This document shows positions 1-59,262 of a DNA stretch of 59,262 bases, one piece after another. The stretch lies in IMG/VR virus record IMGVR_UViG_3300027851_000011. One strand, given 5' to 3'. A model generated the notes under the pieces. The model was given only the letters and a program-made list of their open reading frames with translations, did not search any database and was not told where the DNA came from. Numbering within the stretch: position 1 is the stretch's first letter; each line of letters opens with the position of its first letter. This DNA is from a virus. Lineage: Duplodnaviria; Heunggongvirae; Uroviricota; Caudoviricetes. A program made the position numbers and the translations under genes.

Positions 1-404
1 GTGCTCGGGGCGTCGGTGCCGGTGACCAGCGACTGCGAGTTGGCCACGATCTGCTTCAGTGTCCCGTCGACGCCGAGCCCAGTCACCGACATCAACTGCA
101 CGGTGTCCCACATGGCGTGGAGACCACGGAACAGCAGCGAGCGACGCCGGGCTCCCTGTGCCGACTTCATCTTGTTGTAGCCGATGTACTCACCCTCGCA
201 CATGAACCGCCATGCGTTCGATACCGGATCGGCGAAGAAGACGGCACAGTGCGACCGCTCTGGCAGCGCGTCCCATTCGGGCACCGCCGGCACATCGACG
301 GAGAACGACAGATGCGACCCGTCTGACGCGCTGATGGCGACGTTCATCGGCGAGAACTTCACGCCGTTGATGTAGACGATGACGGATACAGCGAACGTGG
401 ACAT
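1..404 (-). CDS. 5' part of a probable baseplate hub/tail protein; runs off the left edge of the window
   Basis: Not in the ORF track. Manual translation from ATG at 404 is open to the edge: MSTFAVSVIVYINGVKFSPMNVAIS...LPERSHCAVFF...WRFMCEGEYIG. It is co-oriented with and 14 bp downstream of 419..2782. The hub assignment is inferred from the beta-rich N-terminus and position after the tape measure gene. Confidence 0.55.
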   Translation of the reverse strand, partial: MSTFAVSVIVYINGVKFSPMNVAISASDGSHLSFSVDVPAVPEWDALPERSHCAVFFADPVSNAWRFMCEGEYIGYNKMKSAQGARRRSLLFRGLHAMWDTVQLMSVTGLGVDGTLKQIVANSQSLVTGTDAPS

Positions 405-418
405 GATGCTCTCGTTTT

Positions 419-2782
419 CTATTTGGCGCCACCGCGCAGCTCGACCTTGCTCGGATCGTTGCCAGCCTGCGAGTATGACGCGCGGCCAGCCGTGTCGAGA
501 AGCGCGCGAACGCGGCGGATGCGGGCTTCGGACTCGGCGTCGATGGCGTCAGTCGGAGGCGAAATGACGATGCGTGCGAACACGCTTCCATTCTTGTCAG
601 CGCTCAGCGACGCCGTCGCAACCATATCATCGGAGCCGATGCGGATCGTCGTCTTCCGCTCTTCTGGTGTGAGCGTGAAGCTGTAGATGCTGGTGGCGAC
701 CGAGAACGTGAACGTTCCGCCATTCATGAGGCCCAGCATGTCCTGCGACGACAGACCGAGTTCCTCCTTCGGAACGAGATATGCCGTGACGTGTGTCGTC
801 GCGTTGGTTCCGTACAGCCCGTAGTTGGTCGTGTTGAAGGCGCACTTCGCTGGATCGAGCGCGCTGCCGATCGGACCACGCGGCGCCATCTGCAAGCAGA
901 ACGAGACGATGAACCGGAACTCTTCGTAGAGATCACCACCGATCGTGCCCATGAAGTCGCCGCCGATCCCATCGACACCGACGAAGTACGCGATCGGGTT
1001 GTCGTCGCCGTCGACCATCGGTCCTGGGCCGGTGAGCGTGAACGGGATGTTGAACGTCGCGTTCGGGATGTCGTAGGTCATGCCGCCGGGCGTGATCGCC
1101 AGCGTGGACAGCGGCTTCTGGTCTGAGGACTGTGCCTGAGCACGCGGGTCGACCTTGTTGGCACCCTTGTAGGCCCACGTCCGTGCGACCGGCGTGGCGG
1201 AGAACGAGATGTGGCCCTTGAGCGGTTCGTCAGTGCCACGAGGGGCGATGCGGAAGGCGAGGGTTCCCGTGCACGTGTTGGCGTCGAACAGGAGCCAGGA
1301 CTCGGCGACGGTGCAGAGATTGTCGGCGCCCTTCGAATACACGCCACGCGCCGGGGTTCCGTCCTCAGCGAGGACGCCGACATCCCGGATCTCCATCAGG
1401 ATCTTCTCGCTGGCAATGAAGGTGATCTCGACGGTCACCGACTTGTTGGCACCGTTACTGATGACGATCGACGTCGTCATCCCGCGATTGTCGATGCCTT
1501 TCCCGGCGATGAATGCCTGCCGCAGTGCCGAGTAGTCGGTGACACGAACGGTCAGTGGAACCTTGCCACTCCGCGACTGCGATCCGTGCACAGCTGCCTT
1601 GTCGGCGTACTCCAGGGTGAGACCACGGATCTTGGACGTCGTGTTCAAGATGTAGCCGCTGTGCGAGCATTCGAGCGTCAGCTCAGGGATCGTGCCCTCC
1701 GGCGAGCCATCGGGCTTGATACGGCCAAGATCCGTACGTGCCGAAGGTCCGGGTGTGCCAGAGCCGACAGCGACCTTCATGTCGAACTCGCCGACTGCGA
1801 CGTTCAGCTCGGCCTTGTTGACGGTGTCCGTCTGCTTCTTCTTCGGTGCGATGAGGTTGTTGAACAGCTTGTTGCTGCCCCAGGTGTCCGATTCGTTGAT
1901 GACGATCATCTGGAACGCGAACGGCGTCGTGGTCTCCAGACTGGAGTCACGGTTGTCAGACGTGGCGACGATGTAGCCGTCGAAGATGTCGCCGGCCGGT
2001 GTAGTGACGCGGACGAAGACGTCGTTCTGCGCGCTCTTGGTCGCACGAACGTACTGCTCGTAGAACGACTTCCAGGCGAAGATAGGCGGCACGTAGTCAG
2101 CAGCGGCCTCACGGCCGGTGACACGCGTGCGAAGAGGCACGGTGTGCATGTAGCCGCTGAACTGATACCGGCGCACGAAGCGCCCAGACGCGAAGATGTG
2201 TGGAGCGCCGAAGGTCTCGACGACATCGACACGCTCCTGGTCCTGCATCGTGATGTTGGTCAGGATGAAGTAGTCGAACTGCGCGATCCATTCGCCGGGC
2301 GCTGCGGGTGTCCCGTTCATCAGCGCGAGGTGCGCCTTGTTCTCATTCGACAGCTCGACAGCGTTCTTCGGGATGCTGCCGCCACGACGCATGAGGACAC
2401 TGAATGGGCTGAGCGTCGCCGTCTCGCTCGTGGTCTGCGTGAACGCGCCGCTCTTGCGCCATGCCTTCACTGGGTCCCACGGCTCCGTCTTCTTGCGCTT
2501 GTCACTGGTGATCTTGCCACCGTTCTCCAGCGTTCGCTTCTTCCAGTAGTTCGGATCGTTGCGGTTGGTGAACGAGTTGTAGGTGTCCGCTGCTGCGTCC
2601 TTCACCCCGCGAACAGCGCGCGTGAAGAGTCCGATCGGCTTCTCATCTTCCCGTGGCTGCGCGTTCTTCGCGTTCGGGTCGATGCTCGATCCAGTGCCGC
2701 CACCGATGTCGGTGGGCACAATCGTGTGCTGTCCAGGCTCGACAGTTCCGGCGGCAGGAAGGTTGTTGAGCGGCTCAGGCAT
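419..2782 (-). CDS. Virion structural protein, 787 aa (tail-tube-initiator/baseplate-like domain followed by beta-rich domains)
   Basis: Long ORF with typical codon bias. The segment FILTNITMQDQERVDVVETFGAPHIFASGRFVRRYQFSG resembles tube-fold proteins found downstream of tape measure genes (inference). Confidence 0.5.
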   Translation of the reverse strand: MPEPLNNLPAAGTVEPGQHTIVPTDIGGGTGSSIDPNAKNAQPREDEKPIGLFTRAVRGVKDAAADTYNSFTNRNDPNYWKKRTLENGGKITSDKRKKTEPWDPVKAWRKSGAFTQTTSETATLSPFSVLMRRGGSIPKNAVELSNENKAHLALMNGTPAAPGEWIAQFDYFILTNITMQDQERVDVVETFGAPHIFASGRFVRRYQFSGYMHTVPLRTRVTGREAAADYVPPIFAWKSFYEQYVRATKSAQNDVFVRVTTPAGDIFDGYIVATSDNRDSSLETTTPFAFQMIVINESDTWGSNKLFNNLIAPKKKQTDTVNKAELNVAVGEFDMKVAVGSGTPGPSARTDLGRIKPDGSPEGTIPELTLECSHSGYILNTTSKIRGLTLEYADKAAVHGSQSRSGKVPLTVRVTDYSALRQAFIAGKGIDNRGMTTSIVISNGANKSVTVEITFIASEKILMEIRDVGVLAEDGTPARGVYSKGADNLCTVAESWLLFDANTCTGTLAFRIAPRGTDEPLKGHISFSATPVARTWAYKGANKVDPRAQAQSSDQKPLSTLAITPGGMTYDIPNATFNIPFTLTGPGPMVDGDDNPIAYFVGVDGIGGDFMGTIGGDLYEEFRFIVSFCLQMAPRGPIGSALDPAKCAFNTTNYGLYGTNATTHVTAYLVPKEELGLSSQDMLGLMNGGTFTFSVATSIYSFTLTPEERKTTIRIGSDDMVATASLSADKNGSVFARIVISPPTDAIDAESEARIRRVRALLDTAGRASYSQAGNDPSKVELRGGAK

Positions 2783-3278
2783 TGGAGATCTCCCGCGTAG
2801 CCGACATCTCCGTGTGCTCGACGGATGCGAAAGCCATCACGCGCTCTTCGTCGAACTGGTGGTCGATGGCAGAGTATTCAGAGCGCTCGTTGCCAGCCGG
2901 GCCTCCGAGAGTGACGTCCTCGATGAGGCTGCTGGCCTGGGCTGGGCGTACCGACGCAGTCTTGGCGATGACGCTGGCGGCGTCGACAGCGCGGCTGAAC
3001 TCGGCCGTGGCATCAGCGCTGACGAGCTGGTTGAAGACGTCGCGGCCACGGGAGTTCGAAGCGCTCGGGTCGTTGGCAATGAACGAGGCCCGCGTCTTCT
3101 CGGCCTGCATCGTCTTCGTGGCGTTGGTGAGCGTCAGCTTCTGGCGCTCACTGCGCTGAATGTCTTCCTTCGTCAGCGGACGGCCAGCTGGCGCTGTCTC
3201 GATGTGACCATCGTCGTGGGTATACTCGACGTAGTACCCGGCGGCGTCAGTGCGAATCAGGCGTTTCACGACAGCCAT
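2775..3278 (-). CDS. Hypothetical protein, 167 aa
   Basis: Tiles the operon: 8-bp overlap with the downstream gene and 3-bp gap to the upstream gene. GGAG lies upstream. Confidence 0.7.
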   Translation of the reverse strand: MAVVKRLIRTDAAGYYVEYTHDDGHIETAPAGRPLTKEDIQRSERQKLTLTNATKTMQAEKTRASFIANDPSASNSRGRDVFNQLVSADATAEFSRAVDAASVIAKTASVRPAQASSLIEDVTLGGPAGNERSEYSAIDHQFDEERVMAFASVEHTEMSATREISNA

Positions 3279-3281
3279 GGC

Positions 3282-4007
3282 TCAGGCTCCAGTGGACGCG
3301 ACAGGCGTCCCCTTCGGGATGGCATACGGCCCGGTCGTGGCGTCGTCGCCCTTGGTGCACAGTAGACCAGTCGATGCAGCGTAGGGTTGCAGCGGCGGCG
3401 TGAGCGCACCACGTGAACCGACAGCGGCCTCTTCGAGGTCGCTGAGCGAGAGCTTGTCGGTCGGCACGGGGATCGCAGGGCTCACATCGACGCCGAGGTT
3501 GGCAAGGTTGTCCTGGATGACGGTGATGACCTTGCTCGGGGTCACGAGATCCGCGAACTCTTCAGCAGTCGGCATCATTGGACCGGGCAGGTACGAGAAC
3601 AGCTTGAACTGATCGTAGAGGCGCTTGATCTCTGCTGGCGACGGGTCGGGCTTGTCGGTCTGGTAGACGGAGCTGACGACGCCGTCACGGCTCCAGAAGG
3701 CCGAGCGGTGCTGCTCCAGCAGACGCACAGCGCGTGTGGCGGCGAATGGGCCGACGACAGCTCGGAACGCTACCGGCGCTTCGTCGGCCGTATCCTGGCG
3801 TTCGCCGGTGAGATCTGACTCGATGGCGGCCGGTTCACTGACGACACGGGGCTGCGACAGCTCGACGTCAGGAGCCGGCGGCACATCGACGATGCGCTCG
3901 TAGGCGTTGATTGGACCCTGCGGCGTGGAACCGTCGAAGTTCCAGATGTTGGTCGGCTCGTTCCACACGGTGGCCGGCGCGTTAACGGAGTCAGCGGGGT
4001 TGGTCAT
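3282..4007 (-). CDS. Hypothetical protein, 241 aa (tail module)
   Basis: Tiles the minus-strand operon directly after the tape-measure-like gene. Confidence 0.7.
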   Translation of the reverse strand: MTNPADSVNAPATVWNEPTNIWNFDGSTPQGPINAYERIVDVPPAPDVELSQPRVVSEPAAIESDLTGERQDTADEAPVAFRAVVGPFAATRAVRLLEQHRSAFWSRDGVVSSVYQTDKPDPSPAEIKRLYDQFKLFSYLPGPMMPTAEEFADLVTPSKVITVIQDNLANLGVDVSPAIPVPTDKLSLSDLEEAAVGSRGALTPPLQPYAASTGLLCTKGDDATTGPYAIPKGTPVASTGA

Positions 4008-4113
4008 GCTTTGCCCTTCACGGCGCGCACCTTCTGGCTCGCCCAGCGGAGGATCTCAGCGATCTGAAGGAGCCGCTTCGCGCGCTCTGTGGCGAGAGCA
4101 TCGTGGGCCGCCA

Positions 4114-7100
4114 TTACTTGCTCCCGTTCTGAGCAGGCTGGCTGCTGATGCTGGTCTGGATCTCGTTGAGGATCTGCGCGGTCTTGTGCAGCAGCTTGGC
4201 CTCCGTCTCGCTGGCGGCCTGCTCCTGCTTGGCGCCGACGCCACCAAGGATGCTCGCCATGACGTTCTCACGCAGCACGCCGCTGCTCCCGTGCTCCTTC
4301 TTGTTCTTGGTCCATTCCTCTTCGGAGAGGTTGAAGCCGTACTTCTGGTTGAAGTCGGCCGCCGACATGCGCAGCAGGTCCTCGTTCGAAGCGACGCTGA
4401 CCGCCTGCTTGGCGGCCTCACCGAAGACGCCGGACGTCGCCAGCTCCTTCATGCGTCCGCTGTCGAGCGCCTGATAGAGGTCACCGCCCTTGAGCGTGTC
4501 GAGCGTCGACTGGACCAGATTCCGGTCCTCACGGCTGAGGCCCTCAGCGTCGCCCAGACGGGATTCGAGGAACCGCTTCGCTGCTTCTTCGTCAGCGCTC
4601 AGCATTTCATCGGCGATGGCATTGGCTGTGCTGCCGAAGCCCTTGCCTGCCTTGCGGAGCTGATCTGGATCATCATCGTACATCTCGCGCACGTTGGCTT
4701 CGAACGCCTCGAATGCCTTGTCGCCCATCATCTTCCGCAGCGTTGCAGCTTCGACATCTCCGGGGCGTCCCTTCCCGTCAAGCACCGACGAAATGTACTT
4801 CTGCATCGAACCCGACGAGGCTGCGATGTTCGAACCGTAGACGCGATCCTTCCACCAGCCCTTCTGGCCGAGCGCAGTCTTCATGGCGTCCTGAACATCT
4901 TCAGACGCGTGGAACTTGTTGCCGTCGATCTCAAAGGCTTCCGAGAGGTTGGCCACACCGCGACGCGCGCTGCGCATGTCAGCGACGTCCTGGAGCGTGA
5001 TGCCCTTGTTCTGTTCGACGACGTTCGCCATCAGCCCAGCCATCGCGATCGTGTCGTCACCGTCTGTGGCATCGTTCGACATGCTGATCAGCTGATCCCA
5101 GGCGCTTCCTGAGATGCCGTCTGGGCCAAGCTCCTGAAGCCGGCGCAGGCCACGATCGGCGTTCGCGCGACGATTGGCGTTGGCCAGCCGCTGGATCTGG
5201 CCGATCTGCTTGCTGTCGCGCACGCGCGTCTTGTCGCCGCCACCGAACGCTGTGTAGGCGAGGTAGCCGACGCCAGCGACGGCGGCGGCGCCCAGCAGGA
5301 TCGGCGCAGCTGCCGTGAGCCCGATGCCGAGACCCATGGCGCCGGCTGCCATGGCTCCGGTGCCCGTGAACGACGCAGCACCAAGGGCCGACAGGCCCCA
5401 ACCACCAAGCCATGCCGCGCCACCACCAGCAAGGGCCGCAGACCCGGCGCCTGCAAGCGTGCCGGTCACGTTCTCAGCCGTGTGGTTTGCCAGGATCAGT
5501 TCGGTCGGCTGCCCGGACTCGCGGCTCTTTCGCTGTGCCAGCGCCGTGGCGCGCTCGCTGAAGCTCATGCCCGAGGTTCCAGCAGCGCCAGCGTAGGAGC
5601 TGAGGTGGGCCATCTGGAAGTCGAGGCCCTCTTCGCCGTAGCCCATGATGCCTTCACGAGCACTGTCGAGGATCCCGGACGTGAAGCGCTCAAGCGCTTG
5701 AGCACCAGCGTGCACACGACCAGCAAAGCTGTGCCGCGAGAAGTAGCGATCCTGCTCGTCACGCATCTGCATCGCGCGCTCAGAGCGGTATGCCTGCACC
5801 TGAACCTGCGACGATGCACGGCGGCCCTGAGCCGACAGATTCGTGGCAGCCCAAGCCCGCGCTGTGCCGGCGTCCATGCCGTACTGGTTCTGGAGCATCT
5901 GAACAGCGAAGCCCTGGCCAGCACGCGACGATGCATCGAGCCCGACCATCTCCAGGCTGGACGAGATCTGGTTGCGGAAGAGGTTGTCGGCCTGATCGCC
6001 GGTCATGTTGTCGAGCGCTTCGTAGCGATCGAGATTCATCGACAGCAGATCGCCGCCGGTGCGATACCGCGACAGCCCATTCATCATGGCGCCCAGGCTG
6101 CTGCGCCCACCGACGCCAGCGCCGCCCTGAAGCGCGAGGAACCCAGGCATCGACGATGCGAAGCCGATCTGTGCCCGTGCGATGTTGGCTGCCACAGCTG
6201 ATGCGCCACCAGCCTGCGCAATCGCGTTCGGGCTGATGATGCCAAGCGCCGACGCGTTGCGCACCAGCGCCATGTTCGTCGCTGCCATCTGCATGGCAGC
6301 TGCACCGTTCACACCGCTGCCCATCTGCCCTTCGGCAAACTGGCCGGCGAACGACAGCATCTCACCGCTCGACATGCCGGCCACGCCGCTGAGAGCACCG
6401 ATGTGACGGATCACTGCCTGCTGCTGGCTGACGCCCTGGATCCCCATCGTGCGCAGATTGCCCATCGTCTGCGTGATCTCGCCGACGCTCATGTGCAGCG
6501 TGCGCGTCAGCGATGCCGTGGCAGCAGCGAGTTCCTTGGTGCGCTTGATGAAGTCGTCGGTCGAACCCACGTCGTTGAACTGGTTCGTCCGCATCCCCGT
6601 ATCGACGATCTGGCTGTAGTCGCCGAGCGACAGCCGAGAGTCGTGCATGGCCAGCTGGCTGACGCTGTGTGCGAGCTGCGCCGAGTGTCCGTAGCTCAGG
6701 CCGGCACCGAAAGCATTCGCCATCGGGTTGCCAGCGCGGATGAAGCGCTGGCTGTTCTTGTAGATCGTGCCTGCGAGTTCGTTCGAGAACTGCGTGTACT
6801 CAGGAGCGATGAAGTTGCCGAGCAGGTTGGCAGTTCGAATGCCGAGCGACTGGCGGGCCGTCGCCTGATACTCCAGCTGCGTCATCGACGACGGAGCGCG
6901 GTTCAGGCCGATGGCGCCGAGCAGATCACCGCTGTAGCTCGACTCGTAGACGTGCTTGTACGCGTTGCTCCAACCGAGCGTGTTCCACTCGCCGAGCATC
7001 GTGCGGTCAGCGGCAGCCTGGAACTTGGAGAAGGTCTGGCCCGCTGGTGCACCACCAACAGAGGCTCCGCCGCCGCCACCAGCCATGGCCGACGCGGTCG

Positions 7101-7182
7101 ACCTGCTCATGCGCAGCTCGTCGCGGATCTCCCGCAGCAGTTCCTGCTGCTGCGTCAGATAGGCTTGGTCGACTTCGGGCAT
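4114..7182 (-). CDS. Tape measure-like protein, 1022 aa
   Basis: Ala/Gly/Met-rich helical protein with a long hydrophobic Gly/Ala stretch (GGAAWLGGWGLSALGAA...AAAVAGVGYLAY). It sits immediately downstream of a chaperone pair carrying a frameshift site. Confidence 0.75.
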   Translation of the reverse strand: MPEVDQAYLTQQQELLREIRDELRMSRSTASAMAGGGGGASVGGAPAGQTFSKFQAAADRTMLGEWNTLGWSNAYKHVYESSYSGDLLGAIGLNRAPSSMTQLEYQATARQSLGIRTANLLGNFIAPEYTQFSNELAGTIYKNSQRFIRAGNPMANAFGAGLSYGHSAQLAHSVSQLAMHDSRLSLGDYSQIVDTGMRTNQFNDVGSTDDFIKRTKELAAATASLTRTLHMSVGEITQTMGNLRTMGIQGVSQQQAVIRHIGALSGVAGMSSGEMLSFAGQFAEGQMGSGVNGAAAMQMAATNMALVRNASALGIISPNAIAQAGGASAVAANIARAQIGFASSMPGFLALQGGAGVGGRSSLGAMMNGLSRYRTGGDLLSMNLDRYEALDNMTGDQADNLFRNQISSSLEMVGLDASSRAGQGFAVQMLQNQYGMDAGTARAWAATNLSAQGRRASSQVQVQAYRSERAMQMRDEQDRYFSRHSFAGRVHAGAQALERFTSGILDSAREGIMGYGEEGLDFQMAHLSSYAGAAGTSGMSFSERATALAQRKSRESGQPTELILANHTAENVTGTLAGAGSAALAGGGAAWLGGWGLSALGAASFTGTGAMAAGAMGLGIGLTAAAPILLGAAAVAGVGYLAYTAFGGGDKTRVRDSKQIGQIQRLANANRRANADRGLRRLQELGPDGISGSAWDQLISMSNDATDGDDTIAMAGLMANVVEQNKGITLQDVADMRSARRGVANLSEAFEIDGNKFHASEDVQDAMKTALGQKGWWKDRVYGSNIAASSGSMQKYISSVLDGKGRPGDVEAATLRKMMGDKAFEAFEANVREMYDDDPDQLRKAGKGFGSTANAIADEMLSADEEAAKRFLESRLGDAEGLSREDRNLVQSTLDTLKGGDLYQALDSGRMKELATSGVFGEAAKQAVSVASNEDLLRMSAADFNQKYGFNLSEEEWTKNKKEHGSSGVLRENVMASILGGVGAKQEQAASETEAKLLHKTAQILNEIQTSISSQPAQNGSK

Positions 7183-7234
7183 GCGCTACCTTCTAGGGCT
7201 GCATCATCTGACAGCGCATGCTCAAGGGAAGTCG

Positions 7235-7651
7235 TCACTTCCGTTTCACCACCGGCTGCTGACGGCTGATCTCGCGGGTGACATCCACGCCGTGGGTGAA
7301 CGACGGCGGTGCGTTCGTCGGCCGTGAGACCTTCACCACCCCATTCTCAAGCCCGGCTTCGAGCGGCGCCATCTTCGCGATCTCGTTCATGCGTGCATCG
7401 AGCGAAGCCTGATGCTCCAGCTTGCTCTCGACCGTGATCGGAACGGCCATCTCCATATACTCGCCGGCAGCCTTGGCGGCTGCTTCTCCGTTGCCCATCA
7501 TGGCGAGGAACATCGCCTTCGTCTTCAACGCGTCCATCAACATGCGCCGCTGGTAGACGAAGAACTTCATCCGCTCCTGAAGGTTGTCCGACCCGGTATC
7601 TACACCGTCAAGCTGCGCGTTGACGGTGTAGTAGACGACCGGGTCGGCCAT
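7235..7651 (-). CDS. Tail assembly chaperone, second ORF (lambda T-like), 138 aa
   Basis: In the -1 frame relative to the upstream gene, TGATG overlap at 7649-7653, directly precedes the tape measure gene. Confidence 0.6.
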   Translation of the reverse strand: MADPVVYYTVNAQLDGVDTGSDNLQERMKFFVYQRRMLMDALKTKAMFLAMMGNGEAAAKAAGEYMEMAVPITVESKLEHQASLDARMNEIAKMAPLEAGLENGVVKVSRPTNAPPSFTHGVDVTREISRQQPVVKRK

Positions 7652-8223
7652 CAGTTTCCCAGTTCACGCTCCATGACCACGCTGAGATACGTGTTCAGGA
7701 TTTCGCACTCTTCGGCGAGGCGGTTGATCAGCTGCACCGGCAGCGTGCGGATCATCTTCAGCTTCTGTGCGATCGGGTACTTCGAGATGTCGCGCTTCTG
7801 GCCGTTGGCGACCTCGACCGGCGGCTGGATCGCGCTCAGCCACTGAAGCAGCGTGGCCTCATTCGGGTGCACAGGACCGAGATCGTCACGCACGGTCTTC
7901 CCATCAGTGGCCGGGACTTCGATCACCGGAGCCTGCACGAAGACGTCGATCTGCCGCGCTTGCTCACCGTTCGGCGGCGACAGGAAGTAGCCGGCGCCGA
8001 ACAGCTTCACCTCGTGCGCAGCGACAGCACCGATCAGGGCCATCGCCGGGTTGATGTCGCTGAAGCGCGCCTTGTGCGCAGCGATGTATGCGTCCTGCGC
8101 GGCGGTGCGCTTGGCCTTGGACTCGACGGTGAGCGCCGCGATGCGGGCGTCGGTCGCCGCGATCTGCTGCTCCAGGTTCTTGGCGTCGGTCTCTTTGGCT
8201 TTCAGCTCGGTCTCGGTGGACAT
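7651..8223 (-). CDS. Tail assembly chaperone (lambda G-like), 190 aa
   Basis: Start re-assigned to ATG 8223 (MSTETELK), preceded by AGGAG. Ends ...ERELGN* on a G-GGA-AAC slippery heptamer. Confidence 0.65.
   Translation of the reverse strand: MSTETELKAKETDAKNLEQQIAATDARIAALTVESKAKRTAAQDAYIAAHKARFSDINPAMALIGAVAAHEVKLFGAGYFLSPPNGEQARQIDVFVQAPVIEVPATDGKTVRDDLGPVHPNEATLLQWLSAIQPPVEVANGQKRDISKYPIAQKLKMIRTLPVQLINRLAEECEILNTYLSVVMERELGN
7654..7660 (-). other. Programmed -1 ribosomal frameshift site (GGGAAAC)
   Basis: Minus strand reads CTG GGA AAC TGA. The -1 frame reads GGG AAA CTG ATG GCC GAC, in frame with 7235..7651. Matches X XXY YYZ. Confidence 0.7.
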
Positions 8224-8245
8224 GGTCGGCTCTCCTGTGGCTGGG

Positions 8246-8273
8246 AGCTTCCAGGCGGGTGACCCTAATGCAA
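8246..8273 (-). promoter_or_regulatory. Putative sigma70-like promoter for the leftward tail operon
   Basis: TTGCAT-16 nt-GAAGCT, the same spacing as the other promoter-like motifs in the window. Confidence 0.4.
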
Positions 8274-8296
8274 GGAAAGTCGGCAACACGACTCGG

Positions 8297-8564
8297 TTAC
8301 CCACCTCGACGGTGGGTGAGGTGGGTAAGGAGGTGGGTAAACTCTCATAACTCCCCCTATTCCAGTCTCTTACAACTCTCTTTACCCACCTCCCCACCTC
8401 GAAATAGAAATCCTGAGTTTCTGGGAGGACTCTGACAGTGCTGAAATGTAAATCTGCTCAGACAAAGTGCCGTTTAGTTTGAGTAGATCTACAAATCTGC
8501 ATGCACGGGGCGACACCCTAAATAGCAGAGGTCTGGTGGGGAGGTGGGTAACTTTTGTTGTAAG
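8297..8564. repeat. Iteron-like 11-mer GAGGTGGGTAA in both orientations, part of a 30-bp imperfect inverted repeat
   Basis: Forward copies at 8318-8328, 8330-8340 and 8541-8551; reverse copies (TTACCCACCTC) at 8297-8307 and 8382-8392. Segments 8369-8398 and 8535-8564 are reverse complements apart from a 5-nt block. Confidence 0.85.
8447..8493. repeat. Imperfect palindromic element, copy 1
   Basis: TGTAAATCTGCTCA-19 nt (containing AAGTGCC)-TGAGTAGATCTACA. Confidence 0.75.
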
Positions 8565-8651
8565 TCGGTGTTAGTCCAGCTAGTTAAGCCCGTGGCCACC
8601 AGCTCTGGCCACCGGCTGGTGGCCGACGGTGGCCAACCAGCCGGGACACAG

Positions 8652-8705
8652 CACATGTAAATCTACTCAACGAAGTGCCATCTTGTGTGAGTAGATTTAC
8701 ATGTG
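8652..8705. repeat. Perfect 18-bp inverted repeat element, copy 2
   Basis: CACATGTAAATCTACTCA (8652-8669)-18 nt (containing AAGTGCC)-TGAGTAGATTTACATGTG (8688-8705). Confidence 0.9.
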
Positions 8706-8856
8706 GCCTGTACACACATCGTCTATTTTTCTAAAAGCTGCGAGGCAGCTGGTGGTGGTGGCGGTGGCCGGCACCAGATTCCTGGGTCAAAATAACCACC
8801 CCACGTGCTGTCGCCGCACCGCGTGGGGTGGCTGTCTCCGAACGAGGGGACAGCTA

Positions 8857-8898
8857 AAAGCACCCCACGCGATAGGGCGCCGCCGCGTGGGGTGCTTT
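8857..8898. terminator. GC-rich hairpin with A/T flanks (possible bidirectional terminator or protein-binding palindrome)
   Basis: AAAGCACCCCACGCG-12 nt-CGCGTGGGGTGCTTT, a perfect 15-bp stem. A related CACCCCACG/CGTGGGGTG-like pair lies at about 8798-8830. Confidence 0.45.
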
Positions 8899-8948
8899 CT
8901 GCTGGAACTTGGTATCGCGCGCATTAGCCGGCGGCTGGCGTTGCCGCG

Positions 8949-8976
8949 TTGTCCTGCTCGTGCCAGCGCGTACCCT
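8949..8976 (+). promoter_or_regulatory. Putative promoter for the baseplate operon (probably a leaderless transcript)
   Basis: TTGTCC-16 nt-TACCCT, then 6 nt to ATG 8983, with no Shine-Dalgarno. Identical hexamers occur at 18480-18507. Confidence 0.55.
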
Positions 8977-8982
8977 TCGCAC

Positions 8983-9393
8983 ATGCCGCTCGACTTGAAG
9001 ACCGTGGAGATCGTCTCCAACAGCCGCCTCGTCGCGCGCACTTGGCCGAACCCGGTCTACGTCGATGGCCTCTACTCGCTGATGCAGCGGGTCTACATGT
9101 GCCTCGTCACCGAGCCGGGCGATGTCGAAGACGACCCGCTCTACGGCGGTGGCCTGCGCTCGGCGCTGCTTGGCATCCCAGGGCAGCTGCGCGACAGGGC
9201 CAGCGACGCGCTCACCACCGTGCTCGACAAGGTGACGAAGGATCTGCAAGCCAACCCGTCGCCGAACCCAGCAGAGCGCCTGCGTTCGCTCACGCTCGAC
9301 TCCATCGAATATGACACTGACGTTGCGGCATGGCGCTGCCAGATTACCGTTTCGTCAGCCGTCGATTCGGCGCCGTTCACTGTCAACGCCTGA
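8983..9393 (+). CDS. Baseplate wedge subunit, gp25/GpW-like, 136 aa
   Basis: Start re-assigned to ATG 8983 (MPLDLKTV). Motif LMQRVYMCLVTEPG...DPLYGGGL is typical of the gp25 family, and the gene precedes a baseplate-J-like gene. Confidence 0.75.
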   Translation: MPLDLKTVEIVSNSRLVARTWPNPVYVDGLYSLMQRVYMCLVTEPGDVEDDPLYGGGLRSALLGIPGQLRDRASDALTTVLDKVTKDLQANPSPNPAERLRSLTLDSIEYDTDVAAWRCQITVSSAVDSAPFTVNA

Positions 9394-9405
9394 TCCCGAG
9401 GTATC

Positions 9406-12400
9406 ATGAGCAAGCTGGAACTCCCGATCCGCGCGTTTGTTGAGGACTACGTGCGGCGCGCGTTCCCGAAGGTCGACTTCGGTCGCGGTAGCGCAGCCAA
9501 CGACCTCGTCATCAAGGCGTTCGCTGCCCTGATGCAGCCGATGCGTCACGAGATCGACGTCATCAAGGTGAACCAGAGCCTCTCGAACTGGCGCTACATG
9601 CGCACCGAAGATCTCGACCAGATCGTGGCCAACTGGGGCCGCTACCGCCAGAACGGCGGGCGTTCGCAGGGCACCGTGCGCCTCTACTTCGACAAGGCCC
9701 TGGAGTACCAGTTCTCGTCGCTGGAGTTCTACACCTCCGACGGCCTCTCCTTCTTCCTCGTCGCGCCGATCACAATCACCGCGACCGATCTCTTCCAGCG
9801 CCGCATGAGCACCAGCGGTGAAGAGAGCCGCTACTTCTTCGATGTGAACGTGCGGTCTTCGGGCGTCGGCAGCCGCTTCGCACTTCCCGTCGGCTCGATC
9901 GTCGGCGTCCGCAACACGCCTCCGGGTATCGTCGCCGTCGAGCAGCTGGAAGACTTCGCGGTCACTGCTCCAGAAGAGAGCAACTTCGATCTCGTCAACT
10001 CGCTATTCAAGAACATCGGGCTGCGCAATCTCATCAGCCGCTCCAGCATCCGTGCGCCGCTGCTCGACAACTTCCCCGGCATCCTCGACATGTTCATCGC
10101 TGGCTCGGGCCATGCGAGCATGGTGCGCGATCTCATCGACGTGCAGCTGCCGACCGGCCCGGTGCAGATGCACGCTGGTGGCATGACCGACATCTGGCTG
10201 AACACGGCCACGCTTCAGCGCAAGCAGATCACCCTCAGCTACCTGCCGTCGTCCGGCCGCGTGAAGCTCGTCAGCGCGCTCCAGTCGCAGGAGCAGGAGC
10301 TGATCTTCGACTTCCAGCGCGGCGTCGTCACCATCGACGGCTTCTTCCAGAACCCGGAGGTTGGTGCCTACGAGGTCGACGAAAGCATCTCGCTGACGTT
10401 CGATCTCCAGGACGTCCCGGTCAAGACCTTCATCATCAGCCGCGTCGACGAGTACCGCAACGCGATCGCCGAGAAGGACATCATCGCCGGCAATGACATG
10501 ATGGTGCTGCCCGGAGCGGCCGGCTACGGCAACCTGAGCGCTGACATCGTCGGCCTCAACTTCCGCAACGCGGACATCGTCGTCGGCGACAACATCAGCA
10601 TCGGTGGCAAGCACCGTCGCATCACCCGCATGTCTGGCCGGGTGATCGAGACCTCGCCGGCCCCGGTCAAGGTCCACGACTTCCTCTACATCGGATCGCC
10701 GGCAGCGCCCGGCGACCGCACCTTCGCGCTCTCGGACGTTCATCTGCATGCTCGTGTGAACGACCGGCTGATCGTCACCACGTCGGCCGCTGCGTCGATG
10801 TACTCAGTGCTCGCGCTCAGCACGAATCAGGTGACGATCGGCCGTGTCGACGCCCAGGTCAGCGTGACCGCCAACGACCCGCACGCCACCAACACCAATC
10901 TGCGCGTGCTGACGATCACCGGGCCAGCGGGCTCGCCGCCGAAGCACAGCCTGGATCTCGCCAACGTCGGCTACATCTACTTCGGCACCGACGCAGGCTT
11001 CGACCAGGGCGCCTACTTCAAGATCGTGAACGTGGTTCCCGGCGTCAACAGCACCACGCTGGAAGTCATCGACCCGAGCAATGCGACGAGCGCGCTGCCG
11101 CCAGACGCGAACCTCGTGCTCGGTCTGATCGGTGCGATGCCCACGGACACGCCGATCATCATCGAGCGTGATGACGACGCATACAGTGCACAAGCATCCA
11201 AGTTCCCCGTCGCTACGACGCACACCCACTATGCCAACGAGCTGGATGCCCCGCTCGCCTTCGGCACGGACACGGTTCCGGCGCTCGGCATCGGTCTGGT
11301 CGCGGGCGTCGGCGACGTCGTGATCTTCTTCGACGTCTCGGTGCCCTCGACGGCTCTGGCCGCCAGCGGTGCAGACGGCAGCCGCTTCTCGGTCGTCGTA
11401 TCTCAGATCCTCAGCGCTGATGAAGTTCGCGTCCAGCCGGCGCTCCCCTTCGAGCTGCCCGCCGGGGCACGCTATGCCGTGATGCGCAACAGCTACCCGC
11501 TGGTCACCGCAGTCACGGCCGACAGCGTCGACCCGATCAACAACGACGTCACCATCAACAGCTTCCCAGTCGGACTGGGTGATGGCCTCGGCCTCATCAT
11601 CAAGAAGGGGCTCCAGCAGTACGTCGTGATGTCGAGCACCGCTGGCTCTGTCCGCACCCTGAAGTTCAAGCCGCCGGCCTACGTCCGCACACTGACCTTC
11701 AATGCTGGCGGCTACATCGCGCCCACCGTCGCAGCCAAGGGGCTGCTGGTGAAGGATGCCGTCGGCGGCTACACCGGCATCCTCTATGCCTTCGACAACA
11801 TTGCGCGCACGTGGCAGGTGATCCCGACCACGCCGGCCGACGTCTTCGACACGGCGCTGAACAACGTCACGATCATCGGCACCACGGCAGCGGGAACGCT
11901 CTCGGTCCCCTCGACCGGGCCCGCTCCTGTCGGTTACGAGACGCCCGTCGCCGGAGACCTTGGCAGCTTCGTGCGTCAGGGCAGCTCGACGGGCGTGCTC
12001 CAGGGCTTCAACACCACCCTCTTCGAGTGGTACGTGAAGCCGCTCGGTGACAGCGACACCTTCAGCGACCTGACGCTCACCACCTTCGTGGACACCGGAA
12101 CTGGCGTCGTGACGCCCGGCCACGGCGCTGGCATGCTGGCCTCGGCGCCTGGACCCACCGGCATCGCCGCCGGCCCCGTCACCCTCACGCTCGACAAGCC
12201 GATCGCATTCAGCTCTGGCGACCAGATCGACTTCTACTCGCGCTTCGGCTCCAGCGGCTGCAACTTTGATGAGCAGAACCTCATCGTCGACCCGAACCCG
12301 GCCTACAGCCCCAGCTCGCTGTTCACGTCGGTCGTCGCTGGCACGGATCAGGTCGCCCTGCTGGCCGGCATCGACCTCGGGCTGCTCACCGTCGAGAAGG

Positions 12401-14370
12401 TGAACTCGAACTCGCTGCGCCTCGCTGAAGCTGTGACGCCTGATGTCGTGCGCTTCCCGAACGCTCCTGGCGCAACGCAGTTCAACCTGTCGGCACCCAT
12501 CGCACAGGGCGAGACCGTGATTGGCCAGATCGGCATTGGCCGCTGGGCTGCCACCGGGCGCTGCCTGCTCATCAGCGGGCCGAGCGGCACGCGGCTTCTG
12601 CCCATCGCAGAGCCGCTGTCGCCTGACAGCATCCGGCTCGCTGTCGGCAACCCCGCCGTCATCTACCCCGGCCAGGGCTACACCTGGGAGGTCGTCGACG
12701 CGCTCCACATGCCCTACTGGATGGTGGAGCCGGGCGCCATCAGCCAGTACCGCGTCTACCGCACGCCGACGCTCGGTGATCTGATCCACTCCGGGACTGC
12801 TGGCATCGTCAGCAATCTCCAGCCGACCTACTTCTCTGACACCAACGCTGATCTCCAGGCTGTTCTCGTCGGTCAGGATCTCGCCGCTGGCAACGTGGAG
12901 CTGGCAATCGACAGTGGTGACTACGCCTCGTCGATCCCGTTCGTGATCAAGCGCGTCGTCTCGACGAACACCGTCGAGCTGGAGAACGCGAACTTCACCA
13001 CGGCTGGGAACAACGTCAGCTATCGCATCCTGCACCGGAACGGATCGCGGCGCATGGAGAAGTGGATCGACGGCTTCGTCGCCCCGCTCGCGTCCCGCGA
13101 TCGCATCGCGCTGTTCGCAGACCCTGGTTCGCTGCTGCGCAACAACACCACCGACCAGTGGGTCGCTGTGATCACCCCGTCGGCGGCCTGGGACGGCAGC
13201 GGTGCACCGGGTGCCCCGAACTTCACGATGCCGCGCCTGAAGCTCGCCGACGTCGAGTACTCGCCGGACTCGCTCTACCTGATCAGCCGGCGCCTGGGTG
13301 CGGCTGACAACATCGCCATCGTCGAGACGTCTGCTGCGATCACCACGCTCGGCTTCGTCGGTGGCTCGCCGACCACGCGTGCCTACGCGGAGATCACGTT
13401 CACGGCCAATCCGGTTCCCGGCGACGTGATCACCATCGGCATGTCGGGCGTGACCCACACGTTCCAGTTCCTCACGCTGCTGTCGTCGCTGATCCCTGGC
13501 CGCATCGCTGTGACCATCGGTGCCAACAAGGAGGCAACCTGCGCGAACCTGCTCGCCGCGCTCGTCGCGCAGGGCTACCCGGCTGACATCTTCGGCAAGA
13601 TCGAACTGGTCTTCGACAAGACGGCCGGGCACTACGGCGCGATCCAGGCCACCGATGCCTTCGACGCCAACGGATTCACGCTGCCATACGGCACGCAGCT
13701 GCGCGTCATGCTGCGCAACACCGACCGCGTCGATGCTGCGGCTCTGACCGGCATGGCTCAGAACACCTTCAACTACTACAGCGGTGAGTTCCTCGACCTG
13801 CCGGTCGTGAAGATGATCGCTGTCGAGGTGCTCGATGCTTCGACCCGCGAGCCGGTGAAGGCCGTCGAGTACACCCTGGCCGTCGATGATCCGGGCCTGC
13901 GCTACAGCGCCAAGGAGCGCAACACGCTCGTCATCTCGGACCCGACCGTGGCCTTCAAGCCACTGCGCATCACCTACGTCTCTGATCCGACGATCGGACA
14001 GGTCGATGCCTACGTGAACGAAGACGACACGCGTGTGCTGAACGCCAACCAGCTGGCGAAGCGCATGGAGACGATCGCCGTCTCCATCCAGGTCAGCGTC
14101 CGTTCGTCGCTCGCGTCGAACGAGATCGGCAGCCTGCTCGCCAACTTCGTGAACACCCGGCGCAGCACGCTCCAGCTGAGCAAGGCCGACATCATCAAGG
14201 CGCTCTACGACAACCGTGAGATCTCCTACGTCGAGATCCAGTCCATGCGCCTCGACGCCACCTACTTCGCGCTCAACGGCCTGATCACGAACTACAACGA
14301 CGTTTCAGAGGTGTTCGGGTCCGAGACGGCCTGCTACATTGCTGAGAACATGTTCGTGACGAAGATCTGA
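9406..14370 (+). CDS. Baseplate J/gp6-like wedge protein with a very large beta-rich insertion, 1654 aa
   Basis: N-terminus DFGRGSAANDLVIKAF...LDQIVANWGRYRQNGGRSQGTVRLYF...APEESN is baseplate-J-like. GAGG RBS; follows the gp25-like gene. Confidence 0.75.
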   Translation: MSKLELPIRAFVEDYVRRAFPKVDFGRGSAANDLVIKAFAALMQPMRHEIDVIKVNQSLSNWRYMRTEDLDQIVANWGRYRQNGGRSQGTVRLYFDKALEYQFSSLEFYTSDGLSFFLVAPITITATDLFQRRMSTSGEESRYFFDVNVRSSGVGSRFALPVGSIVGVRNTPPGIVAVEQLEDFAVTAPEESNFDLVNSLFKNIGLRNLISRSSIRAPLLDNFPGILDMFIAGSGHASMVRDLIDVQLPTGPVQMHAGGMTDIWLNTATLQRKQITLSYLPSSGRVKLVSALQSQEQELIFDFQRGVVTIDGFFQNPEVGAYEVDESISLTFDLQDVPVKTFIISRVDEYRNAIAEKDIIAGNDMMVLPGAAGYGNLSADIVGLNFRNADIVVGDNISIGGKHRRITRMSGRVIETSPAPVKVHDFLYIGSPAAPGDRTFALSDVHLHARVNDRLIVTTSAAASMYSVLALSTNQVTIGRVDAQVSVTANDPHATNTNLRVLTITGPAGSPPKHSLDLANVGYIYFGTDAGFDQGAYFKIVNVVPGVNSTTLEVIDPSNATSALPPDANLVLGLIGAMPTDTPIIIERDDDAYSAQASKFPVATTHTHYANELDAPLAFGTDTVPALGIGLVAGVGDVVIFFDVSVPSTALAASGADGSRFSVVVSQILSADEVRVQPALPFELPAGARYAVMRNSYPLVTAVTADSVDPINNDVTINSFPVGLGDGLGLIIKKGLQQYVVMSSTAGSVRTLKFKPPAYVRTLTFNAGGYIAPTVAAKGLLVKDAVGGYTGILYAFDNIARTWQVIPTTPADVFDTALNNVTIIGTTAAGTLSVPSTGPAPVGYETPVAGDLGSFVRQGSSTGVLQGFNTTLFEWYVKPLGDSDTFSDLTLTTFVDTGTGVVTPGHGAGMLASAPGPTGIAAGPVTLTLDKPIAFSSGDQIDFYSRFGSSGCNFDEQNLIVDPNPAYSPSSLFTSVVAGTDQVALLAGIDLGLLTVEKVNSNSLRLAEAVTPDVVRFPNAPGATQFNLSAPIAQGETVIGQIGIGRWAATGRCLLISGPSGTRLLPIAEPLSPDSIRLAVGNPAVIYPGQGYTWEVVDALHMPYWMVEPGAISQYRVYRTPTLGDLIHSGTAGIVSNLQPTYFSDTNADLQAVLVGQDLAAGNVELAIDSGDYASSIPFVIKRVVSTNTVELENANFTTAGNNVSYRILHRNGSRRMEKWIDGFVAPLASRDRIALFADPGSLLRNNTTDQWVAVITPSAAWDGSGAPGAPNFTMPRLKLADVEYSPDSLYLISRRLGAADNIAIVETSAAITTLGFVGGSPTTRAYAEITFTANPVPGDVITIGMSGVTHTFQFLTLLSSLIPGRIAVTIGANKEATCANLLAALVAQGYPADIFGKIELVFDKTAGHYGAIQATDAFDANGFTLPYGTQLRVMLRNTDRVDAAALTGMAQNTFNYYSGEFLDLPVVKMIAVEVLDASTREPVKAVEYTLAVDDPGLRYSAKERNTLVISDPTVAFKPLRITYVSDPTIGQVDAYVNEDDTRVLNANQLAKRMETIAVSIQVSVRSSLASNEIGSLLANFVNTRRSTLQLSKADIIKALYDNREISYVEIQSMRLDATYFALNGLITNYNDVSEVFGSETACYIAENMFVTKI

Positions 14371-14372
14371 CC

Positions 14373-17300
14373 ATGGCCGCTCCACGCTCGCCGATCGCTG
14401 AAACCCTCGAACAGCTCGTGTGGGGGCGCCTGTCGACCTTCTGGTCGCGGGACTACAACCCCGACGACAAGGAGCGCCTCAACGCCGTCTACGAGGGCTG
14501 TCTGGAAGCTCTCGACGCCGAGTACACGCGGCTGTTCGAGATCAACAACAGCAAGTCGATCGCTGCGATCAATCCGCTCACGCAGCGCCGCTGGCTGCGC
14601 CTGGACCTGAACCGGCATGCAGAGCTGGCTGCGTTCCTGAAGTTCCTGAGCACCAGCAGCGCCGGTGGCGCGGCCAGCAGCGACGCCAGCAACGTCCTGT
14701 CCTGCGACACAACTGAGAACAACCACGCCCGGCACTGGCACATCTCGTTCCCCTATGTGGTCCCGCAGGGCGACCCGGTCACGCGTGCCTCGATCGAGCT
14801 GCGCTATCGCATCGACCTGCGCCTCGTTCGCATCTACCACATGCGGCGCGACCCGCGCACCGGCATTGCACGTGGCGTGCTACTGCGCCCTGGCGCAGAC
14901 TACCAGCTGATGCCATCTGGCACAGGCATCAGGCTGTCTGCGACTGTCCCAGGTGACCAGTACGAGCTGGTCGTCGGCTTCGATCTCTCGGACCCCATGT
15001 ACGACGGGCTTCAGCCCATCGTCTCGTACGCAGCCGGCTACGACGTGGCGGCACAGAACGTCATCCGTGTGAACCCCGAGCTGACGATCGCCAACCTGCC
15101 GATCCACGTGCTCGTCGTGAAGAACGTGCGCGACTCCGGTGCCGGCGGGCTGGTGGAGACCAACACGCCGTCGTTCTCCAGCAAGTACGTCTTCATCCCC
15201 TGGACGGGGCTCACGACCGGGCCGATGCACGGCGCCGTGCCTGGAACCGTCGCGCTTCCGAACACCGTCAACATCGAATCGACGGACGCCGTCTTCGTGT
15301 TCGGCCTGATCCGGGGCGAGTTCGTCGAGAACCACAAGCACGTCCTCGCCACGACGCTGCTCAACCCAGGCGCGGCTCCGCGCATCACGTCGACCCTGTT
15401 CCGTGCCGCTGGCAGCACGAGCCGCGTCACGTTCGACACGCCGCTGCGCCCTGGCCTCTTCGGTTCGCTGGCCTATCTTGGTCAGCCGTTCGAAGTGCTC
15501 GTCGACGGCGAGCTGCTCCCGCGCTCGGACTACCAGTTCGATGCCGATGGCAACCTCAACCTGAAGTTCCCCCTCACGTGGACTGCTGATCAGTACCGCA
15601 GCGTCGTGGTGCGTAGCACCGACGAATACGACACCCTGCACGGCGGTGCGGCTGATCAGCACATTCACATCGAATGCATCCTCCAGAGCGCGAAGCCGCC
15701 CGAGTTCTACGAGACCTTCGATGACGGCGGCGACTTCGACGATGAAGCCGGCGGCACCTTCGATGACAAGCGCACCCTCAACATCGTCTTCCTCGACGAC
15801 GTCGGCGCAGACCTCAGCACCCTCGAAGTCTGGGTGAACGGCGTCCGCAAGCTGAGCGACATCGACTACGTGGCGACGTTCGATGTCGACACCAAGCGCG
15901 TGCGCATCTCGTTCGGCTTCAACATCAAGGACATGACGATCTACGCGGCATACCGCCGCGAGTCGCGCACGTTCGTCTACGGCCGCTACGCCAAGGGCTT
16001 CATCTCCCAGACGCTGAGCGGGCTGCTGACAGACATCGGAGCCCTGAAGGATGCGTTCTCCAGCTCGACAGGCTTCCAGATCAAGAACATGGGCCGGCTG
16101 ATCGAGGCCGCCGAGACCGCCGGTGCCGGCGGCAATCCGCTGCTCACCCTGTTCTACGACGAGCGCCAGGAGTTCTCGGACATCAGCGTCGATTCCAACC
16201 GAGTCGCCATCTCGCTCGATGACGCGCGCCTCGTCGAGTCCATCGGCACCAAGCTCGTCGCCATCCCGTTCCTCTGCGACCGGGTGCTGCGCCCGGCGCT
16301 GCGCCTCGAACAGGGCGTCGACTATGACATCGTCGACGGTGAGATCCGCTCGTCGTTCGATCTCACGGCGAAGCGCTATGAGAGCGACGCCAACCCTGGC
16401 GTCTGGTGGTGCCCGATCGTCATCCTCGACGAGCAGATGCTGAAGAAGAACTTCGGTGTCCTGGTCGGTGACGAGCGCGCAGATTCCAGCGAAGCCTACC
16501 GCACCGCGCTGCACGCCAACCTCTCCCTGCGGTTCTCGGGGCCTGTGGTTCGTGATCTGGAGCGGGCAGCCGCTGTCCTGTATGGCTCGCCAGTCTTCAC
16601 GCAGGACGGGCGCATCACCAGCATCGACACGCGGACCATCGGCTACGACATCACCGTCGCCAGCGGCACGACGACGCAGACTGTACGCGTCGGATCCAAC
16701 GCCGTGAAGCCGGTGGTCGGCGAGCGCATCCTGCGCTCTCAGAGCCTCGCAGCTGCGGCGCTCTATGACGGCAAGCTCGGCGGCCTGATCCTGCACAAGC
16801 GGGCAACGGTGATCGCGGAGCTTCCGTATGTGAAGGCAGCGGCCGGCGACATCGTTCGTCTGACGACCTTCGACCCGGCTGATCCGACGCAGACGCCGCT
16901 CCCGTTCGTGACGCGGCTGCTGTCCGTTCGCTACGACGCGGACTACCTGCCGGCGCGCACCACGCTGTCGTTCGAGAATGTGCCGCGCTTCGATGTCACT
17001 GTCGAGTCTGAGCTGCGCATCCTGCGCGACGCTGGGCCGCCGTATGCAGCGCTGGACGGCATCGTGGTGTCCGTCGAGGCCATCAACGAGACGGTGATGA
17101 AGACCGCGAACAGCGAATACGTCCTGCCGCCTGGGCGCATGCCAGAGCAGCGTGTCGGCGAGTTCGTAGCACGCGGTCAGCCGATCCACCAGAGCTTCGC
17201 ACAGCTGTATGACGACACGCGGCGCCCCAACTGGCACTGGCTGAAGCCGTCGCACTACGCCAAGGACTGGGAGTATGTGCTGAAGGGACTCGGCACGCCA

Positions 17301-18164
17301 ATCACCACTGCGACCGTCGAGGACAAGCGCACCGCTGTGGTGCATCCGCCCGTCGAGAGCGGCGACTACTCGACGATCGACCTGGATCCGATCACACCAC
17401 AGGTGAAGCGCGGCACGCACATCGACGTCTTCGATGATGCCACGCTGGTGACCTTCACGTTCACTGTCGTCGGCCTGAATGGCACGACGGTCTACGTCAC
17501 GCCGACGGTGTCGTCCATCATCAACGGTGCAGCGACCGTCCGTTCTGGAACGGAGATCAAGCGCGAGTACTTCGGTCTCGCTACGCCTCCGAGCAGCTCG
17601 CCGGTCGAATCTCCGCTGACCTTCGCGCAGCCGATCCGTTCTCGTGTGCTGCAACTCGCTGACACCTCGCGGTTCCCAGCGTCTGGCGAGTGCACCGTGC
17701 GGCTGCCGAACGGCGGCAGCACCGAGGTGCGCTACAACCGTGTGGCGCGCGGCTTCCTGCTCGACTGCGAGTGGCCGTCGACGTTCCCGGCCCTCACAGG
17801 CCCGCGCCCGGCGCCCGGCATTGAAGGACCCCTCGATCCACAGCTGCCTGAGGGCACCGTGGTTCGTCTCATCTCAGAGCACCGGCAGACACGACTCAAC
17901 CCGGCGTTCATCGCGCTCGTCAATCAGCGCGTCACGCAGGATCTGCGCACGTCCGAGAAGCGCATCCAGGTCAGCGATGCGAACGCCGATGAACTGTATG
18001 CATTCTTCAAGAACTCGTCTGCGGTCATGGAGTCAGCAGCCGTGAGCCGGCCACAGGTACTCCGCGATCTGATGGACGATGTCGTCCCGCCCGGCTCGAC
18101 GCTCGTCACCATGAGCAAGCATCGCATCATCGACGTCTACTCTGGCGGAATCGGAGAGAAGTAA
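14373..18164 (+). CDS. Large baseplate wedge/tail structural protein, 1263 aa
   Basis: 2-bp gap after the J-like gene, beta-rich, with segment DSSEAYRTALHANLSLRFSGP resembling wedge (gp7/P2 I-like) proteins (inference). Confidence 0.6.
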   Translation: MAAPRSPIAETLEQLVWGRLSTFWSRDYNPDDKERLNAVYEGCLEALDAEYTRLFEINNSKSIAAINPLTQRRWLRLDLNRHAELAAFLKFLSTSSAGGAASSDASNVLSCDTTENNHARHWHISFPYVVPQGDPVTRASIELRYRIDLRLVRIYHMRRDPRTGIARGVLLRPGADYQLMPSGTGIRLSATVPGDQYELVVGFDLSDPMYDGLQPIVSYAAGYDVAAQNVIRVNPELTIANLPIHVLVVKNVRDSGAGGLVETNTPSFSSKYVFIPWTGLTTGPMHGAVPGTVALPNTVNIESTDAVFVFGLIRGEFVENHKHVLATTLLNPGAAPRITSTLFRAAGSTSRVTFDTPLRPGLFGSLAYLGQPFEVLVDGELLPRSDYQFDADGNLNLKFPLTWTADQYRSVVVRSTDEYDTLHGGAADQHIHIECILQSAKPPEFYETFDDGGDFDDEAGGTFDDKRTLNIVFLDDVGADLSTLEVWVNGVRKLSDIDYVATFDVDTKRVRISFGFNIKDMTIYAAYRRESRTFVYGRYAKGFISQTLSGLLTDIGALKDAFSSSTGFQIKNMGRLIEAAETAGAGGNPLLTLFYDERQEFSDISVDSNRVAISLDDARLVESIGTKLVAIPFLCDRVLRPALRLEQGVDYDIVDGEIRSSFDLTAKRYESDANPGVWWCPIVILDEQMLKKNFGVLVGDERADSSEAYRTALHANLSLRFSGPVVRDLERAAAVLYGSPVFTQDGRITSIDTRTIGYDITVASGTTTQTVRVGSNAVKPVVGERILRSQSLAAAALYDGKLGGLILHKRATVIAELPYVKAAAGDIVRLTTFDPADPTQTPLPFVTRLLSVRYDADYLPARTTLSFENVPRFDVTVESELRILRDAGPPYAALDGIVVSVEAINETVMKTANSEYVLPPGRMPEQRVGEFVARGQPIHQSFAQLYDDTRRPNWHWLKPSHYAKDWEYVLKGLGTPITTATVEDKRTAVVHPPVESGDYSTIDLDPITPQVKRGTHIDVFDDATLVTFTFTVVGLNGTTVYVTPTVSSIINGAATVRSGTEIKREYFGLATPPSSSPVESPLTFAQPIRSRVLQLADTSRFPASGECTVRLPNGGSTEVRYNRVARGFLLDCEWPSTFPALTGPRPAPGIEGPLDPQLPEGTVVRLISEHRQTRLNPAFIALVNQRVTQDLRTSEKRIQVSDANADELYAFFKNSSAVMESAAVSRPQVLRDLMDDVVPPGSTLVTMSKHRIIDVYSGGIGEK

Positions 18165-18490
18165 TGCGAATCGCGACAGATGTCATTCGCATCTTCCGCA
18201 TCATGAACGTCGGCGTTCAGCCTGCGCCTGATGCCAACGGCGACATCTACGTGGACGTCGGGCCCTTCAGCCTGACTGCTGTCGTCGATGACCCGGAGAA
18301 CGCGACGCCACACACCTTCCTGTGGGAACAGACCCCTGTCGTCGTTCCTGGTTCCAGCTTCGGGTCGCCGACGCAGCAGTCGACCACATTCGGCCCGCTC
18401 GTCTCCGGCACCATCTACCACCTGTCAATCACCGTCACCTCAGCGCGCCTCCAGACCAAGAACCTCAGGTTCCGCGTCCTTGTCCGCTGA
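18164..18490 (+). CDS. Small Ig/PKD-like protein, 108 aa
   Basis: TAATG coupling; pattern LTAVVDDPE...TFLWEQ...STTF...GTIYHLSITVT. Confidence 0.6.
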   Translation: MRIATDVIRIFRIMNVGVQPAPDANGDIYVDVGPFSLTAVVDDPENATPHTFLWEQTPVVVPGSSFGSPTQQSTTFGPLVSGTIYHLSITVTSARLQTKNLRFRVLVR

Positions 18491-18507
18491 CGCGTAGACC
18501 GTACCCT
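18480..18507 (+). promoter_or_regulatory. Putative internal promoter upstream of the fibre/radical SAM block
   Basis: TTGTCC-16 nt-TACCCT, same hexamers as 8949-8976. Confidence 0.5.
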
Positions 18508-18522
18508 TCTGTCGGAGTAACC

Positions 18523-18987
18523 GTGCACGACGTCACCCCTCTCGGTTTCCGTGGCCACGTGCGTCAGATCAGCTCGATTCACGGGCTGATTCGCGACAAG
18601 CACAACCTTGTCGTGGACGCCTGTGTCGAGCTGGTCGCCCAGGCACTGCTGGGCCGAGACCAGATCGACGCCGTGCTCTTCGGCTACAGCGGCGGCGTCA
18701 TCGCCACGCCTGGGCTCCGCACGATCTACAACCCCATCTACCGCGCGCCGGTGGGTGTGAACTCCGCGTCACCGCCCTTCATCAGCAAGGATGAGCTGGG
18801 CTACAAGTCGATCATCACCTGGACCGGCGTCTACGTGAACCCAGGCCCGAGCAACGTGTCGTACGACATGCTCGGCCTGCTCTCGCAGAACGATCGCCTG
18901 TTCGCGGCCACATCCATCGACACCGTCACGGTGGCGCCCAACGAGAGCATCGCCGTTGAGTGGACCATCGTGACCCGAGGACGCTAA
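18523..18987 (+). CDS. Tail fibre attachment/collar-like structural protein, 154 aa
   Basis: Start re-assigned to GTG 18523 with GGAG upstream. The pattern HNLVVDA...LGLLSQNDRLFA...VEWTI is typical of baseplate-to-fibre junction proteins. Confidence 0.6.
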   Translation: MHDVTPLGFRGHVRQISSIHGLIRDKHNLVVDACVELVAQALLGRDQIDAVLFGYSGGVIATPGLRTIYNPIYRAPVGVNSASPPFISKDELGYKSIITWTGVYVNPGPSNVSYDMLGLLSQNDRLFAATSIDTVTVAPNESIAVEWTIVTRGR

Positions 18988-18989
18988 TC

Positions 18990-21899
18990 ATGGCTGACAT
19001 CATCAAGAATGTTCTGAGCTACGGCGAGCAGCGGCGCACGCTGTTCCTGAACGCGCACAACAAGGACGACTACGGTCGTCACCGCGCACACGTCCTCTAC
19101 GGCCTCGATCTGCTGGGGACTGGCCACAAGGTGCAGATCTCGCCCGGAGCGGTCTACACCGCGCAGGGCCAGCGTCTCTTCTTCGAGGTCACTGATCGCG
19201 AGATCGACATCGGCCCCAACGGCATCGACGCGTTCAACACCAGCCGCTTCCCCGACTATCCGATCTGCGTCCTGCTCTACCTGAACTACCAGTTCCAGGT
19301 GCCCCGCGTCGCGTCGCCGATCGACACCGCGACCAGTGGCCCGACCAAGGCCGATCTGCGTGCCCGCATCGTGCCCTACGACAAGGCAACCTGTGCGCCG
19401 GCCTACAACCTGCTGCCGCACGACCCCGTCAACCTCGACGAGCTTCAGCCCAACACCTACCCGCATCTGAGCAATGCGCTGAAGCCCAGCATCGACCATC
19501 TGCCGTCGCAGAACCCTGCGCTGGAGTCGATTCAGTTCGGTGAGATCCCGCTCGGCTACGTGCTGATCGGTGCTGATCCGGTCAGCAATCTGCCGGCAAC
19601 CAGCCTCGACAGCGCAGGCGTCAGCCTCGTCACCTACAAGAACGTCTTCGACGCAATCAGCGATCTCGTCGGCCAGGACGTTCTGCTGCCGGTACAGGCG
19701 ACGCGTGTCGTCGCTGGCCTCGTCCAAGCCTATGGCTCGGCGCTTCAGCAGGGCTACTCGGATCGCCTCGTCGGCTCTGGCGCTACGTCGCCGCAGCTGC
19801 TCAACCCGCAGTTCGGCACGCCCGAGCCCGGCCCATCTGGCACGCGTGAGGACTCGCCGCACACCCTGTACCGTGAGGCATCGTTCCTGAAGGACGGCGA
19901 GCCCGTGCTCGAAGCCATGCGGCGCATGGACGTCGTACTGCGTCAGTGGATGAACCGCACCGGCGCCCAGGATCTGGTCGCGATCACCAAGGACGGTGCT
20001 GGCAACCTCATCCCCGTCGACTCACCGCTCGACGTCATCCTGCGCAAGCTCGATGGCTCGCTCGACGCAGCGGTCCCTGGCCCGGCCGCCGGCAACGCCA
20101 ACGCCGTGCTCTACGACAACGGCATCCCTGCTGACGCTGCCAACCCCGACAATCACGTGCTCAAGAGCGGCATCCTGCCGCATGTCGAGAACACGGTGAT
20201 GGGCAAGCTCGGCACGGCGGAGGGCGACAGCCACGAGAAGGCCATCGCTGCGCTCGACATCGGGCTCTTCACGGTGCTCGACAAGATCCTCGGCGAGGTC
20301 GTCCCGCGTGATCAGCTCCGCGACGTCTCTGGTGCGCTGTTCACGCCGGTCAACATGGACGAGCGCCCCGAAGGCCGTCCAGACAGCGCGCTGCCCGTTG
20401 TCGGTGGCGGCATGTCGCTGCACTACGTCACCACGCAGAAGTACCGCGCGCTCTTCAACGAGATCTACCGCCGGTCGCTCAGCGCACCCGGCTCGAACCT
20501 CATCGCCAACAACGGCTTCTGGGCCGGCGAGCCGCTGACCGGCACCCCGGCTCCGATGCCGCCGCTGTGGACGCTGTCGGCCGGTGCCAACTGGAGCCGC
20601 GCTCTGGTGAACGTCGGAACTGGCGCGATCAACATCTGGACGGCGACGTTCTCACTCGAAGCTGGCGGCTTCCTGCGCCAGTCGATCGTCACTGAAGACG
20701 TGGTCGGCGAGACCATCCGGTCCTCGCGCTACCTCTCGGCGTCCATCAACATCCAGAACGCCGGAGCCACTGACATCGTCGTCGAGGTCATCCTCTACTC
20801 GGACGATGCGCAGACTGTTCCGGTCGGTTCGATGGCCATCACGGTGCCCGCTGGCCAGCCCATGCGCCTCTACACGGCGACTGGTGAGGTCGCGCCGGCC
20901 CTGACCATCCGCAACGTGCGGTTCCAGATCCGCGCGGCCGGGCTGAGCGATCTCTGCACCTTCGTGATCGCTGGCTGCTCGCTGAACACGGGCATGCCGA
21001 ACTCGATGCCCGGCATCGACACCAAGCAGACCGACTTCGAGTCGCGCTACGACAACTACCACAACCAGCGGCAGGGCGACCACTGGATGGGCGGCAAGGC
21101 CCTGCGCAATGTGGCTGACCTGCCGGCGACGACCGACACGGCGATGGACGATGTCGCCACCGACGCGCCGCATGGCGCCGGCACTGGCCTGCGTGCGATG
21201 AACGCGAAGGACATCAACAACACGATGATGCGCCGCGACGGAGCCAAGGAAGCGACCGGCGACTGGGGGATGGGCCAGCACAAGATCGGCAACACGGCGT
21301 TCGCTGGTGGTGTCGCGGCGCCAGACGCAGCCGAGCTGACGGATCTGCTGCTCAGCGGCGCTCGCAAGCGCGACTACATCAACGCTGGCGACATCAACGA
21401 GGCGATGCTGCGCCGCGATGGTGCCAAGCCGACGACCGGGATGATCACGTTCGGCACCGGCAGCGGCGGTCTCGATGCTAACGGCGAGGTCATCAAGAAC
21501 GTCCCGGCTCCGGCCTATCCGTACTCGCCGGAAGCGCTCACTGCTGCGACGCCCTGGAGCTTCGTGAAGTCGAAGCTCCTGGCGCCGATCAACTTCCAGG
21601 CACCGCCGAACGACACGGTCCCGCTGCCCAACCGTGCTGACGGTTCGTCGAACTACCCCGACCATGCGCACCCGAGCACCTACGTCTATCCTGGCGTCGA
21701 GTACAAGGCCGGCGGCAAGATCATCGGGCAGGCGCTCAAGATGATCGACGATGGCGGCAACACGTGGTATGTCCCTGGTTCGAACGCATCGCCGAACTAC
21801 TGCAACTGCACCTGCACCTGCACGTGCACCTGCACCTGCACGTGCACCTGCACCTGCACGTGCAACGGTGACTACGACTGTGGCTCATGCATGAACTGA
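18990..21899 (+). CDS. Tail fibre-like protein with a C-terminal Cys-Thr repeat, 969 aa (candidate radical SAM substrate)
   Basis: Start at ATG 18990 (MADIIKNV). Has a carbohydrate-binding-like domain starting NLIANNGFW and fibre-shaft repeats (MMRRDGAKEATGDWGMG, MLRRDGAKPTTGMITFG). C-terminus is YCN(CT)9CNGDYDCGSCMN. Confidence 0.7.
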   Translation: MADIIKNVLSYGEQRRTLFLNAHNKDDYGRHRAHVLYGLDLLGTGHKVQISPGAVYTAQGQRLFFEVTDREIDIGPNGIDAFNTSRFPDYPICVLLYLNYQFQVPRVASPIDTATSGPTKADLRARIVPYDKATCAPAYNLLPHDPVNLDELQPNTYPHLSNALKPSIDHLPSQNPALESIQFGEIPLGYVLIGADPVSNLPATSLDSAGVSLVTYKNVFDAISDLVGQDVLLPVQATRVVAGLVQAYGSALQQGYSDRLVGSGATSPQLLNPQFGTPEPGPSGTREDSPHTLYREASFLKDGEPVLEAMRRMDVVLRQWMNRTGAQDLVAITKDGAGNLIPVDSPLDVILRKLDGSLDAAVPGPAAGNANAVLYDNGIPADAANPDNHVLKSGILPHVENTVMGKLGTAEGDSHEKAIAALDIGLFTVLDKILGEVVPRDQLRDVSGALFTPVNMDERPEGRPDSALPVVGGGMSLHYVTTQKYRALFNEIYRRSLSAPGSNLIANNGFWAGEPLTGTPAPMPPLWTLSAGANWSRALVNVGTGAINIWTATFSLEAGGFLRQSIVTEDVVGETIRSSRYLSASINIQNAGATDIVVEVILYSDDAQTVPVGSMAITVPAGQPMRLYTATGEVAPALTIRNVRFQIRAAGLSDLCTFVIAGCSLNTGMPNSMPGIDTKQTDFESRYDNYHNQRQGDHWMGGKALRNVADLPATTDTAMDDVATDAPHGAGTGLRAMNAKDINNTMMRRDGAKEATGDWGMGQHKIGNTAFAGGVAAPDAAELTDLLLSGARKRDYINAGDINEAMLRRDGAKPTTGMITFGTGSGGLDANGEVIKNVPAPAYPYSPEALTAATPWSFVKSKLLAPINFQAPPNDTVPLPNRADGSSNYPDHAHPSTYVYPGVEYKAGGKIIGQALKMIDDGGNTWYVPGSNASPNYCNCTCTCTCTCTCTCTCTCTCNGDYDCGSCMN
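21801..21866 (+). repeat. In-frame 6-bp tandem repeat TGCA(C/A)(C/G) x11, with a higher-order 18-bp unit x3, encoding alternating Cys
   Basis: TGCAAC + (TGCACC TGCACC TGCACG)x3 + TGCAAC. Confidence 0.95.
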
Positions 21900-23314
21900 T
21901 GCGATCCCCAGGCGCGGACCTCGTCTTCTCAGGCGAGGCCCCGTGGGGCTACGATCCGGCGACGCACACCCTGCGCTCGCCGAAGCATCGTGCCGCCAGA
22001 CCGAGCCCGCAGCTCCAAGACGCGATCACCCGGTATCTGGCCGGCGTGAAACTGCTTGTCGAGTTGGACATGGCGACCAAACCACCGGCCGCCATCACCA
22101 TCGAGCACGACAAGCGCTGCCAGCTCGGCTGCTCATTCTGCTACGCTGGATCAAACAAGGTCACGACCTCGCCGCGTCTCGACCCCAAGCGGGTCTGGCA
22201 GTTCGTCGAGCGCTACCAGACGCGCGACGTTCATGTGTACGGTGGAGACCCGTTCTTCGACGTCAGCTACATGACCGAGCTGCTCGAAGGGATCGCACAC
22301 CGCGTCGGCGGTATCCGCAAGCTGCACATCTCAACGAATGCGCTTGGACTCCGCCCCGATGTTCTGCTCCAGCTGCGCTCGATCAGCGAGAAGCTCGACC
22401 TCCAGGTGTCGTGCGAGCCTGAGTTCTTCGGTCTTCGGAATACCAAGGGCGGCGTGCACCAGAATGGCCCGCTCGCTGAACGCATCGCTGCGCTGCCCGT
22501 CGACTATGCGCTGAAGTTCTCCACGGTCCTCGCCCCTTCAGCGGGCGTGACGAATCAGACGTTCATCGACGGGCTCATGGCCTACGACACCTTGGCAGCT
22601 GGGCGTCCGTTCAGCATCGTGTGGATGATGGAGACCGAGAACAAGAATGCACAGATGCCGCCGTGGGTCATCCGGTGGATCGCTGAGAACTGGATGATCC
22701 ACGCAGAGAATGCGATCCCGACGAAGTTCCAGAATGCAATGCTCGGCAGCGCATACATGCGCTACGTGAAAGGCTGGTCGAACTCGCAGATCCACGATGC
22801 CCTGATGGGCAACCTCATGGGGTGCGGCTCCGGCACTGGAAACTTTGCATTTGCCAGCGATGGCCATGTCTACACGTGCCACGAGAAGGCAGCTGCCGGT
22901 GTCGAGACGTTCCGCGTCGGTACGAAGAACGCTTGGGAGCGTTGGAAAGCCAGCCGCCAGTTCTTCACGCCCGACTACGTGCGTCCTGAGTGCCGCGCGT
23001 GCCCAGCAAAGTTCGGCTGTCAGCTCTGCTCTGTGAAAGCCTCGAACACCACGTGTTCGTTTGAGCAGGAGCGCTTCGCCCTCGGCGTCCATCTCCTGTA
23101 TCTGCTCGACAACGGCAGCTACATGGCTCTGGCTGACAAGCTGGAGGATCGCTACTACCGGATTCTGGAGCAGCGCGAGGACATCTACCGCATCGTGCGT
23201 TCGCCCTACTGGGATCGACTCTTGTCAAGCACAGAAACTGTTGACGATGTGCAGTGGTGCTATTCGGCGGCGTTCGGTCGCCCCATGAAACCCCTCCTGG
23301 AAGTCACGCTGTGA
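21899..23314 (+). CDS. Radical SAM/SPASM domain protein 1, 471 aa
   Basis: CQLGCSFC (22118-22141), YGGDPF, ISTNAL; SPASM cysteines CGSG...DGHVYTCH...CRACPAKFGCQLC...C. Start at a TGATG overlap with the fibre stop. Confidence 0.92.
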   Translation: MRSPGADLVFSGEAPWGYDPATHTLRSPKHRAARPSPQLQDAITRYLAGVKLLVELDMATKPPAAITIEHDKRCQLGCSFCYAGSNKVTTSPRLDPKRVWQFVERYQTRDVHVYGGDPFFDVSYMTELLEGIAHRVGGIRKLHISTNALGLRPDVLLQLRSISEKLDLQVSCEPEFFGLRNTKGGVHQNGPLAERIAALPVDYALKFSTVLAPSAGVTNQTFIDGLMAYDTLAAGRPFSIVWMMETENKNAQMPPWVIRWIAENWMIHAENAIPTKFQNAMLGSAYMRYVKGWSNSQIHDALMGNLMGCGSGTGNFAFASDGHVYTCHEKAAAGVETFRVGTKNAWERWKASRQFFTPDYVRPECRACPAKFGCQLCSVKASNTTCSFEQERFALGVHLLYLLDNGSYMALADKLEDRYYRILEQREDIYRIVRSPYWDRLLSSTETVDDVQWCYSAAFGRPMKPLLEVTL

Positions 23315-24771
23315 AGCCACTCATCACGGACGAATACCCAGTAGAGTTCGGCCGCTTCCGCGACATCTTCGACCCTGAGGTGTACGACACTGACTTCAAC
23401 CTGTACAAGGATAGCTGCGATCCACAGCTCATGGCCATCATGGGCAACTTCACCGAACAGGACAAGAAGGACTACTACAACTTCTTCCTGCTGCTGCGCG
23501 CCGCGCATGCAGGGATCGCGGCAACCGTTCGGCGCCCGCAGAAGCTCGTGATTCACGGCTTCAAGGAATGCCACCTCAAGTGCAGCTACTGCATCGTGGA
23601 GGCGAACCAGCCGGGCGCGTCGACTGAGCATCTGAACCTCGACGTCATCAAGCAGCTGCGTGACACCTACGCGATCAACTCTGTGCACTTCGTCGGCGGC
23701 GAACCGACGTATGACTGGGATCAGCTGTATCGGTGCCTCGACATCCTGGGGCCGATGCTCAATGTTTCGCTGACGACCAACGGTCTCGGACTCACGCAGC
23801 GACACCTCGACGAGATGGATCGTCGGTGCCAGGACGTCTCATACCACGTGTCCGTCGAGCCCCAGTCGTGGGGACAGCGGATGTTCACAGATGGAGTGAC
23901 GCATCAGAACGTCGCGCTCAAGCGCGTGTTCGAGAAGCTGAACCCCGAACAGGTGTTCCGCTCGAAGACGAGCTGCCTCAACGTAGTTCTGCCGATGGAT
24001 TTCAAGTCGGCATCGGGCATCGAAACGAAAATGGATGTCGATGCCATCGTCGACGAACTCTCGGACGTCGTGAACTACCGTGACTGGATGGGGATCTGGC
24101 ATGTCGAGTTCGCGATGGAAGGCAACAAGACGCGTCCGCTCGACGACTGGATCTATCGACTGCTCGTCGACGAATCTGCGAAGGCCGCATCTGGCACGAT
24201 GACGAAGCAGCGCTTCCTCAATGGCCCCATTGGTGAGATGGCGTACCGGATGATCAACGTCAACAACACGAACAAGTACCCTGGCAAGTTCTTCTCGTGC
24301 GCCGTCGGCGGTTCGTCCATTCACGTGTCGTTCAACGGGAAGCTCTACGGCTGCTCGGTCGAAGCAGGACGCGGTGAAGGTGAGCGCCCCATCGACCCGC
24401 TCACCTACGGCCCGGCTGACAAGTGGGCGAGCCTCTGCGATGTCATGCCTGCGCTCACATACGACGCGTGCCGCGCATGTCCTGCCAAGTTCTTCTGCGG
24501 GAAGACATGCGGCAAGCTCAACGTCGCTGGTTGCGAGTACAACCGAATCCGCGCTGAACTGCTTCCGCGCGTTCTCAAGCGTTTCCACCCGGAGGAATAC
24601 GAGGCTGTTCGTCGTGCGCAGGAGCGCTACATTTACGCCTACACCCAGCATCGCGATCTGATCCGACACGTTCTGGCTGATCCGTGGACGCAGCAGTTCA
24701 TCCACGGCCAGACAAACGATCTGGAAAAGGTTCGCGAAGCGTCTGATGCCCTTGGAGTCTTGCTGTCATGA
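23311..24771 (+). CDS. Radical SAM/SPASM domain protein 2, 486 aa
   Basis: CHLKCSYC (23569-23592), VGGEPT, LTTNGL; SPASM CAVG...NGKLYGC...CRACPAKFFCGKTC...C. GTGA overlap with the previous stop. Confidence 0.92.
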   Translation: MKPLITDEYPVEFGRFRDIFDPEVYDTDFNLYKDSCDPQLMAIMGNFTEQDKKDYYNFFLLLRAAHAGIAATVRRPQKLVIHGFKECHLKCSYCIVEANQPGASTEHLNLDVIKQLRDTYAINSVHFVGGEPTYDWDQLYRCLDILGPMLNVSLTTNGLGLTQRHLDEMDRRCQDVSYHVSVEPQSWGQRMFTDGVTHQNVALKRVFEKLNPEQVFRSKTSCLNVVLPMDFKSASGIETKMDVDAIVDELSDVVNYRDWMGIWHVEFAMEGNKTRPLDDWIYRLLVDESAKAASGTMTKQRFLNGPIGEMAYRMINVNNTNKYPGKFFSCAVGGSSIHVSFNGKLYGCSVEAGRGEGERPIDPLTYGPADKWASLCDVMPALTYDACRACPAKFFCGKTCGKLNVAGCEYNRIRAELLPRVLKRFHPEEYEAVRRAQERYIYAYTQHRDLIRHVLADPWTQQFIHGQTNDLEKVREASDALGVLLS

Positions 24772-25502
24772 ACACCCTCTTCGACTACGCCAAACTCTAT
24801 GCAGAGACGCCACCGCACGACCCGCTGGACGAGATGCCGTATCTGTCTCGGGTTCTTGCCGGCAACCCGATCAGCTTCTTCGAGTGCCTGAAGCTCGGAG
24901 ACAAGTCGCTGATCCTGAAGTGCATGGCGAACATCCGCCTGTACTACGGCATCAAGCACTACAACACGGCGCTGGCCATCATCCGCAAGGGTGACGACTG
25001 CCAGGAGCTGGCCGACTTCAAAGCCGAGTTCGAAGCGGCTCCGCTGCACCCGCAGCGCCTCATCCTGCTCGATTCGTACATGGCCACCGAAGACGAGGTC
25101 AGCGACTACGACGGTGCCGAGGAAGCGTTCGACCTGAGCACTGACCTGCTCGACTCCAAGAACTTCCACCGCGCTGGCAACGACATCATCTTCCTCACCA
25201 CGCCTGTCGCCTCGTTCTCCTACATGGTCGCTGCCTCGACGGCGCTGCCTGTGTTCGAGCAGGCACCTGAACTGACGCACAGCATCAGCGTCTTCAATGC
25301 CTCGACGGCCACGCGCGACAGCTTCCTGGCGCTCATGAAGCTCATGCGCCGCGAGTGGAAGAACGTCGAGAACCGCAATCGCTTCGTCTACATCACGCAG
25401 AAGACGCTCCTGCACCTTCGTCGTGTCCTCAACGACAACAACCCGGCGTACTCGAAGCTGTTCGACAAGCGCATTGCAACCCTCGCGGAACTGGACTCAT
25501 GA
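24768..25502 (+). CDS. Hypothetical protein within the radical SAM cassette, 244 aa
   Basis: ATGA overlaps at both ends; no motif recognised. Confidence 0.75.
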   Translation: MNTLFDYAKLYAETPPHDPLDEMPYLSRVLAGNPISFFECLKLGDKSLILKCMANIRLYYGIKHYNTALAIIRKGDDCQELADFKAEFEAAPLHPQRLILLDSYMATEDEVSDYDGAEEAFDLSTDLLDSKNFHRAGNDIIFLTTPVASFSYMVAASTALPVFEQAPELTHSISVFNASTATRDSFLALMKLMRREWKNVENRNRFVYITQKTLLHLRRVLNDNNPAYSKLFDKRIATLAELDS

Positions 25503-26980
25503 TCAAACCAGAGCACCGACGCCACGGAGTAATGAACAAGCCGGTCCTCGGCGGCCCCGACAAGGGCTTCAGCTACTACGCTGCCTCGCATCAGTACGTG
25601 CTCGGTGATGCCAAGCCGATCGAGTTCTCACGCGCTGAGGAATACCTGCTCTGGCGCTATTTCCTCGGCATGCGCGTCGTCCACATGTTCGAGCGCATCT
25701 GCGCGAAGCCCGTGTCGCTGATGGCAGACCCGCTGCGTGGCTGCCAGCTCCAGTGCAGCTACTGCTATTCCGAGGTGTGGAACGACGACGGCGTTCGTGT
25801 ATCACCTGAACGCTTCGCTGAACTCCAGCGGCTGTTCGGATTCCCGTCGCTGTCGATGTACGGCGGCGATCCGTTCTACGACTGGAAGTACACGAAGTCG
25901 TGCATCGAGGCCATCAACGCAGTGAAGCCTCTCGATGAACTGCTGATCTCCACGAACGGAATCGGTGTCACGACCGACAAGGTTGCGTGGCTGAAGCTGC
26001 ACGTTCCGAAGATCCAGTTCCAGCTGTCGACGGAGCCAGAGAGCTGGGGCGCTCGCAAGAGTGCGAACGGAAAGCACCAGCGCGAGATCCTCGGTGACCG
26101 GCTCCACGACGTCAGCAAGCTGCTGCCGATTCAGATCGCGCTGGCGATCCCGCGCACGGGCCTCTCCAAGTGGGAGACGCTCGACGAGACCATCGACTAC
26201 TTCCAGCGTGTCGTTGGCCCGACCGACAACTGGTCGCTGAACTGGAAGCTGGAAGAGAACGACGAGCCGGAGCCGACGTACTCGAAGGCGTCGCTGCCAC
26301 CGTGGTACGCCGAGTGGCTCCAGGACGAATGGTACGCTGCGATGGAGAAGGACGGCAGCTACACCAAGTCGCGCATGCGGAAGGGGCTCGTCAACATGCG
26401 CATGTCGTCGATCCTGCGCATGATCGAGAAAGATCAGGCCCCAGTCGACTACTACAACTGCGCTGCTGGCTTCGGTGGACTTGGTATCGGCCCGACCGGC
26501 GAGCTGAGCAGCTGCCATCACCGTGCTGCTGTCGGTGACACCAACTACCGCTTCGACACGGTGACGGCACGTGGTCTGTGGGAGAAGATGGCGCGCGAAA
26601 CGCAGCACATGAACAACAGCGTGTGCGCCACGTGCTGCTCGAAATACACGTGCGGGGGCATCTGCTACACCTCGTTGAACAACAGCACGTGCGAAGCCTT
26701 CCGCGCCAACCTGGAACTCGCGCTGTTCGTTCTCGCTAACCATCTGCCTGACAAGGCTCAGCGCGTTTCTGACGTGACGCGCGCTGCTGCTGAGAAGAGC
26801 AAGAAGCTCGTCGCGCAGATGCGTCAGCTGCTGGAGTCCGAGCACTGGGACAACCTCATCCGTGCCAAGCTGAGCGCTGACGAGATGGGCGACCTGATCG
26901 CGCAGTTCCGTGGCTTCATGCCGAAGCTCGATGTACCGATCTGGGAGCTGCCAGCACCGGGCAGTCCCCAGAGTTTGTAG
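25499..26980 (+). CDS. Radical SAM/SPASM domain protein 3, 493 aa
   Basis: CQLQCSYC (25742-25765), YGGDPF, ISTNGI; SPASM CAAG...TGELSSCH...CATCCSKYTCGGIC...C. ATGA overlap at 25499-25502. Confidence 0.92.
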   Translation: MIKPEHRRHGVMNKPVLGGPDKGFSYYAASHQYVLGDAKPIEFSRAEEYLLWRYFLGMRVVHMFERICAKPVSLMADPLRGCQLQCSYCYSEVWNDDGVRVSPERFAELQRLFGFPSLSMYGGDPFYDWKYTKSCIEAINAVKPLDELLISTNGIGVTTDKVAWLKLHVPKIQFQLSTEPESWGARKSANGKHQREILGDRLHDVSKLLPIQIALAIPRTGLSKWETLDETIDYFQRVVGPTDNWSLNWKLEENDEPEPTYSKASLPPWYAEWLQDEWYAAMEKDGSYTKSRMRKGLVNMRMSSILRMIEKDQAPVDYYNCAAGFGGLGIGPTGELSSCHHRAAVGDTNYRFDTVTARGLWEKMARETQHMNNSVCATCCSKYTCGGICYTSLNNSTCEAFRANLELALFVLANHLPDKAQRVSDVTRAAAEKSKKLVAQMRQLLESEHWDNLIRAKLSADEMGDLIAQFRGFMPKLDVPIWELPAPGSPQSL

Positions 26981-26983
26981 CCG

Positions 26984-27011
26984 TTGCAGGGAACCTCAAT
27001 CAGCCTAGACT
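26984..27011 (+). promoter_or_regulatory. Putative promoter marking the end of the radical SAM cassette and the start of the next unit
   Basis: TTGCAG-16 nt-TAGACT in the 52-bp gap between genes. Confidence 0.5.
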
Positions 27012-27032
27012 GAATCCCCACATGAGGTTCCC

Positions 27033-28352
27033 ATGCTGACCTGCTTCCCCGACGTCGCCCTGAAGACTGCTGCCAGCGTGCGCCCGACCAACGGTGCCCG
27101 GATCGCAGTCCCGCATCCGGCGCTCGCCAATCAGGCTCCAACGCACCCGTCGCAGATCCCTGGCACCGCTGCCCATGCGACCTCGACCGGCGGAGCGGGC
27201 CCTGCGGCTCCGACCGCCGGCCTCGGTGCAGCTCGCGCGCCGGGTCAGACCTTCGGTGGCCGCATGGGCGCCTGGGGCAACCGCCTCGGCAGCATCCGTG
27301 GCATGGCCGGGCTCGGTGCAGCGGTCGGCGCAGCCAAGGGCCTGATCGCCCCTGGCGTCGAGTACGACGAGCAGGGCCGCCCGCACCGCAAGAGCCGCAT
27401 CGGCGCAGCCCTCAGCGGCGCCGGCACTGGCGCGCTGGTCGGTGGTGGCGTCGGCGTGCTCGGCAAGGCAACCGGCGCCGGCAAGGCGCTCGGCAACTGG
27501 GGCGCCAAGGTCGACGCAGGCACCGCAAACGCTCCCGACTGGATGCACAGCGTCCACGAGGGTGCTGGCGGCGGCCAGAGCCAGTTCCGCGCTGATGATC
27601 TGGCGACCCGCCCGGCCAAGGCCGCGATGGCACCGAATCAGGTCAACATCCCGGCCTCGACCCAGAACGTCTACCACGTCACCCAGAAGAATGGCGTGGG
27701 CTTCAAGTTCACCGTGCACGGCCACGATCCGCGCACTGGTGACATTCACGGGCTCTACCATGCGCCCGATGGTTCGAAGCAGCAGACCAGCTTCAACGCG
27801 GCGCACGTCGCGTCGATGAAGCCCCTCAACATCTCCATGCCGCAGGACACCAGCCCCATGCAGACCGCCACGATCTCTCGTCCGCAGCCCAAGGCCGCCG
27901 CGCTGCGCCTCGTCCGCGATGACATCTACCTCGTCGCCGCCACCAACGGCGAGGGCTTCATCGGCACCTACAAGGGCGCGAGCGCTGACGATCGCGCTGT
28001 GTTCCTGCTCCACGCACCCGGTGTGCAGTCCGTCGAAGCTGCCTTCGACATGCGCAAGCTGGCCCACATCTCGCCGGTGATCAACACCAAGACCGGCAGC
28101 GTGGCCCGCAGCCGCGACGAGCTGCCCTTCACCCATGAGGGCCAGAAGCTCGCCGAAGCCTACGCCTTCAAGATCGCGAAGCGCACCGCACCGGCCTCGT
28201 TCGCCGAGCACCAGTTCAAGAAGAAGGACACCGGCATGGCTGCGCCGGAGCCCGCCGCCTCGGCCAGCTCGCCGGCTGACACTGCCGTCGTGGAGCCCAA
28301 GCCGAGCGGCACCCCGCTGCCCGAGCTGCGCGCCAAGTCGAAGAAGAAGTGA
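27033..28352 (+). CDS. Hypothetical Gly/Ala-rich protein with a glycine-zipper segment, 439 aa (possible internal virion protein)
   Basis: GAGG RBS; GLGAAVGAAKG...GAALSGAGTGALVGGGVG; strong codon bias. Confidence 0.6.
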   Translation: MLTCFPDVALKTAASVRPTNGARIAVPHPALANQAPTHPSQIPGTAAHATSTGGAGPAAPTAGLGAARAPGQTFGGRMGAWGNRLGSIRGMAGLGAAVGAAKGLIAPGVEYDEQGRPHRKSRIGAALSGAGTGALVGGGVGVLGKATGAGKALGNWGAKVDAGTANAPDWMHSVHEGAGGGQSQFRADDLATRPAKAAMAPNQVNIPASTQNVYHVTQKNGVGFKFTVHGHDPRTGDIHGLYHAPDGSKQQTSFNAAHVASMKPLNISMPQDTSPMQTATISRPQPKAAALRLVRDDIYLVAATNGEGFIGTYKGASADDRAVFLLHAPGVQSVEAAFDMRKLAHISPVINTKTGSVARSRDELPFTHEGQKLAEAYAFKIAKRTAPASFAEHQFKKKDTGMAAPEPAASASSPADTAVVEPKPSGTPLPELRAKSKKK

Positions 28353-28355
28353 ACC

Positions 28356-28916
28356 GTGACGCCCGGATCGTCGCTCCTGCTGTCGTGGGAGAACCCCGCT
28401 GAGATCTGGCACACAGATGTCCGCGAGGTTCGGCTCACACGCACGGTCTCGACGCTGAACGGCGTGCTGATCCGCGACGTCCCATGGGGCGTCTACGAAG
28501 ACCTGGAATGCCGAGATCCGACCGCGCACTACAGCGCGGCCTACATCAGCTCGACGGGCAGCGTCCTCGCCTCCGTGCCGAACCAGGACATCCGGCGCAC
28601 GCTGCGTCCGCACGAGATCTGCAAGATCGTCTTCGAGTTCTACACGATGGAGGCGCTGCCCTGGCGCAATCGCACCATCATGGTGGAGTCGATGGCAGCC
28701 AGTGAAGGTGCGTTCCGCCGCCGGCTCGTCACCAACGGCAAGGGGCTCGCCAACATCTTCCTGATGCCCGGCAGCCACGTTCGCATCCTGCCCGATGGCG
28801 ACCCAAACGCTGTCGAGCTGGTCGTGCCCGACCAGCGTGAGATCAACTGGCTGGATCTGGCACCACTCGGCAGCAAGGCTCTGGTCGACCCGCGCTCATC
28901 CATCGGCGTCTTCTGA
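28356..28916 (+). CDS. Hypothetical structural protein, 186 aa
   Basis: Tiles the operon; C-terminus resembles that of the next gene. Confidence 0.6.
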   Translation: MTPGSSLLLSWENPAEIWHTDVREVRLTRTVSTLNGVLIRDVPWGVYEDLECRDPTAHYSAAYISSTGSVLASVPNQDIRRTLRPHEICKIVFEFYTMEALPWRNRTIMVESMAASEGAFRRRLVTNGKGLANIFLMPGSHVRILPDGDPNAVELVVPDQREINWLDLAPLGSKALVDPRSSIGVF

Positions 28917-28922
28917 GGTCCC

Positions 28923-29582
28923 ATGCTCCGCGCCACGCACAAGTTCGGTCGCCTCGAAGCGCTCGGCACCTACGGCACCGCTGGTCGCCTGAACGACGCT
29001 GCTGATCCGATCGCACTCGATGTCGTCGTCACGCTGAAGACAGACATCACCAAGGTCGTCGAGACCCAGTCGCTGAATGCGCTGGCTCATGGCGTGCCCA
29101 AGCCATTCAAGCTGGCAGAGGGCCTGTGGGCCGTCGATCTGAACGAGCGCTTCTACTCGCCGGATCTCGTCTACGTCGTCAACTGGCGCTACCAGATGAC
29201 GCCGGGCAACGACAAGGTCGACCGCGACGAGTTCCGCTACGTCGATCCCGCAATGCCGGCGCGCGAGGCCGGCAACTGCACGATCTTCGGCTGTGCCACC
29301 GACATGGTCGGCATGCCGATCCCGAACATCGACATCATCGCTGAAACCTACCGTGATGTGGTGACGATGACCACGCGGACTGACCAGCGCAGCCTGCGCA
29401 CCGATCTGTTCGGCAACTGGCGCGTCGAGCTTCGCCAGGGCTCCATCGTCCGCTTCGTCCTCGGCGACGTCGCGAAGGTCATCAAGGTTCCCGACACGAA
29501 CCGCGCTTCACTCGCGTCTGTGCCTGAACTCCAGCCGAAGGATGTGGGCCGGAAGGACAGGTTCGGGTACGCCTTCCCCTGA
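28923..29582 (+). CDS. Hypothetical structural protein with a prealbumin/carboxypeptidase-regulatory-like C-terminal domain, 219 aa
   Basis: GAGG RBS; CTIFG...DMVGMPIPNIDI...RTDLFGNWRVEL..GS.VRF. Confidence 0.6.
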   Translation: MLRATHKFGRLEALGTYGTAGRLNDAADPIALDVVVTLKTDITKVVETQSLNALAHGVPKPFKLAEGLWAVDLNERFYSPDLVYVVNWRYQMTPGNDKVDRDEFRYVDPAMPAREAGNCTIFGCATDMVGMPIPNIDIIAETYRDVVTMTTRTDQRSLRTDLFGNWRVELRQGSIVRFVLGDVAKVIKVPDTNRASLASVPELQPKDVGRKDRFGYAFP

Positions 29583-29589
29583 GGCCAGC

Positions 29590-30024
29590 ATGCCCGATCC
29601 CTACATCTACATCGTCCGCTCGTTCGAAGTGCACGACGCCGACACGCTCAAGGCCGAGCTGGACCTCGGCTTCGATCTCCGATTCAACACCAATGTGCGC
29701 ATCAACGGCATCGACGCGCCTGAGCAGAGCACAGACGCCGGCAAGCAGGTCACGCTGATCGTGGCCACGGCCCTCAAGAAGATCGTCTCGCAGAAGCTCG
29801 CGCTCCTGGTCGTCAGCCACGACTGGGACAAGTACGGTGGTCGCATCGTCGGCGACCTCGTCTTCGGCGCAGAACGTACGTCGCTTGCGAGCCGCCTGCT
29901 GGCCCTGAAGCTGGCACTGCCGTTCACTGGCAAGGTGAAGAAGTCGCCGTGGTCAGCTTCAGCCCTGAAGTTCATCGCGACTGCTGACGTCAACCGCTAT
30001 GCTTCGGAGATCGTCGCCGGATGA
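29590..30024 (+). CDS. Thermonuclease (SNase-like), 144 aa
   Basis: DADT...DLGF...VRINGIDAPE...DKYGGRIVG motifs; ATG 29590 after GAGG. Confidence 0.85.
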   Translation: MPDPYIYIVRSFEVHDADTLKAELDLGFDLRFNTNVRINGIDAPEQSTDAGKQVTLIVATALKKIVSQKLALLVVSHDWDKYGGRIVGDLVFGAERTSLASRLLALKLALPFTGKVKKSPWSASALKFIATADVNRYASEIVAG

Positions 30025-31775
30025 AGATGCGCGTCCGTTCTGAAGTCCTTGCGTTCAGGAAGAACCGCGTCCTGGCCGATCTCACCGGCTCCTGGGTCGT
30101 CTTCCCTGGCGGCGGCGTCGACAAGGGTGAGAACCCGCGCGAGGCCGCGAAGCGCGAGTTCAAGGAAGAGGCTGGCCGCGACGTCATCAACGTCGACGTC
30201 GCCTCGCACCCGACGCTCCAGACGTGGCCCAAGGACTACGCGGCCAAGGCCACGTGGTCGAGGGGTTACACCGGCGGCTGCACCTACTGGTTCACCGGCA
30301 GCACGAGCGAAGAGGTGACCGACGGCAGCCACAAGGACTTCCAGGGCGGCTTCGACTGGCACCCGATCAAGGACGTCATCGAGAAGCTCAAAGGCGAGCT
30401 GGCCGGTGACTGGACGAACGACGTCAAGGCTCGAATCGACATCCTCAAGACCCATCTCGAAGCTGGCCAGAAGATCGCAGAGCTGGTCGGGCCGTCTGCC
30501 CCTCTGCTGGCATCAGTTCCACTGGCCACTACGATCTCTCCCCAGGTGACACCCATGCTCAAAATGGCCTGCCGTATCCTCGACGTGTACGACGACTCCG
30601 AGCTGGAAGTCGCATCAAAACTCGCCGCTGCTGGTCTCGGCAATGTGGCCGTGGCCGATCGCGAGGCGATCGAGCAGCTGGAGGATCGCCAGTTCGGCCT
30701 CGTGCTGAAGACGGCCTCCGGTGTCCTGCGCCGCCGCTACCCGCTGCACGACGCCGACAGCACCAAGCTCTCGGCTGCCTACTTCCGTGAGGTGAAGGAC
30801 ACCCTGCCAGCTGAGGTCGCTGAGCTGGTCTACACCAAGATCGCGGCGGCCGAGCGCTACTTCGACGTCGGCGGTGAGTGCATCGCTCCTGAGCAGGTCG
30901 ATGCCGTGATGAGCCTCGTCAACTACGTCGACTCCGCCAAGATCGCCCAGCCGCGTCAGAAGGTCGCGCATGCTGAGCAGCACTGGGGCCTGTCGATCGA
31001 CGGGAAGAACTACTTCCCGCTGCACGACGCCACGCTGGTGAAGGTCGCCGTGGCGCGCTTCACCGAGACCGCCAGCAGCCTGGAGCCCGAAGAGCGCTTC
31101 GCCTACGCCCGTACCATCGAGAAGCGCGCGAGCGCCCTCGGCGTCGAGATCCCCAACGACTCGATGGTCAACTGGTACACCGCCGACGGCCTGAACCTCA
31201 GCTCGCTGGCCGAGGCCCTGACCGAGCGCAAGCGCGTGATGAAGGCCGCGAGCGCTTCGACCGAGGTGCTCGATCAGCTGTTCGAGGCCGCTGGCTGCGC
31301 CATCGTTCGCGGCGACATCGAGAGCGACGCCAGCTTCGCGCACCGCGAGTCGAAGCAGGCCAGCATGCGCCGCGCCTCGATCGACCCGGCCAAGATCATC
31401 AGCACCCTCCAGACGATCGACAAGTTCGCTGGCTTCGGCAGCTTCCACTACATGCGCGGCCTGCTCGATCCGTTCGCTGCCTGCTTCAAGCGCGACGACA
31501 TCAGCAAGAAGGCTGCGATGATCGTCGATGGCATCGACCTCTCGACCCTCTCTCCCGAGCAGCTCTCGGCCAAGTTCGGCCCCGAGTTCGTGCAGGAGTT
31601 CCAGCAGAACCCGCAGCAGGTCTACAGCTCGCTGCCGTCGCCGATGAAGTCGATCATCCGGCAGTTCTGCAACCAGGGTGGCAAGGAGCAGTCGGGCGAA
31701 CCGACGCCGGTCGGCGACCCCTCGCAGGGTCTCGGAGCCACCTATGCCAACGCTGGCGGATTCGTCGGTTCCTGA
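30021..31775 (+). CDS. NUDIX hydrolase domain fused to a ~400-aa unknown domain, 584 aa
   Basis: Nudix box GGVDKGENPREAAKREFKEEAG. The C-terminal part has a duplicated (Y/F)PLHDA motif. Probable internal start at 30555. Confidence 0.75.
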   Translation: MKMRVRSEVLAFRKNRVLADLTGSWVVFPGGGVDKGENPREAAKREFKEEAGRDVINVDVASHPTLQTWPKDYAAKATWSRGYTGGCTYWFTGSTSEEVTDGSHKDFQGGFDWHPIKDVIEKLKGELAGDWTNDVKARIDILKTHLEAGQKIAELVGPSAPLLASVPLATTISPQVTPMLKMACRILDVYDDSELEVASKLAAAGLGNVAVADREAIEQLEDRQFGLVLKTASGVLRRRYPLHDADSTKLSAAYFREVKDTLPAEVAELVYTKIAAAERYFDVGGECIAPEQVDAVMSLVNYVDSAKIAQPRQKVAHAEQHWGLSIDGKNYFPLHDATLVKVAVARFTETASSLEPEERFAYARTIEKRASALGVEIPNDSMVNWYTADGLNLSSLAEALTERKRVMKAASASTEVLDQLFEAAGCAIVRGDIESDASFAHRESKQASMRRASIDPAKIISTLQTIDKFAGFGSFHYMRGLLDPFAACFKRDDISKKAAMIVDGIDLSTLSPEQLSAKFGPEFVQEFQQNPQQVYSSLPSPMKSIIRQFCNQGGKEQSGEPTPVGDPSQGLGATYANAGGFVGS

Positions 31776-32700
31776 TCTGGGGGCTGCGGCCCTCCCTCTC
31801 GACGCGTCTCCGGTTGTCGACCACACCATCGACACCAGCGACGAGGACGACGCACGTTCGTACGTTGACCAGCTGGCACCGACTGACGTCAATGTCCCGC
31901 TCCTGAACCTGTCGTCCCGCGCACTCGCCATGGCTGGCGGGTCCAACCCGCAGGCTCGACGCCTCGGATTCTTCCGCGAAGCCGGCAAAGCCGTTCGCAA
32001 CGCTGTCGGTCTGAGCAAGACCGCTGCCGCTGATTCCCTGCTCTCGGCGATCCTCGATGACGCCGAGTGCAACCCTGTCGCTCTCGCTGCTCAGCTTGAC
32101 ACCATGACCTCGAAAGAGTGGCGTGGTTGGCTCCCCGAATCGCTCTGCGACTTCGCGGATGCCACTGAGGATGATGTCGCCAGCCGTGACAAGCTGTTGG
32201 CGACGCAAGTCGGAGTGTGTAACTCCGACGTGTTCTCGGATTGGTCGCTCTTCACTGCTGTAAGCAGTGCGTTCAATCATCGCCGCTCCAACTTCCAGTG
32301 GCTCGACAAGCCGACCTACATTGAGGCTGCCTGGACGTGCTTTGCACTCCGCCAGCTCCAACCCGGCGTCGAGTTCCATTCGGGGGTGACGAGGTTCCTC
32401 GTCGCGCTGATGATCGAAGACGGTCTGTGTTTCTTCCCGTGGACTGGTGGCCCTGGCCTCGGCCTGGGCGTCAACGACGAAGGCATCTCCGCTGGCCTCA
32501 CCGATGTTGGTGATCTGGCGTCGAAGATCCGCACTCTCTGGGAAACCGGCGAGCTGCACGACGTGACGCCCGGTGACCATGACGAGTCAGATCCGCTTCA
32601 TGTTCAGCTGGCGAAGATCGCGGCGGCGCAAGAGTACATCAAAGCGCAGCACGCAGCTCAGCCGTCCTCCTACAAGACCAACTCCGAGAGCACCACATGA
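31744..32700 (+). CDS. Hypothetical protein upstream of the portal, 318 aa
   Basis: ATG 31744 preceded by GGAG; ATGA overlap with the portal-like gene. Confidence 0.65.
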   Translation: MPTLADSSVPDLGAAALPLDASPVVDHTIDTSDEDDARSYVDQLAPTDVNVPLLNLSSRALAMAGGSNPQARRLGFFREAGKAVRNAVGLSKTAAADSLLSAILDDAECNPVALAAQLDTMTSKEWRGWLPESLCDFADATEDDVASRDKLLATQVGVCNSDVFSDWSLFTAVSSAFNHRRSNFQWLDKPTYIEAAWTCFALRQLQPGVEFHSGVTRFLVALMIEDGLCFFPWTGGPGLGLGVNDEGISAGLTDVGDLASKIRTLWETGELHDVTPGDHDESDPLHVQLAKIAAAQEYIKAQHAAQPSSYKTNSESTT

Positions 32701-34730
32701 TTGGAATGAACGCGATGGACCCGAGCATTGCTCGCGGTCGCGGTTCCTACGCTGATCCCCACGCGACCATCGCGATGCGGGACATTCCGTCCAACCTGAA
32801 GATGATCTTCAGGCTGACGCGGTTCTACTACAACACGGATGCTCTGCTCGGCGCCATCGTCGACAAGATGTCCGAGTACCCGATCACGCAGATCATCATC
32901 AATGCGATCGGCGACAACGAGCTGACGCCGGCTGCGCGTGATAAGTGGGAGCAGCTCGCCAACGTCACGCTGAATCTGCGTCAGGTGATGATCGACATCA
33001 ACCTGGACAAGTACACCTACGGGAACTCGTTCCACTACATCTACTACCCGTTCGTCCGCTACTGCACCTGCACCACGTGCAAGGCGCGCATGCCGATCGG
33101 CACCTTGAAGGACATCAAGGTCACGCCGAAGATGGAGAACCAGAAGTTCTCGTTCACGGTTCGCAGCACGTGCCCGCGCTGCTCTGACACCAAGGCAGCT
33201 CGCGACTTCACCGTCGAGGATCGCAAGTCCGAGGCGCGCACTGGCATGAGCCTCGTGCGCCTGAGCCCGTTCCGCATCGAGCTGGAATACAACCCGGTGA
33301 CTGGCCACAAGCGCTGGTACTGGGATCCGCCGAAGCGCATCCGCGACGGCCTCATGAACGCCGACCGCACCATCGTCGACTACACCGAGATGAAGGTGCT
33401 CGCTGCGGCATTCAACGACCAGAAGCTGCACCTGAACAAGGATCGCCTGTGGGTGTCGCAGGCTCAGTCGCAGCCGGGCCTCTGGGATGGCTGGGGCATC
33501 CCGCCGATCTTCCGCGTCCTCGAAGACGTCTACTACTACAAGATCCTCCGTCGCGCCAACGAGGCGCTCGCGCAAGAGCACGTCGTGCCCATGCGCATCA
33601 TCAGCCCGGCCGGCACCGGAGACGTCAGCCCGCAGCGCACGATGAACCTGACGGACTGGCGCAACCGGATCAAAGAAGAGCTGATGAACTGGAAGCGCGA
33701 CCCCAACCACATGCTGGTGTCGCCCATCCCGATCAACGTCGAGCAGATCGGCGGCACAGCGCGCGTCATGATGGTGGCGCAGGAGATGGAGGCTGCGGCC
33801 CGTGTCATCGCTGCCGGCATCGGCTGCCCGATCGAGATGATCTGGGGCGGCCTGAACTGGAGCGGCGCCAGCGTCAGCCTGCGCGTGCTGGAGAACCACT
33901 TCATCAACGATCGCGAGAACTGCGAGCGTCTGCTCGACTTCATCGTCCCGAAGATCTCGGCCTACTTCCGCCTGCCGCGCGTGAAGGCCAAGCTCTCCGA
34001 GTTCAAGATGGCCGACGACACGCAGATGCAGTCGAACGCCATCAACCTGATGATGCAGGGCTTCCTGAGCCGCGAGAGCGTCGTCGGCGAGATGGGCTAC
34101 GATCCGAAGGAAGAGTTCGAGAAGATGGAGGATGAGCACAAGCGTCTGAACGCCATCACGATGAAGGACAACATCGCTGCCTCGCACATGAACACCGTCA
34201 TCCAGATGCTGGAGGCGAAGGCTCAGGTGCTGATGCAGTACGAGATGCAGATCACCCAGCAGGAGATGCAGGCGCAGAGCGAACGCGACCGTCTGAAGCT
34301 GCTGCGCGCCCATGTCGCCAAGCTGCATGAGCACGGTCTGACCACCCCGCTGGAGTTCGAGCAGAGCGCGCTGATGCTCCAGCGCATGGACCCGAACCTG
34401 TCGGGCATGATCATGCAGGAGTGGTCAACCACGATGCCGAACGTCTCGCTGCTGCTCCAGCAGAAGCTGATGATCAATCAGCAGAACGCGATGCAGGGTC
34501 AGAACGCCATGGCTGCTGCCGGCGAGGCCGGCGCTGATCCTGGCGCTGCTGACGGCGAAGACCTGTCGCCGGGCGCCGAAGGCCCGTACAGTGACGGCGG
34601 CGACGGCGCCGGCCCGGCCAATGCCGGCGGTGGCGGTCCTGACGGAGCGAGCGAAGATGCTGGTGGCGACGCTGCCGGCGGCGCTCCGATGCCCGAGCAG
34701 AAGCCGCCGCGCCGCGCTGGAGGTCAGTGA
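32697..34730 (+). CDS. Portal-like protein with a Zn-ribbon insertion and an acidic Gly-rich tail, 677 aa
   Basis: Pattern IFRLTRFYYNTDALLGAIVDKMSEYPI...LDKYTYGNSF...WGIPPIFRVLED...IAAGIGCPIEMIWGG resembles phage portal proteins; CTTC...CPRC insertion. Confidence 0.65.
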   Translation: MIGMNAMDPSIARGRGSYADPHATIAMRDIPSNLKMIFRLTRFYYNTDALLGAIVDKMSEYPITQIIINAIGDNELTPAARDKWEQLANVTLNLRQVMIDINLDKYTYGNSFHYIYYPFVRYCTCTTCKARMPIGTLKDIKVTPKMENQKFSFTVRSTCPRCSDTKAARDFTVEDRKSEARTGMSLVRLSPFRIELEYNPVTGHKRWYWDPPKRIRDGLMNADRTIVDYTEMKVLAAAFNDQKLHLNKDRLWVSQAQSQPGLWDGWGIPPIFRVLEDVYYYKILRRANEALAQEHVVPMRIISPAGTGDVSPQRTMNLTDWRNRIKEELMNWKRDPNHMLVSPIPINVEQIGGTARVMMVAQEMEAAARVIAAGIGCPIEMIWGGLNWSGASVSLRVLENHFINDRENCERLLDFIVPKISAYFRLPRVKAKLSEFKMADDTQMQSNAINLMMQGFLSRESVVGEMGYDPKEEFEKMEDEHKRLNAITMKDNIAASHMNTVIQMLEAKAQVLMQYEMQITQQEMQAQSERDRLKLLRAHVAKLHEHGLTTPLEFEQSALMLQRMDPNLSGMIMQEWSTTMPNVSLLLQQKLMINQQNAMQGQNAMAAAGEAGADPGAADGEDLSPGAEGPYSDGGDGAGPANAGGGGPDGASEDAGGDAAGGAPMPEQKPPRRAGGQ

Positions 34731-34733
34731 GCC

Positions 34734-35027
34734 ATGGCTGATGTCGTCGAGATCTGCGCGTCGGAAGATGGCAGCGAAGTGCTGCTGATTTTCCAGTGCC
34801 CTGGCTGCAAGTACGGGCACCACGCTCGCATCAAGGGCAAGGGCCCGGTGTGGGGCTGGAACGGCAGCAAGGAGAAGCCGACGTTCACGCCGTCGCTGTT
34901 GGTGAATCAGCACCATCCTGAGTCACGGTGCCACAGCTTCGTCAAGGACGGCCAGATCCAGTTCCTCGGCGACTGCTTCCACGATCTCAAGAACCAGACT
35001 GTTCCGCTCGCACCTGTGGAGTCCTAG
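34734..35027 (+). CDS. DUF6527-like Cys/His metal-binding protein, 97 aa
   Basis: FQCPGC...H...WGWNGSKEKPTFTPSLLV...CHSFVKDGQIQFLGDCFH. Confidence 0.7.
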   Translation: MADVVEICASEDGSEVLLIFQCPGCKYGHHARIKGKGPVWGWNGSKEKPTFTPSLLVNQHHPESRCHSFVKDGQIQFLGDCFHDLKNQTVPLAPVES

Positions 35028-35029
35028 CC

Positions 35030-35188
35030 ATGAGCATCACCAAGTACGGCGCATCAACGGACCAGATTTCCAAGACCGCTTCAGAACGGCCGGCTGACAA
35101 GCCCGTCGATCCGAGGAAAGCACCTACGCTGCCGCTTCCGGCCATCAGCCAAGAAGAGGCTGAGCGGATTCGGAAGGAGAAGAAGTAA
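35030..35188 (+). CDS. Small hypothetical protein, 52 aa
   Basis: ATG 35030 after GGAG; TAATG coupling to the next gene. Confidence 0.55.
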   Translation: MSITKYGASTDQISKTASERPADKPVDPRKAPTLPLPAISQEEAERIRKEKK

Positions 35189-35805
35189 TGCCCTCCCAGT
35201 TCCCGACCCAGCTCGATGATCAGGCGTCGCTGCACACCGCAGTGAACAACTTCGCCACGGCCCTGACGTCGCCGATCAACGCGACGCAGACGGTGATCAG
35301 CGTGGCTTCGATCAACACGCTGCCGGAGCCCGGCATCGTCAGCATCGACACCGAGGTCATCTTCTACGAGAGCCTCGCAGTCGTCGGTGCATCCCAGCAG
35401 CTGATCGGCTGCACGCGCGGCGCTGATGGGACCGTCGCCTCAGCCCATGCAAACGGGGCTCGCGTCGAGGCGCGATGGGTAGCTGAGCACCACAATGTGC
35501 TCATGTCCGCGATCATCGCGATTCAGCACGCGCTCGGCGTCAATCCGCAGGGATCATTCCTCGACGTCGCGCAGCGGCTGGCGCAGGCGACGCCTGAGGT
35601 CATCCCCTTCGCGACACCGACTACGAACTGGTCGTTCACCCACGACCGCCGCCGGCTGGTGTCCGTCCAGCTCTACCGTCGCACGGGCACCAACACCTAC
35701 GAGCTGTTCGATGCCAACATCGAACAGGTCGTCGATGCCAACGGCATGTCTACAGTGACCATCGAGCTTCCCGAGGCAGACGAAGGCGCGGTGGTGTTCC
35801 AGTGA
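35188..35805 (+). CDS. Virion structural protein, 205 aa
   Basis: MPSQFPTQLD...IDTEVIFY...CTRGADGT.ASAH..GA.V...AEHHN.L..AIIAIQ.ALG.NPQG, motifs common in phage fibre/baseplate accessory proteins. Confidence 0.6.
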   Translation: MPSQFPTQLDDQASLHTAVNNFATALTSPINATQTVISVASINTLPEPGIVSIDTEVIFYESLAVVGASQQLIGCTRGADGTVASAHANGARVEARWVAEHHNVLMSAIIAIQHALGVNPQGSFLDVAQRLAQATPEVIPFATPTTNWSFTHDRRRLVSVQLYRRTGTNTYELFDANIEQVVDANGMSTVTIELPEADEGAVVFQ

Positions 35806-36167
35806 TCGAGCAGCTGATCTTCGCGCTCATCGTGCTCTCAGCGAGCGTCGGGGTCGTCGTGCTCATTCACACGTCGCCGATCCCCATTCCGAACATGAAG
35901 CCATTCAACTGCGCATTCTGCGCGATCGTCTGGATTTCATGGGCGATCTGGGGCTCGATTGGCTGGATGGACCACGAGCATCGGCTGCTGAATCTGCTGC
36001 TCGCGATGGCCTTCCCATTCCCCGCAGCGCTCATCGTTGGGCACTTCCCATGGATGTTCCGCAACTTCGAGAAGCCCAAGGCACTGGTCGCAGCTGACGA
36101 CGTCGAGACGCAGCTACACGACTTCGCTCCTACTGACGAACGACCACCGACAGGGCCTGTTCGGTAG
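35802..36167 (+). CDS. Small membrane protein with CxxC, 121 aa
   Basis: Three hydrophobic segments; PFNCAFCAIVW; GTGA overlap. Confidence 0.6.
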   Translation: MIEQLIFALIVLSASVGVVVLIHTSPIPIPNMKPFNCAFCAIVWISWAIWGSIGWMDHEHRLLNLLLAMAFPFPAALIVGHFPWMFRNFEKPKALVAADDVETQLHDFAPTDERPPTGPVR

Positions 36168-36486
36168 GCTTCTTCCGCTGCGGATCGCCGCCGAGGTCTT
36201 CGAGGATCTGCCGAACGCGCTCGGCACGGATGTCGTACTTCAGGCCGATCTGAGCGAGCTTCAGGCCCTCTTGCCGGAGTCGGAAGATCTCGGCGTTTCG
36301 GTGTGCTTTCTCACGGCTCCGAGGGCGCCCGATCTGGAAGCGCAGCCCAGCTTTCTTGGCTCGCCGCCGCACGGTCGAATCGCTCAGGTCGAAGGCCACA
36401 GCCGAGGCTGCCACGCCGTGCTCGCGGACATGGCGCGCGATCTCGGTGAGCTGCGGTTGGGGGACTGTCGAAGTCGGCATGGACAT
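36130..36486 (-). CDS. Helix-turn-helix DNA-binding protein (two HTH motifs, the second sigma70 region-4-like), 118 aa
   Basis: AVAFDLSDSTVRRRAK and LKLAQIGLKYDIRAERVRQIL. Confidence 0.7.
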   Translation of the reverse strand: MSMPTSTVPQPQLTEIARHVREHGVAASAVAFDLSDSTVRRRAKKAGLRFQIGRPRSREKAHRNAEIFRLRQEGLKLAQIGLKYDIRAERVRQILEDLGGDPQRKKPTEQALSVVVRQ

Positions 36487-36565
36487 GGCGTTCTGGCTAC
36501 AACGATATGGCCGGGAAAACAGCAGTCCAGTTAATGCGTCAAACAGCTCTCGTCGGCGCCCTCCG

Positions 36566-36593
36566 TTGCGCCTATGGGGGCCAGCCGTAGGAT
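36566..36593 (+). promoter_or_regulatory. Putative promoter, leaderless configuration
   Basis: TTGCGC-16 nt-TAGGAT, then 6 nt to ATG 36600. Confidence 0.55.
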
Positions 36594-36599
36594 TCTGCC

Positions 36600-38642
36600 A
36601 TGCCGTCCACCGTCCGTCGTTCTCTCGGTACGCGTGACTTCCGGGGCGCCGAGCTGCGTAACGCCCGTGTCCACATGTACCCGACCACCGTGGCGATGAA
36701 CGGCGACGCCGCGAACTCCACTGGCCGAATCGCCTACGCTGCTGACACCGAGCGGTTCTACTTCGGCGTCAACGGAGCCTGGATCGGCCTCAGCGTCGGT
36801 TCGCTGTGGGGTGATCAGGTCGACACCATCGCCAACCTGCCGCCGCTGGTCCCTGACGGCGAGGTCCGCATCGTCCTGAACGACGGCAGCGGCTTCGGTC
36901 CCAGCATCTTCATCTTCAATGGCACCCTGTCGACGTGGAGCCGGTGTGCTGATGTCCGCATCCTGCTGCATGACGGCTCGGTGGAACTCACCGGGCTGCT
37001 CACCGACGCCGATCCGGTCGCACACGTGCCGACGGCCGACGGTCACCTGACGCACAAGAAGTTCGTCGATGCCCAGGACGCTGCCACGCTGGCCGCTGCC
37101 AACGCGCACAGCGATGCTGCGGACGCGGCGCACGCCTCGGACAGCAACCCGCACCCGCAATACACCACCGATGCTGAAGCGACGGTCATCGCTGACACCG
37201 AGGCCGATGCAGCTGTCGCTCAGCACCTGATCGACGCTCCGCACACGCCGGGCGCCACCATCGACTCGCAGGCCGACGCCCGCATCGCGATCCACGATGC
37301 CGATGCTGCCGCGCACGGTGGCGTCGAGGCAGCGTTCGCTGCGCATGAAGCTGACACGGCTCCGCACGCTGCTGCTGGCTTCGCAACGGTCGCTGGCGTC
37401 ACGTCGAGCATCGACGGTGCCATCGGCAGCCACGATGCCAGCGCGACGGCGCACCCTGACATCCGCGCAGCGATCATCGCGGCATCGACGTCTGGCGCTT
37501 CGGGTGCTGGTGGCGGCGATCGCATGGTCGTCGTCGGCGGAACCACGGGCGGCGGCCACGGCTCGCCGGTCGTGCGCGACCAGTTCGTCTACGACCTGTT
37601 CCATCTCCTGACGGTCCCCGACAAGAAGCCTGACGGCATCATCGACTTCGTTTCGAACATCGTCGCGCTGTCATCGGCTCTGGTGTTCGCTGCCACGGAC
37701 AGCAGCGTCACGGTCGACAGCGGAACTGGTCTCTTCGTCAACGACTTCTTCAACCCTGGAACGGCGCTCAACAACCGCTTCTTCCGCGTCACGGCTGTCG
37801 TCGGCAACAAGCTGTTCCTCTATCCGACGCCAGTGGCTGAGACCGTTGGTGTGACGGCCTTCAACCGGATCTCTGGCGGCGCTCGCATCGTCCTCGGTGG
37901 TCAGTTCAACATCCAGCGCGCCAAGGCCGTCCAGTACGGTGTCGAGGCTGTCGTCGCTGACGGCGGCGATGGCAAGGCTGTCATCACGCTCGATGAACGC
38001 TTCTCGTACTACTACAACCGCAACCTGATCCCGGCGACAGGAGCTTCGGTCACGCTGGTTGGCCTCACGGCCAGCGCCGACGATGGCATCTACACGATCG
38101 CCAAGGTCGATGCTTCGAAGCGCGCGATCACCCTGACCACGGCGCTCACTACCGATCAGGCAGCCGCTGCTGGTCGCATGTCGCTGACGACCTCTGCGCT
38201 GGCATCGAACTTCCCGGCTGTCGCTGCGTCGCCGATCGACTTCTACGTCGATACCGGCGATGCCGCGAAGTACAGCCAGACGCCAGGGCACTACCGGCTC
38301 GGCCGTCAGGTCAGCAACGATCAGTTCATCGTCGCCATCGAAGAGGTCGGACGCACGGTGCACGCCACCACGCTGATCGCCAACTTCACCGAAACCGTCC
38401 ACGTCCCGAAGAAGACCTACTTCCTCGATTCGGCCGCCGGTGGGTTCACGCTCACGCTGCATGCCACGCCAGTCGAGTACGACCGCGTCGTCCTGAAGGA
38501 CATCGGCGGGATGGCCGGCACCTACAACATCGTGGTCAACGGCAACGGGAAGAACATCGACGGTTCGCCGACGGCACTGATCGAGTTCGATCGCATGAGC
38601 CTCACACTCGTCTACCTCAACGGTGCCTGGATCATCGAATGA
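36600..38642 (+). CDS. Fibre-like structural protein with His/Ala/Asp repeats, 680 aa
   Basis: GRIAYAADTERFY, HLTHKKFVD, repeated H-x(5-6)-H units, and a C-terminal FTLTL..TP...DRV..KD...NIVVNGNGKNIDG module. Confidence 0.65.
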   Translation: MPSTVRRSLGTRDFRGAELRNARVHMYPTTVAMNGDAANSTGRIAYAADTERFYFGVNGAWIGLSVGSLWGDQVDTIANLPPLVPDGEVRIVLNDGSGFGPSIFIFNGTLSTWSRCADVRILLHDGSVELTGLLTDADPVAHVPTADGHLTHKKFVDAQDAATLAAANAHSDAADAAHASDSNPHPQYTTDAEATVIADTEADAAVAQHLIDAPHTPGATIDSQADARIAIHDADAAAHGGVEAAFAAHEADTAPHAAAGFATVAGVTSSIDGAIGSHDASATAHPDIRAAIIAASTSGASGAGGGDRMVVVGGTTGGGHGSPVVRDQFVYDLFHLLTVPDKKPDGIIDFVSNIVALSSALVFAATDSSVTVDSGTGLFVNDFFNPGTALNNRFFRVTAVVGNKLFLYPTPVAETVGVTAFNRISGGARIVLGGQFNIQRAKAVQYGVEAVVADGGDGKAVITLDERFSYYYNRNLIPATGASVTLVGLTASADDGIYTIAKVDASKRAITLTTALTTDQAAAAGRMSLTTSALASNFPAVAASPIDFYVDTGDAAKYSQTPGHYRLGRQVSNDQFIVAIEEVGRTVHATTLIANFTETVHVPKKTYFLDSAAGGFTLTLHATPVEYDRVVLKDIGGMAGTYNIVVNGNGKNIDGSPTALIEFDRMSLTLVYLNGAWIIE

Positions 38643-39061
38643 CGTACATCAATCCCAAGTCTCGGCTCGTCGTGGTGGAAGAGGATGCTCCGCGCTGGCG
38701 GCGCTTCACGGTTCCGCACACGGCGCTGCAAGCAGCTGCTGCGCTCTACGACGTCGAGCTGTTCCAGCTGCCTGCCAAGCACGTCATCCAGGCTGTCCGC
38801 ATTCGGCACACCACGCCGTTCGCTGGCGTCGGCATCACGGCCTACACTGTCAGCGTCGGCATCATCGGCACGCTGGCGAAGTACGCGCCGGCCTTCGACG
38901 TGTTCCAGGCCGTCGGCGCCCAGCAGCTGAGCAACATCCCAGGAACGGAGAGCCCGACGGTCGCGACCTCGATTCGCATCGCTGCGATCTCAGGCGGGGC
39001 AAACCTCAACCTGTCCAACGCCGGCAACGTCGAAGTAAGCGTACTGTACGGAAAGTCGTAA
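38639..39061 (+). CDS. Hypothetical beta-rich structural protein, 140 aa
   Basis: ATGA overlap; tiles the operon. Confidence 0.65.
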   Translation: MTYINPKSRLVVVEEDAPRWRRFTVPHTALQAAAALYDVELFQLPAKHVIQAVRIRHTTPFAGVGITAYTVSVGIIGTLAKYAPAFDVFQAVGAQQLSNIPGTESPTVATSIRIAAISGGANLNLSNAGNVEVSVLYGKS

Positions 39062-39063
39062 CC

Positions 39064-39753
39064 GTGAGCACGTACGTCCCCAAGCCGCCGGGGGCGGGGG
39101 CCGTGTCGGACCCTGGAGTCGCCTGGGTCCCAGCTGCACCCGGCACCGTAGCCACCGCAGAAACTGACGTCACGTGGATCCCGAAGACCACGCCGAGCCA
39201 GCTGCAATCGGAGAAGCTGAATGAGCAGGATCTGCTCAGCGGCGGAAGCAACACGGAGTCCGAAGGCTCGCAGTCGTGGGTGCCCAAGGACCCGAACGCG
39301 CCGCCTGCGATCATCGACCCGTCGGAGTCGTGGGTCGCTGCCGAGAACGCGGTCGGCAACAGTGGGTGGCTCTCGGCGATCAACGACACTGGTGCTCTCG
39401 TCGTGCCCGGCATGCCGATCCAGCGCACGGCCAACGACAAGTTCGTGCTCGCACGCGCTGGCAGCGCACTGCTTCCGACCCTTCGGTGCCAGGGCATCGC
39501 GATCGAAGGGAAGCCACACGGGCACAAGACCAAGTACGTCTTCAACGGCCAGCTGGTCATGTCGAACTGGACGGCAATCACTGGCACCATGCTGCTGACG
39601 CCGGGCGCCATCTACTACCTGGGCGCTGTGCCTGGAACCCTCACGGAAACCAAGCCAGAGCGGCCGGACTTTGCCCTGTTCCAAGTGGTGGGACACGCAG
39701 ACGATGAGCGGACGCTAGACATCAATCCTGATGTCTACGAGGTGGATCTGTGA
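39064..39753 (+). CDS. Structural protein with W-V-P repeats and a capsid-cement-like C-terminal domain, 229 aa
   Basis: GTG 39064; GIAIEG...NGQL...LTPGAIYYLG..PGTLT, similar to the C-terminal domain of 41661..43751. Confidence 0.55.
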   Translation: MSTYVPKPPGAGAVSDPGVAWVPAAPGTVATAETDVTWIPKTTPSQLQSEKLNEQDLLSGGSNTESEGSQSWVPKDPNAPPAIIDPSESWVAAENAVGNSGWLSAINDTGALVVPGMPIQRTANDKFVLARAGSALLPTLRCQGIAIEGKPHGHKTKYVFNGQLVMSNWTAITGTMLLTPGAIYYLGAVPGTLTETKPERPDFALFQVVGHADDERTLDINPDVYEVDL

Positions 39754-40748
39754 CCCTTCCACGCCCGCTCGGACATGGCACACAGCGTCCCGTCGATGCC
39801 GGTGAAGGCATCGCGATCGAGCGGCTTCAGCTCATCCCGCTGCCGGCGCTGCCAGCCACCGGCGAGCCGCACCAGATCATCGCGCTCGAAGACGGCACGA
39901 TGTGGCAGTGGATCGACACGGCCTGGACGCCGTTCGGCGCTGGTAGCGGCGGCGGTGACAGCACGTTCGTCAACCCGAACCCGGTGCCATCGACGGTTGG
40001 CGGCATCAGTGCTGGTTCCACGTTCCCGACGCCGCAGACGATGCAGGCCATGTGGGACCTGCTGCTCTATCCGTATCAGGCTCCTGGATTCGGCAGCTTC
40101 GCGCTCAACGGGCACCCCGGAACCGTTGAGGTCGGCTACACGATCCCGACGGCAGTCAGCTTCTCGTGGAGCACATCGAATAGCGGCAACGTGCAGGCCA
40201 ACTCGCTGTCCATCGTCGACAACACGGGCGGAGGCATGCTGGGCGGCGGTCTCGCCAACGATGGCAACGAGAGCTTCACGCTCGCAGCTGCTATCCAGAA
40301 GCTGAGCGCCACGTCTCACACGTGGACGATCTCTGCGGTGAACTCGAAAGGCACAGGCTTCTCGCGAAGCTACTCGGTCTCCTGGCGGTGGAAGCTCTAC
40401 TACGGCATCAACGCGTCGCCAACGGTGACTGAAGCGCAGATCGAAGCCATGGCTGGGTCGCTCGCAAGCGGCTATGGTGGCACCTACGCGATGCCAGCAA
40501 CCGGCTACAAGTACATCTGCTTCGCTCACGTCGCTGGTGGTCAGATCAACAGCGTGAAGGATCAGCTCACTGGCTTCAACGTCCCGTTCGCCACAGCCGC
40601 CGACAATCCGGCGTACAGCAACGTCGATGGCGGCGGTTTCAGCTATGCTCTCGTTTCTGTGACGAACGTGTTCGGCGTCACCACCCAGTACCGCGTCTAT
40701 CGCAGCACCAACGTGCTCGGTGGAGCCGTGACCTTCGTGGTGACCTGA
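39750..40748 (+). CDS. Ser/Thr-rich beta-sandwich structural protein, 332 aa
   Basis: GTGA overlap; TVGGISAGSTF...MWDLLLYPYQAP...VEVG pattern seen in phage fibre-associated proteins. Confidence 0.65.
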   Translation: MTLPRPLGHGTQRPVDAGEGIAIERLQLIPLPALPATGEPHQIIALEDGTMWQWIDTAWTPFGAGSGGGDSTFVNPNPVPSTVGGISAGSTFPTPQTMQAMWDLLLYPYQAPGFGSFALNGHPGTVEVGYTIPTAVSFSWSTSNSGNVQANSLSIVDNTGGGMLGGGLANDGNESFTLAAAIQKLSATSHTWTISAVNSKGTGFSRSYSVSWRWKLYYGINASPTVTEAQIEAMAGSLASGYGGTYAMPATGYKYICFAHVAGGQINSVKDQLTGFNVPFATAADNPAYSNVDGGGFSYALVSVTNVFGVTTQYRVYRSTNVLGGAVTFVVT

Positions 40749-40749
40749 C

Positions 40750-41334
40750 ATGCCCATTCCAGGAACCGTACAGCTCACGGGCAAGATCGCGCCAACCGCG
40801 CTCTCTGACACGTATCCGACGCACGATGCGAACTTCGGCTACGGTGGCGTTCACCATGTCACGTCAATCGCCAACCGCGATGCAATCACGCTTCAGCGTC
40901 GCCGTGCTGGCATGCTGTGCACGGTCGACGGCGACCCGAACATCTACCGGCTCGAACTCGATCTCGTCACGTGGACCACGATCTCAACTGGTGGTGGCGG
41001 CAGTCCGATCCCGCAGCACGGAACCACAGCAGAGCGCGAAGCTCTTGGTGCCACGTTCAGCTCGACGCAGTCTGGCTTCCCGTTCTACGACACTGAGATC
41101 GAAGCGTACTACCTGTGGAACAACGACCACTGGGAAACCGCTGTCATCATGGGCTTCGGCCCGCGCATCCGCGAGTATGTCGGAACGCCTGCTGAGATCC
41201 TGCCGTTGAACTACCGGAAGGCCGATCGCTGGACGAACACGTCGAGCCCGTCGCTGTGCGTCTACGTCTGCAAGGTCGACGTGAACACGCACACCATGGA
41301 CGACTGGATCCCGCTTGGAAAGCAGGGCGTCTGA
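40750..41334 (+). CDS. Fibre-associated structural protein, 194 aa
   Basis: DTYPTHDANFGYGG..V.SIA.RDAI...RRRAGMLC.V; GTTAER...GF.FYDT. Confidence 0.65.
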   Translation: MPIPGTVQLTGKIAPTALSDTYPTHDANFGYGGVHHVTSIANRDAITLQRRRAGMLCTVDGDPNIYRLELDLVTWTTISTGGGGSPIPQHGTTAEREALGATFSSTQSGFPFYDTEIEAYYLWNNDHWETAVIMGFGPRIREYVGTPAEILPLNYRKADRWTNTSSPSLCVYVCKVDVNTHTMDDWIPLGKQGV

Positions 41335-41588
41335 TGCGCTACCAAGGCGGCAAACATTTCCTGGCTGTTCTCCCATGTGAGCTGCATGCCACGCTTCGAG
41401 CCGCAGCGAATGCAACGCGGACACGTGGCGTTCGCGCCAACATCAACCGCGTGATTGTCGAGGCACTTCTCGCGGTCTACTCGCCAAAGATGAAGGCAGA
41501 AGACGTCAGGGCTTCGCGTGACTTCATCGCTACCCACATGAGCGGCAAAAGGCCATCGAAAGCGAAGACTAACACTTTCCACAGGTGA
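41334..41588 (+). CDS. Ribbon-helix-helix (Arc/HicB-like) DNA-binding protein, 84 aa
   Basis: TGATG coupling; KHFLAVLPCELHATLRAAA...NINRVIVEAL. Confidence 0.55.
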   Translation: MRYQGGKHFLAVLPCELHATLRAAANATRTRGVRANINRVIVEALLAVYSPKMKAEDVRASRDFIATHMSGKRPSKAKTNTFHR

Positions 41589-41590
41589 TC

Positions 41591-41619
41591 TTGCTTGCTC
41601 GATCCCCGTTGGGTAATCT
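41591..41619 (+). promoter_or_regulatory. Putative promoter for an abundant structural gene
   Basis: TTGCTT-17 nt-TAATCT; AGGAG RBS before ATG 41661. Confidence 0.5.
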
Positions 41620-41660
41620 GAAGCCCACAACCCTCGTCAACATCCTCCCAGGAGTCAGTC

Positions 41661-43751
41661 ATGGCCAACCGCCGCGTAATGGTCGCCGTCAACGAGCTGG
41701 ACATTCACGACCAGCTTCCCAACGGCGACATCCTCGTCGACGATCAGGATCGTCGCTACCTCGTGGAGGGCGACACCTCCGGCCTCATCTCGCCGTACGC
41801 GACGCTGGCCGACGCGATCGCCGACACTGCCAACCTCGTGAACGGCCAGCTGGTCGTGATCGCTGGCGGCGCCGATGTCGGTGGCCTGCCGAACGACGAT
41901 CGCGGCATCTGGCGCGTCGTGTCCAACCAGGGTGCGGCCCGCGCCGACTACACCAAGGTGCTCGACATCACCAACAAGGCGAGCGAGCTGTACGTCGATG
42001 ACGTCGGCAACTTCTTCACCGGCACCGACGCCGAGGCGGCCCTTCAGGAGATCGGCACCAAGCAGGTCTTCTACAAGCTCGGCAGCCCGAGCCTGACCGG
42101 CTCGGTCAACGGCGCGACCTCGACTGCCCTGAACGCGGCCATCGCTGCGCTGGTCATCGACAGCGGCTCGCAGACCGACGCGACTGGCGCCGGCACCTCG
42201 ACCGTGGTCGGCATCGTGCAGGATGCGGCCTACTCCTACCAGATCCCCATCCGCAACGCCTCGACCCGCGACGTCATCGACGATGGCAGCGGCAACGAGG
42301 TCTATGCCCGCCTCAGCTGCCCCGGCGGCGTCTACACGCTGACCTTCTACAGCTACGTCGCTGGCGTCGAGACCGCCTACACCTTCGCGGCCCCGACCGC
42401 GATCGACATCGGCTACGTCCTGGTCTCGCAGGACTTCATGCGCCTGCCGGCCCACGCTGGCGTCGTCCAGGGTGAGTTCTTCGGCGATCAGGCTGGCGCC
42501 GTCGGCTCCGTCTCCGACACCCAGGTCAGCACCACCGGGCCGTTCAGCGGCCTGCTCAACGGCCTGACCACCCAGTCGGCCGTCAACGTCAAGGTCGACG
42601 AGCTGGGCCTGTCCGGCACCGGCCAGGGCGCCTCGCTGATCGCTCTCGAAGACGCCGCTGGCAACTTCGCCGTCGACAACGTCGAGGCCGCGCTCGTCGA
42701 GCTGAACAACCGCATCGGTTCCAAGATCGTCGACTTCACCTCGATCGCTGCTGCCCAGGCTGCTGCCCCGCACAGCATGGACACCTACATCGTCATCGAG
42801 GGCTCTGGCGACCCGACCGAGCGCGGCATCTGGCAGGTCACCAGCGGCGACGGCTCGAACAGCGGCGACTACACCAAGGTGCTGGACGTCAGCCACACCG
42901 CCGCCGAGGTGCTCATCGCCAACGTGAGCGGCAAGTTCACGGGCAGCGAAGTTGAGGCTGCCCTCGACGAGCTGATCACCGCGATCGGTGGTGCTTCGAC
43001 CACCAACCGCGACTTCAGCTCGAACGTCTACGTCAGCGACAACGACTCGCTGGTCGTCGCGATCGGCAAGCTGGACGCCGCGATCGGCGCCCTGTCCAGC
43101 GACAAGCTGCTCTCGATGGCCTTCACCGCCAACGAGGCGATTGCCGCTGCCACCAACGGCCCGCGCCTCGTCAGCCAGGACGGCGCTGCGTGGAAGGTCA
43201 ACCTCGCGGTCGCTGGCGCGACCGGCCCGAAGGTTGAGATCGTCGGCTTCGCCACCGGCGCCGACTACGCCGCCAACGCCGCGATCAACCAGGGCCAGGG
43301 CCTCGTGTCCACCGGCCTCCTGGGCGGCTTCACCGGCCTGACCCCCGGCGTCACCTACTATGCCGACCCTGCCTCGAACGGCGGGATCACCCCGACCGTG
43401 CCCTCGGTCGTCGGCCAGTGGATCATCCCCGTCGGCGTGGCCGTCAGCGCCACCTCGCTGCTCGTCCGCATCGGCGAGCCGAACGAGATCGTGCCGGCCC
43501 AGCCTGCCCTCCAGCGCGCTGTCCACTTCAAGTCCACTGCCGGCGTCGCCGGTGGCCTGGGCGAGACCGGCTACGCGGTCGCCGTCGGCGACCTCTGGAT
43601 CGACAACGACGTCGCCGTGCAGAACCCGACCAAGAACGGCCTCGGCCGCTACACGGTCTACGTCTGCAAGGTGGCCTGGACCGGCGCTGGTGCTGCCCTG
43701 ACCAGCGGCAACGTGAACACCAACTTCCAGTCGATCGGCAAGCAGAACTAA
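41661..43751 (+). CDS. Abundant fibre/decoration-like structural protein with an internal duplication, 696 aa
   Basis: Very strong C/G-ending codon bias and strong RBS; duplicated RGIW.V.S..G....DYTKVLD module; three (V/A)EAAL.E(L/I) repeats. Confidence 0.7.
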   Translation: MANRRVMVAVNELDIHDQLPNGDILVDDQDRRYLVEGDTSGLISPYATLADAIADTANLVNGQLVVIAGGADVGGLPNDDRGIWRVVSNQGAARADYTKVLDITNKASELYVDDVGNFFTGTDAEAALQEIGTKQVFYKLGSPSLTGSVNGATSTALNAAIAALVIDSGSQTDATGAGTSTVVGIVQDAAYSYQIPIRNASTRDVIDDGSGNEVYARLSCPGGVYTLTFYSYVAGVETAYTFAAPTAIDIGYVLVSQDFMRLPAHAGVVQGEFFGDQAGAVGSVSDTQVSTTGPFSGLLNGLTTQSAVNVKVDELGLSGTGQGASLIALEDAAGNFAVDNVEAALVELNNRIGSKIVDFTSIAAAQAAAPHSMDTYIVIEGSGDPTERGIWQVTSGDGSNSGDYTKVLDVSHTAAEVLIANVSGKFTGSEVEAALDELITAIGGASTTNRDFSSNVYVSDNDSLVVAIGKLDAAIGALSSDKLLSMAFTANEAIAAATNGPRLVSQDGAAWKVNLAVAGATGPKVEIVGFATGADYAANAAINQGQGLVSTGLLGGFTGLTPGVTYYADPASNGGITPTVPSVVGQWIIPVGVAVSATSLLVRIGEPNEIVPAQPALQRAVHFKSTAGVAGGLGETGYAVAVGDLWIDNDVAVQNPTKNGLGRYTVYVCKVAWTGAGAALTSGNVNTNFQSIGKQN

Positions 43752-43810
43752 GTTCTGCGGGACAACTGACCACGCTGGCAGCAGCCGCTGCCTGACGGAG
43801 AAACCCAGCA

Positions 43811-43850
43811 CCGCCTCACCCGCACTCTAGCTGGTGAGGCGGCTGCCTTT
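43811..43850 (+). terminator. Possible intrinsic terminator
   Basis: CCGCCTCACC (43811-43820) pairs with GGTGAGGCGG (43833-43842), followed by CTGCCTTT. The U-tract is weak. Confidence 0.35.
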
Positions 43851-43865
43851 CACGCCGGAGCACAG

Positions 43866-44522
43866 ATGCCGCGCTTCTACATCTCTGACGGTCATGCCCC
43901 CGGACTGCGCTGCCCGAACGGCGAGTACGCCACGCGCTCTGGTCGCACGTCCGACGTCCTCAACGAAGCGCAGGCTATCATGCGTGGGCGAAAGCTCACC
44001 CCTACCGAGGCGCCTGTCGTCGTCTTGAGCCGCCTCGGACCGATCCTCACCGCCACCGACTTCACGAAGGTCGACAGCGACAACGACCGCGATGGCGCCT
44101 GGACGGTGTTCAGCGACGCACCATACGCAGACGCGGGGAACGGTGCCAACCATACCGGCAACTACTGGTATCCCAACGTGCTCGTCGGCATCGGTGCTCC
44201 GACGCAGATCTGGGTCGATCTCGGCGCGCAGCACAGCATCCACTACTACGACGCCTCCGCGAACGCGATTCAGTGGTATCTCGAAGGCAGCAATACTGGA
44301 ATGACCGGCCCGTGGACGATGATCGACAACCAGCACCCGCTCCAGCCTGGGGTTCTCAACTTCCGCGTCGACATCTTCGGCGGTGCGCGCCGCCGTACGC
44401 TGCCCGCGCCCAGCGCGCCGTACCGCTACATCCGTTTCAGCGTCACCACGGTTGGCCAGTACGACGGGGTTCAGCCGGCGTGGGGCCTGTCGATGGCGCG
44501 CATGCACCTTTACGGAGTCTGA
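43866..44522 (+). CDS. Adhesin array gene 1: shared N-module + discoidin (F5/8 type C)-like domain, 218 aa
   Basis: MPRFYISDG...DVLNEAQAIMRGRKLTPTEAP; IWVDLG...WYLEGSN...W...YRYIRF. Confidence 0.75.
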   Translation: MPRFYISDGHAPGLRCPNGEYATRSGRTSDVLNEAQAIMRGRKLTPTEAPVVVLSRLGPILTATDFTKVDSDNDRDGAWTVFSDAPYADAGNGANHTGNYWYPNVLVGIGAPTQIWVDLGAQHSIHYYDASANAIQWYLEGSNTGMTGPWTMIDNQHPLQPGVLNFRVDIFGGARRRTLPAPSAPYRYIRFSVTTVGQYDGVQPAWGLSMARMHLYGV

Positions 44523-44526
44523 TGCC

Positions 44527-45660
44527 ATGTCTCGCTTCTACATCTCCGATGGTGCGCGTCCTGGACGCCGGTCCCCGGTGCTGGACTATGCTACGCGTGT
44601 CAACGGAGTCGGCTCGGACATCCTCAACGAAGCCCAGGCCATCGCCCGTGGTCGCAAGCTGACCCCGACGATGGGGTCGCTGGCACCGATGCGGATCGAG
44701 CACGATCCCGGCGTCACGTATCGAAGCAGCGGCAACTACAACGGCGACTACGACCTCGTGAACGGCCGCCCGGCGGAAGAGGGGTCCTACCCGGCCACGC
44801 TCGCGTTCGACGACATCCAGGGGCCGGTGGACGCCAACAACTGGCTGTCTGCCCGCGTTGGCCAGAGCGTTCCGCATTGGATCGGTGTGGACTTCGGCGT
44901 CGCGCGTTCGGTGACCGGCTACGTCCTCAAGACGCGTACCGACAGCTATGCAAACCTCGTCCCACCGCGCAAGTGGATCGTGCAGGGGAGCAACGACGGG
45001 TGGGCGGGCACGTGGACGGACATCGACACCCGCACCTCGTCGTCCTACGACTGGGCCGCGAACGGGTCCGTCTACTCGAATCTCAACGCGTTGAGTGGAT
45101 CGTACCGCTACCTGCGCTTCTACTTCCCGGCCAACGCTGCGAGTGGCGGCTTCGACTGCATCAGCATGTCGGAGATCGAGGTATGGGGCGTCCCGCTCAC
45201 AGCGGCGCCGCCGAGCTATAGCTGGTACCGCTTCACATTCTCGGGAACGCCGAAGGCGCAGTTCGGCTACATCCCTGGGCAGAGTGGTATCGGCGCCCAC
45301 GGCTCTCAGAACGGCGGCGGTTCCAACCTCTTCGACACCGGGTTCATGTCAGACGCGTTCGGTGCGGGATGGACGAACGTTCCCGCCGGCCTGTTCCGCG
45401 ATACCCACGGCGCGCTTGCCCCATACAGCTACACGCCCTCGTGGATCAGCGTGCGGCTCACCGCGCCGGTGTCCGCGCGCTCGTTCCACATGGTCGAGTA
45501 CACGGCCGAGGGTGGAGTCTGGCGGTACACGCCGGGCGCAGTCCTCATCGAAGGGTCACTGGACGGTTCTGCCTGGAGTACGATCAAGAACGCCAACGGC
45601 GCTGACTTCGTGCTCGCTGGGACGACCAGCAACAGCTCTCGCTACTACATCAACGTCTGA
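44527..45660 (+). CDS. Adhesin array gene 2: shared N-module + discoidin-like domains, 377 aa
   Basis: MSRFYISDGARPG...SDILNEAQAIARGRKL; WIGVDFG...WIVQGSNDG...YRYLRF...EIEVWG. Confidence 0.8.
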   Translation: MSRFYISDGARPGRRSPVLDYATRVNGVGSDILNEAQAIARGRKLTPTMGSLAPMRIEHDPGVTYRSSGNYNGDYDLVNGRPAEEGSYPATLAFDDIQGPVDANNWLSARVGQSVPHWIGVDFGVARSVTGYVLKTRTDSYANLVPPRKWIVQGSNDGWAGTWTDIDTRTSSSYDWAANGSVYSNLNALSGSYRYLRFYFPANAASGGFDCISMSEIEVWGVPLTAAPPSYSWYRFTFSGTPKAQFGYIPGQSGIGAHGSQNGGGSNLFDTGFMSDAFGAGWTNVPAGLFRDTHGALAPYSYTPSWISVRLTAPVSARSFHMVEYTAEGGVWRYTPGAVLIEGSLDGSAWSTIKNANGADFVLAGTTSNSSRYYINV

Positions 45661-45667
45661 GGTACCT

Positions 45668-46711
45668 ATGCCGCGATTCTACATCTCTGACGGCGCCCGC
45701 CCCGGTCGTCGCACGCCGCGTATCGAGTACGCGACGAAGGCAGGCGTCGGTTCTGACATCCTGAACGAGGCACAGGCCATCGCACGCGGTCGCAAGCTGG
45801 TGCCTACAGAGGCCCCTGGCATCCCGCCTCCGCCGGCATTCCGTTACTGGCGCGTGCGCCCGACCGTGCTGCTGAATGGCACTGGCAGTCCCATTGCGTG
45901 GCTGCTCGGCGAGCTGCGCATGTTCAACGTCAGTGACGTCAACGTCGCCATGACGGCGACGCGCATGATGTCCGGCGCCCCTGCATGGGGATCGCTGACC
46001 TCACTGAACGACGGCGTCCTCACTGGCGGTGTCGCGTCGCCTGAGCACGCCAACCGCGACTGCACCGCCGAGTGGTTCGGCTATGACTTCGGGGCGCCCA
46101 TCTCGATCTACCGCGTCGAGGCAAACAACTACACCGGGAGCAGCGCGTACTCTGTGTCAGCGTTCGACATCGAGGGCAGCAACAACGGGACCACCTGGGA
46201 ACTCGTGCGTTCTGGTACTGGGCTTCCTGTCGCTGCCGGATCCGTTGGCATCGTCTACACCACGGCTCAGGTCGAACCACCGGCCTACACCGGCTCGCTG
46301 CTCACACCGATCAACCTCAGTGGCCCGTCTGCACTCGTCATCAAGGGTGCAGAGTGGAACCCAGCCTGGGCCGTGTTCGATGGCAACGTCAACACGACGT
46401 GGTTCTCCAGCGGCAACGCTTCGATGACCTGGGTCGGCTACGACTTCGGCGCGTCCCCGAAGTCGGTCACGCGCTGGAAGATCTACGGGTCTGGCTCGCA
46501 CTGGCCGGCGTCGTGGGTCCTCGAATCGTCGAACGACCTCAGCAACTGGACTGTGGTCGACACTGCCACGAACCTGACGCTGACCTGGAACACGCGCACG
46601 CTGTCGACGCCACCGGCTGCTGCGCGCTACTGGCGCGTTCGCTGGACCGCGAGCCTCGACAGCGATCCGGGCAACTGCGAAGTCGGCGCACTCGAACTCT
46701 ACGGGAACTGA
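45668..46711 (+). CDS. Adhesin array gene 3: shared N-module + two discoidin-like domains, 347 aa
   Basis: MPRFYISDGARPG...; WFGYDFG...IEGSNNGTTW; FDGNVNTTW...WVGYDFG...ARYWRV...LELYG. Confidence 0.8.
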   Translation: MPRFYISDGARPGRRTPRIEYATKAGVGSDILNEAQAIARGRKLVPTEAPGIPPPPAFRYWRVRPTVLLNGTGSPIAWLLGELRMFNVSDVNVAMTATRMMSGAPAWGSLTSLNDGVLTGGVASPEHANRDCTAEWFGYDFGAPISIYRVEANNYTGSSAYSVSAFDIEGSNNGTTWELVRSGTGLPVAAGSVGIVYTTAQVEPPAYTGSLLTPINLSGPSALVIKGAEWNPAWAVFDGNVNTTWFSSGNASMTWVGYDFGASPKSVTRWKIYGSGSHWPASWVLESSNDLSNWTVVDTATNLTLTWNTRTLSTPPAAARYWRVRWTASLDSDPGNCEVGALELYGN

Positions 46712-46713
46712 GC

Positions 46714-47499
46714 ATGGCACGCTTTCACATCAACGACGGAACGCGCCCTGGCATTCGTGTCGAGCGCTTCAAGTACCAGACCACCGAGCCACGTGGGCTC
46801 GGTGGAAAGCTCGGCTCGTCTGTTCTGAACGAGGCACAGGCTCGCAAGAACGGTCTGCTCCCCGACGCGCCGGCTGCGCCGATCGACTGGATCGGCTACT
46901 GGGACTTTGAGGACCCGGATGCTGTGAACCTGATCAGCGGCGCTCCTGGCTCGTCGTTCAACGTGAGCACACCCGGCTACGGTGGATACTACACCAGCCC
47001 GCTGAACACTGACACGCCGATCCGTGGCACCCGCAGCGTCATGAACGACGGTGGCAACACCAGCTCGCGCTTCGCGTACTGGACGCCGTCGCCGTTCGGT
47101 ACGATCACGTTCGGTGCTCGCGCCCGCAACTGGTTCGGCATGGACATCGGCCCCGCCAATGCCGACGACGGCAACTACCTCGCGATCCGCTGTGCAGTTA
47201 AGACGACAGCCGACGTCATGTACGTGAAGAACGTCAACGCTGCGACGCCTGCGGTTCCTGAGCTGGCTGGCGTCGCGCACATCGCCATCGTCTACAACCC
47301 GACAACGCGTCAGGCGAAGCTCTACGTGAACGGCGCCTATCGCTCGTCGTGGTCAATGCCGCTGGTCACCCACCACACGACCATCGGATGCATGGGCTCC
47401 TACGCTGCAAACAACCAGTTCGACGACGCTTTCATTGTGAACGGCGAGCTGTCGCTTGCGCAGATTGCGCAGCTGGCGGCTGGCAACATCCCGACCTGA
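46714..47499 (+). CDS. Adhesin array gene 4: shared N-module + LamG/concanavalin-like domain, 261 aa
   Basis: MARFHINDGTRPG...SVLNEAQA; GYWDFE...HIAIVY...KLYVNG...FDDAFIVNGELSLAQI. Confidence 0.8.
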   Translation: MARFHINDGTRPGIRVERFKYQTTEPRGLGGKLGSSVLNEAQARKNGLLPDAPAAPIDWIGYWDFEDPDAVNLISGAPGSSFNVSTPGYGGYYTSPLNTDTPIRGTRSVMNDGGNTSSRFAYWTPSPFGTITFGARARNWFGMDIGPANADDGNYLAIRCAVKTTADVMYVKNVNAATPAVPELAGVAHIAIVYNPTTRQAKLYVNGAYRSSWSMPLVTHHTTIGCMGSYAANNQFDDAFIVNGELSLAQIAQLAAGNIPT

Positions 47500-47508
47500 G
47501 GTATCTAA

Positions 47509-48555
47509 ATGTCCCGATTCATCCAATCCGACGGCGCCAGCAAGGGCCACCCGCGCATGCCGTTTGCTGAGTATGGCACTACACTAGAAGGACACGTTGG
47601 TAGCCCTGTGCTCAACGAAGCCCAGCTCATTCAGCGCGGCGTCAAGACGACAGCTACGCAGGCTCCGCTCATCGGGCCGAAGCGCACGTTCACGACGGTT
47701 GCCATCGGTGATGTCCCCTACTTTGGCGACTACCCCACCATCACTGATAACGGGCAGATCCTCGTCACGGGACCAGGGTCGTCGTACCCGGTGCGTCGGT
47801 CGCTTGATGGTGGCCTGACGTGGAACGGCTGGTCCAATGCACCGCCGCGCAGCTTCGCGTCTCTCGACGGAACCAAGTGGTTTGGACACGGTAACGTAGG
47901 CTTCCCGTCTATGTCGCGGTTCGATGGCAGCGCGTGGGTGAGCGTCAACGACACGTACTACATCAGTGGCCGCATCCGTGTTTCGCTGACTGGATCACGC
48001 GTTGCGTTTCAGATCGGCAGCAATCGCATGCTGCGAATCTCTGACGATTATGGCGCCACCTTCGCCGCGCCTGTCGTCCCGTGGACCAAGGCATATGGCA
48101 ATGCACTGCCGCTCATGTCGCCGAATGGTCAGCGGTTCTTCGTGCGGACTGAGACGCCAGAAGGCGCGTACAAGTCCACTGATGGCGGCGTGACGTGGCA
48201 GGCGGTGCCGGCTGGCTACCCGTCGAGTGCCTATGCAGGGATGCTCACGGACGACGGTCTCATCGTCGTTCAGACTGGTGGTACTTCGTTCAGCAAGTCG
48301 ATGGATAACGGTGTGTCATGGACGAACTGGAGCGTTGCAACGCTCAGCGGTAATATGTTCTGTTCTGCTGACGCCAAGACGTGGATCAGCTCTGGGTCGT
48401 CAGCCGCGAGCCCGGCACGGGTCTCGATAGATTATGCAGCAACATGGGAGCCACTGACCGGCGAGTGGGGCAACTACGCTGGTATTTCACCAGATGGCAA
48501 ACGCCTCATCATCGGTGGCAGCTCGACGAACCAGACTGTACGCATCAACCTCTGA
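47509..48555 (+). CDS. Adhesin array gene 5: shared N-module + Asp-box (BNR) beta-propeller, 348 aa
   Basis: MSRFIQSDG...PVLNEAQLIQRG; SLDGGLTW, SDDYGATF, STDGGVTW, SMDNGVSW, SIDYAATW. Confidence 0.8.
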   Translation: MSRFIQSDGASKGHPRMPFAEYGTTLEGHVGSPVLNEAQLIQRGVKTTATQAPLIGPKRTFTTVAIGDVPYFGDYPTITDNGQILVTGPGSSYPVRRSLDGGLTWNGWSNAPPRSFASLDGTKWFGHGNVGFPSMSRFDGSAWVSVNDTYYISGRIRVSLTGSRVAFQIGSNRMLRISDDYGATFAAPVVPWTKAYGNALPLMSPNGQRFFVRTETPEGAYKSTDGGVTWQAVPAGYPSSAYAGMLTDDGLIVVQTGGTSFSKSMDNGVSWTNWSVATLSGNMFCSADAKTWISSGSSAASPARVSIDYAATWEPLTGEWGNYAGISPDGKRLIIGGSSTNQTVRINL

Positions 48556-48562
48556 GGTCTCT

Positions 48563-50764
48563 ATGCCACGCATCAAACAGTCAGACGGCGCCGGCAAGGG
48601 CCACGAGCGGAAGATTGTCGGCATGGAGCGTCAGATCACGGTAGACGAGGCTGGAAGCCTCGTCGTTATGACTGAGACCGAGATGATCAAGCGGCAGTAC
48701 AAGCTGGTGGCAACGACATCGGGTCCGTCGATCCCGACGTCTCCTGTGGCACGCTCGATCACGGCTGGCTCTTCGACGACGTTTGCTGTCAGTGCCACTG
48801 GAACGGCCCCGCTGTCATATCAGTGGAAGAAGAATGGTGTAAACATTCCTGGAGCTACCGCAGCGTCATATGCGCTGACCAACGCGCAACTGACAGATAA
48901 CGGAGCGCAGTTCACGTGCGTCGTATCGAACGCATTCGGATCAGCGACAAGCACGGCAGCGATGCTGACCGTGACAGCTGTTGCTCCGTCGATTACCACG
49001 CAACCAGTCAACCGCTCTGTCAGCGCCGGGAACTCGACATCGTTCTCCGTCGTCGCAGCGGGCACTGCACCGTTCTCGTACCAGTGGCGTCGGAATGGTG
49101 TCGACATCCCCGGAGCTACGTCTTCATCGTATTCGATCACGACGACGCCGAGCGACAATGGCGCTATCTTCGCCTGCACGGTGACGAACATCGCTGGCTC
49201 GGTCTCTTCGTCGAACGCCACACTCACCGTGAGCTACACGTCCATCGGTATCTCGGTGCAGCCGGCAAACCGCTCGGTCCTACAGGGTCAGAGCACGAGC
49301 TTCTCGATCACAGCTACTGGTACTGGCATCTCGTACCAGTGGAAGAAAAACGGCGTGAACGTCGGAACGAACTCGTCCACATATTCCTACACCAACGCTG
49401 CCGGTGCAGACAATGGCGCTGTCATCACGTGCGTGGTGAGCAATGCGTTTGAGAGCATCACGTCGAATGCCGTCTCGCTTACGGTCATCTACTTCTCCAC
49501 GCAGCCAGTTGCGCCGGCTACAATCACCCCGACGACGACGCCGCGTCCGTCGCTCTCTGTTGTCGTCAGCGGTGCTGGCCCGTACACGTATCAGTGGTAT
49601 GTCAGCGGGAGCCCGATCCCTGGTGCTACAGCATCGACGCTTCCGCTGGATGACACGGCCAACTACACGCCGAAGAACGGCGACAGCCTCTACTGTGTCG
49701 CAACGTCGACAGCTCCTGCTGGATCTATCACGTCCAATACCGTCGTTCTGTCGATGTCTGGCTTCCTCGACCGTACTGACATCTCGGTGACCGGCTGGTC
49801 ATCGTCTGCTGTCTACGCTGTTGGCGTCAACCCGAGCAGTGGTGCAAACATCACCATCGCGAACTACTACGCTGGTACAGAAAAGACCAAGCAGTCAAGC
49901 AACAGCGGTCTGACATGGGGCGCTGATCTCGGCACACTGTCAAACCGCAACATGGCACGGTACGCCAACGGATACCCGATCGTCGGGTACATCGGAAAGT
50001 TCAGCGATTGGTGGAATGGCTCGGCATGGGCAGCTATTTCTGGAGTGGCCTCCGCGATCCGCAATGAGTTCGCCCTCAGCGGAAACGTTTGGTTCTCGGT
50101 TCGCAACGTCGCATCTGGGCAGGCTTGCATCTTCAAACACGTCGGGTTCGCTGATGCCGGCACAGCGATTGGATTCACTGGCGACTATCCACCGAATCCG
50201 ACGTTCTGGTTCGCCAACGATTCGTACTACGCGCCGTTGATTTACGCCTTCAAGTCATCGTATAACGGCAACGCGCTGGTGTTCTCGTCACCGACTGGAA
50301 GCGATCGCTTGCGCACGTGGGTCAACGGCGTTCTCGCTGAGAACACAGACAACAGCTACGCTCGTCCGAACGACGCGCTCGTCAGCAACGACGGATCGAA
50401 GATCGTGTTTGTCTGTGCCAATGAAGGTCTGCCACGCTACATTCACGGCGGTATCGCCAATGCGTCGCAGCTCGGGACGCTGCCGGTTGGTGTCTCGTAC
50501 ATCTGGCCTCTGCTTGCCTCTCGCGGAGACATGGCCGCGATCTATGCCCTAGCTCGGTACGACCCGATAGCGACCAGCTACCCACAGGTTGCACTGCTCA
50601 AGAGCACAGACTACGGCGTCACTTGGACGCGCATCAGCGCGAAGACACAGCTTCAGTGCCAGCAGCTCTCGAACCTTGGGTTCATCATGGCTCAGGACAT
50701 CGAACGGGCATACATCGCGTACTACTACGGCTCGACAGGCAAAGTCGCCTGCCGTATCGGTTAA
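48563..50764 (+). CDS. Adhesin array gene 6: divergent N-module + four Ig-like domains + beta-propeller, 733 aa
   Basis: MPRIKQSDGAGKGH...; four YQW..(N/S)G...C.(V/A) Ig repeats; Asp-boxes SSNSGLTW and STDYGVTW. Confidence 0.8.
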   Translation: MPRIKQSDGAGKGHERKIVGMERQITVDEAGSLVVMTETEMIKRQYKLVATTSGPSIPTSPVARSITAGSSTTFAVSATGTAPLSYQWKKNGVNIPGATAASYALTNAQLTDNGAQFTCVVSNAFGSATSTAAMLTVTAVAPSITTQPVNRSVSAGNSTSFSVVAAGTAPFSYQWRRNGVDIPGATSSSYSITTTPSDNGAIFACTVTNIAGSVSSSNATLTVSYTSIGISVQPANRSVLQGQSTSFSITATGTGISYQWKKNGVNVGTNSSTYSYTNAAGADNGAVITCVVSNAFESITSNAVSLTVIYFSTQPVAPATITPTTTPRPSLSVVVSGAGPYTYQWYVSGSPIPGATASTLPLDDTANYTPKNGDSLYCVATSTAPAGSITSNTVVLSMSGFLDRTDISVTGWSSSAVYAVGVNPSSGANITIANYYAGTEKTKQSSNSGLTWGADLGTLSNRNMARYANGYPIVGYIGKFSDWWNGSAWAAISGVASAIRNEFALSGNVWFSVRNVASGQACIFKHVGFADAGTAIGFTGDYPPNPTFWFANDSYYAPLIYAFKSSYNGNALVFSSPTGSDRLRTWVNGVLAENTDNSYARPNDALVSNDGSKIVFVCANEGLPRYIHGGIANASQLGTLPVGVSYIWPLLASRGDMAAIYALARYDPIATSYPQVALLKSTDYGVTWTRISAKTQLQCQQLSNLGFIMAQDIERAYIAYYYGSTGKVACRIG

Positions 50765-50770
50765 CGAACC

Positions 50771-50798
50771 TTGCTGATGCCCCGTAAACCCAGAGGAT
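50771..50798 (+). promoter_or_regulatory. Putative promoter, leaderless-type spacing
   Basis: TTGCTG-16 nt-GAGGAT-6 nt-ATG 50805. GAGG could instead simply be an RBS. Confidence 0.3.
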
Positions 50799-50804
50799 AG
50801 TCCC

Positions 50805-51203
50805 ATGGCCTACCGGCAGCTCCAATCTGGCTCGTTTTCCTCACGTTCGGGCGCCAAGGTGACCCAGAGCAAGGTCAACGGCCCGCCGGCCGAGCTGGCA
50901 GCGCTTGATCAGGCCAAGGCCGTCCGCATCGGGCAGCTGTGGGCCTCGGCCGACGCCTTTGAGCGCCGGTTCTTCTCGGCCGGCGCCCACGCCCAGATCC
51001 TCGAAGCCAAGATGGCTGGCAACAAGAAGGCCATCCGGCTCCGTCAGTGGATTCAGGGCCTGTGGCGGGACTACTACTACCGCAAAGACATGATCATCGG
51101 GAAGCAGTCAGTGGCTGAGGTGCACAATGTCGACATCACGTTCGATGGTCGCGGTGCACCCCCGCATTCGATTCGTGAGATCCTCGAAGAGAGCCCGGCG
51201 TAG
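50805..51203 (+). CDS. Tail fibre assembly/chaperone-like protein, 132 aa (paralog of 54052..54546)
   Basis: Shared LW.SA......FFS.GA.AQILE.K..G...WI..LW.DYY.RK.M...G.PP motif. Confidence 0.6.
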   Translation: MAYRQLQSGSFSSRSGAKVTQSKVNGPPAELAALDQAKAVRIGQLWASADAFERRFFSAGAHAQILEAKMAGNKKAIRLRQWIQGLWRDYYYRKDMIIGKQSVAEVHNVDITFDGRGAPPHSIREILEESPA

Positions 51204-51205
51204 CC

Positions 51206-51853
51206 ATGCCTGACTTCGTCATCGACCGTGCACTCGTCGTCAACGACGAGCCCAACGACGGCACCAAGCAGCTTGGTGCTGGCGAGGAAGCACTCGATGG
51301 CGACAGCAATGCTGTCATCACCGTCGTTCGCTCGACGCTGGCTCCGACAGCTGCAAACATCCGGCCAGACGGACAGCTGTGGCTGCGTACGACGACAAAG
51401 CAGATGTGGTGGTCTCGCGGTGACGGCCTGTGGTATGAGATTCGCAACACGGCCTCGATCCCTGTTCATGAAGCAACGCACCGGGCCGGTGGCGTCGACG
51501 CGCTTCCATGGACGACGATCAACGGTCGTGGCCTGCTCTCAGCACGCCCGGCTGCCGACGCGTCGAACGCTGGCTACCTCTACGACGCGACGGACGTCAA
51601 GCGGCTCTACCGCAGCACGGGCATCGTGTGGGAGGTCATCGCCGGAACCGATCTCGCCACCGAATACACGCACACGCAGGGCGTGCCAGCCACGTCGTGG
51701 GTCATCGACCATAACCTCGGTCGCTTTCCAAAGTGCGTGTCGATTCGAGACAGTGCGAACAGCGTCGTGCACGGCGGCATCAACCACATCACCATCAACC
51801 AGCTCGTTCTGACTTTCGGCCACGCCTTCTCGGGCTCGGCTGTCGTTGGATAA
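51206..51853 (+). CDS. Fibre-associated structural protein, 215 aa
   Basis: HEATHRAGGVD; G.LSARPA; YTHTQ..PA..W.I.HNLG..P C-terminal module. Confidence 0.65.
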   Translation: MPDFVIDRALVVNDEPNDGTKQLGAGEEALDGDSNAVITVVRSTLAPTAANIRPDGQLWLRTTTKQMWWSRGDGLWYEIRNTASIPVHEATHRAGGVDALPWTTINGRGLLSARPAADASNAGYLYDATDVKRLYRSTGIVWEVIAGTDLATEYTHTQGVPATSWVIDHNLGRFPKCVSIRDSANSVVHGGINHITINQLVLTFGHAFSGSAVVG

Positions 51854-51862
51854 GGAAATACC

Positions 51863-53131
51863 ATGTCCATTCCCTTCCATGACAACATCGAGTTCAACGC
51901 CCTTGAAGCTCTGAACTTCAAGTGGCAGCTGCTCTCGGCTGACCCGAGCGGCAGCCAGGGCATGAGCTACTTCAACACGGCGGATCTGCACCCGCGTCTG
52001 CACGACGGGAACGCCTACCGCGTGCTTGGCTTCGCGACCACGCTGACCCCGACCGCGCTAACCGTGTCCGGCGCCGCCGCTGTCGGCACTGGCCTTGACT
52101 ACGCGCGTGCTGACCATGCACACGCGATGCCCGGCCTCGCGACTGCTGTCGCCGCCGGCTTCATGCCGTCGACCGACAAGGCCAAGCTCGACGCGGCTAC
52201 TGCGAGCCCGACGCCGAGCACGCTGATGTTCCGCGACGCTGCTGGCCGCGCCCAGGCCGCCGATCCTGCCAGCGCACAGGACGTCACCACGATGGCGTGG
52301 GTTCTGGCCCAGATCCGTGTCCAGGTCAGCAAGGCGTCGGTCCAGTGCCGCACAACTGCGAACATCAACCTCGCTGCGCCCGGCGCCACGCACGACGGCA
52401 TCACGCTGAACGTCGGCGATCGCTTCCTCGTCCCGGCACAGACGGCGCCGGCTGAGAACGGCGTCTACATCTTCAACGGCGCGGCCTCGCCGGCTACGCG
52501 TGCTCTGGACGCTGACGCCTGGAACGAGCTGGTCAGCGCCTATGTCATCGTCGAACAGGGCACGACCTACGCCGACACCGCGTGGCTGTGCACCGCCGAC
52601 GACGGCGGCACGCTCGGCACCACGGCGCTGAACTGGATCCAGCAGGGCAACGCGATCAGCTACAGCGCGGCCAACGACCCGACGGTCACCGGCATCGGCG
52701 TCTTCAACACCACGGTCGGAACTCAGTTCCGCTTCCGCGCCATCAAGGCCGGCAGCACCAAGCTGAGCGCGACGCTGACCGGCCAGGACATCGTGCTCGA
52801 CGTCGTCGAGGCGAACCTGAACCTCGCCAACCTCGGTGGCACGCTGCCGATCATCAAGGGCGGCACCGGGGCAACGACCGCGCCCGCTGCCCGCACCGCG
52901 CTCGGGGCCGCTGGTCGCTACGAGACCACCATCGGCAACGGCGCGTCGACGAGCTTCAACGTCGTCCACAGCCTCGGCAACGAGCGCTGCAACGTCGAGG
53001 TCTGGGAGGCTGCTGGCCTGAAGCGCAAGGTGATGCCGCGCGTGCAGACCGTCGACGCAAATACGGTCCTGGTCACCTTCTTGACCGGCGCCCCTGCCAC
53101 CAACAGCTACGTTGTCGTGGTGGTCGGATGA
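51863..53131 (+). CDS. Tail fibre-like protein, 422 aa
   Basis: AAGGA RBS; ARADHAH, GFMPSTDKAKLD, TTANINL...GDRFLV..QT...ENGVY, LPIIKGGTGATTA..AR.ALG. Confidence 0.8.
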   Translation: MSIPFHDNIEFNALEALNFKWQLLSADPSGSQGMSYFNTADLHPRLHDGNAYRVLGFATTLTPTALTVSGAAAVGTGLDYARADHAHAMPGLATAVAAGFMPSTDKAKLDAATASPTPSTLMFRDAAGRAQAADPASAQDVTTMAWVLAQIRVQVSKASVQCRTTANINLAAPGATHDGITLNVGDRFLVPAQTAPAENGVYIFNGAASPATRALDADAWNELVSAYVIVEQGTTYADTAWLCTADDGGTLGTTALNWIQQGNAISYSAANDPTVTGIGVFNTTVGTQFRFRAIKAGSTKLSATLTGQDIVLDVVEANLNLANLGGTLPIIKGGTGATTAPAARTALGAAGRYETTIGNGASTSFNVVHSLGNERCNVEVWEAAGLKRKVMPRVQTVDANTVLVTFLTGAPATNSYVVVVVG

Positions 53132-53217
53132 TTCCCACGCTCATCGTCATCAGCGCGCTGGTCATCGGCTTCGTCGGTGGCGTCGTCTTCATGAGCTTCT
53201 TCCGGGGCCTCAAGTAA
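53128..53217 (+). CDS. 29-aa single-pass membrane peptide
   Basis: MIPTLIVISALVIGFVGGVVFMSFFRGLK; ATGA overlap at its start and TAATG overlap at its end. Confidence 0.55.
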   Translation: MIPTLIVISALVIGFVGGVVFMSFFRGLK

Positions 53218-54050
53218 TGATCTGCCACGCCGGCATCGTCATCGTACCGCTCCCGACCGTCGGTCCTCCTACGACTGGCACGTGGGATCGCGGCACGTTG
53301 ATCATCGACGCGAACGGCGACGTCTATAAGTGCAACGTGGCTGGTACGCCGGGCACGTGGTCAGCGCTGATTACCTCGATCCCGCCGCCGGATCTCGTGT
53401 CGAGCTTCCCCGAGTTCATTGACACGTTCCCGAACGGTCTCCAGGCCGGCGCCGGCTGGACCATCGCAGCGCTCAGCGGCACCTATGCGCAGATCGCGCC
53501 GCCGGCCGGCAAGGGCGGCCGGAACGGCGTCGTCGGCGTCATCGGCATCACGACTGGAACCTCGACGACTGGCCGCGTCGGTGCGATCCTTGGATCGAAC
53601 CTGCTGCGATTCACCGGCGGTCAGAAGTACACGCTGTGGGCACGGTTTCTCGCGACTGATCTTGCAGACGCGACCAACGACTACCGCTGGCGCCTGGGCT
53701 TCATCGACAACAACACAGCCACGGAGCCGACTGACGGCGTCTACTTCGAATACAACCGCAGTGCATCGCCGAACTGGCAGGCCAAGACAGCGAGCAACAA
53801 CGCGCGCACGATCGTCACGACGACGACCGTTGTGCAGAACGCCAACTGGATCGACCTGAAGATTGAAGTCGATGGCTCGGCACAGATCGCGACGTTCTAC
53901 ATCGACGACGTCCAGGTCGCGCAGATCAACACGAACATCCCGACGTCCGCTGGTCGTGAGACCTCGCTCGGCTTCGTGATCCACAAGACTGCCGGCGGCA
54001 CGTCGCGTGGCGTGGCCCTCGATCGCATCTACCTCAAGCTGGCAGCCTGA
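53217..54050 (+). CDS. Fibre tip/lectin-like (beta-sandwich) protein, 277 aa
   Basis: Start ATG 53217; PTTGTWDRG....D..G....C.VAGTPGTW, then a concanavalin-like pattern (W..L.I.......FYID). Confidence 0.65.
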   Translation: MICHAGIVIVPLPTVGPPTTGTWDRGTLIIDANGDVYKCNVAGTPGTWSALITSIPPPDLVSSFPEFIDTFPNGLQAGAGWTIAALSGTYAQIAPPAGKGGRNGVVGVIGITTGTSTTGRVGAILGSNLLRFTGGQKYTLWARFLATDLADATNDYRWRLGFIDNNTATEPTDGVYFEYNRSASPNWQAKTASNNARTIVTTTTVVQNANWIDLKIEVDGSAQIATFYIDDVQVAQINTNIPTSAGRETSLGFVIHKTAGGTSRGVALDRIYLKLAA

Positions 54051-54051
54051 T

Positions 54052-54546
54052 ATGAAACTTGCTGTTCTGCTCTACGGTGACACGGAGAACCCGAAGAACA
54101 TCCCTATTCTCTGGCCAGCCGAAGCGCGGCAGGTCAGTGACGATGAGCACGTCGCGTATCCGTGGCTCAGCATGACGCCGGAGCAATACAAGCAGTACTG
54201 TGAAGAACATCAAGCCGAGTACGATGCATGGGAGTACCAGGACGATCTCGCTAAGCTGAAGGGTGCAAAGATCGAGCTGCTCTGGCAATCAGCATACGAT
54301 TACAACTTCCAGTTCTTCTCCGGTGGCGCCTATGCACAGATTCTGGAGATGAAGCTCGGCGGCGTGCAGCGTGCTATCCAGACGCAGGGCTGGATCTTCG
54401 CGCTGTGGACAGACTACTACACGCGCAAGTACATGGTCGGCGCCGCGATGACGACCGAGGCTGTCGAGGCCGTTAGCCTCGACTTCAGCAACAACGGCAA
54501 CCCGCCGTGGACTGTGCCCGAGATGCTGGCTGAGGCTATGGGGTAG
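54052..54546 (+). CDS. Tail fibre assembly/chaperone-like protein, 164 aa
   Basis: Start ATG 54052; follows fibre genes; paralog of 50805..51203. Confidence 0.6.
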   Translation: MKLAVLLYGDTENPKNIPILWPAEARQVSDDEHVAYPWLSMTPEQYKQYCEEHQAEYDAWEYQDDLAKLKGAKIELLWQSAYDYNFQFFSGGAYAQILEMKLGGVQRAIQTQGWIFALWTDYYTRKYMVGAAMTTEAVEAVSLDFSNNGNPPWTVPEMLAEAMG

Positions 54547-54548
54547 GT

Positions 54549-54917
54549 ATGACGCTTCACGCGACACGGAAAGCCATTGCGATCGCGCTCAATGGCACAA
54601 TACCTGAAGAGGCGCTACTCCGCTCTGCAAAAGGTGAACTCGATCAGGCCGACGTTTCGGTCAGCGTCGTCGAGCCCGTCGTCCCTGAGAACCGCGTCTC
54701 GACAGAAGAAGCCCTGAAGTCGCTGAAGACGCTCTTCATCCTGCTCGAAGATTCGATGATCGCCATGCGTCGCCGGTCTGGGAAGGACTTGCTCATCGCG
54801 AGTGAAGTCGCCGACGCCTTCATCGAAGCTCGACAGATTCTCCAGCGTGGCGGCTGCGAACTGGTGGCAAACAGGAAAGCTGAACGTCTCTCCTTCTCAC
54901 GTCCAACAGGTGCCTGA
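54549..54917 (+). CDS. Hypothetical protein, 122 aa
   Basis: Tiles the operon; TGATG coupling to the next gene. Confidence 0.6.
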   Translation: MTLHATRKAIAIALNGTIPEEALLRSAKGELDQADVSVSVVEPVVPENRVSTEEALKSLKTLFILLEDSMIAMRRRSGKDLLIASEVADAFIEARQILQRGGCELVANRKAERLSFSRPTGA

Positions 54918-55333
54918 TGTCTCCAAAACTACGTTTCGAAGCAGCAGCAAACTCGCCACTGATCTGGCAGCTCGGCGTGAATGCAGCCATGAAGAAGTTC
55001 GGCCTGCGCAACGATCAGGTGCACGAGGCGCGGCAGCAGTTCATGCTCAACCACGGCGCGCGGGCCACAGTCAACGCCCAGCAGACCCAGAAGCTGAAAC
55101 GGCTGCGTAGCAAAGTCATCAACGCCGAAGTTCGGTATCCTGGTCTGTCATCTCGACTCACTACCGAGTCACTTCAGGCCATCGGATCCGATTTCAACAT
55201 TTCCCGTCAGCGAGTCCATGCACTGCTTGGAAACCTGCGCGAACTGGCGAAACTCACAGGAAAGACCGTCACCGCCACGGTGTCGTCCATTCGATCTGAA
55301 GCTGTGAGGGCAACATGCATCCACTCGTCCTGA
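54917..55333 (+). CDS. Sigma70 region-4-like HTH protein, 138 aa
   Basis: SLQAIGSDFNISRQRVHALL. Confidence 0.6.
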   Translation: MSPKLRFEAAANSPLIWQLGVNAAMKKFGLRNDQVHEARQQFMLNHGARATVNAQQTQKLKRLRSKVINAEVRYPGLSSRLTTESLQAIGSDFNISRQRVHALLGNLRELAKLTGKTVTATVSSIRSEAVRATCIHSS

Positions 55334-55704
55334 CCAGCCTGATCATTGGCGGCTTCAACATCCTGCTGGCCGGCTTCGGCATCTACTACCTTGCCCGCCT
55401 GTATCTCGGGGCACGCAACAAGCGCTGCCCGCGCGATTCAGCCCTGCACCAGTGGTCCGTGATGCTGTGCTTCGCCTTCGTCGGATACATCCTGAACGAA
55501 GCGCGCTGGATCTGGCTGATGACCCTCGATCATGCATCGGCGCATGCCGTTGACGAGGTCACGTGGGTGGCCTTGGAGACCTGTTGGCTTGCAGGTACTG
55601 CGCTCTTGGCGCGGTCCATCGTTTTGAGAGAATGCGACCTCCCGCGCTGCGGGCACCACAACCACGTGCCCGATGAGCAGGCACGCGAGACCCCGAGGAC
55701 CTAA
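55315..55704 (+). CDS. Membrane protein with three TM segments, 129 aa
   Basis: Three hydrophobic stretches; GAGG RBS; TAATG coupling. Confidence 0.6.
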   Translation: MHPLVLTSLIIGGFNILLAGFGIYYLARLYLGARNKRCPRDSALHQWSVMLCFAFVGYILNEARWIWLMTLDHASAHAVDEVTWVALETCWLAGTALLARSIVLRECDLPRCGHHNHVPDEQARETPRT

Positions 55705-56633
55705 TGGACTTCATGAAGCTCATCCAGGAGTACGGCATCGCCACGATCGTGCTCGCTGGCTTCGCCTATGCCGTCTGGCAGATCGGCCGCGCCATCGTGC
55801 GCCGCATCGTTCGCCTCATCAACAACGACGGTCGTCCTGAACCCAAGCCCGTGGAGCATAAGACGGACACCGACCGCCGCCTGCGCACTGCAACAGTGAA
55901 CGATCGGCCGTCGCTAAAAGCCCACTTCTTCTTCACGACTGCAAACCAGCTGGTCAGCGACGAGATCGACAAGATCGACTGCGGTTGTCAGGCGCGGACA
56001 CTGCTCTTCCAAGACATGTGCCGCACGATGACGCTGCGCTGGCGTGACTTCCTGCTGGCCATCGTCGAGAACGAGAGTTCTGGCGTGCACATCGCAGTCG
56101 GTCGAAAGCGCGACACGAGCGGGTACAGCCTCGGGCGCGACGTCCTCGCTGCATTCCAGCGCTGGCGCACGGACACTGAAGCAGAATGGCGCCGGAGTGG
56201 TATCCCTGAGCCTGCGATCAAAGCGTTCACCGAGTGGGTTCGGCCACGCCTGGACGCGCTGCGTGACACCACGGGCCTCATCTCGTCGAGCCAGTACTAT
56301 GAAGACAGCGTGCAGCGAATCGCCTGCATCATGTCGGCGCACGAAGTTGCGCTTCGCTTGATCGTCCTCGACATGAACAATGTCATCTACTCGCTGAATG
56401 GTCGGCTCGACGGACACCTCTACAAAAACGTGGCAATCGTTCCGATCAAGACGCTCATCCTCGCGAAGATTGAGGCTGACAACGCTCGGCTCGCGGCCGA
56501 TGAGAGCTTCAAGCAGCGCACGGCGTCTGAGATGGGGTTCTCTGGTGCTCGTGACGCGTACCGGACACCACTGCCCGGCTCTATCCAGGTCCCGCGCGAC
56601 AATCCGATCAAGCCTGACCAGGAACCCAAGTAG
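55704..56633 (+). CDS. N-terminal TM protein with a helical soluble domain, 309 aa (holin-like N-terminus)
   Basis: MDFMKLIQEYGIATIVLAGFAYAVWQI; function is inference only. Confidence 0.55.
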   Translation: MDFMKLIQEYGIATIVLAGFAYAVWQIGRAIVRRIVRLINNDGRPEPKPVEHKTDTDRRLRTATVNDRPSLKAHFFFTTANQLVSDEIDKIDCGCQARTLLFQDMCRTMTLRWRDFLLAIVENESSGVHIAVGRKRDTSGYSLGRDVLAAFQRWRTDTEAEWRRSGIPEPAIKAFTEWVRPRLDALRDTTGLISSSQYYEDSVQRIACIMSAHEVALRLIVLDMNNVIYSLNGRLDGHLYKNVAIVPIKTLILAKIEADNARLAADESFKQRTASEMGFSGARDAYRTPLPGSIQVPRDNPIKPDQEPK

Positions 56634-56645
56634 CCGAGGTTTCCC

Positions 56646-57116
56646 ATGGCACAGAGCCCACCTGAAATCTGGTTCGTCAAGCCGCAAGGTTTCATCGGGT
56701 CTCTTGTCACTTTCTTCACGCGCGGGAAGTACAGCCACTGCGGTTTCGTTCACGAGATTGAAGGCGTTCGTGTATTCACAGACGCTCACGCAGCTCGTGG
56801 TGTGTCCTGTCGCCCGATCTCCCTCGTCCCACACTACGACTACTGCGTTATGCTCGAAAGCCTTGACCACGCGTGGCTCAACGGAGCGCTGGCGCGTCGG
56901 TGGGGTTTGTCGTACGGATTCCGTGATGCTCTCGGGTTCGTCATTGGCGGATCGAAAGATCACAAGGGGATCATCTGCACTGAACTCATCATCGAAGTGG
57001 TAGCAGACGCCATTCGTGATGGAAAGTCCATCAAGAACGGTCTGGCTGTCTCACAACTAGAAGCGGCTACGACGTCTCCTGATCTGCTCATGCAGACGTT
57101 CACTGCTTCGAACTAA
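56646..57116 (+). CDS. Permuted papain-like amidase (YaeF/YiiX-type NlpC/P60), 156 aa
   Basis: His before Cys order: TRGKYSHCG...Y....LG...IICTEL. Confidence 0.7.
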   Translation: MAQSPPEIWFVKPQGFIGSLVTFFTRGKYSHCGFVHEIEGVRVFTDAHAARGVSCRPISLVPHYDYCVMLESLDHAWLNGALARRWGLSYGFRDALGFVIGGSKDHKGIICTELIIEVVADAIRDGKSIKNGLAVSQLEAATTSPDLLMQTFTASN

Positions 57117-57124
57117 GGCGCAGC

Positions 57125-58318
57125 ATGCACCTCACTGCACTCCGCAACAATAGCGTCTGGTCGACGCTCAAGGGAAGCTGGAAGATCGCTGGTTCAGTGT
57201 GCGGGATGATCTCGCAACGCGGCGACAGCTCTGTGTGGGCTACATTCCGTGGTGAGGCACTGTGCCTGTTCCTCGTTGAAAACGGAATCGCTGTGGCGCG
57301 TGAGACGCACGACAACCTGATGATCGCTGCGACGCTCTCAATGGCAGCAGCTCGGTTCTCGAATGCCGTTGTCTCAAGCGGTTCGCTGTGGTTCCTGGTG
57401 TTCGACGATGAAGGAAATGGAACGCTCGTCGCGTATGATGGCGAAGCTCTGACGAAGGTCGCTGTCGCAGATCTCCAGTGGCCGCCGATCCACGTGCCGC
57501 CTGTTCTCGAAGTTGTCGGTGATGTCTTCTTCGTGTGCCCGGCTTCTGTCCACCTCAGCGCGCACCAGTCGTCGATGATGCACCACGGTGTCGTCGCGAA
57601 GAGCGGCAAGCTGATCGTTCCACCGACGCCCGTGGCACCAAGCGCACCAGCGCACAGCATCTTCTGTCAGACACCGAAGTTCACGATCACGACCAACGGA
57701 ACGCTGGCTATCGTCAACGGCGACAGCTTTGACCTACGGTCGCTGCTCAAGCCGGTTGAAGCCCCATGTGTGTCATCTGGCGCCACGTTCGACACCGAGA
57801 TTCAGGTCGGTTTTGAACTGGATGACGTGCTGCCGACGATCATCGGCGGTGCCGTCGCCTGCGTAGCTCCAGACGGCTTCACGCGGCAGTCAGACATCAT
57901 CGGGGTCAGCCAGACATCGAACAGCCTGTGGCTGCGCCTGGGGCGGCCCCTGGCAGTGCCAGAACATGGCATGCTGAAGATCTACGGCGGCTTCGGGGCT
58001 GATCCCGCGCCCTACCAGTACCAGAGCGGCCCGCAGGCCGGGAAGTGGGCTCCCCGTGGCATCGTGGCCCGTGCTGCCTGGGTCTCCGTCGGCGAGCACC
58101 TCTGCGTCGCCGTTGGGCGCCCCGGCGAGGTTGCCCTGGTGCAGATCAAGGGTCGGCATGTCGTGGGCGCCAAGCGCCTGGAGAACTGCGATCCGGCTAC
58201 CCTCCAGCTGGTCTACGACGGCGAGGTGGCCCACCTGCTCGACACCCAGGATCGCTGGGGGCGCGAGCACCGGCTCTACCCGGTCGCTGGAGCCCCCGTC
58301 GGCGTGACCCGGCCCTGA
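57125..58318 (+). CDS. Hypothetical beta-rich protein, 397 aa
   Basis: Longest ORF at the locus; last gene of the plus-strand block, converging on 58326. Confidence 0.6.
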   Translation: MHLTALRNNSVWSTLKGSWKIAGSVCGMISQRGDSSVWATFRGEALCLFLVENGIAVARETHDNLMIAATLSMAAARFSNAVVSSGSLWFLVFDDEGNGTLVAYDGEALTKVAVADLQWPPIHVPPVLEVVGDVFFVCPASVHLSAHQSSMMHHGVVAKSGKLIVPPTPVAPSAPAHSIFCQTPKFTITTNGTLAIVNGDSFDLRSLLKPVEAPCVSSGATFDTEIQVGFELDDVLPTIIGGAVACVAPDGFTRQSDIIGVSQTSNSLWLRLGRPLAVPEHGMLKIYGGFGADPAPYQYQSGPQAGKWAPRGIVARAAWVSVGEHLCVAVGRPGEVALVQIKGRHVVGAKRLENCDPATLQLVYDGEVAHLLDTQDRWGREHRLYPVAGAPVGVTRP

Positions 58319-58325
58319 AGCTCGA

Positions 58326-59262
58326 CTAGCCCCGGTTCCCGCTCGTCGGCGGCGGGCTGAACAGGTCGCGGCGGTCGCGGATGGTGCCGCCCCAGCCCAG
58401 CGACGAGGCCGGCGGCGGCTTCGGTGCGTCGTAGGGGAAGCCAGCGTCCACGCCGCCCTTCTTGCTCCAGACGCGGATGGCGAAGTCCTGCGACCGCTGC
58501 TTGCGGTCGCTGGCGAACACCGTGTAGCGGAACCGGGCATAGCCGGGCGACAGGTTGCGCAGCTGCGGCGCATAGGCTGTCGGGTCGACCACGGTCGGCT
58601 CGGGCACCATTGTCGTCTCGCCGAGCGTCCACTCGCCCGTGCCGAGGGTGTTGCTGTCGACGCTGCTGACGCGCACGGTGACGCTACCAGAGCCCTCGGC
58701 GAAGTCGGTCCACGCGTAGAGCGCGCCGCCGGTGTGCAGGAAGAGGAACTTGTAGCCAACGCTCGCCGCAACGGCATCGGCCTCTGACGGGAAGCCAGCG
58801 GGCGTGAAGCACGGCGCCGGGATCACATAATAGGGCTGCGCGTCGCCGCTCGACAGCCAGAAGCCGCCCATGTGCTGGCCGAAGTACGTGTTGTTGTAGT
58901 AGTTCCACTTCAGCACGTTGCCGTCGAACAGGGCGCCGGCCATGTATTCGAACTCGTAAAGACCAGCGGGAAGGTCGCTTACGATGATCTGCTTGTCGTT
59001 TGTGTCAGCAACGACTTGTGTTGACACCGCGATCGGCGGCGTCGGCTTGTAGACCGTCGACTGCGCGAGGTCCGCAGCAGTGACGTCATAGAGGTCGAAA
59101 CCCTCGACGGGCGCGATGTCAGCCAGCGGGCTAATGGCGCCAGGGTACACCGGAGGCGGCTCGACGATGGCCGGGCATGGGTTGATGAAGTCGGCGCCAT
59201 TGAGCTGCACCCACGGCGAGTAGTAGCGGAACGCGAGGTCCGTCGAGCCGCCTCCGGTGTAC
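58326..59262 (-). CDS. 3' part of a probable structural protein; begins beyond the right edge
   Basis: The frame of ORF 58326..59210 stays open to the window edge (YTGGGSTDLAFRYYSPWVQLN...). Confidence 0.6.
   Translation of the reverse strand, partial: YTGGGSTDLAFRYYSPWVQLNGADFINPCPAIVEPPPVYPGAISPLADIAPVEGFDLYDVTAADLAQSTVYKPTPPIAVSTQVVADTNDKQIIVSDLPAGLYEFEYMAGALFDGNVLKWNYYNNTYFGQHMGGFWLSSGDAQPYYVIPAPCFTPAGFPSEADAVAASVGYKFLFLHTGGALYAWTDFAEGSGSVTVRVSSVDSNTLGTGEWTLGETTMVPEPTVVDPTAYAPQLRNLSPGYARFRYTVFASDRKQRSQDFAIRVWSKKGGVDAGFPYDAPKPPPASSLGWGGTIRDRRDLFSPPPTSGNRG

What the first reader, a model, noticed from the sequence alone, without database searches (positions are those of the whole stretch)
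18990..26980. Phage RiPP-like cassette: a tail fibre ending in poly(Cys-Thr) is coupled to three radical SAM/SPASM enzymes
Seen: the 969-aa fibre-like protein ends CN(CT)9CNGDYDCGSCMN, with 13 Cys in its last 32 residues. It is followed by rSAM1 (TGATG overlap), rSAM2 (GTGA), a 244-aa unknown (ATGA) and rSAM3 (ATGA), so all five genes are translationally coupled. Promoter-like motifs at 18480 and 26984 bracket the unit. Established: radical SAM/SPASM maturases install Cys-to-carbon thioether cross-links on Cys-rich substrates encoded beside them. CteB links Cys to a Thr gamma-carbon in SCIFF ranthipeptides, PapB acts on CX3D motifs, and QhpD cross-links Cys to Asp/Glu in the protein QhpC. Inference: the substrate here is not a small leader-core peptide but the distal end of a virion fibre. 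The phage may post-translationally cross-link or otherwise modify its fibre tip for rigidity, receptor binding or metal binding, or may release a modified peptide from it. I saw no separate precursor peptide, transporter or cofactor pathway nearby to explain the enzymes otherwise. I cannot verify novelty against the literature.
Basis: partly seen in the sequence, partly recalled or inferred. Interest (0 to 1): 0.95.

Follow-up and report, generated by a model that had tools for sequence, protein, structure and literature searches.

The report
Radical-SAM-matured Cys-Thr phage fibre tip
An uncultured phage ends a tail-fibre-type protein in an alternating cysteine-threonine tract and places three radical-SAM enzyme genes directly behind it; the same pairing recurs in many unrelated phages, so these enzymes likely cross-link the tip of a fibre that would serve in host binding, a virion chemistry I found in no paper.

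Summary
Confirmed: the 969-aa protein ends CN(CT)9CNGDYDCGSCMN. Three radical SAM/SPASM genes and a 244-aa gene follow with overlapping stops and starts. The claimed bracketing promoters were not found. Each enzyme has a seven-Cys SPASM; the nearest solved structure is the thioether synthase CteB, but no maturase family cut-off is met. The protein belongs to a fibre family with swapped ends: Cys-Thr, Cys-His or Gly-rich. One relative without a Cys end lacks the enzymes (n=1). In four motif scans of viral contigs, 55 of 56 ORFs of 100 aa or more with a C-terminal Cys tract had a radical SAM gene downstream, against 1 of 224 other loci (redundant set). Four cultured phages carry the pairing; in Atu_ph07 the Cys-tailed protein is in the published virion proteome. 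Best reading: the enzymes install thioether cross-links on the fibre tip. No modification has been shown, and the chemistry and purpose are inferred. Ten literature searches found no description. This scan's earlier AI notes report the same pairing on other DNA (109 notes, at least 93 genomes).

The parts
9406..14370 (+). Baseplate wedge subunit-like gene (context: places the unit in the tail/baseplate operon)
   Evidence: First 400 aa match phrog_6 baseplate wedge, E 3e-13; conserved upstream of the fibre in L123
18523..18987 (+). About 155-aa conserved gene directly upstream of the fibre (start uncertain)
   Evidence: 55-58% identical in L123-L126; weak phrog_5417 match; stop lies 2 nt before the fibre ATG
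18990..21899 (+). 969-aa tail-fibre-type protein: conserved N-terminal ~710 aa, exchangeable C-terminal end
   Evidence: 11 homologues at 45-53% identity. No direct Pfam/PHROG match for the window protein; 5 of 8 homologues scanned match PHROG tail-fibre families
20487..20993 (+). Predicted carbohydrate-binding-module-like beta-sandwich (about residues 500-668)
   Evidence: The main confident part of an otherwise poor model (mean pLDDT 43.5); Foldseek matches CBM4/11/22/61 and tailspike domains, E about 1e-5. Sugar binding not shown
21657..21800 (+). 48-residue segment before the tract; candidate enzyme-recognition element or structural pedestal
   Evidence: A profile of this Cys-free segment from 5 family members finds the otherwise unrelated fibre of a 363-kb phage (E 1.4e-7 among 5316 proteins) and no Gly-rich-ended relative
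21801..21899 (+). CN(CT)9CNGDYDCGSCMN tract, predicted substrate
21899..23314 (+). Radical SAM/SPASM enzyme 1 (471 aa)
   Evidence: CX3CX2C at 74-81; SPASM Cys 309, 327, 365, 368, 374, 377, 386; model best matches CteB, Z 18.1, rmsd 4.3, 330 aligned
23311..24771 (+). Radical SAM/SPASM enzyme 2 (486 aa)
   Evidence: CX3CX2C at 87-94; SPASM Cys 330, 348, 387, 390, 396, 400, 408; 23% identical to enzymes 1 and 3
24768..25502 (+). 244-aa accessory protein of no known family
   Evidence: No Pfam, NCBIfam or PHROG match; 3 homologues among 1.84 billion representatives (74, 29, 27%); Atlas gave no usable lead
25499..26980 (+). Radical SAM/SPASM enzyme 3 (493 aa)
   Evidence: CX3CX2C at 82-89; SPASM Cys 321, 339, 376, 379, 385, 389, 398; 5 homologues at 25-48%
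26983..27040 (+). Stem-loop right after the last stop codon, without a U tract; possible end-of-unit element
   Evidence: -22.6 kcal/mol, z -3.48, 0 of 200 shuffles fold as well

Best explanation
This is a likely swappable fibre-tip module: a Cys-Thr tract at the end of a tail-fibre-type protein plus three radical SAM/SPASM enzymes that are predicted to cross-link the tract with Cys-to-carbon thioether bonds before the fibre would be built into the virion. Shown by sequence: the tract, the gene overlaps, the CX3CX2C and seven-Cys SPASM motifs, the exchange of ends within the fibre family, and the tract-enzyme pairing across phages. Inferred from CteB, QhpD and CrpC: the SAM cluster makes a 5'-deoxyadenosyl radical that takes H from a residue of the tract (most likely a Thr, Asn or Asp side-chain carbon), while a tract Cys binds the open iron of the three-Cys auxiliary cluster and forms the C-S bond; repeated rounds give a thioether ladder. 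Inferred more weakly: the 48 residues before the tract and the enzymes' N-terminal ~55 residues serve as the recognition pair; the three paralogues divide the sites; the 244-aa protein is a chaperone or scaffold; the product is a small rigid, reduction- and protease-proof tip that takes the place of a Gly-rich adhesin end. I put 'the enzymes act on the tract' at about 0.85 and 'the product is thioether, given that' at about 0.7.
For: (1) Pairing: over four motif scans of viral contigs, 294 loci with flanks were scored by one rule. 55 of 56 ORFs of at least 100 aa with a C-terminal tract had a same-strand radical SAM gene downstream; 6 of 10 ORFs of 60-99 aa did; 1 of 224 other loci held one, and that one is a tract cut by the contig edge. 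4 loci without downstream room were dropped. (2) Ends swap in the fibre family: of 11 homologues 1 ends in Cys-Thr, 3 in CHSNCH-type repeats, 5 Gly-rich, 2 other (read by eye). P0008 (Cys-His end) and P0022 (non-Cys end) are 91% identical over residues 1-724. (3) L124, a syntenic relative with a non-Cys end, goes from the fibre to a 128-aa ORF and a weak homologue of window gene 27033, with no radical SAM gene. (4) One Cys-Thr/four-enzyme cassette sits on two different fibres (L073/L144 and L170); L170 is a clear tail fibre (PHROG E 1e-54). (5) Cultured phages: JWF fibre with NCNCDCNCNC before a Hint domain, RSP15 side fibre ending CQCGN, Atu_ph07 gp170 ending CHSSCHASCH, and an unannotated 65-aa CNCNCAC ORF in RP12, all beside radical SAM genes. 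(6) Atu_ph07 gp170 (31.89 kDa) is in the virion proteome with 8 peptides; its neighbouring enzymes are not listed (PMC6102473 Table S5). (7) Best PDB match by profile is CteB, E 2.7e-21, next 2.5e-10; by fold also CteB. The seven-Cys SPASM matches CrpC, which cross-links a 29-kDa protein (PMC13692751).
Against: No biochemistry exists for any member. The 294 loci are redundant (45 Asn-type proteins are 38 sequences, 11 groups at 50%; some contigs occur in two scans), and the enzyme profile was seeded partly from these loci, so the count is not a set of independent events. One ORF of 107 aa with a C-terminal (Cys-Lys)n and four short ORFs have no enzyme; they look like chance frames but I did not prove it. 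Inside this fibre family the link rests on the window and one negative relative whose contig ends 1.3 kb after the fibre; none of the 4 Cys-ended homologues has a readable neighbourhood. The window protein itself has no fibre-family match. All maturase scores are far below cut-off (best 39 bits vs 519), identity to CteB is 12-16%, and TigE, ChlB and anSME, which make no thioether, follow closely by fold (Z 15-16). The window's enzymes form their own clade, apart from the enzymes of the other Cys-Thr cassette (quick tree), so one shared chemistry is not assured.
Confidence: 0.6

Rival explanations
1. The enzymes modify the tract, but not by thioethers: for example alternating epimerisation (PoyD-like), oxidation of Cys to an aldehyde (anSME-like), or another radical rearrangement, possibly a different reaction per paralogue.
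For: The strict two-residue period recalls PoyD's every-other-residue epimerisation (PMC8326336 passage). Non-thioether SPASM enzymes rank just below CteB by fold. Three paralogues at 23% identity suggest more than one reaction. In L015/L076 a B12-type radical SAM gene follows.
Against: Cys is the constant residue of every tract type (Thr, Asn, His versions). The SPASM has seven Cys, leaving an open iron as in CteB and CrpC. CteB leads both the sequence-profile and fold rankings.
Confidence: 0.2
2. The tract is an unmodified metal, Fe-S or disulfide knot at the fibre end, and the enzymes act on something else (a host surface, a metabolite or another virion protein).
For: Alternating Cys can bind metals (general knowledge). 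Atu_ph07 gp170 runs mostly in the top gel band, which disulfides would also explain (the buffer described names no reductant).
Against: It does not explain why 55 of 56 tract-ended ORFs have an enzyme and 223 of 224 other loci have none, nor the loss of both parts in L124.
Confidence: 0.08
3. The fibre end is a RiPP precursor: the modified tract is cut off and acts as a free peptide.
For: Stand-alone small forms of 65-135 aa exist (RP12, L309, L034). The pre-tract segment behaves like a leader.
Against: No protease or exporter found in the unit. Most carriers are fibre-type proteins. In JWF the Hint domain lies after the tract, so cleavage would leave the tract on the fibre (cleavage inferred). 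gp170 is in virions, though whether its tail was covered is not stated.
Confidence: 0.08
4. The tract is an assembly artefact or a slippage repeat with no link to the enzymes.
For: It is a perfect 18-nt unit repeated 3.2 times, and reads for this tract were not examined.
Against: The homologue P0001 has a Cys-Thr tract at the same place, identical in all 6 members of its cluster from two sources, including one that differs in the flanks. Thr codons alternate ACC/ACG. Only the exact copy number stays open.
Confidence: 0.02

Closest known systems
CteB/CteA (SCIFF ranthipeptide, PDB 5WGG/5WHY)
   Same: Best sequence-profile and fold match; radical SAM plus SPASM with an open auxiliary iron; Cys-to-Thr gamma-carbon thioether (PMC8326336 passages). 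The model's N-terminus overlays CteB from residue 7.
   Different: 12-16% identity, TIGR03974 at most 34 bits vs 425. Substrate candidate is the end of a 969-aa virion-type protein, not a short peptide; period-2 tract; three enzymes.
CrpC/CrpA of Methanococcus voltae (TIGR04463; PMC13692751)
   Same: Seven-Cys SPASM enzyme that installs ranthionine links in a C-terminal Cys-repeat region of a whole protein, with a neighbouring helper gene.
   Different: Archaeal, 17-residue repeats with C-X-X-Q/D; no phage or tail in the main text. TIGR04463 is not among the matches listed for the window enzymes.
QhpD/QhpC (quinohaemoprotein amine dehydrogenase)
   Same: Intra-protein Cys-to-carbon thioethers made by a SPASM enzyme (PMC13692751 passage).
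   Different: Acceptors are Asp/Glu in an enzyme subunit; TIGR03906 at most 28 bits vs 453.
Radical SAM gene cassettes in pelagimyophage host-recognition clusters (PMC7029224); PHROG 1802
   Same: Radical SAM genes noted inside a tail-fibre region and as the difference between close phages; window enzymes match phrog_1802 at E 6e-16 to 3e-11.
   Different: No substrate or Cys tract is proposed; 'cysteine' does not occur in that paper's main text.
Tail-collar proteins as predicted substrates of 2OG dioxygenases (PMC2938197)
   Same: Predicts enzymatic modification of a fibre-domain protein encoded with its enzymes.
   Different: Bacterial operons, hydroxylation and sulfation, no radical SAM or Cys tract.

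Membership tests
Radical SAM superfamily | CX3CX2C motif and PF04055 above cut-off | tested here: met
   33.6, 41.1, 35.3 bits vs 29.5; motifs
Radical SAM/SPASM subgroup | C-terminal seven-Cys auxiliary cluster motif | tested here: met
   Seven Cys in all three enzymes and conserved in homologues; last spacing is shorter than in CrpC
Radical SAM/SPASM subgroup | TIGR04085 at or above cut-off 27 | tested here: not met
   23.4, 19.3, 26.0 bits; near misses
Radical SAM/SPASM subgroup | Binds three [4Fe-4S] clusters and cleaves SAM | not testable with these tools
   Needs reconstitution
Ranthipeptide maturases (CteB/ScfB TIGR03974, PapB NF047865, QhpD TIGR03906) | Family model score at cut-off | tested here: not met
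   At most 34/425, 32.5/340, 28/453 bits
Ranthipeptide maturases | N-terminal RRE domain | tested here: inconclusive
   Model has two short strands and one long helix in residues 17-59 at pLDDT 64-76; aligns to CteB from residue 7 while anSME aligns from 62; shorter than a full RRE
Ranthipeptide maturases | Forms S-to-non-alpha-carbon thioether | not testable with these tools
   Needs mass spectrometry
RiPP (strict sense) | Short leader-core precursor that is cleaved and released | tested here: not met
   No separate Cys-repeat precursor on the coding strand near the unit; no protease or exporter matched; tract is fused to a 969-aa protein
TIGR04114/TIGR04115 Cxxx-repeat system | Cys every fourth residue and enzyme above cut-off | tested here: not met
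   Window tract has period 2; no TIGR04114 match for fibre or tip, and TIGR04115 not among listed matches
Phage tail fibre / receptor-binding protein | Gene after baseplate genes, conserved N-terminus with exchangeable C-terminus | tested here: met
Phage tail fibre / receptor-binding protein | Match to fibre families | tested here: inconclusive
   Window protein: none. Homologues: 5 of 8 match PHROG tail-fibre families in their variable parts, one only weakly; Gly_rich_2 in 2 of 12 rows
Phage tail fibre / receptor-binding protein | Trimeric fibre present on the virion and binding the host | not tested

The most novel reading that the evidence does not exclude
Many tailed phages build a class of host-binding tip not from a folded adhesin domain but from a short Cys-alternating tract that phage radical SAM enzymes stitch into a thioether ladder, possibly across the three chains of the fibre. 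Tip plus enzymes move between phages as one cassette and replace Gly-rich adhesin ends. This would be RiPP chemistry used to build a virion part.
Probability: 0.4. Interest if true: 0.92.

Novelty: new variant of a known kind. Interest (0 to 1): 0.8.

Why it matters
If true, a virus uses peptide-natural-product chemistry to mature a structural protein. Protein substrates of such enzymes are rare (QhpC and CrpA in the papers I read). It would explain the radical SAM genes that sit unexplained in tail regions of many phages, including four cultured ones, which makes the idea directly testable by virion mass spectrometry. It would also mean that such fibres need their enzymes when expressed or moved, and it offers enzymes that may cross-link a C-terminal tag on a large protein.

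Tried and rejected
Promoter bracket: not found. Close relatives of the window's enzymes or fibre with context: none in viral contigs. GenBank phages gave nothing for enzyme 1 or the fibre and one 20% match for enzyme 3. The genome-contig scan gave 7 loci at 27-30% over the SAM motif only; the two I read (L420, L422) look like activase-type genes with no Cys tract. The Cys-Thr DNA pattern found nothing in GTDB genomes. RP12 first looked like a counter-example (enzymes, no Cys tail annotated) but holds an unannotated 65-aa tract ORF. The 244-aa protein: no family by Pfam, NCBIfam, PHROGs, Atlas features or Atlas structure; not folded. The full-length fibre model is poor outside residues 500-668, and the tract region has no usable model. 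Cry-toxin rows in the fibre fold search reflect the shared beta-sandwich (TM by query 0.11), not kinship. No trimer or enzyme-tip complex prediction was available, so binding and oligomer state are untested. No read-level check was available. The careful tree did not finish; only the quick tree is used. The Fisher p-value printed is not used because the loci are redundant. Papers opened and found not to describe the system: PMC7159879, PMC8066314, bioRxiv 10.64898/2026.08.12.739948 (passages only).


Full report
**Observation.** The finding is in the sequence. The ORF at 18990-21899 encodes 969 aa and ends CN(CT)9CNGDYDCGSCMN. Thirteen of its 17 cysteines lie in the last 32 residues. The run of 11 alternating Cys compares with at most 4 in 10,000 shuffles. 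The four downstream genes overlap their neighbours as stated. All three enzymes carry CX3CX2C and pass the Pfam cut-off. The claimed promoters were not found: 0 sigma-70-type sites against 1.3 expected, and no shared 7-mer between the two places. The fibre starts 2 nt after the previous stop. A hairpin follows the last gene (z -3.48). The four downstream genes are 60.4% GC against about 65% for the flanks and the fibre, a mild sign of separate origin.

**Setting.** The window is a tailed-phage structural region: baseplate wedge at 9406, portal-like gene at 32697, and many Ig, F5/8 and lectin-domain genes beyond 36 kb. The protein collection lists window proteins on a contig of about 200 kb. 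The host is unknown.

**The long protein is fibre-type, with an exchangeable end.** It has no direct family match. Eleven homologues share the first ~710 residues at 45-53% identity. Their ends differ (read by eye): one Cys-Thr tract (P0001), three CHSNCH-type repeats, five Gly-rich, two other. Five of the 8 homologues scanned match PHROG tail-fibre families in their variable parts, P0001 only weakly. P0008 (Cys-His end) and P0022 (non-Cys end) are 91% identical over residues 1-724 and then diverge, so ends are exchanged between near-identical phages. The P0001 tract is identical in all 6 cluster members, including one that differs in its flanks, which argues against an artefact; the window's own copy number was not checked on reads. 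The model is poor overall (pLDDT 43.5) but has a confident beta-sandwich at about 500-668 that matches carbohydrate-binding modules and tailspike domains. A profile of the 48 Cys-free residues before the tract, built from 5 family members, finds the otherwise unrelated fibre of a 363-kb phage (E 1.4e-7 among 5316 proteins) and none of the non-Cys-ended relatives. It does not find L170, so it is not universal.

**Tract and enzymes travel together.** Only one of 4 syntenic metagenome loci reaches past the fibre's end. In it (L124) the fibre has a non-Cys end and is followed by a 128-aa ORF and a weak homologue of window gene 27033 (21 of 32 identical, E 0.001), with no radical SAM gene. This is one case, and the contig ends 1.3 kb after the fibre. 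No neighbourhood could be read for the 4 Cys-ended homologues. Relatives of the 244-aa protein and of enzyme 3 (P0016, P0029) list the same longest-contig length, which suggests they are linked elsewhere too.

**Wider survey.** Of 56 ORFs of at least 100 aa with a tract within 20 residues of the stop, 55 have a same-strand radical SAM gene downstream. The exception is a 107-aa (Cys-Lys)n ORF. Of 10 ORFs of 60-99 aa, 6 do. Of 224 other loci 1 holds such a gene, and it is a tract cut by a contig end. Four loci lacked downstream room and were dropped. The set is redundant: the 45 Asn-type proteins fall into 11 groups at 50% identity, some contigs occur twice, and the enzyme profile was seeded with 16 enzymes, five of them from scanned loci. 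Two different fibres (L073, L170) carry the same Cys-Thr end and four-enzyme cassette.

**Cultured phages.** A search with an Asn-type enzyme matched 18 GenBank records and one with an L073 enzyme 2 records of one phage. I read the DNA around the match for four phages. JWF has NCNCDCNCNC in a fibre just before a Hint domain; RSP15's side fibre ends CQCGN; Atu_ph07 gp170 ends CHSSCHASCHNSRSRR among three radical SAM genes. RP12 has an unannotated 65-aa ORF ending CNCNCACTRGSL. In the Atu_ph07 paper (PMC6102473; passages and the last part of the supplement read) gp170 is in the virion with 8 peptides and 35% coverage, most abundant in the top band although proteins near 30 kDa mostly peak in bands 7-8; gp165, 168, 169 and 171 are not listed. 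The high band fits an SDS-resistant oligomer, disulfides or cross-links and does not tell them apart. gp170 is an analogue, not a homologue shown by alignment.

**Enzymes.** The three are about 23% identical and group together with six homologues (SH-aLRT 100, quick tree), apart from the other Cys-Thr, Asn and His cassettes. Each has seven SPASM cysteines. In CrpC this pattern is read as a three-Cys cluster with an open iron for the substrate Cys (PMC13692751: abstract, first part of Results, section 12 and Discussion read); the same is described for CteB (PMC8326336, passages). CteB is the best solved match by profile (E 2.7e-21; the profile included two L073 enzymes) and by fold (Z 18.1, rmsd 4.3, 330 aligned), with TigE, ChlB and anSME at Z 15-16. 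No maturase family cut-off is approached. So they work like CteB-type enzymes but are not members of a named family.

**Mechanism.** Most likely the enzymes convert the tract into a series of Cys-to-carbon thioethers on Thr, Asn or Asp, giving a compact, reduction-proof fibre tip that stands in for a Gly-rich adhesin end. The pairing and motifs are shown; substrate, chemistry, recognition element, the role of the 244-aa protein and the purpose are inferred. I do not rely on spacing: the review gives the CteA acceptor as Thr34 while calling it two positions from Thr37. Rivals are other radical chemistry on the tract (0.2), an unmodified metal or disulfide knot (0.08), a released peptide (0.08) and artefact (0.02).

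**Novelty.** Ten searches of the open-access library found no paper linking phage radical SAM enzymes to a Cys-ended fibre; most listed papers I saw only as listings. The nearest are PMC7029224, which notes radical SAM cassettes in host-recognition clusters without a substrate (passages), and PMC2938197, which predicts dioxygenase modification of tail-collar proteins (passages). Subscription papers are not covered, and I did not read the CrpA homologue dataset in the supplement of PMC13692751, which could list phage proteins. This scan's earlier AI notes describe the same pairing on other DNA (109 notes in at least 93 genomes; a poly Cys-Thr case; one note marked as partly fallen). They are not independent support; one gave me the CrpC paper. 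What this window adds is the end-swap inside one fibre family and a separate enzyme clade.

**Verdict.** Real, recurrent and unexplained in the papers searched; a new use of a known kind of chemistry, untested at the bench. Interest 0.8.

Noticed in passing
L122:3858-4055 (Ralstonia phage RP12, NC_041911.1): Unannotated 65-aa ORF ending in a Cys-Asn tract, overlapping the next gene's start, upstream of the radical SAM genes; a similar small ORF and enzyme set occurs in L309.
   Followed up: partly
L121:4799-6250 (Achromobacter phage JWF): The Cys-Asn tract sits directly before a Hint domain, so self-cleavage would expose the tract as the new C-terminus.
   Followed up: no
L119:10020-10910 (Atu_ph07 gp170): 32-kDa virion protein most abundant in the top gel band in the published proteome; worth re-searching for modified C-terminal peptides.
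   Followed up: partly
L015:2898-4247 and L076:3272-4624: A B12-dependent-type radical SAM gene follows the SPASM gene in these Cys-Thr cassettes, which hints at further methylation.
   Followed up: no
window 26983-27040: Stable stem-loop without U tract between the last enzyme and gene 27033.
   Followed up: partly
window 36600-57116: Long run of genes with F5/8, laminin G, BNR, Ig and head-decoration matches: a second, large appendage or host-recognition cluster.
   Followed up: no
window 30021-31775: 584-aa protein with an N-terminal NUDIX domain and a long unknown part, two genes before the portal-like gene.
   Followed up: no
L073:3383-4954 and L170:4572-6029: The first enzyme of this cassette has a long branch and an unusual C-terminal extension; it may be a divergent or non-catalytic partner.
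   Followed up: no
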